Counted from the first letter of the stretch, positions 1-64,000 are shown. The stretch: DNA of 64,000 nucleotides from an uncultured Planctomycetaceae bacterium (GCA_963813715.1 CAWFAK010000009.1:352001-416000), one strand, 5' to 3'. The notes: generated by a model not told the origin, from the sequence alone. Program-made: numbers and translations.

Positions 1-475
1 TGCAGACCGGCAAACGCGACCCGATGCCCATCGTGCTGCTCGACGAGCCGGGCGGCACGTATTGGACCGCCTGGCAGCAGTTCGTCGACGACGAGCTTTT
101 GGGCCGCGAGCTGATTTCGCCGGAGGACCTCGCGCTGTTCAAGGTCACCGACGACGTCGGAGAGGCCGTCAACGAGATCATCGGCTTTTATTCCGCGTAC
201 AATAGCATGCGCTACGTCCGCGACCAGTTGATGATTCGGCTGAACCACGAACCGCCCGACGCGCTGGTCGAGCGGCTGAACGCCGAATTCGCCGACATCC
301 TCGATCTCGGGCCGCATCACCAAAACGACCGTGCACCGGCTCGAGACCGACGACGAGCATCTCAAAGAACTTGCCGCGGCTGATGATGCACTTCAACCGC
401 AGAAACTTCGGCCGCCTGCGGCAAATGATCGACCTGCTCAACAAAGAGCTGGGCCAGACGCCTCAAACAAAGTGA
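1..475 (+). CDS. LOG/lysine decarboxylase-family (Rossmann-fold nucleotide-binding) protein, 3' part, frameshifted near 310
   Basis: QTGKRDPMPIVLLDEPGGTYW...LISPEDLALF resembles the LOG family C-terminus. An alternate frame continues ...FNRRNFGRLRQMID... to TGA at 473-475. Truncated at the window edge. Confidence 0.75.
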
Positions 476-569
476 CCCCGAGCCGCGAACGTTAGTCCCG
501 GAGAACTTGCCTTTCCGACTGAATTTGTCGCTCCACTGACGTCACCGACCACTCCGACCCTCAACATCC

Positions 570-1527
570 ATGCCCGCCATCTATCTCACCGAAGACGATG
601 TCCGCGAGCTGCTCGACGTGGACACGGCCATCCCGCTCGTCGAGGCGGCGTTTCGCAACCTGGCCGACGGCAAGGCGAAAACGTTCCCCGCGCCCGCGCG
701 TTCGCCAAGGGCATCGCGCTGCACGCGATGAGTGCGGCGGCCGAATACCTGGGCTATCGTCGGCTGGAAGGTCTACACGACGACCCGCCGCGGCGCCCGC
801 TTTCACGTCGGCCTCTCGGAGATCGCCACCGGCGAACTGGTCGCGCTGATCGAGGCCGATTATCTGGGACAGGTCCGCACCGGCTCCGCCAGCGGCGTCG
901 CCACTGAGTGCATGGCCCGCGGCCGACGCCCGCACCGTCGGCCTCTTCGGCACGGGCAAGCAGGCCCGCACCCAGCTCAAGGCCGTCTGCAGCGTGCGGC
1001 GGATCGAGCGGGTCGAAGTCTATTCCCGCAACGCCGAGCGGCGCGAAAAGTTCGCCGCCGAGATGAGCGAGTTCTGCGGCACTCGCGTCGTGGCCGTCCA
1101 TTCGCCGCAAGAGGCGGTTCGCGAGAAGGACATCGTGATCTGCGCCACGACCAGCGAGGTCCCGCTCTTCGAGGGCCGCGACCTCGACCCGGGAACGCAC
1201 CTCAACGTCGTCGGCTCGAATTATCTCGCCAAGGCCGAGATCGACGTCGACACCGATCCGCCGGGCCGACATCATCGTCTGCGATTCGATCGAAGCCTGC
1301 CGCCGCGAGGCGGGCGATTTCGTCGCCGCCCTCGAAGCGGGCGTCACCGACTGGGCCCTGATGCACGACCTGGGCGACGTCGTCACCGGCCGCCAAACGG
1401 GCCGCGCCCACGCCGAGCAGATCACGCTCTTCAAATCGGTCGGCCTGGCGATCGAAGACGTCGCCGCTGCCGTGCACGTCTACCACCGCGCCCGCGCGAA
1501 AACATCGGCCAAGCGTGCCCGTTTTAG
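570..1527 (+). CDS. Ornithine cyclodeaminase/mu-crystallin family protein (several frameshifts)
   Basis: [15 protein letters not shown] start; motifs [53 protein letters not shown] spread over different frames. Confidence 0.85.
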
Positions 1528-1894
1528 ATGACGGAAATCGCGGGCATGCGCGGCATTGCGTCGGGTGGCCGGGGCGCTCTGCGCAGCGGAAGCCCCGGAA
1601 CATTGACTCGCTTACGGCCGCCAGCATTCTATTGACGACGGTGGCCGCACCTCAACGAGCGCAGGGCCATTCGAGTAAAAGATCGGTCGGCATGCCGACC
1701 GATCGCTGACGACTAAACGGGGGCTTCCGCAAGGCGGAAGCCGCCCGTCGACGTGGTCGGGGCGATCCGTGGACGAGCCGCTCTGCCACGCACCAAATTG
1801 AAAGCGGTGGGTCGATCTAACTAGGATGGAGCGCGCGTGAGTTCGATTTTGGTTCCAAGGCACTCTTCGTGGCCGATTGGGCGGAGGGACCGAG

Positions 1895-2934
1895 ATGAGC
1901 CAGGAATCACAAAAGATCGTTGCCGACGGGGCTGAGGACGGTCGGCCGTCGCGCAAGGCGATTGTTTCGCGACTCATTATTTCGAGCAGTGCGGCGTTAG
2001 CACTCCTCGGCGGTTCGGCGGCAGCGCAAGCCCGCCTGCAGCCGACCCCCTGCCGTCCGGCGAGGTACTCTGCGAGAAGATGATCGCCGCAAGCGACAGC
2101 GTCTCTCGCGGGAGTGTCCACGTTGATGTTCTCATCTGGGACGACAATCAACCTGAACCGGGAAAGAGCACTTATTTCCTCGTCTTCGATGACGAGAAGA
2201 AAATGCTCCGCTGTGACCGCGACACGAAGTCTCGCCACACCAAATACGTGCGCACCCCCACGAAAAGCTTGTACCAGCTCCTGATGCCGCAGGCCGATGC
2301 GATCCAAGTCGGGGCCCCTGACCGTGATCTATCCGGCTTGCGTGATCAGCCGCTTGAGCCGCACCTCTTGTGGTTTGCCGGCGCTGGCACCTTTCTGTTT
2401 CGGGGACGCTATTCACCCATAGTTTCTCGCTTGCGACAAGAGGCGCCGAAAACGACCGTATCGAAAGACAATCACGGCAGAATTCTCTTCCGGTGGGCGA
2501 CGACCCTGGACATCTCCGTGATCAGTCCCGCGGATAAGCGTCCTCGGATGAAACCGGCCGAACTCATTGATACGTTGATCGTCGATCCGGCGCTCGGCTT
2601 CGTTCCAGTTGTCACGATGCATGCCACGAGATTGGACGAGTCAACGACATCAGTGATAAACGAGTTGTCGGAAATTCAGTACGAAAAGAAAAATGGCTAT
2701 TTCGTTCCCGTCGCGATTGATATCCGCGGGAATGGAAACCTCAAGATCAAGGCGACATGCCGCTGGCAGTCGGTGAACGGAGATATTGATCCCAAGGTCT
2801 TCACGGTTGAGGGATTTGAGCCCAAGAAGGGGACGGCTATCTTCGACCTTAAGGGGCCCCAGCCGGTCTTCCTCGGTTTCACCGGCAAAGCGGCTCAGGA
2901 TGGTCGAGGACCGCAACACCCCCGCTGTCGGTAA
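1895..2934 (+). CDS. Hypothetical secreted protein (frameshift near 2030-2080)
   Basis: RBS GGAGGG before ATG 1895; hydrophobic signal-like segment; 284-aa downstream ORF ending in VNGDIDPKVFTVEGF, a style common in planctomycete exported proteins. Confidence 0.5.
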
Positions 2935-3391
2935 TTTGAAGCCGACTGACGACCGGCCGCTCAGCGCTGCAATCGCCCGTAGAAAACTGATCTTGGCCAA
3001 TCGGGCGTTTATGGCAGAATGGAAATAGCCGCTCGTGCGCCACGGGCTCCGGCGCACATTGCGGCTTGAGCACAGTTGGGGTGCGCCCCAGTGCGGCGCC
3101 AGTCCGACGTCTAGCGGAACATTGGCACGGGACGGGTTTGCTGGCCGGTGGGAGCGGACGCGAGCTGCGGAGTGGATCGATCCGTTTTTGTCCGCCGGGT
3201 AAAAAAGCTCCGCATCGGAGTAGAAAAAAAGATCCCCGGCAGCGTCAGTGAGTTGAACCGACCCAAGCCGAGCGGACCGATCGAACTCCGGTCCGGACAC
3301 TTTCATCGACAGGGGGCTCAGTACTTTCACGGGGGGTTGGGTCACAATTTTTTACTGTATAGGTGCCCCACGAAATTCGTGACCCATCGGA

Positions 3392-3592
3392 CTAACCCGG
3401 AAAGAGCCTGCGGCGTGACGCGAGACGAAGGGCCACATTCCGAAATAGCACGCCCAATACGACGCCCCAGAGCACCACCAGGGCGCCGGGGTTCCCGGCA
3501 AGCATCAGCATCAGAAAGAGCCAGGCTGCCGGTCGCCGCAGGCGCAACAAGATCCCCGGTTCGATCAGGTCATCATCGGGTTTGTCGCTCAT
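3392..3592 (-). CDS. Small hypothetical membrane protein
   Basis: 66-aa ORF with two hydrophobic stretches. Confidence 0.4.
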   Translation of the reverse strand: MSDKPDDDLIEPGILLRLRRPAAWLFLMLMLAGNPGALVVLWGVVLGVLFRNVALRLASRRRLFPG

Positions 3593-3684
3593 GCCGCGAT
3601 TATACCCGGGGACGCTTCCTCCCTAGCGCAGGAAGCCCCGATTGGCGGGACGGGACTCATTCGTGGCCGGCCGCCAGGTGCTTT

Positions 3685-3790
3685 GCGCGGTGGGACCACT
3701 TGTCCCGCCGGGACCACCTGAAGTGGTCCCGGCGTGACGGTACCCTCACATTTGACATAAGGGGGGATCGAAAAAGTGGTCCCACCGCGC
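3685..3790. repeat. Nested inverted-repeat element (17-bp outer IR, 12-bp inner hairpin)
   Basis: GCGCGGTGGGACCACTT (3685-3701) and its reverse complement (3774-3790); inner CGCCGGGACCAC-ctgaa-GTGGTCCCGGCG (3706-3734). Confidence 0.8.
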
Positions 3791-3947
3791 CTGAGCCGAC
3801 GGCGCCAGAATTCGTGTTCGTAAGGTGTGACCAGGCCGGCTTTGCGGCCGCTGGCAGACCGTCGGCATCGTCAGAGTCGCCGCTCATCAAAAGCCGGTGT
3901 GCCTGCGCCCGCTGCGCGGGCTGGTCACACGCTACGACGAATAGAGC

Positions 3948-5117
3948 CTACGTTCGCGCCGGTTCGGCTCGTTGGGCGATCAGGGCGTCGAGCTCCGCCT
4001 TGAGCCGCGGGAGAATCTCGTCGTAGGGGTAGGCCCCGAGTTCTTTTTCGCCCTTCTTCAGGTTGACGAAGTTCGGGGCGCACCACAGACCGAGGTCGGC
4101 GTCGTCGGTTTCGCCGGGGCCGTTCACGCGGCAGCCCATCACGGCGATGGTGATCGCGTAGTCCTTGGCGTAGGCGGTCAGTTCCTTCACCTGGGCGGCC
4201 AGGTCGACGAAGGCTTCGTTCTCGACCCGCGAGCAGCTCGGGCAACTGATGATGTTGAGCGACTTGAGCCCAAAGTCGACCACGCTCCGCACGCGGCCGG
4301 CGGCGATGTCGGACAGAATTTGCTTCCCGGCGGCGATCTCTTCCTGCTTGCGGTCGTTGGGAACCGTGAGCGACACGCGGATCGTGTCGCCGATGCCGCG
4401 GCTGATCAGCTGCTCGAAGGCAATCCGCGTTTTGATGATGCCGTCGGGCGGCATGCCGGCTTCCGTCACGCCCAGGTGCAGCGGCACGTCGGGACGGGCT
4501 TCGGCAAAGCGGCGGTTGACCTCGATCACCTTTGCCGGATCGGAATCCTTGAGCGAGACGCAGTACTGCGTGAAGCCGATCGAATCGAGGAACTCGCAGT
4601 GATCGAGGGCACTCGCCAGCATGGGACCGATCGAGTCGGTCGGGGCGAACTGCTCCTTCTTGTCCGGATCGACCGAGCCGCAGTTCACGCCGACTCGGAT
4701 GGCGCAGTCGTGCTCGGCCGCGATGCCGGCAATGTACCGCACCTTCTCCTGCCACGGCTTTTGCCGCTCGTGGTGATAGAGGTGGCCCGGGTTATAGCGG
4801 AGCTTGGCGACGAACGGGGCGACCTGCTCGGCCAGGCGATAGTTCTCCTGCAAGTCGACGGCCAGGTTGGCATTCGTGCGGTCGTTGATTTGAGCGAGGG
4901 CGTCGGCCTCTTTCTTGCTGTCGACGGCCACGCGGACGACGTCGGCCCCGGCATCCGTCAGCGCGTTGATCTGCCGGACGGTCGCCTCGACGTCGGTCGT
5001 CTTGGTCGCCGTCATGCTCTGGACGGCAATCGGCCGGCCGGCGCCGATCTCGACGGTGCCGATGCGGACGACCCGCGTCGGATTGCGTTTCGAGGTTCGA
5101 TTCAGATCATCCGTCAT
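3948..5117 (-). CDS. ispG: (E)-4-hydroxy-3-methylbut-2-enyl-diphosphate synthase
   Basis: [63 protein letters not shown] motifs. Confidence 0.97.
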
Positions 5118-5595
5118 CGAGAACAACTCCCGCCGTGGGGATCGGGGAAACGCATGGACCGAGCGGGGCAGCGACGACTTTCGCCCGTCGACCGCGACCC
5201 CCCTCGACACTTTAGGGGCACTTGATTGTAAAACCCACCGTCGCGACCGCCAATTCTTTCGCCCGCAATCGCCCGGTTTGGCGGCCGAATCCGGGGCGGC
5301 GACACGGGATCCGTCAGCTCCCTCAGGGTTTGCGGGACCGCCCGAATTCACCGGCCGCGGATCCGACATTGACACACTAAGTCATGCCGACTACAAGTCT
5401 TCCGTTTTCCAGGGCGTCCGCCTCACCGGACACTTTCGGGCCCCTCACCTCGGCCAATCAGCACGCTCGGCCCCGATCCCAGGTCTTCCACGTCCGCTCA
5501 ATATCCGGTCAATCCAAACTGCGTCCCGACTGCGTCCAGAACGCCGCCGTGATCGTCGCAGTTCGAAAACGAACTTCGTTCGAGAAGGACTCGTC

Positions 5596-7031
5596 ATGCG
5601 CCGACTCGCGCTTTTGCCGTCTTGCTGGGGCTCTGCGGATGTAGTTCGCGTACGGCGCCGTCGACGGTCGATCAGGCGGCCGAATCGCTGCCGACGAGCG
5701 ACGTCACCCGGGTCGGCAGCGGGCCGGGCTCGAGTTCGGCAGGGTCGGCGAAGACGGCTTCGTCCGAGAAGGCCAGTGCTCCGTCGTACCTGGGGCCGCA
5801 CGACGAGTCATTTGGCCGCCTGTCGTCGAACGCGAAGGCCGAACTCGAGCGGGCCGAGCAGCAGATTCGCGAAGGCCAGCTCGGCACGGCCGTGCAGACG
5901 CTGAGCCTGTTGATCGGCGAGAATCCGAAAAACTCGCTGGCCTTCGTCCTCCGCGGGGAAGCAAACGCCCAACGCAAGAACGACGCCGACGCCCTGGCCG
6001 ACTTCAGCACGGCCGTCGAGCTGGAGCCGAACAACGCGGACCGCCTGTCGGCCCGCGGGTTTTTCTGCCTGTCGCGCGGCAACACGGTCGACGCGCTGGC
6101 CGACTTCAACCGGGCAATCGAAATCGACCCGAAGAACGCCCGGGCGCACAACAACCGGGGCATGGCCCGGCTGACCAGCGGCGACATCAAAAAGGCGATC
6201 GAAGACTTCAACACGTGTATCCAGCTCGATCCGCGGTTTGTTGCCGCCTACAACAACCGCAGCTTTGCGTTGGCCAAGTCCGACCGCCGCCAGGAAGCGC
6301 TGGCCGACCTCGACAAGGCGCTCGAACTCGATCCGAAGGCGCCGGGCACGTACGACAATCGCGGCGCCCTGCTGCTCGACGCCCAGGAATACGAGAAGGC
6401 ACTGGCCGACTTCACGCGGGCGATTCAGTTCGACGCGTACAACGGCAACTACTACGTCCATCATCGGATCGCGCTCACCAGCCTGAAGCGGTTTGCGGAC
6501 GCCCAGGCCGACACGGTGCGGATCGACCGGCTGGCCCAACTGTCGCTGCTCAATCAGGCCGTCTTTCGCGATCGAGCAAATCCCAAGGTGTACATCGATC
6601 GCGGCAACTACTTCCTCGACGACAACGAACTCGACAGCGCACTGGCTAACTTCAACCGGGCGCTGGAGCTCGATGCCAGGAACGCTACGGCCCTGACGCA
6701 GCGGTCGCGGGCCTGGCTCCGCCATGGCGACGCTGAGAAGGCGCTCGCGGACGCGACGGCCTCCCTGGACATCGAACACCGCGAAGAAACCTTCGGCGTG
6801 CGGGGCGATGCCTACCGCAAGCTGCAACAGTATGACAAGGCGATCGCCGACTACGATGCCGCGCAGCGGATTGATCAGGACGTCGCCGAGACGTGGACGC
6901 TGTATGCCCAGTCGCTGCAGCAAGCCGGCCGCACCAAACAGGCCGAAGAGGCGCTGCGTCGTGCGGCCGACCTCAAGGCACTCAACGCGCCGACGGCCGT
7001 CGCCGCCGCGCCGAGCAAGCCGCGCAGCTGA
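5596..7031 (+). CDS. TPR-repeat lipoprotein (frameshift in signal peptide)
   Basis: RBS AGAAGGA, MRRLALL.. then LGLCGC lipobox in the shifted frame; many TPR repeats (ALADFNRAIEIDPKNARAHNNRG). Confidence 0.9.
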
Positions 7032-7211
7032 CCGCAGTCGGCCCGGCGACCTGTGATCGGAATGGGCCGATTTTTCGCTGTCGCCGGCGATCGGTTGGCT
7101 GTCCGCGTTTTTCGCGGGCTGATAGCATATCGGCGGTCCATTCGTTCCGAGTCGATCGTCCCCGCATGATCGACGGCACGTTGATCGTCACCGCAATCGC
7201 AGGAGCCACCG

Positions 7212-8024
7212 ATGGGTTTGTTCGAGGGGAAAAAAGGGCTGATCTTCGGGATCGCCAACGACCATTCCATCGCCTGGGCCATCACCGAAAAGTTGCACGC
7301 CGAAGGGGCGGAGATGGGCTTTTCCCATCTGCCGGACAAGGATCCGGAACGTCCGCGGATGGAACGGCGGGTGCGGAAGCTGGTCGAGCCGCTGGGAGCC
7401 AAGCTGATCCTGCCCTGCGACGTCACCCGCGATGAAGACCTCGACCGCATTTTTGCCGCAGCCAAGGAGCAACTCGGCCCGCTCGACTTCGTCCTGCACT
7501 CGGTGGCTTACGCTCCTCTCGAAGATCTGCAAGGTCCGGTGTACAACGTCAGCCGCGACGGCTTCAAGCTGGCGATGGAAATCAGCGTCTACAGCCTGCT
7601 GACGATCGCCCGCCGCGCCCGCGAGGCGCTCAAGCCGGGCGGCAGCCTGCTCACGCTCACCTACCTGGGGGGCGAGACGGTGATCCCCGGCTACAACGTG
7701 ATGGGCATCTGCAAGGCGGCCTTGGAAAGCTCGACCCGCTACCTGGCCAGCGAGCTGGGAGCAAGCAACATTCGCGTCAACGCCCTCTCCGCCGGGCCGC
7801 TCAAAACGCTCAGCTCGTCGGCCGTCGGCGAGTTCGATCAGATGCTCAAGCTCTACACGACGTTCTCACCCTTGAAGCGCAACATTTCGCCCGAGGAAGT
7901 CGCCAACGCCGGCATGTATTTGTTGAGTCATCTCGCCGGCGGCATTACCGGGGAGACGCTGCACGTCGACGCCGGTTACCACATCATGGGTGCCCCGCCG
8001 GCCGACATGCACGCCAAGCTGTGA
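7212..8024 (+). CDS. fabI: Enoyl-ACP reductase
   Basis: [51 protein letters not shown]. Confidence 0.95.
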
Positions 8025-8437
8025 CGCCGACGGACGAACCGCGGGAGCGCGTCGCGATCGCTGTCGTCGAGCACGCGGGACGGTATCTCGTGGGGACGCG
8101 GCGGGCCGACCAGGCGCTCGCCGGCCGGGCCGAGTTCCCCGGCGGACGCTGTCTGTCTGGCGAAGAGGGCTCCGCCTGTGCCGTCCGCGAGTGTCGCGAA
8201 GAAACGGGGCTGGCGGTCATAGCCGTCCGCCAGTTGGTCGCGTGCCGTCATACGTATCCGCACGGGGCACTCGATCTCGAGTTCTGGCTGTGCCGGCCGG
8301 CCGCTGAGCAGGACGCGGACCCGGTGGCCGGCGGTTTTCGCTGGGTGCTGGCAGAGTCGTTAAAGTCGCTCGACTTTCCCGAAGCGAATCGGGCCGTGCT
8401 GGAAATTCTCTCCGCTGGCCCCCGATCCGCGAGCTAG
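8021..8437 (+). CDS. NUDIX hydrolase (MutT-like)
   Basis: EFPGG...[18 protein letters not shown]udix box; FPEAN C-terminal motif; GTGA overlap with fabI. Confidence 0.88.
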
Positions 8438-8532
8438 ATTTGCCCGTCGGCACTTGCAAGTTGCCGTCTCAGCGTTGTTGTCTCAGCACAGGTCGGGCCA
8501 CCTCGTACGCTCCTCTGCCTTCGGATCGCACC

Positions 8533-8697
8533 ATGTTCACGAACATGATGGTCACTGCCCGCGGCTACTATGCGTTCTACGGTCGCTTCTTCGCCGACCA
8601 GTGGTACGGCCTGAACCCGGTTCGCTACGGCGTGCTCTTGATCGGCGTGGGCGTCTTCGGCTGGCTGCTGATGAAGTCGGGCAACAAGCGGACCTAG
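8533..8697 (+). CDS. Small single-TM membrane protein
   Basis: 54 aa with GC3-biased codons and a TM segment YGVLLIGVGVFGWLLMK. Confidence 0.6.
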   Translation: MFTNMMVTARGYYAFYGRFFADQWYGLNPVRYGVLLIGVGVFGWLLMKSGNKRT

Positions 8698-8831
8698 CCC
8701 GCCGTCCGATCGCCCTGTCCGGCCGACGCTTCTTTGATGCCGAAGGGTTGTTCGACGCCGAACGACCCTGCGATGCCTGCCGGCGGCGGACAACCAACGC
8801 GGTCCGGCCACGCCGGCGACTCTTCCATCGC

Positions 8832-8963
8832 TCAACTCGAGCGCCTGCCAATCCCGACTTCCTGGGCGCTCACCAGGGCCGCTTCGTCGTCGCGACCGAA
8901 GGCGGCCCGGACCACGTCACTCACGATTTCGACGTCGGCGGTCCGTTCAAAGCGAATTCGCAC
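8832..8963 (-). pseudogene. Truncated GNAT acetyltransferase N-terminus
   Basis: VRIRFERTADVEIVSDVVRAAFGRDDEAALV resembles the start of YhbS-like GNATs; stops after about 43 codons. Confidence 0.5.
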
Positions 8964-8977
8964 TTGATGGCAATTAT

Positions 8978-9048
8978 TTACCCGACTAGGATTCGAACCT
9001 AGACTAACAGGACCAAAACCTGTTGTGCTACCATTACACCATCGGGTA
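8978..9048 (-). tRNA. tRNA-Gln(TTG)
   Basis: Acceptor stem TACCCGA/TCGGGTA, D-arm TGGTGTAATGGTAGCA, anticodon arm ACAGG-TT-TTG-GT-CCTGT, T-loop GGTTCGAATCC; CCA not encoded. Confidence 0.97.
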
Positions 9049-9210
9049 GTTCCGGCCCCGTCCGTCGCGCATTCCGGCGGGGCACCGCGCGGGAAGTTTA
9101 AGCGAAGCGCAGCGACCCGGCAAGCAAAAGCAGCCGCCGGCCGGCCGCCGGCAATGGGTTCTGGTAGCCAGCGACAAATCGATTCCCCACATTCGGAGGG
9201 AGGAGTTGCT

Positions 9211-10876
9211 ATGGGCATCGGGCCGCATCATTCGCTCTTAGCCGCCGGCTTGCTGCTGGGCGGATTCTGCGCCGCCGCACTCGCACCGGCACGAGCCGCC
9301 GACACCATCGGCACAGCCAAGCCCGAAGCACCAAAGACACCGTCGAAAGCGGCGACGGCACGCGACCTCGACGGCGTCGCGCGAACCATCTTCGCGATCA
9401 CGGACGTGGTGCTCGACCACCATATCCAGCCCGTGTCGCGTCAGGAGATGATTCTCACCGGACTGCGGGGAGCCTTTGCGTGGAAGAACCTGGCAGCGCC
9501 CGAACTCAGCCGCCGTGTCTCGGACCTGCGGACGGCAGACGAACTGGCGGCCCTGCTTAAGGAGCTTTGGCCCAAGCTCACCCAGAACGGAACCTTGCCG
9601 TCCGAGGACGTTGAAAACGCGATGCTGACCGGTTTGCTGAGTTCCGTGCCCGGCTCGCCGCACATTCTTCCCGCCAAAGAAGTGCGGGTGCACAATCAAA
9701 TCCAGGCCAATCGCTACATCGGCATCGGCATTGCCATTCGAGTCGACGACAAGACCAAGCTGCCGCAGATCGTGCATGCCCAGCCCGGCGGCCCCGCCCA
9801 GTTGGGAGGCGTGCGGGACGACGACTTGATCGAGCAAATCAACCGTTCCCGCGTCGAACCAAACGGGAAACTTCGCGACGTCGTCGACGCGCTCCGCGGC
9901 CCCGAGGGAACCGAAGTCACGATTCAGGTGCGGCAACCCCAGGCCAAGGAGTCGCGCACCCTGACGCTGGTGCGCCTGCCGGTGATGTTCAAGTCGGTGC
10001 AATGCACGGAGCACAATTCGGACGAAGATCACGTCGTCCTGCTCCACACCAAGCCGGTCATCGCGTACCTCAGGATCAGTTCCGTCACGGCCAGCACCGC
10101 CCGCGAACTAGCTGCGTGGGAGCCTCGGCTCCGCGAGGCCAAGGTGCAGGCGTTAATCCTCGACCTGCGAGATACCGGCGGCAGCGACGGCTTCGACAAC
10201 TATCACGCGGCCCTGCTCTTGGCCGACAGCCTGTTGGACGGGAAAGCCGCTCGGCAAGCTGCGGACGCGGGAGGGGACGCAGGAATTCACGGCCGATCGG
10301 GAATGCCTGTTTCGCGATTGGCCGCTGGCGATTCTGATCGACAAATACACGAGCGGTCCGGCCGAGTGGGTGGCCGCCGCCCTCCAGGATTCCGTTGCCG
10401 TTTCCGGCAAGCGGCGACACGTCACCATCGTCGGAACACCCAGTGGCAAGGACGCCTTTGTGCGTACCGCTTATCCGCTGCCCAGTGGCGACGACTTGAT
10501 CCTGGCAAACGGCGTCTGGGAACGTCCGAAATACGTCGCAGAACACAAACAGAGAGTGCACATCTACGCGAGTCCCGGCGATGGGAGCGACTGGACAATG
10601 ACCGAGACGGACGCCAAAGGTTCGGCAGACTCGGTGATCCCAGACGCCTACGTGTATCTCACCGATCCAGAGGTCGGCGTCCAGGATCTGCTACTCGCCC
10701 CCGTCAAAACGCCGCAGCCGCGCGAGCGAACCGGAAGAGTCTTGCCCCAGAAGGCCCCCGCGAAGGAAGACAAAGACGGTGTGGTTCGTCGCAGTGCCAC
10801 CAGTCTCGACGCATACGAGCAGGCCGCGGTGAGTGAGCTGCAAATGCAGTTTGACCTCGCTCCCGAAAAGCACTAA
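9211..10876 (+). CDS. S41 (CtpA-like) peptidase family protein with PDZ domain (frameshift near 10245)
   Basis: Signal peptide; YIGIGI...GGPAQLGGVRDDDLI PDZ; LRGPEGTEVT; IAYLRISS; LILDLRD. Confidence 0.8.
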
Positions 10877-10897
10877 GCGGCGACAGGCAGCCTCCCC

Positions 10898-12825
10898 GTG
10901 ACCGCGCCTCCCATCGAATTCCATCGTGCAATCGGACTCGGTCGCAGCCGGAGCCGAATTGCCCACGGGCGGTCGATTTCGCGGGTCGGCGTGGTGTGGC
11001 TGACGGCGTCTTTTGGTGTGTCCGTCCTGGCGATCGTGTTGCGGTCGCAAGTGGGTATAGCTGCCGACAAGCCGTCGCCGGCGGTCACCGCGTCACAGGA
11101 CACATCGCACGCTCCCGCGCGGCTGCGCTCTCCGATCGCACTCGCCCTGGCCGACCAGGGCAAGCTGCTGCTGGCCGCCAATCAGCGGAGCGGCACGGTT
11201 TCGATCGTCGACTTGTCGGCCCAGCGCGTCGTGGGCGAAAGCTCGATCGGCAAGCAACTGTCGGACTTGGTCTCGCTTCCCGGATTGGCTTCCGCCTCCG
11301 GGCACGTCGATCGATTTCTCTGCACTGACTCGGAGACACACGAGCTGTATCTGCTCGCTCGCCACGGCGACGACGTGACGATCGTCGACAGGCTCCGGGT
11401 CAGTTCGTATCCCGTGAGCGTGCGCCTCGACAAAACGGCCGGGCGCTGCTTCGTGGCCTCGCTCTGGTCGCGACGTTTGACCGCCGTCGATTTGGTCGCC
11501 GACGCGCAGGGAGGCGTCCGGCTCAAGCTCGGAACGGTGCTCCCGCTCCCCTTCCCTCCCCGGCTGCAGGCGCTCGCTCCGGACGGCCGCACGCTGATTG
11601 TGGCCGGCGCCTTCGGCGGCCAGTTGGCCGTCGTCGACCTCGCCAAGTTTGGGCTACGAATCGTCAAAACGGTTCCCGGTCAGAACATTCGCGGAATGGC
11701 TTGGAGCAGCGACGGTCGGCAGCTATTGCTCGCGCAGCAAACGCTGAATCGACTCGGCTACACGAGCCAGGAAGACCTGCACTGGGGGTCCGTCGTCTCG
11801 AATATCGTGCGGTCGCTCGAGAGATCGGCGATCGAGGATCCGCAAGCCGACATCCTGGCCGGGAGCCGCGCAATCGAGCTGGGCCAGGTCGGCAACGGCG
11901 CGGGTGACCCCGCCTCTCTGAGCGTCGCGGAGGATGGCAGCCTCTCGGTGGTGCTCTCAGGCGTCGGCGAGGTGGCGTCCGGTCAGGTTGACGCGGCCCG
12001 CTTCCGTCGCTTCAAAGTTGGCCTGCGCCGACCGCTTTAGTCGCGAGCGAGGACGGCACCAGGCTCTACGTCGCGGATACGTTCGGCGATTCGATTGCGC
12101 TCATCCCGCAGGGAAAGGCAGCAGCAGGCGCTGCCGATGCCGTCGCGCACGTCTCGCTGGGACCGCAACCAGTGCTGACGGCCGCCGAGCGCGGCGAGCG
12201 ACTGTTTTGCGACGCGCGGCTCTCCCTGGAGAGCTGGATGAGCTGCCAGAGTTGCCACGCCGACGGCCACTCCAGCGACGCACTGAGCGATACGCTGGGC
12301 GACGGCTCATTCGGTGCCGCCAAGCGGATTCCGCCTTTGGGCGGCGTCGGGGAGACGGGCCCCTGGGCCTGGAACGGCAGCATGGCGGACCTGGGCCAGC
12401 AGATTCGCAAATCGATGCAGACGACGCTCCGCGCGAAATCCATTCCCGACGAACAGGTTGCCGATCTCGCCGCGTACCTCAAGACGCTGAAACCGGCCCC
12501 GGCAATGGACGACTCTCCTGCCTCTCCAGCGAGCGTGGCCATCGAACGGGGCCGGGCCGTCTTCACTCAGCACAAATGCAATCGCTGCCACGTTCCGCCC
12601 ACGTTCACGTCGCCCCACGTCTACGACGTCGGTCTGCAGGACGAATTGGGCAACCGGCGCTTCAATCCGCCGTCGTTGCGCGGCGTGAGCCAGCGGGCCG
12701 CATTCTTTCACGATGGCCGGGCGACGTCGCTTGTCGACGTCTTCCGCGTGCATCATCACCCGTCGAACCTGCAGTTCGCCCAGGCGGAACTGACCGATCT
12801 GATCGCCTACCTGCAAACGATCTGA
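10898..12825 (+). CDS. YVTN/YncE beta-propeller fused to di-heme cytochrome c domain (frameshift near 12035)
   Basis: AANQRSGTVSIVD propeller blades; CQSCH and CNRCH heme motifs; PWAWNG, PSLRGV, FFHDG cytochrome c peroxidase-like motifs. Confidence 0.85.
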
Positions 12826-12826
12826 A

Positions 12827-14293
12827 TCAGCCAACCTCGACTGGGGCGGCCTCTTTCGGTCCGTTCAGCGAGTTCGAAATCGTCGACAGAACGACCGTTT
12901 CGAGTTGCTCGGCACTCGGCAGCGGCAGCGACAGTAATTGGAACGTTTCATAGGCCTTCACGGACGCCCGGTTGAGCGAGCGCAGGCACAACGAACTCTT
13001 CTCCGGACCGTATTCGGCCAACACGGTGTTGAGCGCGTGGCGACGGCTCGGATGCGGCAGCTCGATCATGTCGGCCAGGCTCTCCGCGATCGTCATCGCC
13101 CGCAAGAGCCCCGTGTCGATGCCGAGACGGGTCGCGTTCTCCTGCGACTTGAGATGATGCAGCACGCCTGGAATGAAGGAGGCGGGCATCCCCCACCGCT
13201 CCATCATGGCCGCGGAGACTTCCGCGTGCGTGCAGCCGAAGTCGGCCTGTTCGAGCGCCGGGAGCCGCAGCTGGCCGATCGTTCTCCAGCGTCGGAGCAC
13301 GGCCTGATATTGCTTGGGGAAGCCACGCAAGAGGCCCAAAATTCCGACGTCCTGCAGAATGCCCAGCAAGAAGGCCGCTTCGTCAGACCGGTTTTCCATT
13401 TCCTGGCCGAAGGTCGCCGTCGTGCAGGCGATGAACATGCCGCGGCGGGCGTGCCAGGCCTGCAGCTCGCTGGGCAGTCCTTTGGACAAGGAGCCCAGGC
13501 CCGACGTTACGGCCGCGTTGAGCACGTGTCCGATCGTCGGCCGCACACCCAGCACCCGCACGGCATCGGCCACATTGGAGATCGAGCGGGAGACGCCGTT
13601 CATCGAGGCGTTCGACGCCTTGAACAGGATGGCCGTCGCCCGGGGATCGATCGAAATCATCCGGACCAAATCGTTGACCGGGACCTGCTCCGGCGGCATC
13701 TCGAGAAACTGCAGAAGTTGCATCGTCAGCTGCGAGAGCACTGGCAGGTCGCTTTGCCGTTCGACGATGGCCCGCGCCCGCTCCGGAATCCCGTTCCCCT
13801 CTTCCGCCTGACGATCGAGGATCGTCCGGCTCAGCTTCACGATCGTGGCCTCGTCGCTGTTGGCATCGATGACGGTCACGGCGCCAGCCGATTTGGCGTC
13901 GATCGGCCCGGACTCCTCGTTTCGATGCAGCAGAATCGCCGGGACGCGCACCATCGAAGCCCGCAGCTTTTTGATCACTTCCAAGCCGCTGAAGAAGCCG
14001 TCGAGCTCGTTGTCGAGCACCAAGAGATGCAGTTCCGTTCCACCGAGCAGACCGCGAAGAGCCTCGGCGCTCACCAGCGTCATGGCCTCGATGCCGGCCT
14101 CCTTAAAGGAGCCGGCAAGCGCGGCAGCCTGCGAGACGTCGCGGCGAAAGATCGCCACGATCCGTTTTTCGCCGTCGCGGGGCTGGGCGCCGACGTCGCG
14201 GGCGGCAACATCGTGATTGGCCGTCGACGCTTCGGCGCGGCCGACCACGACGCTCGTCGATTCAGTCAGTTGTCCACTCATGTCAAAGTCCAA
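12827..14293 (-). CDS. Receiver-like + HDOD domain signalling protein
   Basis: N-terminal LLVLD...SGLEVIKKL; HDOD motifs LPVL, ISNVADAVRVLG, AFLLGILQDVG, GCTHAEVSAAMMERWGMP. Confidence 0.85.
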   Translation of the reverse strand: MDFDMSGQLTESTSVVVGRAEASTANHDVAARDVGAQPRDGEKRIVAIFRRDVSQAAALAGSFKEAGIEAMTLVSAEALRGLLGGTELHLLVLDNELDGFFSGLEVIKKLRASMVRVPAILLHRNEESGPIDAKSAGAVTVIDANSDEATIVKLSRTILDRQAEEGNGIPERARAIVERQSDLPVLSQLTMQLLQFLEMPPEQVPVNDLVRMISIDPRATAILFKASNASMNGVSRSISNVADAVRVLGVRPTIGHVLNAAVTSGLGSLSKGLPSELQAWHARRGMFIACTTATFGQEMENRSDEAAFLLGILQDVGILGLLRGFPKQYQAVLRRWRTIGQLRLPALEQADFGCTHAEVSAAMMERWGMPASFIPGVLHHLKSQENATRLGIDTGLLRAMTIAESLADMIELPHPSRRHALNTVLAEYGPEKSSLCLRSLNRASVKAYETFQLLSLPLPSAEQLETVVLSTISNSLNGPKEAAPVEVG

Positions 14294-14647
14294 ACGTGAA
14301 CTGAGGGTTGCCGCACGGCGAGAGGTTTACGCTGAGATCTCACCGCGCAGCGGCGGCCCCGGGGGCAACCGCCACGAAACGCTAGTGCAATGCCGGCAAG
14401 TGTCAACTTTGTGACCGCGATTTAGTCCCTAGTTTCGTGCCAGTTCGCCAAGGTTTCTGCTTAGTCTCGACGGACCGCGAGGTGACAGGCGTGCGGTGCG
14501 GACGGCCTGGGCGGGTTGTGCCGGCCCTGCGCTTTGCCATGCGCACGTGCTCCGTGCCGGGAGTGCTAGCATCACCGGAGAGCGCAGCATCACGGGAGGA
14601 TCAAATCGAGGAACCGGCGGCCGAGCACTGAGGGTGCAGCGGGAGGG

Positions 14648-15142
14648 CTACTTCTTCGCGGCGGGAGGGGCGCCGTTGGCAGCTGGGGGAGCGCCCTTTG
14701 CGGGCGCTTCTGGAACGCTCACAATCCGCACCGTGTGGTTTTCGACGTCGTACGCGTACTGCCAACCGGGCGGAAGGACGGCCAGCTTCACGTCGTAGGC
14801 CTTGACGACCTTCGTCATGAATTCATCGTAGTCCTTGGGGTAGTGCCCCTCGGCCGCGTTGTACAAATCGAGCGTGTGTTGCAGGTTCAGGAGATCGATT
14901 TTGGTGATCGTCGGCTTGAGCATTTGCACCGGACCCAAGAGGGGATCGTCGGCGTGGGCACGATTCTCGGTGATCTCCTGCTTGGCCTTCGGATCGAACT
15001 GCTTGATGTCGTTCGTTTTCTTGTTGATGTTGATGTTGGGGTCTCTCTTGGCCTGCTCGGAAAGTGATTGCATGCACCCCGCCGCCAGGGCGAGCGCCAG
15101 GCTGCCGATTCCGACCAGGCTGACAAATCCGCGGGTTTTCAT
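14648..15142 (-). CDS. Hypothetical lipoprotein
   Basis: MKTRG..LALAAGC lipobox; RBS GGAGGA; LDLYNAAEGHYPKDYDEF motif. Confidence 0.75.
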   Translation of the reverse strand: MKTRGFVSLVGIGSLALALAAGCMQSLSEQAKRDPNININKKTNDIKQFDPKAKQEITENRAHADDPLLGPVQMLKPTITKIDLLNLQHTLDLYNAAEGHYPKDYDEFMTKVVKAYDVKLAVLPPGWQYAYDVENHTVRIVSVPEAPAKGAPPAANGAPPAAKK

Positions 15143-15367
15143 CGCGCGATCCTCCGGAGACCCGTTTCTCATGCTGCGTGCGTTTTGAGTCTATCCCTAC
15201 GAAATGGCCGCGGCAATGGGCGGCGGGGCCCGGCGCTCTGGTTAAATTCTGCGCGTCCGGCGTGGATCAATCCGCGAGCCGGCGATACGCTCGTGGTTGA
15301 CCGCCGCGACTCGTGGGATGCAAGTCGCAACGTGAAACTGAACCTCTTATCGGAAAAAACCGCAGCA

Positions 15368-16141
15368 ATGAAGCTTGAACACAAGGTGGCCTTGATCACG
15401 GGCGCGGCCGGGGGAATCGGCCGGGAAGCCTGCCTGCTCTTCAGCCGCGAGGGGGCGACGATCGTGGCCGTCGATCTCAACGAGACGGGCGGCGAAGAGA
15501 CGGTTGCGCTGGTCCAAAAACAGGGCGGTCGGGGGCACTTCATCCCGGCCGACGTATCGAAGAGCGCCGATTGCGAAGGGATGATCGCCGCCGCCGAGAA
15601 GGCATACGGCCGATTGGACATCCTGTTCAACAATGCGGGCGTGATGCTCGACGGGGACGACGACGCCGTCCACACCAGCGAAGCCATCTGGGAGAAAACG
15701 CTGGCGATCAACCTCAAAGGCGTCTTTCTCGGCTGCAAGTTCGGGATACCCGCGCTCAGGCGGGCGGGCGGCGGGTCGATCATCAATACGGCCTCGTTCG
15801 TGGCGCTGATGGGGGCCGCCACGCCGCAAATCGCCTACACGGCCAGCAAAGGCGGCGTGCTGGCACTGAGCCGGGAACTGGCCATCATCCACGCGCGGGA
15901 GAAGATCCGCGTCAACGCCCTCTGCCCGGGCCCGCTCCGCACGGAGCTGTTGATGAACTTCCTCAACACACCGGAGAAAAAACAGCGCCGCCTGGTGCAC
16001 ATTCCCATGGGTCGCTTCGGCGAAGCGTCGGAGATGGCCAAGGCCGCACTGTTCTTGGCGTCCGACGACTCTTCGTTCCTGACCGGTGCCGACTTCGTCG
16101 TCGACGGCGGCATCACGGCAGCGTACGTCACTCCCGAATAA
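15368..16141 (+). CDS. Classical SDR oxidoreductase
   Basis: TGAAGGIG, NNAG, YTASK, RVNALCPG. Confidence 0.93.
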   Translation: MKLEHKVALITGAAGGIGREACLLFSREGATIVAVDLNETGGEETVALVQKQGGRGHFIPADVSKSADCEGMIAAAEKAYGRLDILFNNAGVMLDGDDDAVHTSEAIWEKTLAINLKGVFLGCKFGIPALRRAGGGSIINTASFVALMGAATPQIAYTASKGGVLALSRELAIIHAREKIRVNALCPGPLRTELLMNFLNTPEKKQRRLVHIPMGRFGEASEMAKAALFLASDDSSFLTGADFVVDGGITAAYVTPE

Positions 16142-16146
16142 GATGT

Positions 16147-16234
16147 AGTCCAAAGTCCAATGTCCAAGGTCCAAAGTTAAGAGTGACGTCACGACGTCGG
16201 CCGACCTTGGACTTTGGACCTTGGACTTTGGACT
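16147..16234. repeat. Inverted array of 7-bp repeats ((NGTCCAA)x4 ... (TTGGACY)x4), REP-like
   Basis: agtccaa agtccaa tgtccaa ggtccaa / ttggact ttggacc ttggact ttggact around a 26-nt spacer. Confidence 0.8.
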
Positions 16235-16240
16235 GTTTCA

Positions 16241-17497
16241 ATGCCTGTCTACCTGATCGGCACGCTCGACACCAAGGGGCAAGAAGTCGCGTTCGTGCGC
16301 GACGAGCTGCGGGCGTTGGGCCTCGACGTCGCGGTCGTCGACGCGAGTTGCCTCAATGAGCCGACAATCGCCGCGGACGTGACCCGCGAGGCCGTCTTCG
16401 AGGCGGCCGGCACGACGTTGGCGGCAGCAAGAGCGGCAAACGATCGTGGGCAGGCGGTAACGACCGCGGCGCGGGGCGTCGCCGCGCTGATCGCACGACT
16501 TCATACGGAGGGAGCAGTCGACGGCGTGATCGGCCTCGGCGGGTCGGCTGGTACGACGATTGCCACGGCCGGCATGCGCGTGCTGCCCATCGGCGTGCCG
16601 AAAGTCATGGCGAGCACCCTGGCCTCGGGGAATGTGCGGCACTACGTCGGCGACAAAGACATCCTGATGCTCAACACGATCGTCGACGTGTCGGGCATTA
16701 ATCGAATCAGCCGCATCGTACTCGGGGAAGCAGCCCGCGCGATCGCAGGGCTGGTGACGCTGCGCCAAAAGCAGGACACATCGGCCGACAAGCCGGTGAT
16801 TGCCGCCACGATGTTCGGCGTGACAACCCCGTGTGTCGAGCGGGCCCGCCGTGTGCTTGAAGACGCGGGTTACGAAGTGCTCGTCTTCCATGCCACCGGC
16901 ACTGGCGGCCAGGCAATGGAATCGCTGATCGCCGACGGCCTGATCGCCGGCGTGCTCGACATCACCACGACCGAGCTGGCCGACGAGTTGGTTGGCGGCG
17001 TGCTCACCGCGGGGCCGGACCGACTGACCGCCGCCGGCCGCAAGGGGATCCCGCAAGTGATTTCGGTCGGCGCGATCGACATGGTGAATTTCGGCCCGCC
17101 GGAAACCATTCCGCCCAAATTCGCCGATCGCAAGTTCTATCGCCACAATCCGAACGTAACGCTGATGCGGACAACCGTCGACGAAAATCAAAAACTCGGC
17201 GAAGAAATCGCCCGCAAGGCGGCCGCAGCGACGGGCCCCACTGCGATTCTGTTTCCGCTACGCGGCGTCTCGGCCATCGACCGCGACGGGCAGCCGTTTG
17301 ACGACCCGGCTGCCCGCGCGGCCCTGCTGGCAGCGATTCGGGACCGCCACGGGGCGGTCGAGCTAATCGAACTCGATCATCACCTCAACGACCCGGAATT
17401 CGCCGAAACCGCAGCTTACAAACTGATCGAGTTGATCAACGAGCCAGGGCGCCGAGCGAGTTCGCCCGCCGTGTCATCGATGCGAGCTCGCCAATAA
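16241..17497 (+). CDS. Tm-1-like ATP-binding domain protein (UPF0261)
   Basis: IGTLDTKG, GLGGSAGT, LPIGVPKVM, TMFGVTTPCV, FHATGTGG, DMVNFG, HNPNVTLMRT. Confidence 0.92.
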   Translation: MPVYLIGTLDTKGQEVAFVRDELRALGLDVAVVDASCLNEPTIAADVTREAVFEAAGTTLAAARAANDRGQAVTTAARGVAALIARLHTEGAVDGVIGLGGSAGTTIATAGMRVLPIGVPKVMASTLASGNVRHYVGDKDILMLNTIVDVSGINRISRIVLGEAARAIAGLVTLRQKQDTSADKPVIAATMFGVTTPCVERARRVLEDAGYEVLVFHATGTGGQAMESLIADGLIAGVLDITTTELADELVGGVLTAGPDRLTAAGRKGIPQVISVGAIDMVNFGPPETIPPKFADRKFYRHNPNVTLMRTTVDENQKLGEEIARKAAAATGPTAILFPLRGVSAIDRDGQPFDDPAARAALLAAIRDRHGAVELIELDHHLNDPEFAETAAYKLIELINEPGRRASSPAVSSMRARQ

Positions 17498-18230
17498 GAT
17501 TGCCACAAAGTCTTGGAGACAATGCCAAACGATGGGGATGACGAGGCTGCGCATTTGAAGATAAATCACGGCGAAAACGAGACCCAGACAGCCGATCGAA
17601 AGGGCGCTTGCGGTGCCCTGGTAAACGTGCCCAAGTCCGAACAGCGCCGACGACAGGACGACCGCCCAGAAACGGCCTGTCAACGCAGTGAATCTCAGTA
17701 ATAGATACCCGCGAAAAATGATCTCTTCCGCAGTTCCATTGGTGACAGCGAGATAGCCAAGCAAAGGCAGTTCGGTCGGACTCTGTATCACGAAGTACGA
17801 TGGCGCGTGAGCGGCGCCGATAGACCCAGCCGCAGCCAGAGCATTTGCGCGAACGAGACGCCATACAAGATCAAGGGAAACGTCAAGGTTGCGAAGACGA
17901 TAGACCGGGGTCCTTTTTTGAAGGTCCAGCCGATTTGCGCGGGGATTCGCCGTTTCGCGACAAAAAAAAGAAAATGAGCGCGACGAACCCAATGTCGCGG
18001 ACAACGACACTGATCGCAGCTGTCTCAAACGTCATATGGGTCGTCTCACGGACGAGCGAGGCAACCACGACCTGGGGCGCCAACAAGAGCAAGAAAACCC
18101 CCAATTCGATGCCCTGCGAACGTTTGCTGAGCATCAGAGATGGGCGATCGGCCTCGGCGTGGGGCGCGTCGGAATTTGGTTCGCCCGCGGGTGGCGACTG
18201 CGGCTGTGAGTCTCCGTATTCAATGGCCAT
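17474..18230 (-). CDS. CPBP (CAAX/Abi) intramembrane metalloprotease (frameshift near 17915)
   Basis: AEEIIFRGYL, FGLGHVYQG, IVWHCLQD motifs; multiple TM segments. Confidence 0.85.
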
Positions 18231-18284
18231 GAGTAAACTTGTCGCTCCGGGATCAAGACTGCTCACAATATTGAAGGCCGATAA

Positions 18285-18600
18285 ATGCCTCCTCGTCAAG
18301 GAGTTCTCGAGCGTCTGCGGGCCAAAGTCGCCGCGGGCGAGCCGATCATTGGCGGCAGAGCGGGCGACGGGGCTCAGCGCGACACTCGGGTCCCATGCCC
18401 ATCCCGTTTCCGCGCGGCGGCGTCTCAGCCATCGACCGCGAGGATCAGCCATTTGGCGACCCCGAGGCACGGGCGGCGTTGTTGGACGCTCTGCGACGCA
18501 ACCAAGCGGGCGTGCCGCTGATCGCGCTCGACTACCACATCAACGACTGTGAGTTCGCGGAAGTGGCCGCGCACAGGTTGTTCGAGCTTCTCCGTCAGGC
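18285..18600 (+). pseudogene. Chimeric relic: TIM-barrel gene 5' end joined to Tm-1-like gene 3' end
   Basis: [17 protein letters not shown] matches the 20322 N-terminus; FPRGGVSAIDREDQPFGDPEARAALL..DYHINDCEFAE matches the 16241 C-terminus. Confidence 0.75.
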
Positions 18601-20154
18601 TTCGACGCCCAGCAGCTTGCAGGCGTCGACGTAGCCTGCCGCCCGGAAACCGCTTTTGTCGTCGCGGTTGTAGCCGTAAGCGCTTGCCGTGACGCGGGCC
18701 AGTCCGACGACTTCCCGCCAGCGGTATTTCGGGCGGATCGTGCGATACTCCTCGCGGACGGTGTGGAAATACTTCTCGCCATGCAAGCGGCCGTCCTCGC
18801 TGACGGCGTACTTCAGCATCAGATCGAAGACCGGCTCGACTGCGTAGCCCTGTTCGCCGTAAATCTCGATCGCGGCGGCGGAACGTCCCTGGTTGTTGGC
18901 GCGGATGGCGTCTTCCGCCTCCGCCAGCAATCGACTGGCGTCGCGCGTCTTGATCTGCGCGCGGTGCTCGTCCGTCGGATAGGCGGGCGTCTGGAACGGC
19001 GGCGACTGGATGCCCGCATGATAAGCCGCGACGATCAAGCCGGCCGCGGTGAACTTCGGGTCGGCCACGCGGACCATGTTACGCCAGGCATTCGTCGCGT
19101 CGGACGAGTGCACGCCCGCGGCGTCACCGTGTGTTCTCCACTTGTCCGGCCCCTGTCGCAGCACGTAAAGATTCGACGCGAGAGAGATCGCCTCCCCGAT
19201 GCACTCCGGATCGATGCCGTCGGCGAGCGCCGCGGCCACGGCGTCGGCGGCACGCTCGCGCGGACCGAAGTAAACGGTCCGGCTGAGTTCGTCGACCGCG
19301 GCGTCACCCGGATCGCGTTTGCCCAGCGCCTTGCCCGCCAGCTTGTATTGGTCGAGCAGCTTCGGCAGGACCTTGCGAATGGGCGATTCGGCTTGCTTGT
19401 GCTGAACCCGCTGTCGCTCGTGATCGGCGCAAAGCCGGACGCACTGTCGCAGCAGCGAGTACGAATACTGCGAACCCAGCAGGTTCACCAAGCCGTAGGT
19501 TCGATGCGCAAATACGAATCGGTGGACATTGAGATCGTCCTGAATCGCAGGCTGGAGTGCGTTGAACATTTCGAGGGGCGACTGGCCCACGGCCGCCAAC
19601 ACTTCCTCGCCCTTCTTCGGATCGACGCGGCGACAGGCATCGCGAATCTGCACGCCGGCGTCTCCGACCGCCACGTGCTCCGCGTGCTCGGCCGCGTGGA
19701 GTGCGTGCAATTCGGTTTTGGACGCGCCTCCCACCGACTGAATTTGCTGAGCGTTGCGGTAAATGACCTTCAACACGGGCAACGCTTGTCGATTTCCGGC
19801 GAGCAGTCCGCTCATCCCCAGCGCGGGCAACATGGCCATCGCCGTATGAAAGCCGACGTAGTCGCAGCCGCCGAACGTCACGGCGTTTGCCAACGCGGCG
19901 GCGGACGTGAGTTGCTTCAGATCGGTATCACCCTTGAGGATTCTCGTCGCCAGCAGCGGCTGGAGTTTTGCCGCCGGGGTGCTCCTCATCAGCTCGACCA
20001 GCGCCTCGTGGTCGCCGAGCGGGATCGCATCGGATCCAGCCGCGGCAAACGCGGTCGAAAACCCAAGGTCATTGGCGAGCGAGGCACCCAGGCCGGCAGC
20101 TAGCATGCCACGGCCGACATCCGATAGAAACTCGCGACGATTGGCAGGAGACAT
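18595..20154 (-). CDS. Conserved hypothetical protein with twin-arginine-like leader
   Basis: MSPANRREFLSDVGRGM; long ORF with several His-containing motifs. Confidence 0.75.
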   Translation of the reverse strand: MSPANRREFLSDVGRGMLAAGLGASLANDLGFSTAFAAAGSDAIPLGDHEALVELMRSTPAAKLQPLLATRILKGDTDLKQLTSAAALANAVTFGGCDYVGFHTAMAMLPALGMSGLLAGNRQALPVLKVIYRNAQQIQSVGGASKTELHALHAAEHAEHVAVGDAGVQIRDACRRVDPKKGEEVLAAVGQSPLEMFNALQPAIQDDLNVHRFVFAHRTYGLVNLLGSQYSYSLLRQCVRLCADHERQRVQHKQAESPIRKVLPKLLDQYKLAGKALGKRDPGDAAVDELSRTVYFGPRERAADAVAAALADGIDPECIGEAISLASNLYVLRQGPDKWRTHGDAAGVHSSDATNAWRNMVRVADPKFTAAGLIVAAYHAGIQSPPFQTPAYPTDEHRAQIKTRDASRLLAEAEDAIRANNQGRSAAAIEIYGEQGYAVEPVFDLMLKYAVSEDGRLHGEKYFHTVREEYRTIRPKYRWREVVGLARVTASAYGYNRDDKSGFRAAGYVDACKLLGVEA

Positions 20155-20321
20155 GCGCGTGCTCCGTTCAACGGACTGACGAGAGAGAGTGGCAGGCAAC
20201 TCAAACGGCGGCTTCAGTATACCCTCCGAAGGTGCAATGAGAATCCGCTGCCGAGCGATTAAAATGTGCCGACGCCAGTCAAAAGCGAAATCAATCGACC
20301 GTTCGTCGCCGAGATCACTTC

Positions 20322-21152
20322 ATGTTCAGTCGCAAATCAATCCTCGATCGACTGCGGGCGAAGGTTGCTGCGGGCCAGCCGATCATCGGCGGCGGCGCAG
20401 GCACGGGGCTCAGCGCGAAGCTCGAAGAGGCCGGCGGGATCGATCTGATTGTGATCTACAACTCGGGCCGCTTTCGCATGGGCGGACGCGGGTCGCTCGC
20501 CGGGATGATGCCCTACGGCGACGCCAACGCCATCGTGATGGACATGGCTCGCGAGGTGCTGCCGGTCGTCGCGAAGACCCCGGTGCTGGCGGGCGTTTGC
20601 GGCACCGATCCGTTCCGGGTGATGCGGCTGTTTCTCGAAGACGTGCGGCGGGCCGGTTTCTCGGGCGTACAGAACTTTCCGACGGTCGGCCTGATCGACG
20701 GCGTCTTTCGCCAGAATCTGGAAGAGACCGAGATGGGCTTCGGTAAGGAGGTGGACATGATCCGCCTCGCGGACGAACTCGATCTGCTCACCACGCCCTA
20801 CGCATTCAACGACGACGAGGCGCGGGCGATGGCCGAGGCGGGCTGCGACATTTTGATTCCCCACATGGGGCTGACGACCAAAGGATCGATCGGGGCGAAG
20901 ACCGCCCTCACGCTGGAAGAATCGGCCAAACGCGTGCAGGCAATGCACGACGCGGCCAAACGCGTGAATCGCGACGTGTTGGTCCTCTGCCACGGCGGAC
21001 CAATCGCCGAACCGGCCGACGCGCAATACATCCTCGACCACACCGAGGGGATCGTCGGCTTCTACGGCGCCAGCAGCATGGAACGGCTGCCCGTCGAACC
21101 TGCCATTACGAACCGCATCCGGGAGTTCGGGCAAATCCGCTTCCGCAGTTGA
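20322..21152 (+). CDS. Phosphoenolpyruvate hydrolase-like TIM-barrel protein (usual partner of Tm-1-like)
   Basis: [56 protein letters not shown]. Confidence 0.92.
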
Positions 21153-21249
21153 TGCAACGGTCTCAGATTCGCAGTTGAATGCCGTTGACGTTGCTGCCGC
21201 AGGCACAGGGTGGCCCTGCCACCCGCAGGCACGAGGTGGCCCCGCCACC

Positions 21250-22758
21250 TCACCAGGCGAGTTCGCCACCGACAAAGGGACCTTGCAGGGTGAGCGTGCC
21301 GTTGTCGGCAATAAAGTTTCGCGCGTTCTGCATGGTGGGGTTGGTGTCGAGCTGATCGGGGGCCAGTGCGAGGCCGTCGATGAACAGAAACGTGTAGCCG
21401 CCGCGGATGGTCAGGTGATCGGTGGCCAGATACGAGAGCGTGAACGTCAGATCCCAGGCGCTGGCGAACTGCACTTGGCGATCCGAGCGTTGGTCGTAGG
21501 TGTCGCCGCTGTTGAAGAGCAAGTTCTTTTGCTCGGCGAAGTTGGCGTAGATCCCGCCGCGGCAATCGATTCCCAGATAGAGCTTCGGGAACCACAGGTC
21601 ATGCGTGTACTCGGTGCCGAGCTGGAAGCCGACGAGGTTGTTGTTGGTCCAAGTGCGATAAAACCCGTTGCCATTGGGATCGGTGTTGGTGGAATTGTCG
21701 AAAGCCGCGAGCTGGAACAGATCGCCGACGTTCATGTAGCGGAAGCCCGCCAGCACGGAGGTCGTGCCCCAGATGGCGTGGCGCACGCCCAATTCGAAGC
21801 TGTTGAATTGCGACTCGTACGAGGCGATCTGCACGTTGGAACCCGTGAAAGCGGCCGTGTCGAACGCCCCGAAGCCAGGTCCCCAGTAAGGCAACAGGGG
21901 TCCGAGCCCGTTGGCACCGGTGGGAAAATTGGGCGTGCCGTTGCGGCGATCCCAATCGACGGCCCCGTAATAGGTCGCTTCGATCATCGTGGTATCGGTG
22001 ATGTACCGCCCCAAGGTGACCCGGGCGCCCGGTTCGAGCGGGTACGTCACGGTATCGGTGCTTAAGAGAAAGCGAGCGTTCAGCGGGTCTTTTGCGTTAT
22101 TGAGGTTCTCGTACGCCGTCAGATTGTGATCGTCCGGACGGCTGCGAGTCAGCCAGACCGAATCGCCCCGCAAATACCAGCTCGGACGCGGTGGCGCGCA
22201 GCTGGCGGCGAGTCCGCCCGGAGCGCCGCCACTGTAGGGATCGCATCCGGGCCCCGGGACACCGGCACCGTAGGGTCCGGGACCGTATGGACCGGCGACC
22301 CCTGCGTCGGGGCCGCAGCCATATCCGGTCTGTGGGCCGGCCATCATCGGCTGGGGAATGTTTGCGTTGGGCCAGTTGGGATTGAGCGCGGGAGGACCGC
22401 CCGGCGTGGGGGCGGTCAGCATTTGCTGGGGATTGGCAGGCGAAGCGTTCGGGGCCGGTGCCATGCCGGCCGTCAGTTGCAGTTGATACCCCGTCATGGC
22501 GGGCTGAAGCCCGTTCATGTCGGTCGGAAGACCCGCCGGGCTGCCGTAAGATTGCCCGGGAACAACCTGAGGTTGCTCCGGACCGCCCGCATAAACGACG
22601 CCGGATTCGTTGGGCTGACCGGCAAAATCCGCCATTTGCGCCGGCGAGAAACCCAGATCATTAGCCGAGTTTTCCTGCGGCGCTATCTGCTGGGCCAGGG
22701 CGACCGGAGTGGCGCCGGCCAGGAGGGACAGGCCGAGGACGAGGGGCCTCAGATTCAT
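21250..22758 (-). CDS. Planctomycete outer-membrane beta-barrel (BBP7-like)
   Basis: Signal peptide, Pro/Gly-rich N-terminus, amphipathic strands (LAGFRYM, NNLVGFQLG, GLALAPDQ), C-terminal ...GGELAW. Confidence 0.75.
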   Translation of the reverse strand: MNLRPLVLGLSLLAGATPVALAQQIAPQENSANDLGFSPAQMADFAGQPNESGVVYAGGPEQPQVVPGQSYGSPAGLPTDMNGLQPAMTGYQLQLTAGMAPAPNASPANPQQMLTAPTPGGPPALNPNWPNANIPQPMMAGPQTGYGCGPDAGVAGPYGPGPYGAGVPGPGCDPYSGGAPGGLAASCAPPRPSWYLRGDSVWLTRSRPDDHNLTAYENLNNAKDPLNARFLLSTDTVTYPLEPGARVTLGRYITDTTMIEATYYGAVDWDRRNGTPNFPTGANGLGPLLPYWGPGFGAFDTAAFTGSNVQIASYESQFNSFELGVRHAIWGTTSVLAGFRYMNVGDLFQLAAFDNSTNTDPNGNGFYRTWTNNNLVGFQLGTEYTHDLWFPKLYLGIDCRGGIYANFAEQKNLLFNSGDTYDQRSDRQVQFASAWDLTFTLSYLATDHLTIRGGYTFLFIDGLALAPDQLDTNPTMQNARNFIADNGTLTLQGPFVGGELAW

Positions 22759-22934
22759 GGAATCTCCGCGGCATTCATCAGCCCCCCGCAGATGCCTGAA
22801 GCGCAATCGATACAACGCGCAGAGTCCGCGCGTTTGTCGCCATCGATACTATCGACAAAGTCGACCCGCGAATTTGAGCGAACTTTGCGGGCGAATTGTG
22901 AAGAGCCGGTCAGCAAACGCCCGGTTGAGCGACT

Positions 22935-23591
22935 TTAGGGCGTTCGCAGAAGCTGGGCGGCCCGGCGGACATAGAGCACGCCGCTGCCGAGGGTAAAGAG
23001 CACGGCCAGCCACAGCAGCACATCACGAAGCATCCCAAACCAGGGCATGGTCGACGTGACGGCCGGGCTGAGCGCCAACAGGCACGCGCCGACGGCGAGG
23101 CACTGGACCACCATTTTGATCTTGCCGCTCATCGTCGCGGAAAAGTCCTTGCCCTGCTGCTCGAGAATTGCCCGCAGGCCGGTGATGAACATTTCGCGGC
23201 CGATGATGATCAACGTCATCCACGGGCCGACGCCCGAGGAGGCAATGGGCAACAGAAAGATGAACGCCCCGCAGATGATGATTTTGTCGACGAACGGATC
23301 GAGAATGCGTCCAAGCGTCGTCACTGTGCCGTAGCGCCGGGCAATGTACCCGTCGACCGCATCCGTGGCCGCCGCCACGATAAACACGGCGGTCGACGCC
23401 AGCCACATGCCGCCGTAAGAAATCATCCCGAATAAGACGAAGGCCAGGACGAGCCGGCTGACGGTGATGCAATTGGGAAGATTGAGAGCCCGGGCATCGA
23501 TCGGGCCGTAGCGATTGTCACGGGCGACCGGTTTGTCGACGGTATTGTTCGTGGCGGTGTTGTTTGTGACGGTGTTGTTCGTGGTCGTCAT
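22935..23591 (-). CDS. pgsA: CDP-diacylglycerol--glycerol-3-phosphate 3-phosphatidyltransferase
   Basis: NLPNCITVSR, TDAVDGYIARR..TTLGRILDPFVDK, GKIKM. Confidence 0.93.
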   Translation of the reverse strand: MTTTNNTVTNNTATNNTVDKPVARDNRYGPIDARALNLPNCITVSRLVLAFVLFGMISYGGMWLASTAVFIVAAATDAVDGYIARRYGTVTTLGRILDPFVDKIIICGAFIFLLPIASSGVGPWMTLIIIGREMFITGLRAILEQQGKDFSATMSGKIKMVVQCLAVGACLLALSPAVTSTMPWFGMLRDVLLWLAVLFTLGSGVLYVRRAAQLLRTP

Positions 23592-23750
23592 GAAAGCGAG
23601 CCGCGTGCCTCTTCGACCTCGGGCGTCAGTTCCTGACTGCTTCAGTCTGCCGGGAAAGGCGGGAGTTGACCACCCCAACCGGATCCACGTTCAAAACGGG
23701 CGATTCATGAGCCGAAACCCAAACCCGATCGGCTTCTTGCTCCCACTTAA

Positions 23751-25157
23751 TTATTGCACGATCCCGGTCAAGTCGTAGCCCTCTCGACCAGTAATTACGA
23801 CAGGCACGAATTGTCCCGCGGACGCCACGTCCTCCGCCGCCGTCTCAGCTCGTTGAACGCGGACACAGCCATCGATTTCCGGCGCGTCGGCAAATGTGCG
23901 GCCGACGAATCCTCCGTCCTCGGACTCTTCGTCGATCAGCACGTCCAGTTCGTATCCAATCAACGACTCGGCGTGCTCGAACGCGATCGGCTGCTGCAGG
24001 GCCATCAGCGCCTCGCGACGCTCGGTTTTTACCGTTTCGGGCACATGTCCGTCGAGCTTGACTGCCGGCGTGCCCGGCTCCAGCGAATACGTGAAGACGC
24101 CCAACCGTTCGAACCGGGCCTCGGTCAAGAAGTCGGCCAGCTCGGCAAACTGCCCGTCAGTCTCGCCCGGGAACCCGACGATGAACGTGGTGCGGATCAC
24201 GACGTTGGCAATCCGCTCCCGCAATTTCTCCAACAGCTCGACCGTCTGAGCGCGGTTGACGCGGCGCTGCATCCGCCTGAGCACGGCATCGTTGATGTGC
24301 TGCAGCGGCAGATCCAGATAGGGGATGATCTTCGAAGAATTGGCGATGGTGTCGATCAATTCATCGGTGAAATGGATCGGGTAGAGATACAACAACCGGA
24401 TCCAATCGATGCCGTCGATCTTCTCCAGCTCGCGCAACAGCTCAACCAGGCGAACCCGACCGTAGAGATCGAGGCCGTAATAGGTCGTATCCTGCGCGAC
24501 GATGTTCAATTCGCGAACGCCGTCCGCCGCCAGCTCGCGGGCCTCGGCGACGACCATCTCGATCGGCTTGGTAATGTGCTTGCCACGCATCTTGGGAATC
24601 GCGCAGAAGGTGCAGGTGCGGTCGCAACCTTCCGAGATTTTGAGATAGGCGTAATGCCGCGGCGTGATCCGCAGCCGGGAGCGATCGTCGAGCGCGACAA
24701 TCGGGGCCGGCCGGAACAACTCGCGCTGCTCGCGTGCTCCGCCAATCAAGTGGTCGGCCACGCGGTTGATTTCGTCGCGGCCGAAGACGCCGACGATGTG
24801 GTCGATTTCCGGCAATTCGTCCAGCAGGGCCGGACCGAGCCGTTGGGGCAAACACCCGGCAACGATCACGCCCCGCGTGCGGCCCGCCCGCTTGAGGTCG
24901 AGCATCTCCCGGATCACGGCTTTCGACTCGGCCCGCGAGCTTTCGATGAAGCCGCAGGTGTTCACGATGACGAAATCCGCCCCGTCCGGGTCGCTCACCA
25001 GCGTGTAGCCGTCGAGAGCCAACACTCCCAGCATTTTCTCGCTATCGACCAGGTTCTTGGGACAGCCCAGGCTGACGAAGGCATAACTCCCCTTGGAGGC
25101 ACCGTCGCCAGCGGCCGTCTCGGCAGTACGTTCGGTCGAAATGATGGGCAATTGCAT
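23751..25157 (-). CDS. rimO: Ribosomal protein S12 methylthiotransferase
   Basis: SLGCPKNLVDSE, NTCGFI, AYLKISEGCDRTCTFCAIP, DAPEIDG TRAM end. Confidence 0.96.
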   Translation of the reverse strand: MQLPIISTERTAETAAGDGASKGSYAFVSLGCPKNLVDSEKMLGVLALDGYTLVSDPDGADFVIVNTCGFIESSRAESKAVIREMLDLKRAGRTRGVIVAGCLPQRLGPALLDELPEIDHIVGVFGRDEINRVADHLIGGAREQRELFRPAPIVALDDRSRLRITPRHYAYLKISEGCDRTCTFCAIPKMRGKHITKPIEMVVAEARELAADGVRELNIVAQDTTYYGLDLYGRVRLVELLRELEKIDGIDWIRLLYLYPIHFTDELIDTIANSSKIIPYLDLPLQHINDAVLRRMQRRVNRAQTVELLEKLRERIANVVIRTTFIVGFPGETDGQFAELADFLTEARFERLGVFTYSLEPGTPAVKLDGHVPETVKTERREALMALQQPIAFEHAESLIGYELDVLIDEESEDGGFVGRTFADAPEIDGCVRVQRAETAAEDVASAGQFVPVVITGREGYDLTGIVQ

Positions 25158-25369
25158 GTCGATGTCGGCGATTCAAAAAACACGGTCGCGATAGGTTTCC
25201 AAGGATCTTATCGGACTCGGCAAGGCCGGCATAGGCTGCCGCGCACAGGGCCGCTCGCCCCAAAGCGAGCAGCCGCAACCGGTTTGCCCCGGCCAGCCGT
25301 CCTCGGCTCAAATTGGAGTTCCAGCAAGTCCGGCGTTGTGGCGACCGGTTTTCCGCTCGGCTAGATTAA

Positions 25370-26810
25370 ATGAACCAACGTCTACCGTCTGAAGGATTTT
25401 CCCATCTACTGCCCCGCGTGCAACGAACGCTTCATGCAGGCCCGCGACACCGAGTGTTGTCCCCGGTGCGGGGCCACGGTGGTGGGCATTGGGACGTCGA
25501 ACCTCGCGAGAACGCTGTTTGTGCGGGAGGCTCCGATCGGGGCCGCCCAAGCCGGCTGCGTCGACGACATTGAGGAGCAAAAGGACGAGCTGCTGGGGAC
25601 GCAACTGCACGTCTATCGCTGCGAAGCCCTGCTGGGTCGGGGAGCGATGGGACGTGTCTACCTGGCCCATCACCAGGACTTGGGACGCAATTGTGCGCTC
25701 AAGGTCCTCTCGAAGCGCGTGTGGCAGACCGACCTTGAGTATGGCAAACGGTTCGTCAGCGAGGGGCGGACCGCTGCGGCCCTCGTGCATCCGAATATCG
25801 TCACGACCCACGCGATCGGCGAAGCCCGCGGTTATCGCTTCCTGGAAATGGAATTCGTCCCCGGTCGCAGCCTGCAGGAGTTGATCGAGCACGAGCAGCG
25901 GCTCGTCCCCTCCCACGCAATGTCGCTGATTTTGCGGATTGCCGAGGGGTTGGCCGCCGCCCATCGCAAGGGGATCATTCATCGGGATCTTAAGCCGGAC
26001 AACGTCCTCGTCTCCGTGCAGTCGGTGCCGAAAATCGCCGACTTTGGACTGGCCAAACGGGTCTGGTCCGAACGGGACGAGGGCGAACTCCTGGTAGGCA
26101 CGCCCCACTACATGGCGCCGGAGCTGTTTAACGGCGAGCCGGCGACCGCAGCCAGCGACGTCTACGCCTTGGGCGCCTGCCTGTTCGTCATGCTCACGGG
26201 GCAGGTTCCGTATCCGTGCGGATCGATCCAGGCGTTGGCGGAGCGAGTGCAGGACGAATCCCTGCCTGACTTTCGGCAGCTGGGCGTCGAGGTGCCGCTG
26301 GAGATTGCCGACTGCATCGACCAGCTGATGTCCAAAACACCCGCCAATCGGCCCAGCGACGCCGGCGGAGCTCTGCAGCTTTTGACGGCCGTGGCCGGGG
26401 ACGTTCCGGACGTCGAGAGTTTGTTGGCCACCGCCTTTGGCAGCCAGCCGAACGTCACGTGGTCCCGGTGCGGCGAAAAATGCTGCGTCGAAGTTCGCCT
26501 GCCCGAGGGGCGGCGGCAGACCGTGCTTATCGAGCCGAGTGCCCATCCGGTCGCTGACCGGTTGCTGTTACTCTACAGCCAGTGCGGCGACGCGCGTCCG
26601 GAGTATTTCGAGAAGGGGTTGCGACTCAATGGCCTCATGGCACACGGGGGACTCGCCATCCGGGAGATTGCGGGAACTCCCCAATTCGTGATGATCGACA
26701 CTTACCCCCGCGCCACAGTCGACGCGGAAGAGATCCGACGCAGCGTGCTCGAACTGGCGAGCCAGGCGGACGCCGTCGAAAAGCTCTTGAGCGGCGTCGA
26801 CCGCTATTGA
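25370..26810 (+). CDS. Ser/Thr protein kinase with N-terminal Zn-ribbon and C-terminal YbjN/chaperone-like domain
   Basis: GRGAMGRV, ALK, HRDLKPDN, DFG, GTPHYMAPE. The frame extends upstream of ATG 25434 to include CPAC, so the start is probably frameshifted at 25370. Confidence 0.9.
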
Positions 26811-26860
26811 ACGACTCTTGAATCGACTACAAGCTCGAAGGCCGAGCGAAGAGAGGCACG

Positions 26861-28008
26861 ATGCGGTCAGGGCCGAGTCACCCTAAGCGAGGCCGGCGAA
26901 TCTCTGTCACGCTGCTGGTGACGAGCTGCGCCCTGCTCACCCCGCTTGTGCTCTGCGCATCGTTCTGCGGCATGGGAGCGAACTACAAAGGCCAATTGGG
27001 CTTGCTCGAGCCCTACCGCGCCGACGAGCGATGAGGCGATAGCCCTCATCCCGATCGAGTACGCGATTGACGAACACGAGCCAAATGACGTTATCTTCGT
27101 CGGCGACAGCACCTGCCGCAGCGGCCTCGATCCGCGACTCTTCCAGAAGTTATCGGGGCTGACGGCCTACAACTTAGGCAGCTCGGGAAGCCTCAGCATC
27201 TGGGGGCAGTTCGCGACTCTCACAGCCTACCTGGCACACCATCCGGCACCGCGCCGTCGTGCTCTGCATGTCGCCGGTTAATGTGCTGCAGATCCAGCGG
27301 GCACCCGAGGGATCGCCCGGCGCAGCCCCGACGGTGGTCGAAACGACGGCCGGTGCGCTCTATGAGAGATTCCTGAGAATCTACGGAACTCCCAATTTTC
27401 GCCGGGGCATTTTCGCCGACGGGACCAGCTCGCTGCGGTATTTCATCAATCGCGGCATGTCGATCGCCCAAGGCCAGCTGACGGCGTGGGTGAGCGGCCA
27501 AACTCACGATCGTCTGGACGATTCGCTTTATGGTTACGAGTCAGAAACCTACCGCACGCTCAGCGACAAGATGCGACAATCCCACGGCTTTTTCCTGCTG
27601 CCGAGAACTCACGGGGATGCCGTGGGAATTTTGGAGGCACTCTCCGAACCGCATTCCGTAAATTCGTGGATAGACGATGGCGTGCGGGCATTCGCCGGGC
27701 TGGCTCAGAAGCACGGATTTCGCCTGCTCATTCGCCTAGGCCCCCTTTCGCGAGATCAGGCTCCCTGGGACAGCGAGTGCATTCCGGCGTGGCTCAAGCG
27801 ACTCGAAGGGGAGTTTCCGCAAGTCTCGGCCAGCCGTCCGGAAGTCCTGTGGTACGACCGGCAGGTCTGTTGGGACTCCATCCATGTGAACGCCAGCGGC
27901 GTAAAACTGTTCACAGGTGCAACCGCTCGCGACGTAATGAATCTTGTCGGAACCCGACAAGCGAGCCATTCCCGGCAGGAATCTGCAAAACGCACGCAGA
28001 GGCAATAA
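26861..28008 (+). CDS. SGNH/DltD-like hypothetical protein (frameshifted)
   Basis: VIFVGDS, YNLG and DSIH motifs typical of SGNH-fold proteins, split over frames. Confidence 0.55.
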
Positions 28009-28314
28009 TGTCCGCAGCCTTTGCCAAAGCGTTAGCCGTTGGCCAGCCGGACTGACGCCCGGCCTCGCCGCCGAGAGGCCACAAAAGCGGCCGCGATGCC
28101 AAAGAGCAAGGGTCCCCTTTGTCGAAACCCAATGCGTATACTCGGTTTGGGGTGCCCAAACCGTTTGTTGACCGCCGATTTCCGGGGCTGGTATAGTTGA
28201 TTTGGGCCATTCTGAAGCATCGTGCCAGCCCCTCTTGTGGTCCCCGGAAATTCTTTGAGGGCGTACTCTCAGCGAGCCGAACGGATTCCGGCTGAAAGCG
28301 CCACGGAGCCGTTG

Positions 28315-29133
28315 ATGCCGCGCATTTGCCGGAACTTATCGAGCTTGCCACTTTTCGCCGGCCTGCTGGTGGGAGTTGCGTCCCTGGCCCCCGCTCCGGT
28401 CGCCGCTGCGCCCGATAACGGTTACTCGACCGTGATCGAGCCTCAGTTCACCGGCGAAGAACTGCGCTACCAGCAGGATCTGTGGGCGGTGGAAGTCGCC
28501 GTCAAGCCGATGCGCATGGTCTACGTTCAGGTGCGCAACCCGAAGACCGGCGAAAAATCGAGCGAGATGATCTGGTACCTGGTCTACAAGATCGTCAATC
28601 GCCCAGTTGTCCATCTTGGCACACCGGATACCGATCCCGTCAACGTGGAAGATGCGCCGCCGCCGCGGATTTTCTCGCCGAAAGCGACGCTGGTCTACAA
28701 CGACCGCGATTTGCACGGAGCCGTCGTCGATTCGATCGTGCCGGAGGCGATGCAGGCGATTCTTGCCCGCGAAGGTCGCGACTTGAAGACGGCCGTCCAG
28801 ATTGACTTGAAGACGGCCGTCCAGATTACCGGTCCGCTGCCTCCGGTCACGCCGGCCGATGCGAAGAAGGAAAACGCTGAATACGGCGTCCTGATGTTCC
28901 GCGGTGTGAATCCGCGAACCACGACGTTTTCGGTCTATTTGTCCGGCTTCTCGAACGCGTACAAAACCGGCAAGGCCGAATCTGGTCAGACGCCCATTCT
29001 GCGGCGAACGATCGTGATTCCCTATCGGCGCCCCGCGGACGAATACGATCAGTTCGAGAAAGAGATCCACCAGGTGGGCTCGCCGAAATGGCTCTACGTG
29101 CCGGATGAAGCCGCCGCGAAGAGCGCGAGTTAG
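28315..29133 (+). CDS. Conserved hypothetical exported protein
   Basis: Signal peptide; WYLVYKIVN and FSVYLSGFSNAY motifs. Confidence 0.75.
   Translation: MPRICRNLSSLPLFAGLLVGVASLAPAPVAAAPDNGYSTVIEPQFTGEELRYQQDLWAVEVAVKPMRMVYVQVRNPKTGEKSSEMIWYLVYKIVNRPVVHLGTPDTDPVNVEDAPPPRIFSPKATLVYNDRDLHGAVVDSIVPEAMQAILAREGRDLKTAVQIDLKTAVQITGPLPPVTPADAKKENAEYGVLMFRGVNPRTTTFSVYLSGFSNAYKTGKAESGQTPILRRTIVIPYRRPADEYDQFEKEIHQVGSPKWLYVPDEAAAKSAS
28780..28827 (+). repeat. Perfect 24-bp tandem duplication (DLKTAVQI x2)
   Basis: GACTTGAAGACGGCCGTCCAGATT twice. Confidence 0.95.
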
Positions 29134-29211
29134 GGCAGACACGGAAGAACGGCTTTTCCAGGCCAGCGGCACTCTCCAGAACGCCGCCCATTTGGCTCCC
29201 GAGACGCGCCT

Positions 29212-29991
29212 TTGTCTCCTGAGACGAAAGTGACGTTCGGCGATCTCTCCGGTCGCAAAGCCGTGGTCACTGGCTCCTCCAGCGGGATTGGCCGCGCCAT
29301 CGCGCTCGAATTCGCCCGCGCCGGCGCCGAAGTTGTCATTCACGCTCGTCGATCCGCGGCAGCCGCCGAAAAGGTCGCGGAGGAAATCCGCGCGCTCGGA
29401 CGCCCGGCAACGGTGATCCTGGCCGACCTGGCAACAGTCGACGCCCTGCCCGGTTTCGTCGAGGAATGCTGGCAGAGCTTGAGATCGGTCGACGTCTGGG
29501 TCAACAATGCGGGGGCCGACCTGCTCACTGGGGCGGAGGCCCGGCTGGGATTCGAAGAAAAACTCCAGGTTCTGTTCGACGTCGACGTCCGTAGCACGCT
29601 GGTGCTCTCGAGGCTGGCTGGGAAGCGGATGTCCCAAGAAGCCGGCGGCGTGGTCCTCAACGTCGGCTGGGATCAGGCCGACCGCGGCATGGAAGGACCC
29701 AGTGGCGAGCTTTTTGCAGCGTCGAAGAACGCGGTCATGGGGTTTACGCGTTCTCTGGCCGTCAGCCTGGCGCCCAAGGTTCGCGTCAACTGCATTGCAC
29801 CGGGATGGATCCGCACGGCATGGGGCGAAACGGCCAGCGCCGTTTGGCAAGAACGAGTCCGCCGGGAGACGCCGCTCGAACGTTGGGGAACGCCGGAAGA
29901 TGTCGCCAAAGTGGCCCGATTTCTGGCCAGCTCCGACGCAGACTACCTTACTGGGCAAGTGATCCGCGTCAACGGCGGAGCCGTCCGCTGA
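29212..29991 (+). CDS. Atypical SDR oxidoreductase
   Basis: TGSSSGIG, NNAG, RVNCIAPG; catalytic position reads FAASK. Confidence 0.88.
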   Translation: MSPETKVTFGDLSGRKAVVTGSSSGIGRAIALEFARAGAEVVIHARRSAAAAEKVAEEIRALGRPATVILADLATVDALPGFVEECWQSLRSVDVWVNNAGADLLTGAEARLGFEEKLQVLFDVDVRSTLVLSRLAGKRMSQEAGGVVLNVGWDQADRGMEGPSGELFAASKNAVMGFTRSLAVSLAPKVRVNCIAPGWIRTAWGETASAVWQERVRRETPLERWGTPEDVAKVARFLASSDADYLTGQVIRVNGGAVR

Positions 29992-30037
29992 TTCGCAGAC
30001 CTCTGCTTCAACTCGGCTTCCACAGGGAGAAACAATC

Positions 30038-30383
30038 ATGTCCGAGTATCAGCCGCTGTCCGACGACGAAGTGAAAAAGGAATTGGAGACGCTGCCGCAC
30101 TGGGAAGTCCGCGACGGCTGGCTGCGACGCGAATACAAGAACGCCCGGATTTCCCCACTCGCTGCTCTTGGCCAATACCGTCGGCTATCTGGCCGAGGCG
30201 GCCTGGCACCATCCCGACCTGTCGGTCGGCTACGCGCAGGTCATCGTCAAATTGCGGACGCACAAGGCAAACGCCCTCACTCGGCACGATGTGGCCCTCG
30301 CCCGTAAAATCGAGGAAGTGATTTCGTGGAAACCGGGCGAAGGATCGCCGCTCGGGGGCTTCCCCAAAAACTGGGTGCACTGA
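30038..30383 (+). CDS. Pterin-4-alpha-carbinolamine dehydratase (frameshift near 30140)
   Basis: LPHWEV..LRREYK then LAEAAWHHPDL, LRTH, DVALARKIE. Confidence 0.88.
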
Positions 30384-30384
30384 A

Positions 30385-31827
30385 TTGAGCGCGTCCGGCT
30401 CGGGCGGTTCGAGCATTCGTCGGCAGGCGACGTCGCGGGAACAAATCGTTTTCGTGACGGGCAAACTCGCCGAATTCTCATTGCGGCGAGTCGTCGAGCG
30501 GCTGAGCGAGCAGATCGGATTCGATTTCCAGGTCGTCGTCCTGCCGATCAGCGTGGCGGCGCTCATGCAGGTGGACTGGGTCGCCCGGAAGTTAACGCTC
30601 GGGGAACGGGCCGATCGCGTGATTCTGCCCGGTTGGTGTCAGGGAGATCTCGGCACCCTCGTCGATCACTTCGCCGTTCCATTCGAGCGAGGACCGAAAG
30701 ACTTGCACAACCTGCCGGACTATTTCGGTCAATTGGCGTCGGCGCCCGATCTGAGCCGCTACGACATCGAGATCCTGGCGGAGATCAATCACGCGCCGCG
30801 ACTGGCTGACGCCGAGATTCTGCGCCTGGCGCGCGCGATGACGGCTGACGGGGCCGACGTGATCGATCTCGGCTGCGTGCCCGGCGAAAGCTGGGCACGA
30901 GCCGGTGAGGTCACCCGAGAGCTTCGCAACGAAGGTTGCCGCGTCTCCATCGACAGCTTCGAGCGACGCGAAGTCGAAGCCGCCGTCGCAGCGGGCGCCG
31001 AACTGGTCCTCAGCTGCAACAGCACCAACGTCGATTGGGTCGGCGGCCTGGGAGCGGAAGTCGTGGCCATTCCCGATGAGCCGAACGACCTCGATTCGCT
31101 CGAGCCGACCATCCAGCAGCTGACGGCGCGTGGCACACGTTTCCGCATCGATCCGATTCTCGAACCGATCGGCCATGGCTTCGCCCGGTCGCTGGAACGG
31201 TTTTTCATCGCGCGGCGGCGTTGGCCCCAGCTCGACATTCTGATGGGAGTCGGCAATCTCACCGAACTGACCGAGGTCGATTCGGCGGGGATCAACACGC
31301 TCCTCGCTGGCGTGTGCCAGGAGCTGCGAATCAAGAGCGTGCTCACCACGCAGGTGATCAATTGGGCCCGCTCGAGCGTCCGCGAGCTCGATCTGGCCCG
31401 GCGTCTGATGAGCCATGCCGTCTCGCAATCGGTCTTGCCGAAGCACGTCGATCCGCGGCTCGTCATGCTCCGCGATCCGAAGCTGGTCGAGATGACGGCC
31501 GATGAACTGGAACAAATCGCCGGTCGGATCACCGATCCGAATTACCGCGTCGTCGTGCAGGACGACAAAATCCATCTCTTCAATCGCGACGGCCACTGGT
31601 CGGGCTGCGATCCGTTCGAGTTGATCCGGCAGGCGTCCGCCGCATCCACCGCCAAAAGGCCCCTCGATCCGCTGCACACGTTCTACCTCGGCTACGAGCT
31701 GTGCAAGGCGGCCACGGCGCTCGCGCTGCACAAACAATACACGCAGGATGAGCCCTTGCAGTGGGGGTTTTTGACGGTGCCGGAGCGGAGTCACGTCGCG
31801 CGACACGGTCCGGATGCGTCGCCATGA
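30385..31827 (+). CDS. Dihydropteroate synthase-like protein (H4MPT biosynthesis Orf20/DUF6513 type)
   Basis: FVTGKLAE, VAALM, GADVIDLGC, SIDSF, DPILEP, MGVGNLTELTEVDSAG, HTFYLGYEL, YTQDEPL. Confidence 0.85.
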   Translation: MSASGSGGSSIRRQATSREQIVFVTGKLAEFSLRRVVERLSEQIGFDFQVVVLPISVAALMQVDWVARKLTLGERADRVILPGWCQGDLGTLVDHFAVPFERGPKDLHNLPDYFGQLASAPDLSRYDIEILAEINHAPRLADAEILRLARAMTADGADVIDLGCVPGESWARAGEVTRELRNEGCRVSIDSFERREVEAAVAAGAELVLSCNSTNVDWVGGLGAEVVAIPDEPNDLDSLEPTIQQLTARGTRFRIDPILEPIGHGFARSLERFFIARRRWPQLDILMGVGNLTELTEVDSAGINTLLAGVCQELRIKSVLTTQVINWARSSVRELDLARRLMSHAVSQSVLPKHVDPRLVMLRDPKLVEMTADELEQIAGRITDPNYRVVVQDDKIHLFNRDGHWSGCDPFELIRQASAASTAKRPLDPLHTFYLGYELCKAATALALHKQYTQDEPLQWGFLTVPERSHVARHGPDASP

Positions 31828-33240
31828 ACGGGCCCCTCGTCGAAGAGCTCGCTGCCGTTCCGGAGATCGCCGACGCGCTGGCCGCATTTTCCGATCAGCC
31901 CGGTCTGATTCTGTTCGATAGCGCCCTCGTGCGCGAGCCGACGGGGCGGTTCGCGTTTCTCGCCGCTGATCCCTTTGAGACGTTCGTCGTCGACCGGGCC
32001 GTGTTCGGTCACGATCCGTTCGCGCAAATTCATCGGCGGCTTACCGAACTCGAGATCGATAGTGTTCCGGGGCTGCCCCCGTTCCATGGCGGTGCGGCCG
32101 GTCTGTTGTCGTACGAGCTGGGGACCGCGTTCGAGCGGATTCCTCGCGCGAAGCACGATGAATTCCGGTTGCCGGACCTGGCCGTCGGACTTTACGACTG
32201 GGTCATCGCCTGGGACCAACGTGAGCGTCGGGCGTGGATTGTGTCGCAAGGCTTTCCCGCGACCAGTCCCCCGGAGCGCGAACGACGAGCCCGGCAGCGT
32301 CTCGACTTTGTGCGGAGTCGTTTGGCGTCTCCCGCTGCGGCCCGACCCGTCTCTTCTTCGGCCGCCGCTTTGCCCGTTCACGCTCTGGCACCCCAGTTTC
32401 CGGCCCCCGGCCTCGATGGGCTGACCAGCAATTTTTCGCGCGAAGCCTACATCCGGGCCGTCGAGCGGACGATCGAGTGGATCTTCGCCGGCGACATCTT
32501 TCAGGCGAACCTCTCGCAACGGTTGCTGTACCCGGCACACGTCGATCCGATCACGCTGGCCGGGAAACTGCGCTCGATGTAATCCGGCGCCCTTCGGCGG
32601 CGTGTTTCTCTTCGACGACTGGGCCCTGGTCAGCGCTTCGCCCGAGCGATTCGTGCAGGTGCGGGGAGCGGAGGTCGAAACGCGGCCGATCAAGGGCACG
32701 CGGCGGCGGCCGCCCACTCCCGAGGCGGACCTCTTCACGCGGGACGAGCTGCGAGAGAGCCAGAAGGACCAGGCGGAAAACGTGATGATCGTGGACCTCC
32801 TGCGAAACGATCTCTCGCGAGTCTGTGCGCCCGGCTCGATCCGCGTGCCCCAACTCTGCAGCGTGGAAACGTACGAGACTGTCCAGCACCTCGTCTCCGA
32901 AGTCCGCGGCCGACTGGAGGAGAAACGCACCGTCTGGGACTTGTGGCGGGCCGTGTTCCCGGGAGGATCGATCACCGGCGCGCCGAAAGTGCGGGCAATG
33001 GAGATCATCGCCGAATTGGAGCCGACGGTCCGCGGGCCGTATTGCGGGAGCCTGTTCTACGTCGGCTATGACGGCTCGTGCGACAGCAGCATCTTGATTC
33101 GCACGTTTGTCTGTCGGCGGGGGTGGATTGCCTGCGGTGTGGGGGGCGGCATCGTTGCCGATTCCGATCCGGCCGCCGAATATGAAGAGACGCTGCACAA
33201 AGCAGCCGGCATGCTGCGGGCACTGGGCCCGCTCAAGTGA
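31824..33240 (+). CDS. pabB: Aminodeoxychorismate synthase component I (frameshift near 32578)
   Basis: [57 protein letters not shown]. Confidence 0.9.
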
Positions 33241-33246
33241 GCGGCG

Positions 33247-33915
33247 ATGATCCTGCTGATCGATAACTACGACAGCTTCGTCTACAACCTGGCGCGCTAT
33301 TTGCGCGAAATGGGCTGCTTGACGCAGGTCGTCCGCAACGACGCCTTGTCTCTGGACGACGTTCGGAAGCTGTCACCCCGGGCCATCGTCATTTCCCCCG
33401 GCCCCTGTAGCCCGGCAGAAGCCGGCATCTCGGTCGAGCTCGTGCAGGCGTTCGCCGATCGCATCCCCATTTTGGGCGTCTGTTTGGGACATCAAGCCAT
33501 CGGCGCCGCGCTCGGTGGCGAGGTCGCCCGCGCGCCCGCGCCGGTTCACGGGATACGCTGCCGCATCAACCACGACAGCACCGGACTGTTCGCCGACCTG
33601 CCAACACCGCTGTGGGCGGGCCGTTATCACTCGCTGTGCGTGGTCGAACAGAGTCTGCCCGAGTCGCTCCTTGTCACGGCCCGCAGCGATGATGGCGTGG
33701 TGATGGGGGTGGCCCACACGTCACTGCCAGTGTTCGGCGTGCAGTTTCACCCCGAATCGGTCCTGACGCAATCGGGCCACCAGCTGTTGTCGAATTTTCT
33801 GGCGGCGGCCGGCGTGCCGCACACGGTGCCGCCGATTGGCGATTATCAACCCGCGGCGGAACAGAGCGACGCCTATGTGATACCCGCGAACGCCGTGACC
33901 CCAATCACGTGGTGA
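33247..33915 (+). CDS. pabA: Aminodeoxychorismate/anthranilate synthase component II
   Basis: IDNYDSF, SPGP, GVCLGHQ, RYHSL, QFHPES. Confidence 0.92.
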   Translation: MILLIDNYDSFVYNLARYLREMGCLTQVVRNDALSLDDVRKLSPRAIVISPGPCSPAEAGISVELVQAFADRIPILGVCLGHQAIGAALGGEVARAPAPVHGIRCRINHDSTGLFADLPTPLWAGRYHSLCVVEQSLPESLLVTARSDDGVVMGVAHTSLPVFGVQFHPESVLTQSGHQLLSNFLAAAGVPHTVPPIGDYQPAAEQSDAYVIPANAVTPITW

Positions 33916-33922
33916 CTCGTCG

Positions 33923-34783
33923 TTAAATTGCCGGCGCGCCGACTGCGTGCGGCAGGCCCGTCTCGATGGTCGGAAAACGCCAGACGTCGCCCAGCTCGGA
34001 CTTCACTCGCGCGTTCGAGCAACGCTTGTTCAAACCGGCGGCCCGGCTCGCGTTTGCCTCGAACTGAAAGACCGGCTCGCTCGCGCCGACCAGCCGGGCG
34101 AGTAGCGAGTAATACTCCCGCCGCCGGACCGGGCGATCGTCCGTGACCAGGTAGGTGGGCTCAATCGTCTCGCGCCGAGCCAGTCGGTTGATAATGGCCG
34201 CGCCGTCGTCGACGTGGATCAGATTCAAGTAGCCGTCCGGGTTGGCATTAATCGGCTCGCCGCTCCGCACAGCTTCGATGCGACGCAGCAAGCGTCCCGG
34301 GCCATAGATGCCTGAAAAACGCAGGACCGTCGCGACTCCGACAGGGCACACTTGGCGCACGGTCGCCTCCGCGGCCAGCACGATCTGCCCGTCTTCGGTC
34401 TGTGGGGAAGTCGACGAGGTCTCGTCGACCACCTCGCCGGCGTCTTGCCCGTAGACGCTGGTGCTGGAGACGTAGAGCAACCGCCCGACGTTCGGGGTGA
34501 TCTGTTGTAGAACCTCGGACAGCCCCCGGACACAGACGTCTCGTTTGGATGCAGTCGCGTGACGATCGTAGCCGACGGCGTAGAGTGTGACGTCAGCCGA
34601 CGGAAGCGTCCGCAACGTCTCGGGAAGAAGCACGTCGCCGACAATCGGCTCGATTCCCTGCTCGGCCAAAGCCGCGGCGTTTGCCGGCGAGCGGGTGAGG
34701 GCGCTGACCTGCATTCCTTCGCGAAGCCAGAGTGCCGCGACGCGTCGACCCAGATACCCGCAGCCGATCACGAGGGCCCGCAT
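33923..34783 (-). CDS. NAD-dependent epimerase/dehydratase (YeeZ-like)
   Basis: IGCGYLG, YVSSTSVYG, LRFSGIYGPGR, NLIHVDD. Confidence 0.88.
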   Translation of the reverse strand: MRALVIGCGYLGRRVAALWLREGMQVSALTRSPANAAALAEQGIEPIVGDVLLPETLRTLPSADVTLYAVGYDRHATASKRDVCVRGLSEVLQQITPNVGRLLYVSSTSVYGQDAGEVVDETSSTSPQTEDGQIVLAAEATVRQVCPVGVATVLRFSGIYGPGRLLRRIEAVRSGEPINANPDGYLNLIHVDDGAAIINRLARRETIEPTYLVTDDRPVRRREYYSLLARLVGASEPVFQFEANASRAAGLNKRCSNARVKSELGDVWRFPTIETGLPHAVGAPAI

Positions 34784-35551
34784 CAGCGCCCCAACGGTTC
34801 GAGGAATTGCCGCGAGGCCTGCATCACGTATTGCTCCGCCCCGCCGAAGCCGATCGCCCGATAGCCTTCGTTCTGCGCCCATTTGGCCTCGTCGACGCTG
34901 CCGACGGGAAAACCGGCAGCGACGCCGTGCCGCTGGCAGGCGCGCAGTACCTTCTGCGCCGCCTCCAGCACGCGCGGATGTTGCCGCCGGCCGGGCACCT
35001 CGTAGGCCATCGCCAGGTCGCCGGTGCCGACCCAAAGCACGTCGATACCGCAGGGGGCGATTTCTTCGATGGCCTCCACCCCTTCGGGGTCTTCGATCAA
35101 GGCCAACAGCAGAACCGTGTCGTTGATCGTCGAGAAGTATTCGTCCAGCGGCACGCGCCCCCAGAATGTGCCGCGTCCCGGTCCGAAGCCGCGATTACCC
35201 AACGGCGGATAAAGGGCGGCCGAACGCAGCCGCTTCGCGTCGGCAGCGATTGCGGCAGTGCGGCAACAAGATGCCCTGCGCTCCAAGGTCGAGGGCGTGC
35301 ATCACCGCCTCGGGATCATCGTTGCGGAGCACGCGGACGATCGGCACCGTGTCGCCAGCAAAGCAGCCCTGCACCAGTCGATCGATGGTCGTGGCGTCGG
35401 CTGTGCCATGCTCGCCGTCGAGCAGCACGAAGTCAAAACCGGCGTAGCCGAGCAGCTCGCACAGCCCGGGCTCCGGCAAACGCACCGAGCTGGTCAGCAG
35501 AGTGTCGCCCGCGTTGAGGCGTTCCTTGGCCCGATTGCGACGAACTTGCAC
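34783..35551 (-). CDS. HpcH/HpaI aldolase family protein (frameshift near 35255)
   Basis: GFDFVLLDGEHG, ALDLGAQGI, YPPLGNRGFG, LIEDPEG, VGTGDL. Confidence 0.88.
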
Positions 35552-35589
35552 GTTTCTCGAACTCCGTTTGCTGCGGTCGCGTTTGACGG

Positions 35590-36102
35590 CTATCGAGTCT
35601 GGTTGATGGCGGGTGCCAACTCGCCCGCGGCGTGCAAAACCGTTTCCAATCCACTCACGAGCCGCTCGACGACCGGACCCTCGGGCGGCACCTGCCGAAT
35701 AATCTGGACGTGTCCGCTGGCGAGCGTCTCGTGCAGCTCTCGAACCCGACTCAACATTGCCTGGCGAAAATCTGCAAGCTCCGCCGGATCCAGATCATGC
35801 CGGAGCAGCACCGCAGCGTCCGGCTCATCCTCGCGAGTGAGCTGTGCCAGCCCGCCACCTTGCGTGCGAAAGAGCCGACCATCGACGACGGCCCGCCGCA
35901 AACGACCCTGGTCATCGAACTGGTAGTAGGGATCGTCACCCCAATAGACTGTCAGGAAGCCATTCGGGCGGAAACCGGCGACGATCGTTGGTGAGCCAGC
36001 CGGCGTTAGCAGCTCGACCCGTTCGGTGAGCGCAACGGCCTCCCGCATCGGGTCTCCGGAATTCGCGTTTCGATCTCGGGGATTTGCGTGGTCGCGGCGC
36101 AT
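35590..36102 (-). CDS. Hypothetical protein
   Basis: REAVALTERVEL...DDPYYQFDDQGRLRRA; coherent ORF, start uncertain. Confidence 0.65.
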   Translation of the reverse strand: MRRDHANPRDRNANSGDPMREAVALTERVELLTPAGSPTIVAGFRPNGFLTVYWGDDPYYQFDDQGRLRRAVVDGRLFRTQGGGLAQLTREDEPDAAVLLRHDLDPAELADFRQAMLSRVRELHETLASGHVQIIRQVPPEGPVVERLVSGLETVLHAAGELAPAINQTR

Positions 36103-36502
36103 CGTTCCGAAATTTTAGTACCAGTGTCGGCAGAATCCCACGAATCGCCGGAATCCCCGACGCGAGCAGGGTTCCCTGTTGACAAACGTATCGCCTTACT
36201 TCACCTTGTTCGATTACCGGCGGCCTTTCGTGGCCGAGAAGGCTGGGTCTGGAATACGGCCCCAGCCGGAATACAGTCGCCGAACCGTCGTTTCTGACGG
36301 CCGTTCGATCACTAAATCTTGCAGGGATAGTCATTTACAGAAATTCTGGCCTCGCCGGCTTTACCGGTACGGCGGCCCAAAAGATGCTCGGTAAATGACG
36401 GGCGGAACAAGACCGCTGCGGGCCAATCATCGCGGGATGACTTACAATGGAGGGTGCGTCGGCTAAGGGGAAGAGCCTCGCTGCGCCACGCGGAGTTCGT
36501 GA

Positions 36503-37666
36503 ATGTCGACCGCCATGTGGAAGCCCGCCGGTCCAATGTCCTCAGCGGAATTTCAAACCGTTGATTCGGACCGGCTTGCCGATATCCAGCACAAACACGC
36601 TGCGGTCAAGCAGCTCTTGGCGGCGCGGCAGCTCGACGCCATCCTGCTGCAGCGCCCGCTGAACTTTGCCTGGTTCACTTCCGGCGGCGACTGTTCGCGC
36701 GGCGGATCGTCCGACGCGTCGGCGGCTCTTTTCGTTACGCCCGAAGCGCGGGTCGTGGTCACCAGCAACGCCGAGTCGGCCCAGTTGTTCGATCGCGAGT
36801 TGCAGGGACTCGGCTTCCAGCTCAAGGAACGTCCCTGGCACGAGCCGCGAACCACCTTGATGGACGATTTGTGCCGCGGTCGCAACGTCGCCAGCGACGC
36901 ACGGTTCAACGGCACTCCCGATATCAGCACACCGCTCAAGCCGTTGCGGATGCCGCTGACCTCGATCGAGTGTCGCAAGCTTCGCGAATTGGGACCGGCG
37001 CTGGCGCACGCAGTCGAAGCCACGTGCCGCAACTGCGACGTCGGGCAAAGTGAATGCGATATCGCCGGCGAAGTCGCGCACCGCATGATCCGCCATCAGA
37101 TTTATCCCGAGCGGATCCAGGTGTGCGCCGACGGACGAGCCGGCACGTATCCGCACTGGACGTTCGGTTCCGAAACGGTGCAGCGCTCGGTGGCCGTTAC
37201 GGCGATCGGCCGCAGGGCCGGGTTGTGCCTGGGCGTTTCGCGCACGGTCTCCTTCGGCGCACCCCCGACCGAACTGCAGAACGATCACCACAAGGCCTCG
37301 CTGATTCAAGCCAGCGGCATGTTCTTCACGCAGGCGAATTTCGCCATGTTCGAGATCTGGAACCGCGTCGCGAGAATCTACGAAAAGTTCAAGTGCGACG
37401 ATTCGTGGGAGCGGACCGAGCAGGCCGAGGTCATCGGCTATGAACTGGCCGAATATCCGCTCGTGCCCCGCAGCGAATTCCAGATCACGCCGCGGATGCC
37501 CGTCTATTGGCACCCGGCCGTCGGCGCGGCAATGTCCGGCGATTCGATTCTGGTCGGCGAAGGCGAGTTCGAGGTGCTCACCCCGGCCGAAGGCTGGCCC
37601 AAGGTCAAAGTGGTCGTCAAAGGGACCACGATCTATCGGCCGGACATCCTCGTGCGGACGTCGTAG
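36503..37666 (+). CDS. M24 (Xaa-Pro peptidase/creatinase)-like protein
   Basis: DAILL..NFAWFTSG N-domain; SECDIAG, SRTVSFG, WHPAV..DSILV, RPDIL. Confidence 0.7.
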   Translation: MSTAMWKPAGPMSSAEFQTVDSDRLADIQHKHAAVKQLLAARQLDAILLQRPLNFAWFTSGGDCSRGGSSDASAALFVTPEARVVVTSNAESAQLFDRELQGLGFQLKERPWHEPRTTLMDDLCRGRNVASDARFNGTPDISTPLKPLRMPLTSIECRKLRELGPALAHAVEATCRNCDVGQSECDIAGEVAHRMIRHQIYPERIQVCADGRAGTYPHWTFGSETVQRSVAVTAIGRRAGLCLGVSRTVSFGAPPTELQNDHHKASLIQASGMFFTQANFAMFEIWNRVARIYEKFKCDDSWERTEQAEVIGYELAEYPLVPRSEFQITPRMPVYWHPAVGAAMSGDSILVGEGEFEVLTPAEGWPKVKVVVKGTTIYRPDILVRTS

Positions 37667-37691
37667 GCATCAGAGCTCGGAAGCCTGGCGC

Positions 37692-38696
37692 TCAAACGAC
37701 TTTGGCGTTGATCCAGGGCATCATCGCCCGCAGCTCTTTGCCGACCTTTTCGATCTGGTGCTCGCGGTCGCGGCGGCGCATGGCCTGGAAGGTCGGCTGA
37801 TTTGCCTTGTTTTCGAGGATCCACTCCTTCGCGAATTGGCCGGATTGGATCTCGTGCAGGATCTTCTTCATTTCCTGCTTGGTCTCTTCGGTGACGATCC
37901 GCGGACCGCGGGTGTAGTCGCCGAACTCAGCCGTGTTGGAGACGCTGTACCGCATGTAGTTGAGGCCGCCCTGATAGAATAGGTCGACGATCAGCTTCAA
38001 TTCATGCATGCACTCGAAGAAGGCCATCTCCGGCTGATAACCGGCCTCGACGAGCGTCTCGAAGGCCGCCTTCACGAGCGCGCTCACGCCGCCGCAGAGC
38101 ACGCACTGCTCGCCGAATAGATCGGTCTCGGTTTCCTCAGCGAAAGTCGTTTCGATGACGCCGCCGCGCGTGCCGCCGATTCCCTTGGCGTAGGCTAAGC
38201 CCAATTTGCGGGCTTGGTCCGAAGCCCCCTTGCCCAGCGCGATCAGGCAGGGAACGCCGCCACCTTTGACGTACTCACTGCGAACGAGGTGCCCTGGCCC
38301 TTTGGGCGCGACGAGTGCCGAATCGACGCCTTCCGGCGGAATGACCTGGCCGAAATGGATGTTGAAGCCGTGCGAGCACAACAGCAGGTTGCCCTTCTGC
38401 AGGTTCGGGCGAATCTCGGCACGGAACAGGTCGCCCTGCACTTCGTCGGGCAGCAGGATGTTGACGATGTCGGCAGCCTTGGTCGCCTCGGCCAGTGACG
38501 CCGGTTGGAAGCCATGAGAGACGGCAAGTTCGTAGTTCGCGCTGCCCGGGCGCTGACCGATGATCACCTTGCAACCGCTGTCGCGGAGATTCTGCGCCTG
38601 AGCATGTCCCTGGCTACCGTAGCCCAAAATGGCAATCGTCTTGTTCTTGAGCAGCGACAGGTCGGCATCGTCTTCGTAATAGATTTTGGCGGGCAT
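37692..38696 (-). CDS. ilvC: Ketol-acid reductoisomerase
   Basis: [32 protein letters not shown]. Confidence 0.98.
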
Positions 38697-38756
38697 AATC
38701 GTGCCTCTGTGTGGAGGAATTGACTGCTTTTGAGGAGGGGCGAGACCGCTCGACGA

Positions 38757-39311
38757 TCAGGCGGACTCGGGCCGCTCGGCCGATTCGGGAGTCTCGACCC
38801 CCGGTCGCTCGCCGACGGGGCCGTCGACGGTAAAGGCCGCGTCGCGGAGCATGGCGATTCGGCCCGTGCGGACCATTTCCAAAATTCCGAACGGACGCAT
38901 CTGCTCGATGAACGCCTCGATCTTGCTCTCGCGGCCGGAAATTTCGACCATCACGTGCTCGGGGCTGACGTCGACGATGCGGGCCCGGAAGATCTCGCTC
39001 AGCTCCTTGATCTGCGAGCGGCTGCCGTCCTTGCTGCTGATTTTCATCAACATCAAGTCGCGCTCGACGTAATCCTTCGCGGAAAAGTCGAGCACCTTGA
39101 CGACCGTGACGATCTTCTCGAGCTGCTTGCGCACCTGGTCGAGGACCCGGTCGTTGCCGTTGACGACGAACGTGATCCGGGAAAAGCTCGGGTTTTCGGT
39201 CGCGCCGACCGCCAGGCTGTCGATGTTGAAGGCCCGAGACGCCAGCATCTGAGAAATGTGGGCCAGGACCCCGGGCTGATTCATGACCAGCGCCGAGAGA
39301 ACGTGTCGCAT
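38757..39311 (-). CDS. ilvN: Acetolactate synthase small subunit
   Basis: NQPGVL..FNIDSL ACT domain, QLEKIV, ERDLML, EMVRTG. Confidence 0.95.
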   Translation of the reverse strand: MRHVLSALVMNQPGVLAHISQMLASRAFNIDSLAVGATENPSFSRITFVVNGNDRVLDQVRKQLEKIVTVVKVLDFSAKDYVERDLMLMKISSKDGSRSQIKELSEIFRARIVDVSPEHVMVEISGRESKIEAFIEQMRPFGILEMVRTGRIAMLRDAAFTVDGPVGERPGVETPESAERPESA

Positions 39312-39468
39312 AAAAAGCCTTCACCACTAACGGATTGACGGCCGACCCCCGGCCCGCGCCGCCTCGAAAGGGCAAGTTTAGAGGAGCCGCCGAGCCTTCA
39401 CAACCAAATGGCTCGAATCGGCTTGCGCGAGATGAAATCCGCGCGGGGGGCTGTTATCTTCTCACGAA

Positions 39469-39855
39469 ATGAACTGGTTTCGACACGCCTTTGCGCTCGA
39501 TCCCCCTGGCCCCCTCGAACCGACCGTCGAGGAACGGGAGGTGGTCGAGCGGCTTTGTCGAATTCTGGCTCGGCGGCGGATGCAGACCCCCGCGATCACT
39601 TTTTTGGAAATGTCGCGACCGCTCAACCGGGTTGCGGCGCAGGTCCTGTATTTCTTTCACCCCGTCGCCTCGCTTGCGCTGACAGGTGACGACTACAACC
39701 GGTTCGCGCAATTCCTCGAAAAGTCCGGCTCGATCGACTATTTGTGCCGGCGACTCGAGGACCTGTCCGCGAAGGCCGACGCTCGCACGACGACCTCTCT
39801 CCCCGAGCCGTCGCCCGTCGAGGACAATTCGGCCGCCGCTCCGCCGCGCGAATGA
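39469..39855 (+). CDS. Small conserved hypothetical protein (first gene of GlmL-like operon)
   Basis: PAITFLEMSRPLN motif; ends 9 bp before the glmL-like gene. Confidence 0.7.
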   Translation: MNWFRHAFALDPPGPLEPTVEEREVVERLCRILARRRMQTPAITFLEMSRPLNRVAAQVLYFFHPVASLALTGDDYNRFAQFLEKSGSIDYLCRRLEDLSAKADARTTTSLPEPSPVEDNSAAAPPRE

Positions 39856-39864
39856 CGCAAGCCG

Positions 39865-41668
39865 ATGGATCTCGACAAAATCAACGTCATCTTCGCGACC
39901 GACTGCGGTAGCACCACCACCAAAGCCATCCTCATCGAGAAGGTGGGCGACGGCTACCGCCAAACGTACCGCGGCGAAGCCCCCACCACCGTCGAGGAGC
40001 CGGTCGCCGACGTGACTGTCGGCGTGATCAATGCGGCGACCGAGGTGGGCGAGCTGGCCGGCCGGCGGCTGGTGAACGAGCAGGGAGAGTTGATCCGTCC
40101 GGCCCGCGGCAACGAGGGCTGCGACATCTACATCTCGACATCGAGCGCCGGCGGCGGCCTGCAGATGATGGTCGCCGGCATCGTTCGCGAAATGACCGCG
40201 GCCAGCGCCAAGCGGGCCGCGCTCGGGGCCGGGGCCATCGTCATGGACGTGATCGCCGCCAACGACAAGCGGCTCCCCCACGAGCAAATTCAGCGCATCC
40301 GCGAGCTGCGGCCCGACATGATTCTGCTCTCGGGCGGCACCGACGGTGGCAACACGGCCAAAGTGGTCGAAATCGCCGAACGGATTGCCCCGGCCCGACC
40401 GCGGCCGCGGTTCGGCACGAATTACCAGATGCCGTTGATCTACGCCGGCAATCAGGACGCGAGCGAACTCGTCCGCGACGCGCTGGGCGATAGCGTCGAG
40501 CTCTTCGTAGTCCCCAACCTGCGACCAGTGCTCGAGCGCGAAAACCTGGGGCCCGCGCGCGACCGCATTCACGATATCTTTCTCGAACACGTGATGGCCC
40601 ACGCCCCCGGCTACGACAAGCTGATTCGCTGGGCGGACGCACCCATCATGCCGACGCCCGGCGCCGTGGGCGACATTCTGCAGATGATCGCCAAGAAGGA
40701 AGGGATCAACGCGGTCGGCGTCGACATCGGCGGGGCGACCACCGACGTCTTCAGCGTCTTCTCCGGGCACGTTCAACCGCACCGTGAGCGCCAACCTGGG
40801 GATGAGCTATTCGATCTCCAACGTCTGCGCCGAAACCGGGATGGCCAACATTCTGCGGTGGGTGCACGTCGACATGAACGAGCGCACGCTCCGCAACCGG
40901 GTCAAGAACAAGATGATCCGGCCGACCACCATTCCGCAGACGCTCGAGGCGCTTATCTTCGAGCAGGCAGTCTCACGCGAGGCGCTGCGGCTGGCGTACG
41001 CACAGCACAAGGAATTCGCGACGACGCTCAAGGGCGTGCAGCAGCAGCGGACGGTCGGCGATCTGTTCAGCCAGGGGGGAGCCGGGCAGTCGATCGTCGA
41101 CAACATGGCGCTCGACCTGTTGGTGGCCTCTGGCGGCGTTCTCTCCCACGCCCCACGGATGGAACAAACGGCCGCCATGTTGATCGACGCCTTCGAACCG
41201 GAAGGCATCACCACGCTCGCCAAGGACAGCATCTTCATGATGCCCCACCTGGGAGTGCTCGCGCAGGTTCATCCGCAGGCCGCGCTCGAGGTCTTCGAGC
41301 GCGATTGCCTGGTTTACTTGGGAACGTGCGTCGCTCCGAAGGGGAACGCCTCGCCCGAAAAGAAGTGCTTCGACTATCGGCTGACCGGCCCCGGACTGAA
41401 CGAAAAAGGCGAGATCCGCGTGGGCGAAATGCGGAAGATTCCCCTGGAAGCGGGAAAGCAGGCGACGATCGTCGTCGAACCGGCCCGCGGCTTCGATTGC
41501 GGAGCCGGGCCGGGCAAGCCGGTCGAACGAGAAATTCGCGGCGGTACCGTCGGCGTCATTCTCGATGGCCGCGGTCGCCCGCTCAAATTGCCGGAACAGG
41601 AATCCGAACGACGGCAACTGCTCGGCCAATGGGTCCGAGCCCTCGATCTGTATCCCCGAGGCAGTTGA
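39865..41668 (+). CDS. GlmL/MutL-family (glutamate mutase L-like) ASKHA ATPase (frameshift at 40765-40767)
   Basis: DCGSTTTKA, SSAGGGL, AALGAGA, LSGGTDGG, MPTPGAV, VDIGGATTDVFS, RTVSANLGMSYS, DGRGRP. Confidence 0.88.
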
Positions 41669-41683
41669 AGAAGCCTTCCACGC

Positions 41684-42808
41684 ATGGCTACGTATACGCC
41701 CGGTCTCAAAGTCGTCGGCCAGATTCGGCACAGGGTCCGCCGCATCCTGCCGATTGCCGGCAACGTGCTCGTGAAGGAGGGTGACCACGTCAATGCCGAG
41801 CAGGTCGTGGCCGAAACGTTCATGCCGGGGGACGTGACGCCGATCAATCTGTCGAACGTCCTCTCGATCACGGCCAGTGAAGTGAAAGGCAGCCTGCTCA
41901 AGGCGGAAGGTGAGCGGGTCGAGCCGGGCGAGGTTCTGGCACGCACCAATGGCATCTTCGGCCTCTTCAAAAACGAATACCGGACCAAGGTGGGAGGGAC
42001 GATCGAATCGGCCTCGGCCGTCACGGGGCAGGTGATCCTTCGCGGCAAGCCGATTCCCGTGCAGGTTCGCGCCTATCTGAGCGGGACCGTCGTCGAGGTC
42101 TTGCCCAACGAAGGTGTCGTCGTTGAGGCAGACGTTTCGCTGATCCAGGGGATTTTTGGCGTCGGGGGCGAAGCCTTCGGACCGCTCGCGCTGTCCTGCC
42201 GCGAGCCGAGCGAACGGCTCGATGCCGGGCAAATCACCGCCGAACACAAAGGCAAGATCGTCATTGGCGGCGGACGGATGACAGGCGCCGCCGTCCGTCA
42301 GGCCGTGAAAGTCGGTGCCGCAGCGCTCGTTTCCGGCGGCATCGACGACCAGGATCTCAAGGAGATTCTGGGCTACGACCTGGGCGTGGCCGTCACTGGC
42401 TCCGAGAAGATCGGCCTGACCCTGATCGTGACCGAAGGCTTTGGCGAGATCGCAATGGCCGAGCGGACGTTTCGCCTGCTGGCCTCGCGGAACGGTGCGC
42501 CGGCGGCCGTCAGCGGAGCCACGCAAATTCGCGCGGGCGTGCTGCGACCGGAAATCGCCATTCCGATTCAAAATGCAGGGGCGGCTGCGGTGCGCGACGA
42601 GGCGGCACTCGACTCGACGCTGCGGGTCGGGGCCAACGTGCGAATCATCCGCGATCCGCATTTCGGCGTGATCGGCAAGGTCGCCGCATTGCCTCACGAG
42701 CTGACGACGCTCGAGTCGGGATCCAAGGCGCGCGTGCTGGAAGTGGCCGTCGACGGGGCACAGCGGATCATCGTGCCACGTGCCAACGTAGAGCTGATTG
42801 AAACCTGA
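41684..42808 (+). CDS. Hypothetical protein with two barrel-sandwich hybrid-like repeats and a C-terminal KOW-like motif
   Basis: LVKEGDHVNAEQVVA and LLKAEGERVEPGEVLA; TEGFG, GATQIRAGVLRPE; VGANVRIIRDPHFG. Confidence 0.8.
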   Translation: MATYTPGLKVVGQIRHRVRRILPIAGNVLVKEGDHVNAEQVVAETFMPGDVTPINLSNVLSITASEVKGSLLKAEGERVEPGEVLARTNGIFGLFKNEYRTKVGGTIESASAVTGQVILRGKPIPVQVRAYLSGTVVEVLPNEGVVVEADVSLIQGIFGVGGEAFGPLALSCREPSERLDAGQITAEHKGKIVIGGGRMTGAAVRQAVKVGAAALVSGGIDDQDLKEILGYDLGVAVTGSEKIGLTLIVTEGFGEIAMAERTFRLLASRNGAPAAVSGATQIRAGVLRPEIAIPIQNAGAAAVRDEAALDSTLRVGANVRIIRDPHFGVIGKVAALPHELTTLESGSKARVLEVAVDGAQRIIVPRANVELIET

Positions 42809-42839
42809 CTGATCGAGATCTGACTGACCGAGATCTGAC
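42805..42839 (+). repeat. 15-bp tandem repeat, 2.3 copies
   Basis: CTGACTGATCGAGAT CTGACTGACCGAGAT CTGAC. Confidence 0.8.
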
Positions 42840-42856
42840 GGGGCGAGAACCACGAT

Positions 42857-44161
42857 ATGAAAGCGAAAATCCCGCTCGCCTGCCGCGTCGGCTCACCTCG
42901 ATCCAGCTTGGCGCGGTATGCCGCGGGTGTCTTCGCGGTTGTCGTTCTCTTGGCGAACAGCCGTCGCAGCGCCTCAGCCGCTGTTCCGCCCGCGGCGCCG
43001 CGTCCACCCGCCGACATCAAGGCTGCCGACCATCCCTGGGACGACGGCACGAAGATCGACGTGACGTTTGCCCTGTCACCGGACGACCGCCCGGATGCGA
43101 AGCCCAAGATCGTCGCGTTTTACACAGTCGAGCGGTCTGGCGAGCGCGACGGCGCCTTCGAGCCGGTCGGCGCACCGCTCATCCCCGGTCAAGCCGCCTA
43201 TAAGACCGGCACCATGACCACCACCGTCGACAAGTGCCACCGCGGCGAGCCGTATTTCTTTCGCGTCCGAGCGGTCACCGCCGACGGCCGCAAATCCGCG
43301 CCCGTCGAAACGAGCGAGCCGGTCTACGGCGTCCGCCAATGGTTCGACGGCGATCATTTGTGGCTGGCAATAATCATGGCCATTGTCTGCGGCACGATCG
43401 TCGCGTGCATCGAGCTGGCGCGGCGGGGTTGGCCGGTCAAAATCCGTCGCATCGCCGGGCTCGACGCGGTCGAAGAAGCCGTGGGCCGCGCCACCGAGAT
43501 GGGTCGCACCTGCTTTTTCATCGCGGGCGTTCAGGACCTGAATGAAATGCAGACGGTGGCGGGAATCACCGTGCTGTCGCACGTCGCGAAGGTCGCCGCC
43601 GAATACGATGCTCGCCTCGAGATGCCCACGGCCCGTTCGCTGGTGATGACGACGGCCCGCGAGACGGTGCAGGCTTCGTACCTGGCGGCCGGCCGGCCCG
43701 AATCGTACGTCGAGGACAACATCTATTACGTCACCGACGAGCAGTTCGGCTTCGCCGCATTCGCGACAGGGAAAATGGTTCGCGAGAAACCGGCAGCCTG
43801 CTTTTACATGGGCTGCTTTTTCGCTGAATCATTGATGCTTGCCGAGACGGCCAACACGGTCGGGGCGATTCAAATCGCCGGCACGGCCGAGCCGGCGCAG
43901 CTCCCGTTCTTCGTTGCGGCCTGCGACTACACGCTGATCGGCGAGGAGTTTTATGCCGCGTCGGCGTACCTCTCGGGGGATCCCGATCAACTCGGCAGCC
44001 TCAAAGGCCAGGACTTCGGTAAGTTGTTCGTCACCTGTTTACTCGTGATTGGCTCGCTGCTCGCCACCGGAGTCGTACTGGCCGGTCGAGTGAATCTGCC
44101 GGCAGCCCGGTCGGCACTCTCCCAGGCGACGACCTACTTAACCGACACGATTTTGAAATAA
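42857..44161 (+). CDS. FN3-like + DUF6754-type membrane protein
   Basis: Signal peptide; YFFRVRAV FN3-like strand; IRRIAGLDAVEEAVGRATEMG, QLPFFVAACDYTLIGEEFYAASAYLS. Confidence 0.8.
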   Translation: MKAKIPLACRVGSPRSSLARYAAGVFAVVVLLANSRRSASAAVPPAAPRPPADIKAADHPWDDGTKIDVTFALSPDDRPDAKPKIVAFYTVERSGERDGAFEPVGAPLIPGQAAYKTGTMTTTVDKCHRGEPYFFRVRAVTADGRKSAPVETSEPVYGVRQWFDGDHLWLAIIMAIVCGTIVACIELARRGWPVKIRRIAGLDAVEEAVGRATEMGRTCFFIAGVQDLNEMQTVAGITVLSHVAKVAAEYDARLEMPTARSLVMTTARETVQASYLAAGRPESYVEDNIYYVTDEQFGFAAFATGKMVREKPAACFYMGCFFAESLMLAETANTVGAIQIAGTAEPAQLPFFVAACDYTLIGEEFYAASAYLSGDPDQLGSLKGQDFGKLFVTCLLVIGSLLATGVVLAGRVNLPAARSALSQATTYLTDTILK

Positions 44162-44174
44162 GAGAGCGACCCGA

Positions 44175-46032
44175 ATGAAGCGGATGATTCCCTTACTGAT
44201 CGCGGCGATGGCCGGCTACGTGCTTGTCGCCTCGCGCTTCATTCCGCTCGCCGAAAAATGGGGCGAAGTCGAGGCGATCTGGTTCGACGTCCTGGCGGCC
44301 ATTGCCTTCGTGCTCGGCGGCGGGAGCCTGCTCAAGCTGCATCTGCGTCGCATCAGCGACCGCGCGACGGGCTGGGGCTATTCGGCCATAACGCTGGCCG
44401 CCTTCCTCGCCACCTTGTACGTGGGCGTTGCGAAGACGGGGGCCCGCCCCTCGCAGGAGCAGGAATTCTACGGCGAATCGTTTGCCGTCCTGAAATTGGA
44501 GGATCTCCCCGAAAGCCTGACCTATCGAGTGACCGGGAGAATCCCCGAGCGGGCGGACGACGAACCGTTGCCGCTTTCCGTGCAGCGGCAGCTCAGCCAA
44601 TCGGGCGGTGACCTCGTGTTTCACGGTTGGATTTCGGGGCAACAACAAGGCGAACTCTTGAGATTCAAGGAAGACCTGGCCTGGCAATGCGCCGTTGAAA
44701 AACTCTTTGCGACGGCTCAACCCCCCGCCGCGTTCAAGGGCAAGGTGACGTATCTCGCCGACTACTCCCAGCTCAGCTTTCGGGGATTCATGACCGACGC
44801 CGACCATGAGACGTTGCTCAAGCTCGGCATGAATGAGGCGTACGTGGCCGCCGTCGAAGCGCTGTGGAAGGCGAGCCGGGCCGAGTCGGAAGTCTCCGTC
44901 GAGTGGCTGCCTCCCGGCTTCAGCATCCCTGCCGCCCAGCGAGCGTATCTCTCGTACGACGAAGGCAAACACAAGCTGCGGATTCGCGGGCCGATGTCGG
45001 TCGCTCTTCGCGATGAGCTGGCCCGCGACCATTTCCCGCTCGTGCGTCCAACCACGGCGGAACAGCGGGCCGCCTTCCTCAACGAACTCGAATCCCACGG
45101 CGGAAAGCTGAGCGAAGTACAAGCTCGTGCCCTCGACGCGGTGCTCGCCAACGGCTGGCCGGTCGACGGCCTGCGACTCGTTTTGGACGAAGCGGGCCAT
45201 GCGCTCCCCGCAGAAAAGTCAGCCTGTGACCTCTACCAGGAGCAGCAGGCCGCCAAGGGAGTGGCTGCAGCCACTCCCAAACCGACGCCGCCGAAAGCGG
45301 AACCCGACGTGAAATTAAACGACCGCCAAAAGGCTGCGATCGATGAATTCGTCCGTGAATCGACCGAGACCGTCGACGACTTGGCCGCGCCGCTTGATGG
45401 CGGCCGGTCCATTCACGGCGCGCCAGGAGGCCTCGCTTCGGGAGTTTTTCGCGAAGGTGCCGACCGTCGGCGACCAGAAGCTCGAGGCGTGCATCGCCAT
45501 TCTCCGCGTCGGTCCGCTCCCACGGGACCAGCGCAACTTTCTCCGGGACGATTACCGTCACCAGAACCAGTGGCGGCAGACCGTGGGCGACCTCTTCGTG
45601 CGGGCGCACAAAGTGAAATATCCCTGGTCGGGTCAGTACAACTCGCCCGGCTCCTGGTTCGGCTGGGCTTACGAATACATCTTCAAGCCGTGCACGGCGA
45701 CGATGTTCGCCCTCTTGGCCTTTTACGTCGCGTCCGCCGCCTTTCGTGCCTTCAGGGCCAAGAACTTCGAGGCCCTGCTGCTTTTGGGGACGGCCTTCAT
45801 CATCCTCTTGAGCCAAACGTTCGCCGGCTATTGGCTCACCTCGTGGCTCCCCTCCGACCCGCAGCAGAATGCACTCGCGTGGCTACGAATGGAGAACCTG
45901 AAGATCCTGATCATGCGAGTCTTTGCGACGGCGGGCACCCGCGCGATCATGATCGGCATCGCGCTGGGCCTCGCCTCGACGTCGATCAAGATCATGTTGG
46001 GGCAAGACCGCTCGTACGTGGGGAGGGACTGA
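44175..46032 (+). CDS. Multi-TM membrane protein with a large soluble insertion (frameshift near 45390)
   Basis: N-terminal TMs; C-terminal ATMFALLAFYVASAAFRAFRA and RAIMIGIALG...LGQDR. Confidence 0.8.
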
Positions 46033-46035
46033 CCC

Positions 46036-46902
46036 ATGCGGTTCAACTGGGACAACATCGATCGCCGCTGGATCTTCCTGATGATGCTCATCACGGTCGC
46101 GGGACCGATCATTTGGCAGCTCGCCTTCCCGGAAATTCCGACCCCCTACGCCCGCGCGGTCTTCGACGCGATTGAAGATTTGAAGCCGGGCGACAAAGTG
46201 CTCGTCGCCTTCGATTATGACCCAGCCAGCGAAGCCGAGCTGGGCCCGATGGCCACCGACTTCGTGCACCACTGCTGCGAGAAGAAGGTGAAGATGTATT
46301 TCGTTTCTCTCTGGCCGGTCGGTCCCGTCATGGTCCAGGACGCCATTCGCAACATCATCGAGGCCGACTACCCCCAGATGGTGTACGGGCAGGACTATGT
46401 CAACCTGGGCTACAAGTCGGGCTACGAGGGCGTGATTAAGGTCATCGTGACGGACCTTCGCAGCCTCTACCCAACCGATACCCGCGGCAACAGCATCGAT
46501 CAGCTTCCGATGTGCCGCGACGTCAAGAACATTCAGAGCATGAAGCTCATCGTCGACGTCAGTGCCGGCTACGCAGGGGCGAAAGAATGGGTCCAATACG
46601 CGGCCGTTCCTTACGCCGACAAGATGAAGCTTGTCAGCGGTTCGACCGGCGTGCAGTCGCCGCAGCTCTTCCCGTATCTTCCGGACCAGATGGCCGGGCT
46701 GTTGGGGGGAATCAAAGGGGCAGCGGAGTACGAAATGCTGGTCAACGAGAGGTACAGTGGCCCGACACCCGCCCCGAAGTATCAGGAAGCCCTCCGCCGG
46801 ATGGGTCCGCAGCTTTTCGCCCACCTGTTGATGATCGGCCTGATCATCGCGGGCAACGTGATCTATTTCACCCAACGCCGCCGTGAGGGCCGCTCGCGAT
46901 GA
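46036..46902 (+). CDS. Conserved hypothetical membrane-anchored protein
   Basis: IDRRWIFL TM, FDYDP..AEL.PM, YGQDYVNLGY, GLLGGIKGAAEYE, C-terminal TM. Confidence 0.8.
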   Translation: MRFNWDNIDRRWIFLMMLITVAGPIIWQLAFPEIPTPYARAVFDAIEDLKPGDKVLVAFDYDPASEAELGPMATDFVHHCCEKKVKMYFVSLWPVGPVMVQDAIRNIIEADYPQMVYGQDYVNLGYKSGYEGVIKVIVTDLRSLYPTDTRGNSIDQLPMCRDVKNIQSMKLIVDVSAGYAGAKEWVQYAAVPYADKMKLVSGSTGVQSPQLFPYLPDQMAGLLGGIKGAAEYEMLVNERYSGPTPAPKYQEALRRMGPQLFAHLLMIGLIIAGNVIYFTQRRREGRSR

Positions 46903-47774
46903 AAAACGAGACCCGGATTTGGCTCGTGATTTTTGTGTTCTTCGCCGGCTTCCTGGCGTGGCGGGTGGGTGACGCCGGCGCCAGCCGGCAGTACGTGCGG
47001 GAACTCGATGGGCGCGTCGCTCCCGCGACCCTCGGCGACTTGGTTGCGGGAACGGCGCAGTTCAGCTTTTCGCGCACGGTCGGAGTCTGGGTTGCGGCCG
47101 CCCTGACGCTCGGCATCTTTTCGTTCCTCTATCGCGATAACGCGTTCTACAAGCTGGCAGAATCCGTGCTGGTCGGCGTGTCGGCCGCCTATTGGATGGT
47201 GGTGGCATATTGGGACGTTCTGATTCCCAACCTCTTTGGCAAGCTCTGGCCATCCTGGGTGCAATCTTGGGCCATTCCGGGTCTTTCGCCGCAGCACGAC
47301 GAGTTCTGGTACGCCTACTTCGTTCCGCTCGGGTTGGGAGTCATGCTCTTGTGGAGGCTCTCGCCCCGCGGCGGCTGGATCGGCGTATGGCCCCTGGCTT
47401 TTACGATCGGTGCCACCGCCGGATTGAGGTTGGTCGGCTATTTTCAGGCCGACTTCCTCGGCCAAATCCGCAACGGCATCGTGTCGCTGGCGATTTTCAA
47501 GGACTCTCATTTTGAGTGGGAACGCTCGATCGAAAATGTGGTGCTCGTCACCGGCACCCTGGCTTGCCTGTCCTACTTCTTCTTTTCCTTCGAGCACAAA
47601 GGCGCGCTCGGTCGCATCTCTCGGGTTGGCGTGTGGGTGCTGATGATCACCTTCGGCGCCGGCTTCGGGTACACGGTGATGGGACGCATCGCTTTGTTGG
47701 CCGGCCGACTCGAATTCCTGTTTGACGATTGGCTGTGGCTGATCGATCAGAACCATACGCGCATCTGGCAGTGA
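46899..47774 (+). CDS. Conserved hypothetical multi-TM protein
   Basis: LTLGIFSFLYRDNAFYKLAE, LSYFFFS, MITFGAGFGYTVMGR; ATGA overlap. Confidence 0.8.
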   Translation: MKNETRIWLVIFVFFAGFLAWRVGDAGASRQYVRELDGRVAPATLGDLVAGTAQFSFSRTVGVWVAAALTLGIFSFLYRDNAFYKLAESVLVGVSAAYWMVVAYWDVLIPNLFGKLWPSWVQSWAIPGLSPQHDEFWYAYFVPLGLGVMLLWRLSPRGGWIGVWPLAFTIGATAGLRLVGYFQADFLGQIRNGIVSLAIFKDSHFEWERSIENVVLVTGTLACLSYFFFSFEHKGALGRISRVGVWVLMITFGAGFGYTVMGRIALLAGRLEFLFDDWLWLIDQNHTRIWQ

Positions 47775-47787
47775 CGGAGTCGAAGCT

Positions 47788-48870
47788 TTGCGGCGTTTCT
47801 TCGCATTGATTCTGGCAGCCGCGGTCCTCCACTCGGCCCAGCCGACGCGGATTCTTAGCGACGAACCGCCGGTCTACCGCGAGCACCAGGATCTGCGCTA
47901 TTACCTCGACGCCCGTGGGGATCGACATCCGATCCGAACGGTTGCCGACTGGGAGATCCGTCGCGCGCACATCCTGGCGCACCTGCAGGAAGTGATGGGG
48001 CCACTGCCGCACCCGTCGCACCCGGTGTCGCTCGACGTCCGGACGCTCGAGACGGTTTCGCTCGGCCCCATCGTCCGCCGTAAAATCGACTACCACACCG
48101 ATTCACCAAAACGCCGCGTGTCAGCCTACTTGTTTGTGCCGGCCAATAGCTCGGGCCGGCACCCGGCCGTGCTGTGCCTGCACCAAACCATCCACATCGG
48201 CAAAGAGGAGCCGGCGGGCCTGGGCTCGAATCGAGACCTCCAATACGCGCTCGAATTGGCGCAGCGAGGCTACGTGACGCTGGCTCCCGACTACCCGTCG
48301 TTCGGCGAATACAAATACGACTTTCCTCCGCAGGATGGATACGTCAGCGGCACGATGAAAGCGATTTACGACAACATTCGCGCGATCGACTTGTTGCAGT
48401 CGCTGCCGGACGTCGACCCGGAACGCGTCGGCTGCATCGGCCACTCGCTGGGCGGACACAATTCGATCTTTACGGCGACGTTCGATCCGCGGATCAAGGC
48501 CGTCGTTTCCAACTGCGGCTTCACGCGGTTCCACAAGTACTACGGCGGCAAACTCAAAGGCTGGGACAGCCCGCGCTATATGCCGCGGATCGCCAGCGTT
48601 TATGGCGACAATCCGGACCGAGTTCCGTTCGATTTTCCGGAAATCATCGCGGCGCTGGCTCCGCGGGCCTTTCTGGCGAGTTCCCCACTGCACGACGACA
48701 ACTTCGAAGTGTCGGGCGTCCGGGACGTGATCGCTGCTGCCCGGCCGATCTACGCGCTCTTCGGCGTGCCGGACAACCTGGCCGCCAATTACCCGGATGC
48801 CAAGCATTCATTCCCGCCAGCGGCGCGCGAGGTGGCTTACAAGTTCTTGGATCGCCACCTCAAGCGGTAA
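47788..48870 (+). CDS. Secreted alpha/beta hydrolase (dienelactone hydrolase-like)
   Basis: Signal peptide, GCIGHSLGG nucleophile elbow, D and HSF triad candidates. Confidence 0.88.
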   Translation: MRRFFALILAAAVLHSAQPTRILSDEPPVYREHQDLRYYLDARGDRHPIRTVADWEIRRAHILAHLQEVMGPLPHPSHPVSLDVRTLETVSLGPIVRRKIDYHTDSPKRRVSAYLFVPANSSGRHPAVLCLHQTIHIGKEEPAGLGSNRDLQYALELAQRGYVTLAPDYPSFGEYKYDFPPQDGYVSGTMKAIYDNIRAIDLLQSLPDVDPERVGCIGHSLGGHNSIFTATFDPRIKAVVSNCGFTRFHKYYGGKLKGWDSPRYMPRIASVYGDNPDRVPFDFPEIIAALAPRAFLASSPLHDDNFEVSGVRDVIAAARPIYALFGVPDNLAANYPDAKHSFPPAAREVAYKFLDRHLKR

Positions 48871-49826
48871 GTCGCGACGAAGGATCGAAGAGCAGACCAA
48901 GGCGAAAAGACACCGCTTATTGCATGCGCGGCTCTGAAGACGGCGGCGGCATGCTGCTTAGAGCGCGTCGGCCACTTGCCGCTCGGGCGCAGGCGGGCCA
49001 TATAGCTCATCGACCGCTCCTGGAAGTCGGGGCAGTCCTTCGCCAGGCGACGGCTGATCGGCTTGGGATCCGAGTTCGTCCGCAGGTCATTCAAATATGC
49101 CAGCAGCGTGCGTTTGGCCTCGGGAGGGCCGTGCATCATGAAGTGCACCCACGCCCAGGCTTCCTGATAGTCGGAGCGGCGCATCGCGGCGTTGTCGTCG
49201 AAGTTTTCCAGCCGCTTCAGGTCCGGCTGCCAGCCCTGGGCCAGCAACATCGAGAGCTTGGTGGCATACTCGCGATTGATGCCGCCCGGCTGCGAGCCCG
49301 GGATCTCGAAGTATTCTGCCAGGCCCTCGTCGAGCCAGAGCGGCACCCGCTTCATCGCCGAATGCAAGAGGCCGTGCGTGTATTCGTGTCGCAGGTCTTC
49401 ACGCACGCTCTGTCCCCAATGCGTGTAAACCGCCAGCTCCGTTGCCGAGCCGACAAAATACGCGCTTCGCGGCGGTAGCTTGGGGTAGGTCACCGCCATG
49501 TACTTGCGATATTCAGTCTCGTTGTTGAACAGGTAGATGACGACCGGGTCGCGCTGCAACGGCAAGTCGAGCACCTTGGCTTCCTGTTCGCGGAGCGTGG
49601 TCAGCTCGCGAATCAGCTCGTGATCCTTCTGCAACTTGAAATTGCTCAAGACGAGCAATTGGTCGCGCTCGCACTTCACCTCGTACTTGACTGGCAGGCC
49701 GATCGGACGCTCGACCGATTGGCACCCCGTGAAAGCCAGCACGACCGCGATCAACAAGGCCGCGGCCCGGGCCGTCTGGCCAAGCGGATTTCCGGACGCC
49801 GTTGCAAGTGTGGACAGGCTATCCAT
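48837..49826 (-). CDS. DUF1570-type zinc metallopeptidase-like lipoprotein
   Basis: FTGC lipobox, HEYTH, PLWLDEGLAEYF, YQEAWAWVHF. True stop may be near 48958 via a frameshift. Confidence 0.8.
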   Translation of the reverse strand: MDSLSTLATASGNPLGQTARAAALLIAVVLAFTGCQSVERPIGLPVKYEVKCERDQLLVLSNFKLQKDHELIRELTTLREQEAKVLDLPLQRDPVVIYLFNNETEYRKYMAVTYPKLPPRSAYFVGSATELAVYTHWGQSVREDLRHEYTHGLLHSAMKRVPLWLDEGLAEYFEIPGSQPGGINREYATKLSMLLAQGWQPDLKRLENFDDNAAMRRSDYQEAWAWVHFMMHGPPEAKRTLLAYLNDLRTNSDPKPISRRLAKDCPDFQERSMSYMARLRPSGKWPTRSKQHAAAVFRAAHAISGVFSPWSALRSFVATYRLRWRSKNL

Positions 49827-51595
49827 GCGGGGACGAGAGGCTGCGATCGCGCGCAAAGAGACTTCCATTCGGAGGCGAAGCGATCGCCCCGATATTTCTT
49901 GAGAAATCGCAGCCGGTGCGTCAGGCGCAACTCGGGAAACGCCGACAGACTGGCTTCGAGCTGTCCGAGCATGCGGTTGACGCTTCGTTGCGGCAGAAAG
50001 CGCCGGCGGACGATGCGATCTGCGCCGCCGATCTGAACCGAGCAGTCGCCGGCGTCGACGTTGACCAGGAGATCCGCGGCCGACAGGCGTCGATGGACGA
50101 GCGAAAATTCCCGCATTCGCGCCAGTTCGCCAGCCAGCATCCGCGCACTGGCGTTGATCCAGGCTTCCCGTTGCCGCGGTGAGAGACCGGGGAATTGTTG
50201 AGCCAGAAACGTCGCCGGCGTCACATTGCGGCCCGAACGCTCGACAACGAGGATTTCTCGAACTCGCGACACGGAACGCGTTTCGAGATAGAGCAGCGTT
50301 CGCGGCGTCGACACGCCTCGCCGACGCAGGGCGTGCGTCATCTCCCAGACGCGCCGCGTCGCCGACCAACCGAGTCGTGGCAAGAGATCGCGCCAGCCCA
50401 GCGGACGGGACGTTTCTCGGACCTCGCAGCGGAGGGAAGTCCCGGCTGCCCACAGGTCCACCACCGCCGCCCGAACGGAATTCGTCCGCCGCAGCCACAG
50501 GCGGACACGGTCGGCGCGGAAGAGCGTGTCGGGATTGGCACGCAACTCGAGCACCTGATCCGTTCCGAGGATCGCCAGGCCCCGACAGCGAATGCCAGGC
50601 GAGTCGCCCACGATCAGCCGACGATTGGAACGTTGCCACTTCTTGTCGTAGCGGCGCTGTTCTTGCCTGAGCGCATGTCTGCAAAACGCTTCAATCTGCC
50701 CGGCCAGTTGACGGTGCGAGCGATGCTCCGCGCGGGCAACAGTCGTGGACGAGCTACTTGTGAGCGTGGCCGCGGAATCCGCGTGGACTTCACGCAGATA
50801 AGCGTCCAAAAAACGCCAGCGGTCGGCGCGACCGGCCGTTTGAAAGAAGTTGAAGAGTCCAAACAAATCCCATCGCGCCCGTGCCGCGCGGCGAAAAATA
50901 ATGCCCCATTTGCGCCGCGGCCGCACGCCCTGCAGATCGATGAGCTTCAATCGGATCGGCGACGGGACACTCATGCAGGCCGCGTCATCCGTCACCTCGA
51001 CCAGAAGATTGGCCGGATGCAAATCGCGATGGACGAGGCCCGCCCGATGCAGCCGGCCACACAGCCTTCCGAGCGCACGGGCCAATTCGCGTCGAAACGC
51101 AGGGGTCCGAAGCGAAGCGTACTGCGGATCGCGGGCCACGCTGTCTAAGGGAATTGCTTTCTCGATCGCCGAGCTAGCGAGGAAACTGTCTCGGGCGAGC
51201 GGGCCGCGTGACTGGCAGCCGAGGGCGACGCAGGTCATCGTCTCGATGTTGGCGGCCGCCACCGCCTGCACCGCGTGGGCCTCGCGGGCAGCGGGCGTAC
51301 CGCGCAGTGTGTTTCGCAAGATTTCCCACGTGTGCGACGTCTTGAAGTGCTTGAGGAAGATGACGCCCGAGGGCAGCTCGACGCGATACACCGATCGATG
51401 CGGCCCCGATTTGACGGTCGTCACGCCATCAAGAACGCCGCTCGCGTTCCGATCGACCGTGCCACTTGAAGCCAGTGCAGACGCGTGCGGCGACGCGGAG
51501 CACAACGTCAGAAAGCCCGCGTCATACAGCTCGCGCACCACGCGTTCGTCGCCGTGCCAGGTCACGTCGCCCGGAGTGCGCGGACTCAGAGTCAT
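49751..51595 (-). CDS. Lipopolysaccharide kinase (Kdo/WaaP/InaA family), tandem domains
   Basis: VKSGPHRSVYR, FLKHF, LHRAGLVHRDLHPANLL, LIDL, RWRFLDAY; second degenerate domain. Confidence 0.8.
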   Translation of the reverse strand: MTLSPRTPGDVTWHGDERVVRELYDAGFLTLCSASPHASALASSGTVDRNASGVLDGVTTVKSGPHRSVYRVELPSGVIFLKHFKTSHTWEILRNTLRGTPAAREAHAVQAVAAANIETMTCVALGCQSRGPLARDSFLASSAIEKAIPLDSVARDPQYASLRTPAFRRELARALGRLCGRLHRAGLVHRDLHPANLLVEVTDDAACMSVPSPIRLKLIDLQGVRPRRKWGIIFRRAARARWDLFGLFNFFQTAGRADRWRFLDAYLREVHADSAATLTSSSSTTVARAEHRSHRQLAGQIEAFCRHALRQEQRRYDKKWQRSNRRLIVGDSPGIRCRGLAILGTDQVLELRANPDTLFRADRVRLWLRRTNSVRAAVVDLWAAGTSLRCEVRETSRPLGWRDLLPRLGWSATRRVWEMTHALRRRGVSTPRTLLYLETRSVSRVREILVVERSGRNVTPATFLAQQFPGLSPRQREAWINASARMLAGELARMREFSLVHRRLSAADLLVNVDAGDCSVQIGGADRIVRRRFLPQRSVNRMLGQLEASLSAFPELRLTHRLRFLKKYRGDRFASEWKSLCARSQPLVPAWIACPHLQRRPEIRLARRPGPRPC

Positions 51596-51713
51596 CGCGC
51601 CGTCGGCGATTGCGAGCCGGGTCTGAGATTGGTGTCGGGTCGCTGCGCGATCCATGCCACGATCTTCCGCCGGCCCGTTTGACCCGTCGCTCCCCCGCTC
51701 CGCCCCCGTCGCG

Positions 51714-52031
51714 TCAGTCGACGCGCGAGTCCTCATCGACCTTCTCGGCCTTGTCCATTTTTCGGATCAAATCGTGGAGCAGGTCGTTGTCCGGAGCGGG
51801 GATCAGATCCGTGCGCTTCTGAGCCATAAGCGAGTGGACAAGCTCCGGGTGCGCTTGCCAGTCGGTTGGCCGCCAGTTGCGGACGTCGACGTACAGATCC
51901 GAAAGGCCCGGCTGTTGCTTGGCGATCACCACCAAGCCGTCTTTCCCGTACATCACGTGATACTTGAAAGCGAACGTCATCAGCCCGGCGCCGACAATCA
52001 TTCCCATCACAAACAGGAGCAGCTTGCGCAT
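51714..52031 (-). CDS. Small hypothetical membrane-anchored protein
   Basis: N-terminal TM; YVDVRNW..DWQAHPEL. Confidence 0.7.
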   Translation of the reverse strand: MRKLLLFVMGMIVGAGLMTFAFKYHVMYGKDGLVVIAKQQPGLSDLYVDVRNWRPTDWQAHPELVHSLMAQKRTDLIPAPDNDLLHDLIRKMDKAEKVDEDSRVD

Positions 52032-52157
52032 GAAATCCGTTTCCCCCGCAGGCGTCAGCGATCAGCCAATGGACCGGGCAAAGCGGCGGGATGATGGCAC
52101 AATCCGGGGGATGCGGCAAGACGCGTTCAGGTGCGGAAAGAGCCTGTAAAACCCGCC

Positions 52158-53204
52158 TCAGGTCTCGAAGCGATCACCGGACCGAACCGGGTTGCCGGTC
52201 AGGAATTCGGCAACCGTCATGGCCCGTTTTCCCTCCGGCTGCAGGCGGCGAATTTCAACCGCTCCGCCCGATGCCTGGACCACCATCCGCTGCTTGTCCG
52301 CGATCATAATGCTGCCCGGCGCGGCGGCCACGTCCGCGTGATCTTCGGCGGCCGCAACTTCGAGCACGATCAATCGCAGGGAGCGACCCGAACCGGAGCC
52401 AGCCCCGCCCTCCTTATCGCCCCCCATGACGAGGGTCGAGTAGGCCAGCGGCCAGGGCTGCAGGGCTCGCACCTGGCAGTCGATCTGCCGAGTGGAGCGG
52501 TTCCAATCGATCCGGCCGCTTTCCTTTTTGAGCCGGGGGCGCGGCTGGCTTGCGTCCCATCCTGCACGATGGGTTGGGCGGTCCCGTCGGCGAGTTGATC
52601 GACGACCTTCACGGCCAGCTCCGCGCCGAGACTTGCCAACCGCCCCTCCAGCTCGCCCGACGTCTCGCGCGGCCCGATGGGAGTCCGCTCGATTCCCAAG
52701 ATGGGGCCTGCGTCGAGCTTGGGCTCGATTTGGAAAATCGTCACGCCGGTCTCGGTTTCGCCCTGCAGGATGGCCGTCTGAATCGGGGCCGCGCCGCGGT
52801 ACCTGGGCAGGATCGAAGCGTGCACGTTGATCGCCCCCAGCCGCGGCACCGCCAACAGCTCGGCCGACAGGATCTGCCCGTACGCGGCCACGACGCACAA
52901 ATCGGGCACGAGGGCCGCCAAGTCGGCCACGGCTTCGGTTGTATTCGCTTTTTCGGGCTGAAAGACCGGCAGGCCCCGCTCGAGTGCCAGCTCTTTGAGT
53001 GGATTGACGTGTCGATGATGACCGCGACCGGTGCGATCGGGCTGCGTGAACAAGCCGACGACTGTGTGCTTTCCCTCGAGCAGCGCGAAAAGTCGGCAGG
53101 GCGAAGCCGCCGGTTGCCATCATGACTAAGCGAAGAGCCACGGCTTCACTCCGCGCCGAGTGCCGGCGCTCAGCGGGACGCTTTGTCGCCGCAGGATCGG
53201 ACAT
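52158..53204 (-). CDS. fmt: Methionyl-tRNA formyltransferase (frameshifts near 53090 and 52545)
   Basis: MATGGFALP, TQPDR, VAAYGQIL, INVHASILPRYRGAAPI, LQPEGKRAM. Confidence 0.93.
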   Translation of the reverse strand: MSDPAATKRPAERRHSARSEAVALRLVMMATGGFALPTFRAARGKAHSRRLVHAARSHRSRSSSTRQSTQRAGTRAGPAGLSARKSEYNRSRGRLGGPRARFVRRGRVRADPVGRAVGGAAAGGDQRARFDPAQVPRRGPDSDGHPAGRNRDRRDDFPNRAQARRRPHLGNRADSHRAARDVGRAGGAVGKSRRGAGREGRRSTRRRDRPTHRAGWDASQPRPRLKKESGRIDWNRSTRQIDCQVRALQPWPLAYSTLVMGGDKEGGAGSGSGRSLRLIVLEVAAAEDHADVAAAPGSIMIADKQRMVVQASGGAVEIRRLQPEGKRAMTVAEFLTGNPVRSGDRFET

Positions 53205-53228
53205 TGACTGTTCCGACCGCATCCTCAG

Positions 53229-53825
53229 TCAGGACGACGCGGTGGAAACTCCGTCCGGCTCGAAGCCGCGCAACGTCCGCTCCAGGACGTCGTCGGGAGG
53301 AATTGCTCCCGAGGCCTGCTGACGGCGGAATTGGGCCTCGAAGTCCGCCAGGCGGGGCTCGAGCTCGCGCCGCGCCGTTTCGGTCATGCGGTCGATGAAC
53401 AAGACGCCGTCGATGTGGTCATTCTCGTGCTGGACGACCCGGGCCTCCAGGTCTTCGAGGTCCATCTCGAATTCCTGTCCATCGAGATCGAAGGCATTGA
53501 CCACGATCTGCTCAGACCGCCGCACCTGCCCATACAGTCCCGGGATGCTCAAACAGCCTTCTTCGCCCTCGGCGCTTCCTTTGCGGCGCACGATCTCCGG
53601 ATTGATAAAGACGTGCTCCGCAGCCGATTCCGCGGCCGACCCCGTCGCATTCATGATGAACAATCGCAACGGAACGGCGACCTGGTTGGCAGCCAGGCCA
53701 ATTCCGTTGGTGGCGTACATCAACTCGAACATCGTGCGGACCATCTGCTTGAGGTCCGCGTCGATGCGCGTAATCGGCTTGGATTTCCAGCGAAGTGCCG
53801 GGTGGGGATAGCTGACGATCTGCAT
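53229..53825 (-). CDS. def: Peptide deformylase
   Basis: GIGLAANQV, EGCLSIP, QHENDHIDG. Confidence 0.96.
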   Translation of the reverse strand: MQIVSYPHPALRWKSKPITRIDADLKQMVRTMFELMYATNGIGLAANQVAVPLRLFIMNATGSAAESAAEHVFINPEIVRRKGSAEGEEGCLSIPGLYGQVRRSEQIVVNAFDLDGQEFEMDLEDLEARVVQHENDHIDGVLFIDRMTETARRELEPRLADFEAQFRRQQASGAIPPDDVLERTLRGFEPDGVSTASS

Positions 53826-54079
53826 GACCGGATATGGAGTGTGCGCGGGAAACGGATCGGATTTCGGATTGCACGCCCGTGGAGGATTATAGGACTCCTC
53901 CAAGGATGGGTCGAGCGAAAGCGGCGCGGCCCCAAACGGACAGCGACGACATTCGCCGGATGGCACGGCTCAGGAAGGGAGGATGCGGCCCGACAAGCCT
54001 CCTCCCTGCCTTTCGGCGAGAGCCAATGCCCCTTCCGACCCAGTGGATCCGAATCGCCCCGCGGCGGTCCGACTCCTGG

Positions 54080-54427
54080 TCAGTAGGTGCGCAGGTCGTT
54101 GGCGGCGACGGTCGGCGCGGCCGGCGACGGCGACGTCTGGGAGACCGCCGTGCCGAAGCTACCCTCGTAGAACGCGCCCTGTTGCATCACGGGTCCCTGC
54201 ACGCCACAACCCCCATTGGGGCAAGTCGAGCAAGGAGCGGGAGCAGCATAGCCTGGCTGATAACCGCAACTGCCACAGCTTGAACAAGGCGGCGGCGCGT
54301 AACCGCAGCTGCCGCAGGCGGGCGGATAACCGCAACCACCACCACAGCCATGGAACAGTCCGCAGCAACAACCGCTGGCGGTCATCAAGAGCGTGAGAGC
54401 GACGGCGAGGAGAGAGAGGCGTTTCAT
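54080..54427 (-). CDS. Small Cys/Gly/Pro-rich lipoprotein
   Basis: MKRLSLL...ASGC lipobox; 13 Cys in 115 aa; RBS AAGGA. Confidence 0.75.
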   Translation of the reverse strand: MKRLSLLAVALTLLMTASGCCCGLFHGCGGGCGYPPACGSCGYAPPPCSSCGSCGYQPGYAAPAPCSTCPNGGCGVQGPVMQQGAFYEGSFGTAVSQTSPSPAAPTVAANDLRTY

Positions 54428-54942
54428 CGAAACAATCCTTTTCGGAAGGGGTCGGAAACTCGTGCCGGTGAGAACGGCAGCGATTGCCGGTCTGTTGACA
54501 GCTCGAACGAGGTCGCGAGAACGGCTGCGGGTCGACTTTGAAAAAAATCTGAGATTTCGACGGGATTGACTCAAGAAAGTCGAACGACTTGCCGAAAGGC
54601 GGGCGAACGATAGGAACTTTGTTTGGGAGCGTCAACACGAAATCTCTGAATTTCGGCAGATTTCGCCGCAGCCACGTAGCGCGTTGAGCCATGCGGGTTT
54701 AACGTCGACGCGCGAACGCAGCGTCGCGAAAACTGGACGAAGATTTTCCGACCCACCGCCAGCGTTCGCTCGCATGTTGAATGCGAAGTGACGACAACGC
54801 TGAGGGCGTCCGGTAATTCGGGTGCCACGGCTGAGACGCTGCGTCTCAGCCGTGCTCTTTCCGGTTGCTGCTGACGTCAGCGGAACCGTTGGGCCAGCTG
54901 AAACGTGGCACCCAAGCGCGGCTAAAGGAACCGCACCCGCAA

Positions 54943-55431
54943 TCACTTCGCACGCTCTCTGAGGGCGCGGAGGTGGTCGAGACGCAGGAAGCACTCGGAA
55001 CTGCTGAGGCCACTCAGGTTCAAGAAGCGGCTGCCGTGAGGAACGAGCACTACGTCGGTTTTCCCCCACTCGAAGATGTCCAGCTCTGTCGGAATTCGCT
55101 CGGTCATCCCGATTTCGCTTGTCGGCAAGAGGACGACGGTCCGCGCCGAGACGTGCCACTTGCCGGTCACTTTTCCGTGGCCACCGTTTCCGCAGTGGGC
55201 GTCGTGCCAGAGAGCGACATAAGTTCCGTTGGAATTAAGAGTCAGCCGAGTGCCCAAATAGTCGTAGGTGCCAGGGAATTTGGCCGGTTCGATCCGCGGC
55301 ATCGGTTGGTGGCGAGGCGTACATTGGGTGATGAAGTCTTTTCCCAAGGTCTCCTCAATCGAACACCAGACGAGCATCGAGCCGGCGAAAAGCACACCGC
55401 CAAGCAGGTAGAACCAGGCGTGCGTGGTCAT
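54943..55431 (-). CDS. Hypothetical protein
   Basis: N-terminal TM, then GTY..LTLNSNGTY..GKW beta-rich segment. Confidence 0.45.
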   Translation of the reverse strand: MTTHAWFYLLGGVLFAGSMLVWCSIEETLGKDFITQCTPRHQPMPRIEPAKFPGTYDYLGTRLTLNSNGTYVALWHDAHCGNGGHGKVTGKWHVSARTVVLLPTSEIGMTERIPTELDIFEWGKTDVVLVPHGSRFLNLSGLSSSECFLRLDHLRALRERAK

Positions 55432-55650
55432 GAAACTCATTCTAGACAAACGCCTCCTGCCGATCCGACAAATCGCAGTCCGACCGAGGCAAGGCCATAC
55501 GGAATAATTCGGGACGGGAGCCCCACTCAACTGCCCTTGGCCGGAAAAGTCGGCCGCCGCTATACTTCGCCGCGCTTTCGATTGGGGTTGGAGCGCCGCG
55601 GTGGAACCGCTCGCCTTCCAACACGAACGCCATTAACGCTGCAGGGAGGC

Positions 55651-56592
55651 ATGAACGTGGAACGTCTTTTGGTTGTCGGAATTGACACGGTCGTCGGTGC
55701 GAACCTGGCGACTCATCTGGCTGACAAATTCCACGTCATCGGCTTAAGCAGTAGCGAAGAAATCTCCATCGAAGGCTGCGAGACAGCCATGTTGCCGCTT
55801 GCCGACGCCGCGACGACTCGGCAAGCTGTCGCCGTCCATCGCCCGGACCACATCGTGCTCTGCCAGGCGGCCGGCGATTCGTCGTGGCACAGAGCCGCCG
55901 CATCCGACTTCCGCACCGCGGCCCAAGCAACACTGCATTGGATCGAAGCCGCCCATGCCGCCGGCAAGCGGCTCACCCTCATCTCGTCCGACGCCGTCTT
56001 CACCGGCCCCTGGATGTTCCACACTGAGAGCTGCGACTCGTTCTGCCAGGCCGAGGAAGCCCAAACGCTCCGGGCGCTGGAAGACGCGACACTCAACAAT
56101 TCGGCGAGCGCGCTCGTCGTTCGCACGCATGCGTACGGCTGGAGTCCGCGGCTCGACGGCGGCTGGATCGACGGCCTGTTGGCCGCCCTGGAAGGGGACC
56201 AGGCACCGATTTTCGATTGCGTGGCTTATGCCACCCCGATCCTGGCAACCGACCTGGCCGACGTGCTCGTCGCGGCGTGGAATGCCGGCATGAGCGGCCT
56301 GTACCACGTTGCCGGCGCCGAACGCACCAATCCCCATTGCTTCGCCTGCGCGTTGGCCCGAGTGTTCGACCTCGCGCCGCCGCAAGCCGTTTGTCTCGCG
56401 CCGACCGCCAGCCCACCGGCCGGCTTCGCCCGCGGCGAGGCTTCGCTGCACACGCGTTCGATCCGCAAGGCCCTGGGAATCGGCCTACCGATGGTCGTCG
56501 AGGGACTCGAACGACTCCGTGCGCAGCACGACGAAGGTTTTGATCGCCGCTTCAGCCGCGGCAAAGGCTTCGCCGCAAGCAAGGTCGCGTAG
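55651..56592 (+). CDS. RmlD-like sugar-nucleotide-binding protein
   Basis: RBS GGAGG; LISSDAVFTG, LVVRT, TPILATDLA, GLYHVAG. Confidence 0.8.
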   Translation: MNVERLLVVGIDTVVGANLATHLADKFHVIGLSSSEEISIEGCETAMLPLADAATTRQAVAVHRPDHIVLCQAAGDSSWHRAAASDFRTAAQATLHWIEAAHAAGKRLTLISSDAVFTGPWMFHTESCDSFCQAEEAQTLRALEDATLNNSASALVVRTHAYGWSPRLDGGWIDGLLAALEGDQAPIFDCVAYATPILATDLADVLVAAWNAGMSGLYHVAGAERTNPHCFACALARVFDLAPPQAVCLAPTASPPAGFARGEASLHTRSIRKALGIGLPMVVEGLERLRAQHDEGFDRRFSRGKGFAASKVA

Positions 56593-57149
56593 CTCGGACG
56601 GAATGAGTCGCCGCAGCGCACGTTGTGTCTGCCACGATGCGGCCACAAATTCGGCAGACACAGTCTGCCCTGCACAGCGTTCAACGCTTGGGACAGGTGG
56701 TCGACGCGCACGGTGTGCCGGCGTCCGCTCGCGGCGGATTTGTCACATCAACGGTACCCCGCCGCTCCCTCCCCACACTCGATGCGCGGGCCCCGAACTT
56801 TCGGCGCGGCACGTTGGGTTTGCATCTTCGGAGCCCTCGGAACAACCGGTAGATTCTCGCAGCGTCTGGAAAGATGGACGGTAAAAACGGATTCGCGGGT
56901 GGTGCGATTTTGCAGCCGTGACGATCCTCATAAACGCCAATTGTCAACAAATTCTGACAGACGATGACGGGCCGCTGCCCCGGTCGCCTCCCCCGCGATC
57001 GCGTCGGCCCGATGCCCTGCTGCGGCTGACCCCACAGCCCGCGGGGCCCAACGGCTTGCGGGCAGCGGCTGAGGCATGTGGCGGAGCTCGGGAGTGACGC
57101 TCCGCAATGGCGCAACAAGTTTGGCCGACCGTGGATAAGGAGTCCTGCG

Positions 57150-57398
57150 ATGCTTGTTTTGTCCCGCCAGCGCGACGAGAGCATCATCATCGGCGACAAT
57201 ATTATCATTACGATCGTCGATATCCGCGGCGATAAAGTCCGGCTGGGCATCGAAGCCCCCACCGAAATTCCGGTGCACCGGCAGGAAGTTTATGAGGCCA
57301 TTCAGCGCGAAAACGCGAAGGCCCAAGAGGACGGCCGCCCCCCCCGGCGCCCCGCTCCCAAAGAGAAAGAAAAGACAAAGGGGACTGCGGGCAACTAG
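57150..57398 (+). CDS. csrA: Carbon storage regulator
   Basis: [18 protein letters not shown]...[28 protein letters not shown]. Confidence 0.96.
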
Positions 57399-57629
57399 GG
57401 CAGACCTTGCGGCGGCCTGAAACTCGTCGCCGCCGACTCAGCCGTTGCATCGCCCGCCTCTCACGGAATCGAGCTCAATTCCGAAGTTTGCCAAGGCGGA
57501 AAAACAGCGGGTCGAAAAGATTAAAACACGGTCTCCTAAAAAAAACGGCTCAATTCTGCGGTCCCCCTGCCGACGCTCCCCGCTCAATCTCTGCAGCTGA
57601 CCCGAGCCTCGGGAGCACCGTACTTTCCC

Positions 57630-57657
57630 TAAAGCCGTTCCGGCCTTGGGCCGATAG
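57630..57657 (+). promoter_or_regulatory. Sigma28 (FliA/SigD) promoter for flagellin
   Basis: TAAA-N16-GCCGATAG, about 290 bp upstream of the flagellin ATG. Confidence 0.8.
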
Positions 57658-57945
57658 AAGCATTCCAGGGGAGACCGCACATCCACGCCGCGCCCAGGAG
57701 CGTGGAGTGCCACGGACCTCGACACGGGCGTAGGTGCCCGATTGCTACGCCCGACCCTGACTGAGGGAACGCCGCCCTCGACTAGCGCAGCAATCGAACG
57801 TACCTCAGCGTCGCAAACGCCCGGAGCGAAAGCGCGGGAACCAAGGGAACGAAAAACCACCAAATCACGCATTCACCATTTCTAACCAGCTCGAGGTCCG
57901 TCGGGGGCGGAAGCGGTTAGCGGGTGTGAAAAAGGGCAATGTTCG

Positions 57946-59769
57946 ATGACAACGATTAATACAAACGTCGCATCATTAATTGCGTTGAACAACTTGAACA
58001 ACAGCAACACTTCGTTGCAGACGTCGCTCACCCGCTTGTCGACCGGTTTGCAAATCAACAGCGGTGCCGACAACCCCGCCGGACTGGTCGCGACCAATAT
58101 CCTTGGCTCGCAGATCGCCTCGATCAATCAGTCGATCACCAACAGCAACCGCGCCAACGACGTGCTTTCCACGGCCGACGCCGGCCTGGGGCAGATCAGC
58201 GGACTGCTCGACCAGATCCGCAGCCTCGTGCAGGCCGGACTGAACAGCGGTGCCTTGTCCACGACGGAACTTGACGCCGACCAGAACCAGATCGACCAGG
58301 CCCTCGACGCGATCAATGAAATCTCGGCCAACACCACGTTCGCCGGCGACCAGCTCATCGACGGCAGCAAGGCCTACACGACGCAGGTGTCCTCCGCCGA
58401 CGCCCCCAAGCTCAACAGCTACCAGATCAACAGCGCCGTCTTTTCCGGCAACTCGACTGTGCCGGTCACCGCGCAGGTCAAGACCGCGGCAACCCAGGGC
58501 CAGCTGTTCTATAACTTCGTCAACGGCGGCCTCGCCAGCAACACGACCATCGAAGTCGCCGGGGCCAACGGGACGAACGTTGTCTTCCTCGGCCAGGGCA
58601 GCAGCCTCTCCGACGTCAAGTCGGCGGTCAACGCAGTGTCGAGTGTCACGGGCGTCGACGCCACCGCGACGGGCGCCGTCTACGGCACGACGACCTTCGG
58701 CACCGCCGGTTCCAACAACGGGCTGCAGTTCACCGATATCCGGACCAAGACGTCGAACCCCGGCGAAGGCGTCAATCCCCAAACGTTGAGCGTTTCGTTC
58801 GCCGCAGCCAGCGACACGCAAACGCTCTCCGTCAGCAGCGCCTCGACCGCCACGACATTGAGCCTGACAGTCACCCTGGGCACCAACGCTACGGGCACGG
58901 TCACCTCGACGGCGAGCGATGTCAAGGCCCTCATCGACAGCAGCGCGAACAGCAGCGGCTTCGTCGCGGTTACCCTCGAAGGTAGCGGCGCCGGACTGGT
59001 CAAGGCCGGGCAAGCTGCTCAGAACGTGACGACCGGTGCTGCAAACGGCTCGCTGACGTTCCAGAGCCAGGACTTCGGATCGTCGCAGTTCGTCGGCATC
59101 AACGTGCTGCAGGGAACCTTGGCCACCACGGCCGGTTCGCTCGGCGGCGCCTCGTCCAGCCGCAGCACGGGTTCGGACATCATCGCCACGATCAACGGCC
59201 AGACAGCGGTCGGCAACGGCCTGACCGCGTCGGTGACCGGAACTGCGCTCGACGCTTCGGTGACCTTCAACCAGGCGGACAACGTCGCTAACACTTCGGC
59301 GACGATCACTGTGACTGGCGGCGGCTCGGTCTTCCAGATCGGGCAGAATGCCAACGTGGCCGGCCAGATCAACATCGGGTTGCCGGCCGTCAACACGGCG
59401 GAACTCGGCGGTAGCGCGGGCAAGCTGTTCCAGCTGGGCTCGGGCGGTGGACTCAGCCTGCTCGACGTCGGCCCGACCGTCCAGGGTTCGCAGCTGGTGT
59501 CGATCGTCGACGACGCGATCAATCAGGTCTCGACGCTCAGCGGCACGATCGGTGCTCTGCAGTCCAACGTCATCGACACCAATATCGCGACGTTGAATAG
59601 TGCTTTGGAGAACGTCTCCCAAGCCAACTCGGACATCGCCGACACGAACTTCGCCCAGGAAACCTCGAACCTGGCGCGGGCCCAAGTCCTCGAGCAATCG
59701 GGTATCTCGGTGCTCTCGATTGCAAACCAGACTCCGCAGAATGTCCTGAAGCTGCTCCAAAATGCCTAA
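57946..59769 (+). CDS. fliC: Flagellin
   Basis: MTTINTNVASL..RLSTGLQINSGADNPAGL N-terminus; IADTNFAQETSNLARAQVLEQSG..ANQTPQNVLKLL C-terminus. Confidence 0.96.
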   Translation: MTTINTNVASLIALNNLNNSNTSLQTSLTRLSTGLQINSGADNPAGLVATNILGSQIASINQSITNSNRANDVLSTADAGLGQISGLLDQIRSLVQAGLNSGALSTTELDADQNQIDQALDAINEISANTTFAGDQLIDGSKAYTTQVSSADAPKLNSYQINSAVFSGNSTVPVTAQVKTAATQGQLFYNFVNGGLASNTTIEVAGANGTNVVFLGQGSSLSDVKSAVNAVSSVTGVDATATGAVYGTTTFGTAGSNNGLQFTDIRTKTSNPGEGVNPQTLSVSFAAASDTQTLSVSSASTATTLSLTVTLGTNATGTVTSTASDVKALIDSSANSSGFVAVTLEGSGAGLVKAGQAAQNVTTGAANGSLTFQSQDFGSSQFVGINVLQGTLATTAGSLGGASSSRSTGSDIIATINGQTAVGNGLTASVTGTALDASVTFNQADNVANTSATITVTGGGSVFQIGQNANVAGQINIGLPAVNTAELGGSAGKLFQLGSGGGLSLLDVGPTVQGSQLVSIVDDAINQVSTLSGTIGALQSNVIDTNIATLNSALENVSQANSDIADTNFAQETSNLARAQVLEQSGISVLSIANQTPQNVLKLLQNA

Positions 59770-59793
59770 CGCGATCGGTTCCTGAAAGATTCC

Positions 59794-59840
59794 GAATCGG
59801 CGTCGCCGGCCCAATAAGCTGGCGACGCCGATTCTTTTTT
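59794..59840 (+). terminator. Rho-independent terminator of flagellin
   Basis: GAATCGGCGTCGCCGGC-ccaataa-GCTGGCGACGCCGATTC followed by TTTTTT. Confidence 0.9.
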
Positions 59841-60015
59841 GCGGGTGCCCTCGCCCCGCCGAACTGCGTCATGTCGATGGCAGGGCGATCGGCCTAACTA
59901 ACGGCCACCCAGAGAGTTCTGACGCCTCGGCCTGCACCGGTCCCAATTGACCACCCCGGCGAGTGGGGATATACTCCGCCTCCCTGTCCCAGCACCCCCG
60001 TCAAGGACGACGCGA

Positions 60016-61087
60016 ATGGGTTCTGTCGCTGAGCGTGCCGTCATTCCGTTCGGCGAGTTCGAGCTGCTTCGCGAAGCTCGGGAGATCATTGACGACGAGG
60101 CCCGCGCGCTCCTGCGTGTGTCGGCCGGGCTGGACAAAGAGTTTTGTTGCGCCGTCGATCTGCTCGCTCAGTGTGCCGGCTGCGTCGTCGTCACCGGAAT
60201 GGGCAAAGCCGGGCTGATCGGCCGCAAAATCGCGGCCACGCTCTCGTCGACCGGCACCCGGGCTCACTTTCTACATCCGGCCGAAGCCGTTCACGGCGAC
60301 CTGGGTTGCCTGGCAACAGACGACGTATTGGTCGTGCTTTCCAACAGCGGCGAGACCGACGAAGTCTGTCGCATCTTGCCGAGCGTCACCCGCTTCGGCA
60401 TTCCCATCGTCGCGATCACCGCCAGTCGTGGCAGCACGGTGGGCCGGGCAGCCCGGGCCACGATCGAGCTGGGACGGCTGCGCGAGGCAGGACCGCACTC
60501 ACTGGCTCCCACCACTACGACCACGGCCATGCTCGCCGTCGGCGACGCGCTGGCTCTCGTGATCGGCCGGCGGAAGGGATTCACGCCACAGCAATTCGCC
60601 CTCTATCACAACGGCGGCAGTTTGGGAGCGATGCTGAAGTCGGTGGGAGAAGTCATGCGGACCGGCGGGCAGCTGCGGGTCGCCGCAGAGACCAAGTCGA
60701 TTCGCAACGTCTTCGCCGAATCGTCGCGGCCCGGTCGTCGAACCGGCGCCGTGATCCTGGTCGACGATGAAGGCCGCCTTTCGGGCCTGTTCACCGACAG
60801 CGATCTGGCACGGATGCTCGAACGGCGGCAAGACGGGCTGCTCGACCGGCCGATCGCCGAGTCGATGACCCGCCACCCGCTGACGGTCGGACCCGATGCC
60901 CTGCTTTCCGAAGCCATAGAAATCCTCTCGCACAATCGCATCAGCGAGCTGCCCGTTGTCGACGTCGACGGACGGCCGCTGGGAATTTTGGATGTGACCG
61001 ACGTCGTGGGCACGGGACTGGTCGAGACTCCGACGCTCGGCGACGCGACCCCTTCATCCCTGTCTCCTTCTCGTCCTCGTCCGCTGA
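60016..61087 (+). CDS. kdsD: KpsF/GutQ family arabinose-5-phosphate isomerase (SIS + 2 CBS); 3' end probably frameshifted
   Basis: VTGMGKAG, HPAEAVHGDLG, SNSGET, APTTTTT, GDALA, GLFTDSDL. End placed at a nearby TGA and approximate. Confidence 0.88.
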
Positions 61088-61168
61088 GACGCCCTGGCAG
61101 ACGCCTGCCTGAACGCCGCGGCATCCGCGGTTCCCCGCGCGGCGCCGATTTGGCCAACAAGAGATTTC

Positions 61169-64000
61169 ATGTCGCAATCGCGAACCAGTCCGACCGGCAG
61201 TCTGCGAAGAGACGGCTTGGCGGTTGCGCTGTTTGCCGGTTCGCCCTTCGAGCGGACAATGCTGACTCTCGGAGCCGGGCTGATTCTGTTCTTGATGTTC
61301 GTCGTTTATCGCGGGGCGATGCGCGGCCTGTGTCCCGATCGGCCGGTCAGCAGCGGCCACATCGCGCGTCAGGCGGCGGGCACGGAAGCCGAACTCTACC
61401 TGGCGAGCGCGGATCAGAAGACGCGGCAGGCCCTCAAGTACTTGCCCAACACCTGGGTGCCGACGGCCGCCCATTCCATGGCAACGGTCGACGATCGCAC
61501 CTACTGTTACTTCCAGGAATGGGTGAAAGAATCGCCGCACGTGGTCAAGTTCACTCCCTTCGCGATGATCTCGACCCGCAAAGGAGACAAGCCCGGAGAT
61601 CCCCCGTACACGGTGCTGAGCGACAAGGCCTACGTCACCTTCAAAGACGAATTCGGGCCGCTCGGCAAGAATCCGGGCCCCGTCGTGAGGGCCGGCTTGG
61701 AGGGGAACGTGGTCATCACAGGACCGAACAACCTGGTGGTTCATGGCCGCAATTTCTTCTTCCAGCGCGAAGAGATGCGGATCTACTCGGACAACCCCGT
61801 CGATATCAAAGCTGACAAGCACCATGCGACCGCCAAGGGCATTCAGATCGAGCTCATCGCGGAGCACCAAGGGCGCAGTGACGAGGCGCTGTCCATCTCG
61901 GGCGTCAGTAGCGTCAAGTTGCTGCAAAACGTCGACATGACCCTGGTCTCCACCGGCGACTCGCAGGCCGGTCCCATGCCGGCCATGGCAAAATCGAACG
62001 ACAAAAGTCCGAAAATCGTCCGCACACACTGCGACGGCAGTTTTGTGTTCTACGTCGAATCGCGGATCGGCAACTTCGAGCGCAACGTCCGTATCCGCCG
62101 CGAGTCGCTTCCCGGCAAATTCGACGCCCTATTTGCCGACGAAAGCGTCGAGATCACCTTCGAGCCCAAGAAACCGGACCCCAAGACAACCGCCGACGCC
62201 AAGGGCGCAGTTGCCAAAGCGGACGCCGCCAAGAAGTCCGGCGAAGACAAGGCGGGCGGCAACAACGTCGTCGTCGCCGAAAAAGACACGGCGGCCAAAG
62301 ACAAGAAAGACGGAGCGGTCGACGGCAAAAACACACCGCGCGGGTCGGGCGGTCTCGAGCCGAATCTCAGTTTCAAGAGCATCCATGCACAAGGCAAGGT
62401 CGTCGAGCTAACGTCCGACGTTAACGGCATGCGATCGCAAATGCGCGACTTCACCTACGACCAGACGGCCCGCGAGGCGAAGCTCGTCTGGATCCCCCGC
62501 GAGGGCGACAATACCGAGCGCACGGTCCGCGACAAGAAGGGGCAAGTGCGGAAGATCCCGGCCGCCTCCAACTGCGTCTGGGTCACGCAGCGAGGCAATG
62601 TGCTGACCTCGCAGAAGATTCAGCTCAATCACGATCCGCAGGGTGAAGTCACGCATGTGATGTGCCTGGGCGAAGGCGAAATGCAGCACGTCGAAGACAA
62701 GAACGGGCCGAGTCGACCTGGCCGCCTATTGGCACAAGGAAATGCGAAAGTATCCCGATCCGAAATCGCACGACTTCGATCGCATCGACCTGGAGGATGC
62801 GCTGATCGAACAGCCCAAACAAGACGCCGGCATCTCAGCGAACTTCATTCGTTTGTGGCTCACCAGGCAGAATCGCGGCGCGCAAACGGTCCAAGCCAAC
62901 CACCCGCACGCTGCGCGGCAACAGCCCCAGCCAGAGGGCCCGCACCTCGACCACATGCTGGCCTGGCAGAAGGTGGCGATGGTCAGCCCACAGATGGAAT
63001 GCGAGACTGACCACCTCGAAGTCTGGTTCGAAGACGCCCCCGCGCGGCCGCGGTACCGGCCGGCCACTCCGCCTCGCAAACGCAGCGATCTGGAACCGAC
63101 GTCGGACTACGTCGCCCGCGGCACTCCCCCCGTGCAGAGCTACGGCCCGGCGGCGATCCGCTTCAGCGACAACTCATCGAACGGCTTCGCACTGGCCGGC
63201 AACGCAGCCAGCGTCTCCTCGGTCGTCCCCACTTCGGTCAACGGGGCGACGTCGATCAACGCCGCGCCTTCAAACGGGGCCCTGACCACCAAGGACAGTC
63301 CCAACAATCTCTTTCCGGGAGCCGGGAACGGCGGCGACCCGTACAACCTGACCGCCGGCCGCGTGCGCGTGCATGTGCTCCAGTTTCCCGACGGTCAGCA
63401 GCCCCAGGTCGCCGACATGCTGGCCTGGGACAACGTGCAGCTGACGCAGGCCCACGGCGACGCGGCCGACCCGCTCGTCGTCAACGGCAACGTGCTCGAG
63501 GCGCACAACCAGAGCGAGCTTGACCAGGAGATGATCGTGCTGGGGCAACCGGCCCACGTCCGGGACCGCGGCGCGCACATCGAGGGTGGCCGCATCCGCT
63601 TTAATCGCGCCCGCAACACGGCCGACGTCGACGGTCCGGGACGCCTGCAATTGCCGGTTCAGAATGACCCCGAAATCGGCGAAGCCGCGCGACCCAAAAA
63701 CGGCGAGCCCGCGCAGCCGCTCGACGTCGTCTGGCATCAAAAGATGCACTTCGACGGCAAGACGGCCCACTTCTACGTCAACGTGCATACCTCGATGACC
63801 GACGCGACGTCGCAGAGCGAGATCCGCTGCCTGAACATGGACGTCACGCTCACCAAGCCTTTTTCGTTCACGCAGCAGCAGGGCCAGCAGCGTCCGCAGA
63901 ACGAGGCTGACCGCCCGGCCGTCGATACCATTTTCTGCCAGGGAGACGTCGAGTTTGAGAGCGAGGCGAAGCAGGAGGGTCATCTCGCGGAGAAACGCCG
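61169..64000 (+). CDS. Very large membrane-anchored beta-rich protein, LptA/OstA-like repeats (partial; frameshift near 62707)
   Basis: N-terminal TM; recurring xxNVxI/L strands (LEGNVVIT, LQNVDMT, FERNVRI, AWDNVQL, YVNVHT, CQGDVEF); open to the window end. Confidence 0.6.

Follow-up and report, generated by a model that had tools for sequence, protein, structure and literature searches.

A conserved seven-gene operon with a GlmL-like ASKHA ATPase probably encodes an undescribed ATP-driven membrane machine in Planctomycetota and other phyla

Seven genes on the + strand (g1-g7), at 39469-47774 of a window of 64,000 nucleotides (the whole stretch of DNA analysed) from an uncultured soil planctomycete (Planctomycetaceae), probably encode an undescribed ATP-driven membrane machine, because the genes stay together in several phyla and match no studied system. 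No paper on the g1-g7 system was found in the literature. On balance, we favour the view that the seven products form a single B12-independent, ATP-driven machine of the cytoplasmic membrane, which may be a transporter. An initial annotation had described seven co-directional genes with tiny gaps or overlaps. The spacing stands (9, 15, 48, 13, 3 and -4 bp from g1 to g7, taking g2 as 39865-41668 and g5 as 44175-46032), with the start of g7 running 4 bases into the end of g6, but g2 and g5 are not single frames in the window, each needing a +1 frame change. The genes are as follows.

39469..39855, + strand: g1, small soluble protein of 128 aa, from its translation
39865..41668, + strand: g2, long MutL/GlmL-type ASKHA ATPase, ~597 aa when intact, by family PF13941
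41684..42808, + strand: g3, soluble partner of 374 aa, from an AlphaFold2 model and fold searches
42857..44161, + strand: g4, FN3 and DUF6754 membrane protein of 434 aa, by PF20539 and an FN3 profile
44175..46032, + strand: g5, polytopic membrane protein, ~610-630 aa form, by predicted topology
46036..46902, + strand: g6, bitopic membrane protein of 288 aa, from its translation and predicted topology
46899..47774, + strand: g7, polytopic membrane protein of 291 aa, from its translation and an AlphaFold2 model

The N-terminal part of g2 lies at 39865-40770 and its C-terminal part at 40772-41668 in the next frame, with the break near 40763-40771; g5 is divided into 44175-45390 and 45397-46032, with the break near 45390. 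Each break corresponds to a one-base insertion, and a +1 frame change, when compared with three relatives. The two frame changes, as the window is given, would be expected if the operon were decaying in this genome, real frameshift mutations having turned g2 and g5 into pseudogenes. This is nevertheless very unlikely. The inserted bases are single and fall in short runs of G or C, no further stops interrupt either gene, and in the nearest relative (91-100% protein identity) both are intact. Among near-identical short-read contigs, one letter is absent from the g2 site, at 40763 or 40768, in all four public runs examined, and from the g5 site, at 45390, in three, the fourth run having no coverage there. 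One of the g2-site contigs comes from an RNA library and differs from the window at 6 of 1080 bases. Three other nearby genes are split in the same way, within ~46 kb of synteny shared with a 98%-complete relative; the planctomycete's own genome is 82.6% complete and in only 18 contigs. The extra bases in g2 and g5 are most likely assembly errors, because six relatives, in which each gene is one frame, and the short-read contigs lack them and three nearby genes are split alike. Both genes are therefore most likely intact in the organism. The RNA-library contigs also hint at transcription, although such libraries can hold DNA.

The arrangement of g1-g7 is beyond chance, recurring in 39 of 80 related loci and in at least three phyla (Planctomycetota, Acidobacteriota and Neomarinimicrobiota). 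Gene order is conserved: in these 39 loci the seven genes are complete and collinear on one strand, while 28 more of the 80 hold part of the set, still collinear and in nearly every case truncated at a contig end. Four Planctomycetaceae genomes (G016, G041, G042 and G043) have a dispersed set; all four keep all seven genes at separate places, and only g3 and g4 still adjoin. Elsewhere, g4 occurs without g3 within ~10 kb in 5 of the 80 loci, and the g3-g4 pairing is therefore not universal. Across phyla the flanks share a single gene, for a small two-helix protein, which occurs at 12 of the 39 loci examined; the remaining neighbours are lineage-specific. Across 151 Planctomycetota genomes, DUF6754 is found in 40, MutL above its cut-off in 39 and DUF6754 together with the long MutL in 38; the two genomes with DUF6754 and without MutL are in 410 and 660 contigs. 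In Neomarinimicrobiota g2 and g3 are fused in one open reading frame, of 1006 aa at one locus (L036) and 999 aa at another (L042), and two more such fusions, of 995 and 1003 aa, occur among relatives of g3 (P0131 and P0214). The linkage, the co-occurrence and the fusion of g2 with g3 together suggest that g2 physically serves the membrane proteins.

g2 is an ASKHA (actin/Hsp70-fold) ATPase by family and by its intact phosphate loops, and is predicted to hydrolyse ATP. Its N-terminal and C-terminal pieces match PF13941 (MutL) with 303 and 122.2 bits, above the gathering cut-off of 27 bits, and an intact orthologue from genome G002 reaches 429.2 bits, aligned to positions 2-450 of the profile; a C-terminal extension of ~115 aa continues past the end of the Pfam MutL model. 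Both phosphate loops read from the sequence at the outset, DCGSTTTK and DIGGATTD, were found in g2. All 36 aligned g2 sequences carry ATDCGSTTTKAI and VDIGGATTD unchanged, and both are present in the window, so that the phosphate-1 (DxGxT) and phosphate-2 (DxGGxTxD) loops that mark ASKHA proteins are conserved. The g2 protein of the window's genus shares 66-76% identity over ~597 aa with its counterparts in Acidobacteriota, Neomarinimicrobiota or Phycisphaerales, as against 36-66% for the other subunits in the same comparison. Horizontal transfer could account for part of this high cross-phylum identity.

Conservation as high as that of g2, whose mean column identity over the 36 sequences is 73%, is unusual for an enzyme-like protein and is seen in polymer-forming proteins. 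It would suit a membrane-anchored cytoskeletal or scaffolding element, with a g2 polymer tethered by g4-g7, and the list of actin-fold families in PMC5597319 includes several polymers bound to membrane partners. The same list, however, counts glutamate mutase (the GlmL family) as non-polymerising, and a g2 that can be fused to a 375-aa partner is easier to reconcile with a fixed complex than with a filament; such an element is given very little credence.

The closest known relatives of g2 are GlmL/MutL of the coenzyme-B12 glutamate (methylaspartate) mutase, and Or-4, which share with it the PF13941 family and the ASKHA phosphate loops. The family models are named after glutamate mutase, and the best NCBIfam match of g2 is the GlmL equivalog model NF040745. 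If g2 were an ordinary GlmL for a B12-dependent mutase encoded elsewhere, its membrane-gene neighbourhood would be coincidental, and this is extremely unlikely. All three NCBIfam cut-offs are missed by g2: NF040745 gives 234.9 bits with the G002 orthologue and 233 with an Acidobacteriota orthologue (191.2 and 43.9 with the window pieces) against a cut-off of 475; NF040744 (Or-4, a GlmL-related ornithine degradation protein) gives 205 against 600; and TIGR01319 (the GlmL subfamily model) gives 174.3 and 163.3, for G002 and Acidobacteriota respectively, against 204.05. The tight co-occurrence with DUF6754, in 38 of 39 MutL-bearing genomes, also argues against an ordinary GlmL. In the genomes searched, g2 shows no link with a mutase, its partners there being DUF6754 and membrane genes. 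A single MutL-like gene linked to a mutase was found, in genome G081, where it adjoins GlmE and a B12-binding subunit; its product is shorter than the ~600 aa of g2, at 416 aa, and is 27% identical to it over 256 residues.

It had been claimed at the outset that the window holds no mutase or B12-binding domain, and a scan of 21 flanking open reading frames agrees, having matched neither a mutase family nor a B12-binding domain; the four B12-binding matches of the genome all lie outside the window. Met_asp_mut_E has no match in the 82.6% of this genome that is present, and exceeds its cut-off in 2 of the 151 Planctomycetota genomes, neither of which has DUF6754. No glutamate mutase (GlmE) match was found in any of the 40 DUF6754-bearing genomes. 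Lys-AminoMut_A was matched in 0 of 5 genomes, in a weak search that left control genomes without a match too. The planctomycete's own genome also encodes an acyl-CoA-mutase-type B12 protein, which has a MeaB chaperone domain built in.

The second cytoplasmic component would be g3, for which hydropathy predicts no membrane segment. The initial annotation had recognised a soluble protein with barrel-sandwich hybrid and KOW domains, and these stand, but the swivelling domain in the middle had been missed. In an AlphaFold2 model (pLDDT 86, pTM 0.71) combined with fold searches, g3 begins with a barrel-sandwich hybrid in which a beta domain is nested (~14-150), continues with a swivelling beta/beta/alpha domain (~151-295) and ends in a KOW/SH3-like barrel (~311-374). 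Weak Pfam matches among 45 g3 members are to Biotin_lipoyl (39 of 45), RnfC_N (28), KOW (25) and NQRA_N (7). Structural matches of the N-terminal domain include RnfC (8ahx_C, Z 7.0, 28% identity over 64 residues) and NqrA (4u9o_A, Z 6.9, 26% over 61), and HlyD, CusB and biotin carriers score equally.

RnfC and NqrA, of the Rnf and Na+-NQR complexes, resemble g3 in being soluble, in being encoded beside membrane subunits and in their N-terminal barrel-sandwich hybrid. The likeness is confined to that one small domain: no other RnfC/NqrA domain was matched in g3, and no Rnf or Nqr family or membrane subunit in g4-g7, and g3 was rejected as a member of either family. Lipoyl and biotinyl carriers have a modifiable lysine at the tip of a hairpin. 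In g3 the hairpin is followed by A-x-T-F-M-P-G-D, with no lysine in the invariant or near-invariant columns, and a carrier role of this kind was likewise rejected.

The swivelling domain of g3 (151-295) best matches that of PTS Enzyme I (2wqd_A, Z 9.3, rmsd 2.7, 107 residues aligned), followed by rifampin phosphotransferase (Z 8.8). g2 in turn weakly matches Hydantoinase_A (E 4.3e-5), and its family lies near ATP-dependent enzymes of the hydantoinase/oxoprolinase type. These matches would accord with phosphoryl transfer or group translocation, in which g2 acts as a kinase and the g3 swivel, like that of PTS Enzyme I, passes either a phosphoryl group or the substrate on to the membrane module. 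Such a scheme is improbable, as g3 lacks the conserved histidine: no histidine is invariant in 45 aligned g3 sequences, in which Asp-Asp follows the conserved Gly-Gly, and none of the 45 matches the Pfam family PEP-utilizers, even at E 1. Proteins of the same fold that are not phosphocarriers score comparably (RraA, Z 8.8; aconitase X small subunit, Z 8.1). A PEP-utilising phosphocarrier domain was thus dismissed for g3, the resemblance being one of fold.

The small protein g1 has a conserved core of ~100 aa across 32 aligned homologues from several phyla, with the motif region W-x-K-H-A-F-A ... L-E-M-x-R-P-L-N ... F-L-E-x-R-G-S-I-D-Y; it matches no Pfam or NCBIfam family and has no predicted membrane segment. 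The topologies of the membrane subunits are predictions from hydropathy and the positive-inside rule. g4 matches DUF6754 (PF20539) over residues 160-405 with 391.1 bits (E 2.3e-117; cut-off 27 bits). Although the single g4 of the window has no Pfam fn3 match at E 0.01, a profile of 46 g4 sequences searched against PDB sequences finds titin and other FN3 proteins at positions ~25-125 (best E 2e-35), in agreement with its first description as an FN3 and DUF6754 protein. The predicted order is an N-terminal signal or anchor, an outside FN3 domain, a helix, the cytoplasmic DUF6754 domain (~200 aa) and a C-terminal helix.

Predicted topology also confirms g5, g6 and g7 as the three further membrane proteins that had been proposed, none of which matches a Pfam or NCBIfam family above threshold. 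In most phyla g5 has a core of ~230 aa with six helices; here and in most of the Planctomycetaceae genomes examined, a ~380 aa insert, predicted to face outside, follows helix 3. Short-form g5 weakly matches DUF7521 in 22 of 46 members, and 4-5 of the 46 g5 members give weak matches to ABC-related membrane models. g6, conserved in 48 aligned homologues, is predicted to have an N-terminal helix, an outside-facing domain of ~228 aa and a C-terminal helix. g7 was modelled as mostly long helices (pLDDT 72.7), and this model, of middling confidence (pTM 0.48), gave no structural match, the best of 48,161 chains reaching a Z of 4.6. Jointly, g4-g7 have at least 16 predicted helices and domains on both sides of the membrane. 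No subunit maps to a known transporter, either by family (g1, g5-g7) or by the fold search with g7, the only membrane subunit modelled.

In the machine proposed here, g2 and g3, probably with g1, would constitute a cytoplasmic ATPase module. g3 may connect g2 with g4 at the latter's cytoplasmic DUF6754 domain; when the operon is dispersed, g3 and g4 are the last genes to remain neighbours. As with Hsp70 and its ASKHA relatives, the g2 clamp would close and open with the binding and hydrolysis of ATP, and the g4-g7 membrane module would transmit this movement to the outward parts, namely the g4 FN3 domain, the g5 insert and the 228-aa domain of g6. The machine would thereby handle a substrate at the membrane or move it across, most likely as a primary transporter; a role in envelope assembly or quality control is a less likely alternative. 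ASKHA proteins are not known to drive transporters.

A related possibility is a chaperone or maturation device anchored in the membrane, in which g2 would use ATP to open, repair or load a membrane or envelope client held by g4-g7, much as GlmL is said to do for glutamate mutase. FN3 and KOW/SH3-like domains, present in g4 and g3 respectively, are usual protein-binding modules, and family searches of the subunits, with a fold search for g7 among g4-g7, brought up neither a substrate-binding family nor a transporter fold. The ASKHA fold is common to Hsp70/DnaK, as set out in PMC5597319. In PMC4682846 the nearest characterised relatives of g2 are described as chaperones reactivating an enzyme, glutamate mutase, and no other role has been described for the family. 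Against such a device, no candidate client gene is linked across phyla, the shared flank consisting of the two-helix protein, and four membrane proteins with so many predicted helices would be large for a mere anchor. It is considered rather unlikely.

The proposed machine can be compared with two further kinds of system. PilM with PilN/PilO, and GspL of type II secretion, pair an actin-fold cytoplasmic protein with bitopic membrane partners bearing outward-facing domains. The g1-g7 module is similar in combining a cytoplasmic ASKHA protein, g2, with membrane proteins that carry outward-facing domains; the actin-fold side of this comparison draws on the family list of PMC5597319. It differs in having two polytopic proteins and no Pil or Gsp Pfam match in g1 or g3-g7, and among the flanking genes scanned there is none for a secretin, a pilin or a hexameric secretion ATPase. 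The general layout is also that of primary transporters of the ABC and ECF kinds, in which one operon encodes a soluble ATPase module along with several membrane subunits and an outward alpha/beta-type domain. Here, however, the ATPase has the ASKHA fold rather than a P-loop, and no match to a transporter family, ABC and ECF included, exceeds its threshold.

Collectively, the absence of glutamate mutase from the DUF6754-bearing genomes, the conserved gene order and the lack of a match to a known transporter in the family searches and with the g7 model support the initial reading that the ATPase serves a membrane complex, which may be a transporter, an exporter or an envelope modifier, and not a mutase. 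The spread of the system is patchy, with DUF6754 in 40 of 151 Planctomycetota genomes and in 0 of 14 model genomes, so that most bacteria either dispense with its function or achieve it by other means.

The seven genes g1 to g7 lie on the + strand between 39469 and 47774 of the window and are separated by 9, 15, 48, 13, 3 and -4 bases, as was claimed in the initial annotation.

The seven genes of the locus (window coordinates, strand, product)
g1, 39469-39855, +, small protein without a Pfam or NCBIfam family
g2, 39865-41668, +, ATPase matching Pfam MutL (PF13941)
g3, 41684-42808, +, soluble protein
g4, 42857-44161, +, membrane protein matching DUF6754 (E 2.3e-117)
g5, 44175-46032, +, membrane protein without a Pfam or NCBIfam match
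g6, 46036-46902, +, membrane protein without a Pfam or NCBIfam match
g7, 46899-47774, +, membrane protein without a Pfam or NCBIfam match

Both phosphate loops attributed to the ATPase at the outset, DCGSTTTK and DIGGATTD, are found in g2. The description of g4 as an FN3 plus DUF6754 protein also holds, the FN3 domain being recognised at its N-terminus when a profile of 46 g4 sequences is compared with the PDB (titin and others, E 2e-35). The divergent genes ilvN and ilvC lie upstream of the set. Downstream, 13 bases 3' of g7, is an alpha/beta hydrolase gene (47788-48870, +; weak Peptidase_S9, DLH and esterase matches), which may be co-transcribed with g1-g7 in this genome; it occupies the same position at four loci from relatives of the genus (L011, L015, L016 and L017) and is absent from the recurrent flanking genes of 39 loci in other lineages. 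Promoter and terminator scans of 39000-49200 gave no signal beyond shuffled controls, and an Rfam search at gathering scores returned a tRNA (8978-9048) as its sole match and no cobalamin riboswitch. In two metatranscriptome libraries, contigs matching the stretch at 95-99% identity extend over 28 of its 30 bins; since such libraries can contain DNA, this coverage is a mere hint of expression. Elsewhere in the window, a 480-aa protein composed of DUF6513, a pterin-binding domain and PterinBD-DUF4346 (30385-31827, +) may fall among the tetrahydromethanopterin-type C1 genes that planctomycetes are known to carry, and a flagellin gene (57946-59769, +) encodes 607 aa with Flagellin_N, Flagellin_C and a long middle region.

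Neither g2 nor g5 is one continuous open frame in the window as given, and the initial annotation is silent on both breaks. Past DVFSVFSG the frame of g2 becomes arginine-rich nonsense, the true continuation, FNRTVSANLGMSYS, lying in the next frame; the frame of g5 shifts near 45390. It might be supposed that the operon is decaying in this genome and that the frameshifts are real mutations. The evidence points instead to assembly errors. Both genes read in one frame in six relatives, and in DNA alignments the window carries a single surplus base at each break, within short runs of G or C. Contigs of all four public runs lack one letter at 40763 or 40768 in g2, and those of the three runs covering 45390 in g5 all lack one letter there; aside from a one-letter gap, a contig from an RNA library differs from the window at 6 of 1080 bases. 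Other genes are split in the same way. A 98%-complete relative (G009) supplied a 52.6-kb contig whose ORFs were searched against the genome; leaving aside rows near position 3000 of the contig, where the joining of two loci had duplicated one base, six of the 66 ORF queries matching the window region, many of them overlapping shadow ORFs, were divided between two frames. Of these, five correspond to genes (g2, g5, a kinase-like gene of 886 aa and genes of 271 and 513 aa), and the remaining one is a shadow ORF broken at a point between genes. Finally, the genome is 82.6% complete by marker genes, yet consists of 18 contigs, and such low completeness in few contigs fits widespread indel errors. 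Real decay of the operon is thus very unlikely.

The three further split genes, judged against the same relative, are the 886-aa gene (Kdo/WaaP-kinase-like plus DUF1570), the 271-aa gene and the 513-aa gene, with breaks at window 49838-49853, 35222-35265 and 32573-32575 (contig C9 of the genome, 401838-401853, 387222-387265 and 384573-384575). They indicate that indel errors occur across the whole assembly, and therefore that gene calls in this genome need frameshift-aware reading. At 42841, in the g3-g4 spacer, one letter is missing from a single short-read contig (run X1); this may be another assembly indel error or a strain difference.

The MutL match of g2 would suggest a GlmL protein, the helper of B12-dependent glutamate mutase. 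The earlier observation that the window contains no B12 mutase or B12-binding domain holds: the genome's four B12-binding domains all lie elsewhere, one each in a MeaB-fused protein, in methionine synthase, in a radical-SAM protein and in an AI-2E-type transporter. The last of these, a 628-aa protein (locus L023, contig C4 of the genome, 16629-19883; ORF 1309-3195, -), joins an AI-2E transporter domain to B12-binding_2 and B12-binding domains, a fusion that looks unusual. g2 is the sole MutL-family gene of the genome, in which, at 82.6% completeness, glutamate mutase E has no match. Among 151 Planctomycetota genomes that are 90% complete or better, sampled in addition to this one, DUF6754 is found in 40, MutL above cut-off in 39 and both in 38. 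Glutamate mutase E scores above cut-off in two of the 151, both of which are without DUF6754. Lys-AminoMut_A (PF09043) was matched in none of five genomes, a result of little weight because the control genomes were equally without a match.

One of the mutase E carriers (G081) has a MutL-like gene of 416 aa adjoining those for GlmE and a B12-binding subunit, an example of the mutase-linked form in this phylum; over 256 residues its product shares 27% identity with g2. An intact g2 orthologue also scores under all three NCBIfam GlmL-type cut-offs (234.9 against 475, 205 against 600 and 174.3 against 204.05), and a search of PDB sequences with g2 returned nothing at E 0.1. Since no mutase link was seen in these genomes and the scores fall under the cut-offs, g2 is a member of the broad Pfam MutL family outside GlmL proper; that it is an ordinary GlmL can practically be dismissed.

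In a scan of one genome per species, 420 stretches encode relatives of g4. The best 80 of these were analysed, and come from Planctomycetaceae, Phycisphaerae, Isosphaeraceae, Acidobacteriota/Terriglobia and Neomarinimicrobiota. Gene order is kept across these phyla: among the best 80 loci, all seven genes are collinear on one strand in 39 and a further 28 are collinear fragments that in nearly every case stop at the end of a contig. The remainder comprise six loci with g3-g4 only, five with g4 only, one with g1 inverted and one with g4-g7 in two tandem copies. In this last locus (L101, from an uncultured bacterium) the membrane module g4-g5-g6-g7 is repeated in tandem and no g1-g3 were detected in the 10 kb upstream. 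g2 is 66-76% identical over its full length between the genus of the window and other phyla, compared with 36-66% for the other six proteins, and an alignment of 36 g2 sequences has a mean column identity of 73%. At two loci from Neomarinimicrobiota, g2 is continuous with g3 in a single ORF of about 1000 aa. A library of 1.84 billion proteins, as cluster representatives, holds 3369 relatives of g3 at E <=0.001 and 1034 at E <=1e-30, among them two g2-g3 fusions of 995 and 1003 aa. DUF6754 had no match in 14 model genomes tested.

In 12 of 39 loci examined, from several phyla, an eighth gene, g0, precedes g1 on the same strand (for example L058, 1488-2177). Its product of about 150 aa has two membrane helices and a weak match to a bacterial PH domain (bPH_6, E 0.0011, below cut-off); a single query did not find it in the genome of the window (best E 0.09). 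plsX-fabH-fabD lie downstream of the set in six loci of Phycisphaerae/Isosphaeraceae type. Collectively, the neighbouring genes (ilv plus hydrolase, plsX-fabH-fabD, ftsY/pheT) give no consistent pointer to a substrate.

The genes are scattered in four genomes, namely G016, Planctomicrobium sp. SH664 (locus L044), Planctomicrobium sp. SH661 (L033) and Thalassoglobus neptunius KOR42 (L041). g1, g2, g5, g6 and g7 are each found at other sites, g3-g4 being flanked by ftsY and pheT in a Planctomicrobium genome, and the full set of seven is present in all four. Since all seven are kept without an operon, selection maintains the whole set. g3-g4 is the most persistent pair, and g3 is for this reason placed at the interface with g4; the pairing is breakable, as the loci with g4 alone demonstrate.

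The structure model of g3 (pLDDT 86, pTM 0.71) has three parts. The protein had been described as two barrel-sandwich hybrid-like repeats plus a KOW domain; the hybrid and KOW signals are borne out, and a swivelling middle domain, absent from that description, is added. Residues 14-150 are modelled as a barrel-sandwich hybrid within which a beta domain is nested, with matches to HlyD and urea carboxylase (Z 7.1), RnfC (Z 7.0) and NqrA (Z 6.9). Residues 311-374 are modelled as a KOW/SH3-like barrel resembling the Spt5 KOW (Z 7.7; Foldseek probability 1.0, target TM 0.81), and Spt5 KOW is also the sole match of the g3 profile among PDB sequences (E 0.079). Weak Pfam matches of 45 g3 members are consistent with both end domains. 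Between them, residues 151-295 are predicted to form a swivelling beta/beta/alpha domain, matching PTS Enzyme I (Z 9.3), rifampin phosphotransferase and RraA (Z 8.8) and the aconitase X small subunit (Z 8.1). Despite the fold shared with PTS Enzyme I and rifampin phosphotransferase, the alignment contains no conserved histidine in the swivel, nor a conserved lysine in the hybrid barrel. For this reason g3 is not read as a phospho- or lipoyl-carrier, and it is quite improbable that the seven genes encode a phosphotransfer system.

Hydropathy finds no membrane segment in g1 or g3. For the remaining proteins, hydropathy and the positive-inside rule suggest that g4 would place its FN3 domain on the outer face and its DUF6754 domain in the cytoplasm, that the core of g5 would have six helices with both ends inside and a long loop outside, and that g6 would expose on the outside a 228-aa domain flanked by two helices. 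For g7, hydropathy gives at least five helices and the structure model (pLDDT 72.7, pTM 0.48) eight. A search of 48,161 chains returned no structural relative of this model, the top score being Z 4.6, and neither a new nor a known fold is demonstrated. The DUF6754 part of g4 matched no PDB sequence, and the ESM Atlas gave no usable match for g4 residues 160-434 or for g6. Weak per-member Pfam matches are uninformative for g5 (DUF7521 in 22 of 46, best E 1.8e-4; Acyl_transf_3 in 13 of 46), and none recurs for g6. Paralogy was rejected for g4 and g6, which hhalign aligns over 27 membrane-helix columns at a probability of 9%, and for g5 and g7 (0.2%).

In this genus and most Planctomycetaceae genomes examined, g5 is lengthened by an insert of about 380 aa in its predicted outward loop; a form of about 230 aa is found in one Planctomycetaceae member (G023, 231 aa) and most other lineages. 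The insert (window 44460-45590; also in locus L016, 9905-11761, and in frames of 608-630 aa in the genomes G016, G041, G042 and G043) has no Pfam match, and short helical motifs of the form T-x-x-Q-x-A-x-L-x-E recur in it.

All seven genes are inherited as a set, some lineages fuse g2 to g3, the ATP-binding loops of the ASKHA fold are retained in g2, and the membrane proteins are predicted to have domains on both faces. It is likely that g1-g7 encode a B12-independent complex of an ATPase with membrane proteins. Within it, g2-g3, perhaps with g1, would form a cytoplasmic nucleotide-driven clamp that docks via g3 onto the DUF6754 domain of g4 and powers conformational work by the g4-g7 module; this module would in turn handle a substrate at or across the membrane. 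Worded with this mechanism, a B12-independent ATP-driven membrane machine is somewhat favoured; that it is a transporter in particular is a tentative suggestion. GlmL itself is described in one paper as a chaperone for glutamate mutase (PMC4682846), and is listed with non-polymerising actin-fold proteins in another (PMC5597319). A membrane-anchored chaperone is an unlikely identity for the seven-protein set, and a cytoskeletal tether a highly improbable one.

More speculatively, and doubtfully at present, the set might represent a primary active membrane machine of a new class, in which an ASKHA (actin/Hsp70-fold) motor, rather than a P-loop, P-type or rotary one, would act through a g2-g3 clamp on DUF6754 to drive transport via a four-protein module unlike known transporters. 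No paper describing the seven-gene system or naming DUF6754 or PF13941 was found in a literature search with most subscription journals outside its coverage, and among the papers listed as mentioning GlmL no title or abstract deals with the system.

For the branch of the family to which g2 belongs, the database label of B12-enzyme helper is contradicted by the present data, and many genome annotations are therefore probably wrong. Since Planctomicrobium sp. SH661, Planctomicrobium sp. SH664 and Thalassoglobus neptunius KOR42 are carriers available in culture, knock-outs and purification are feasible. This is a neglected seven-protein system whose ATPase is strongly conserved across phyla and, if the coupling of ATPase to membrane proteins holds, it would constitute a new way to power work at the membrane.
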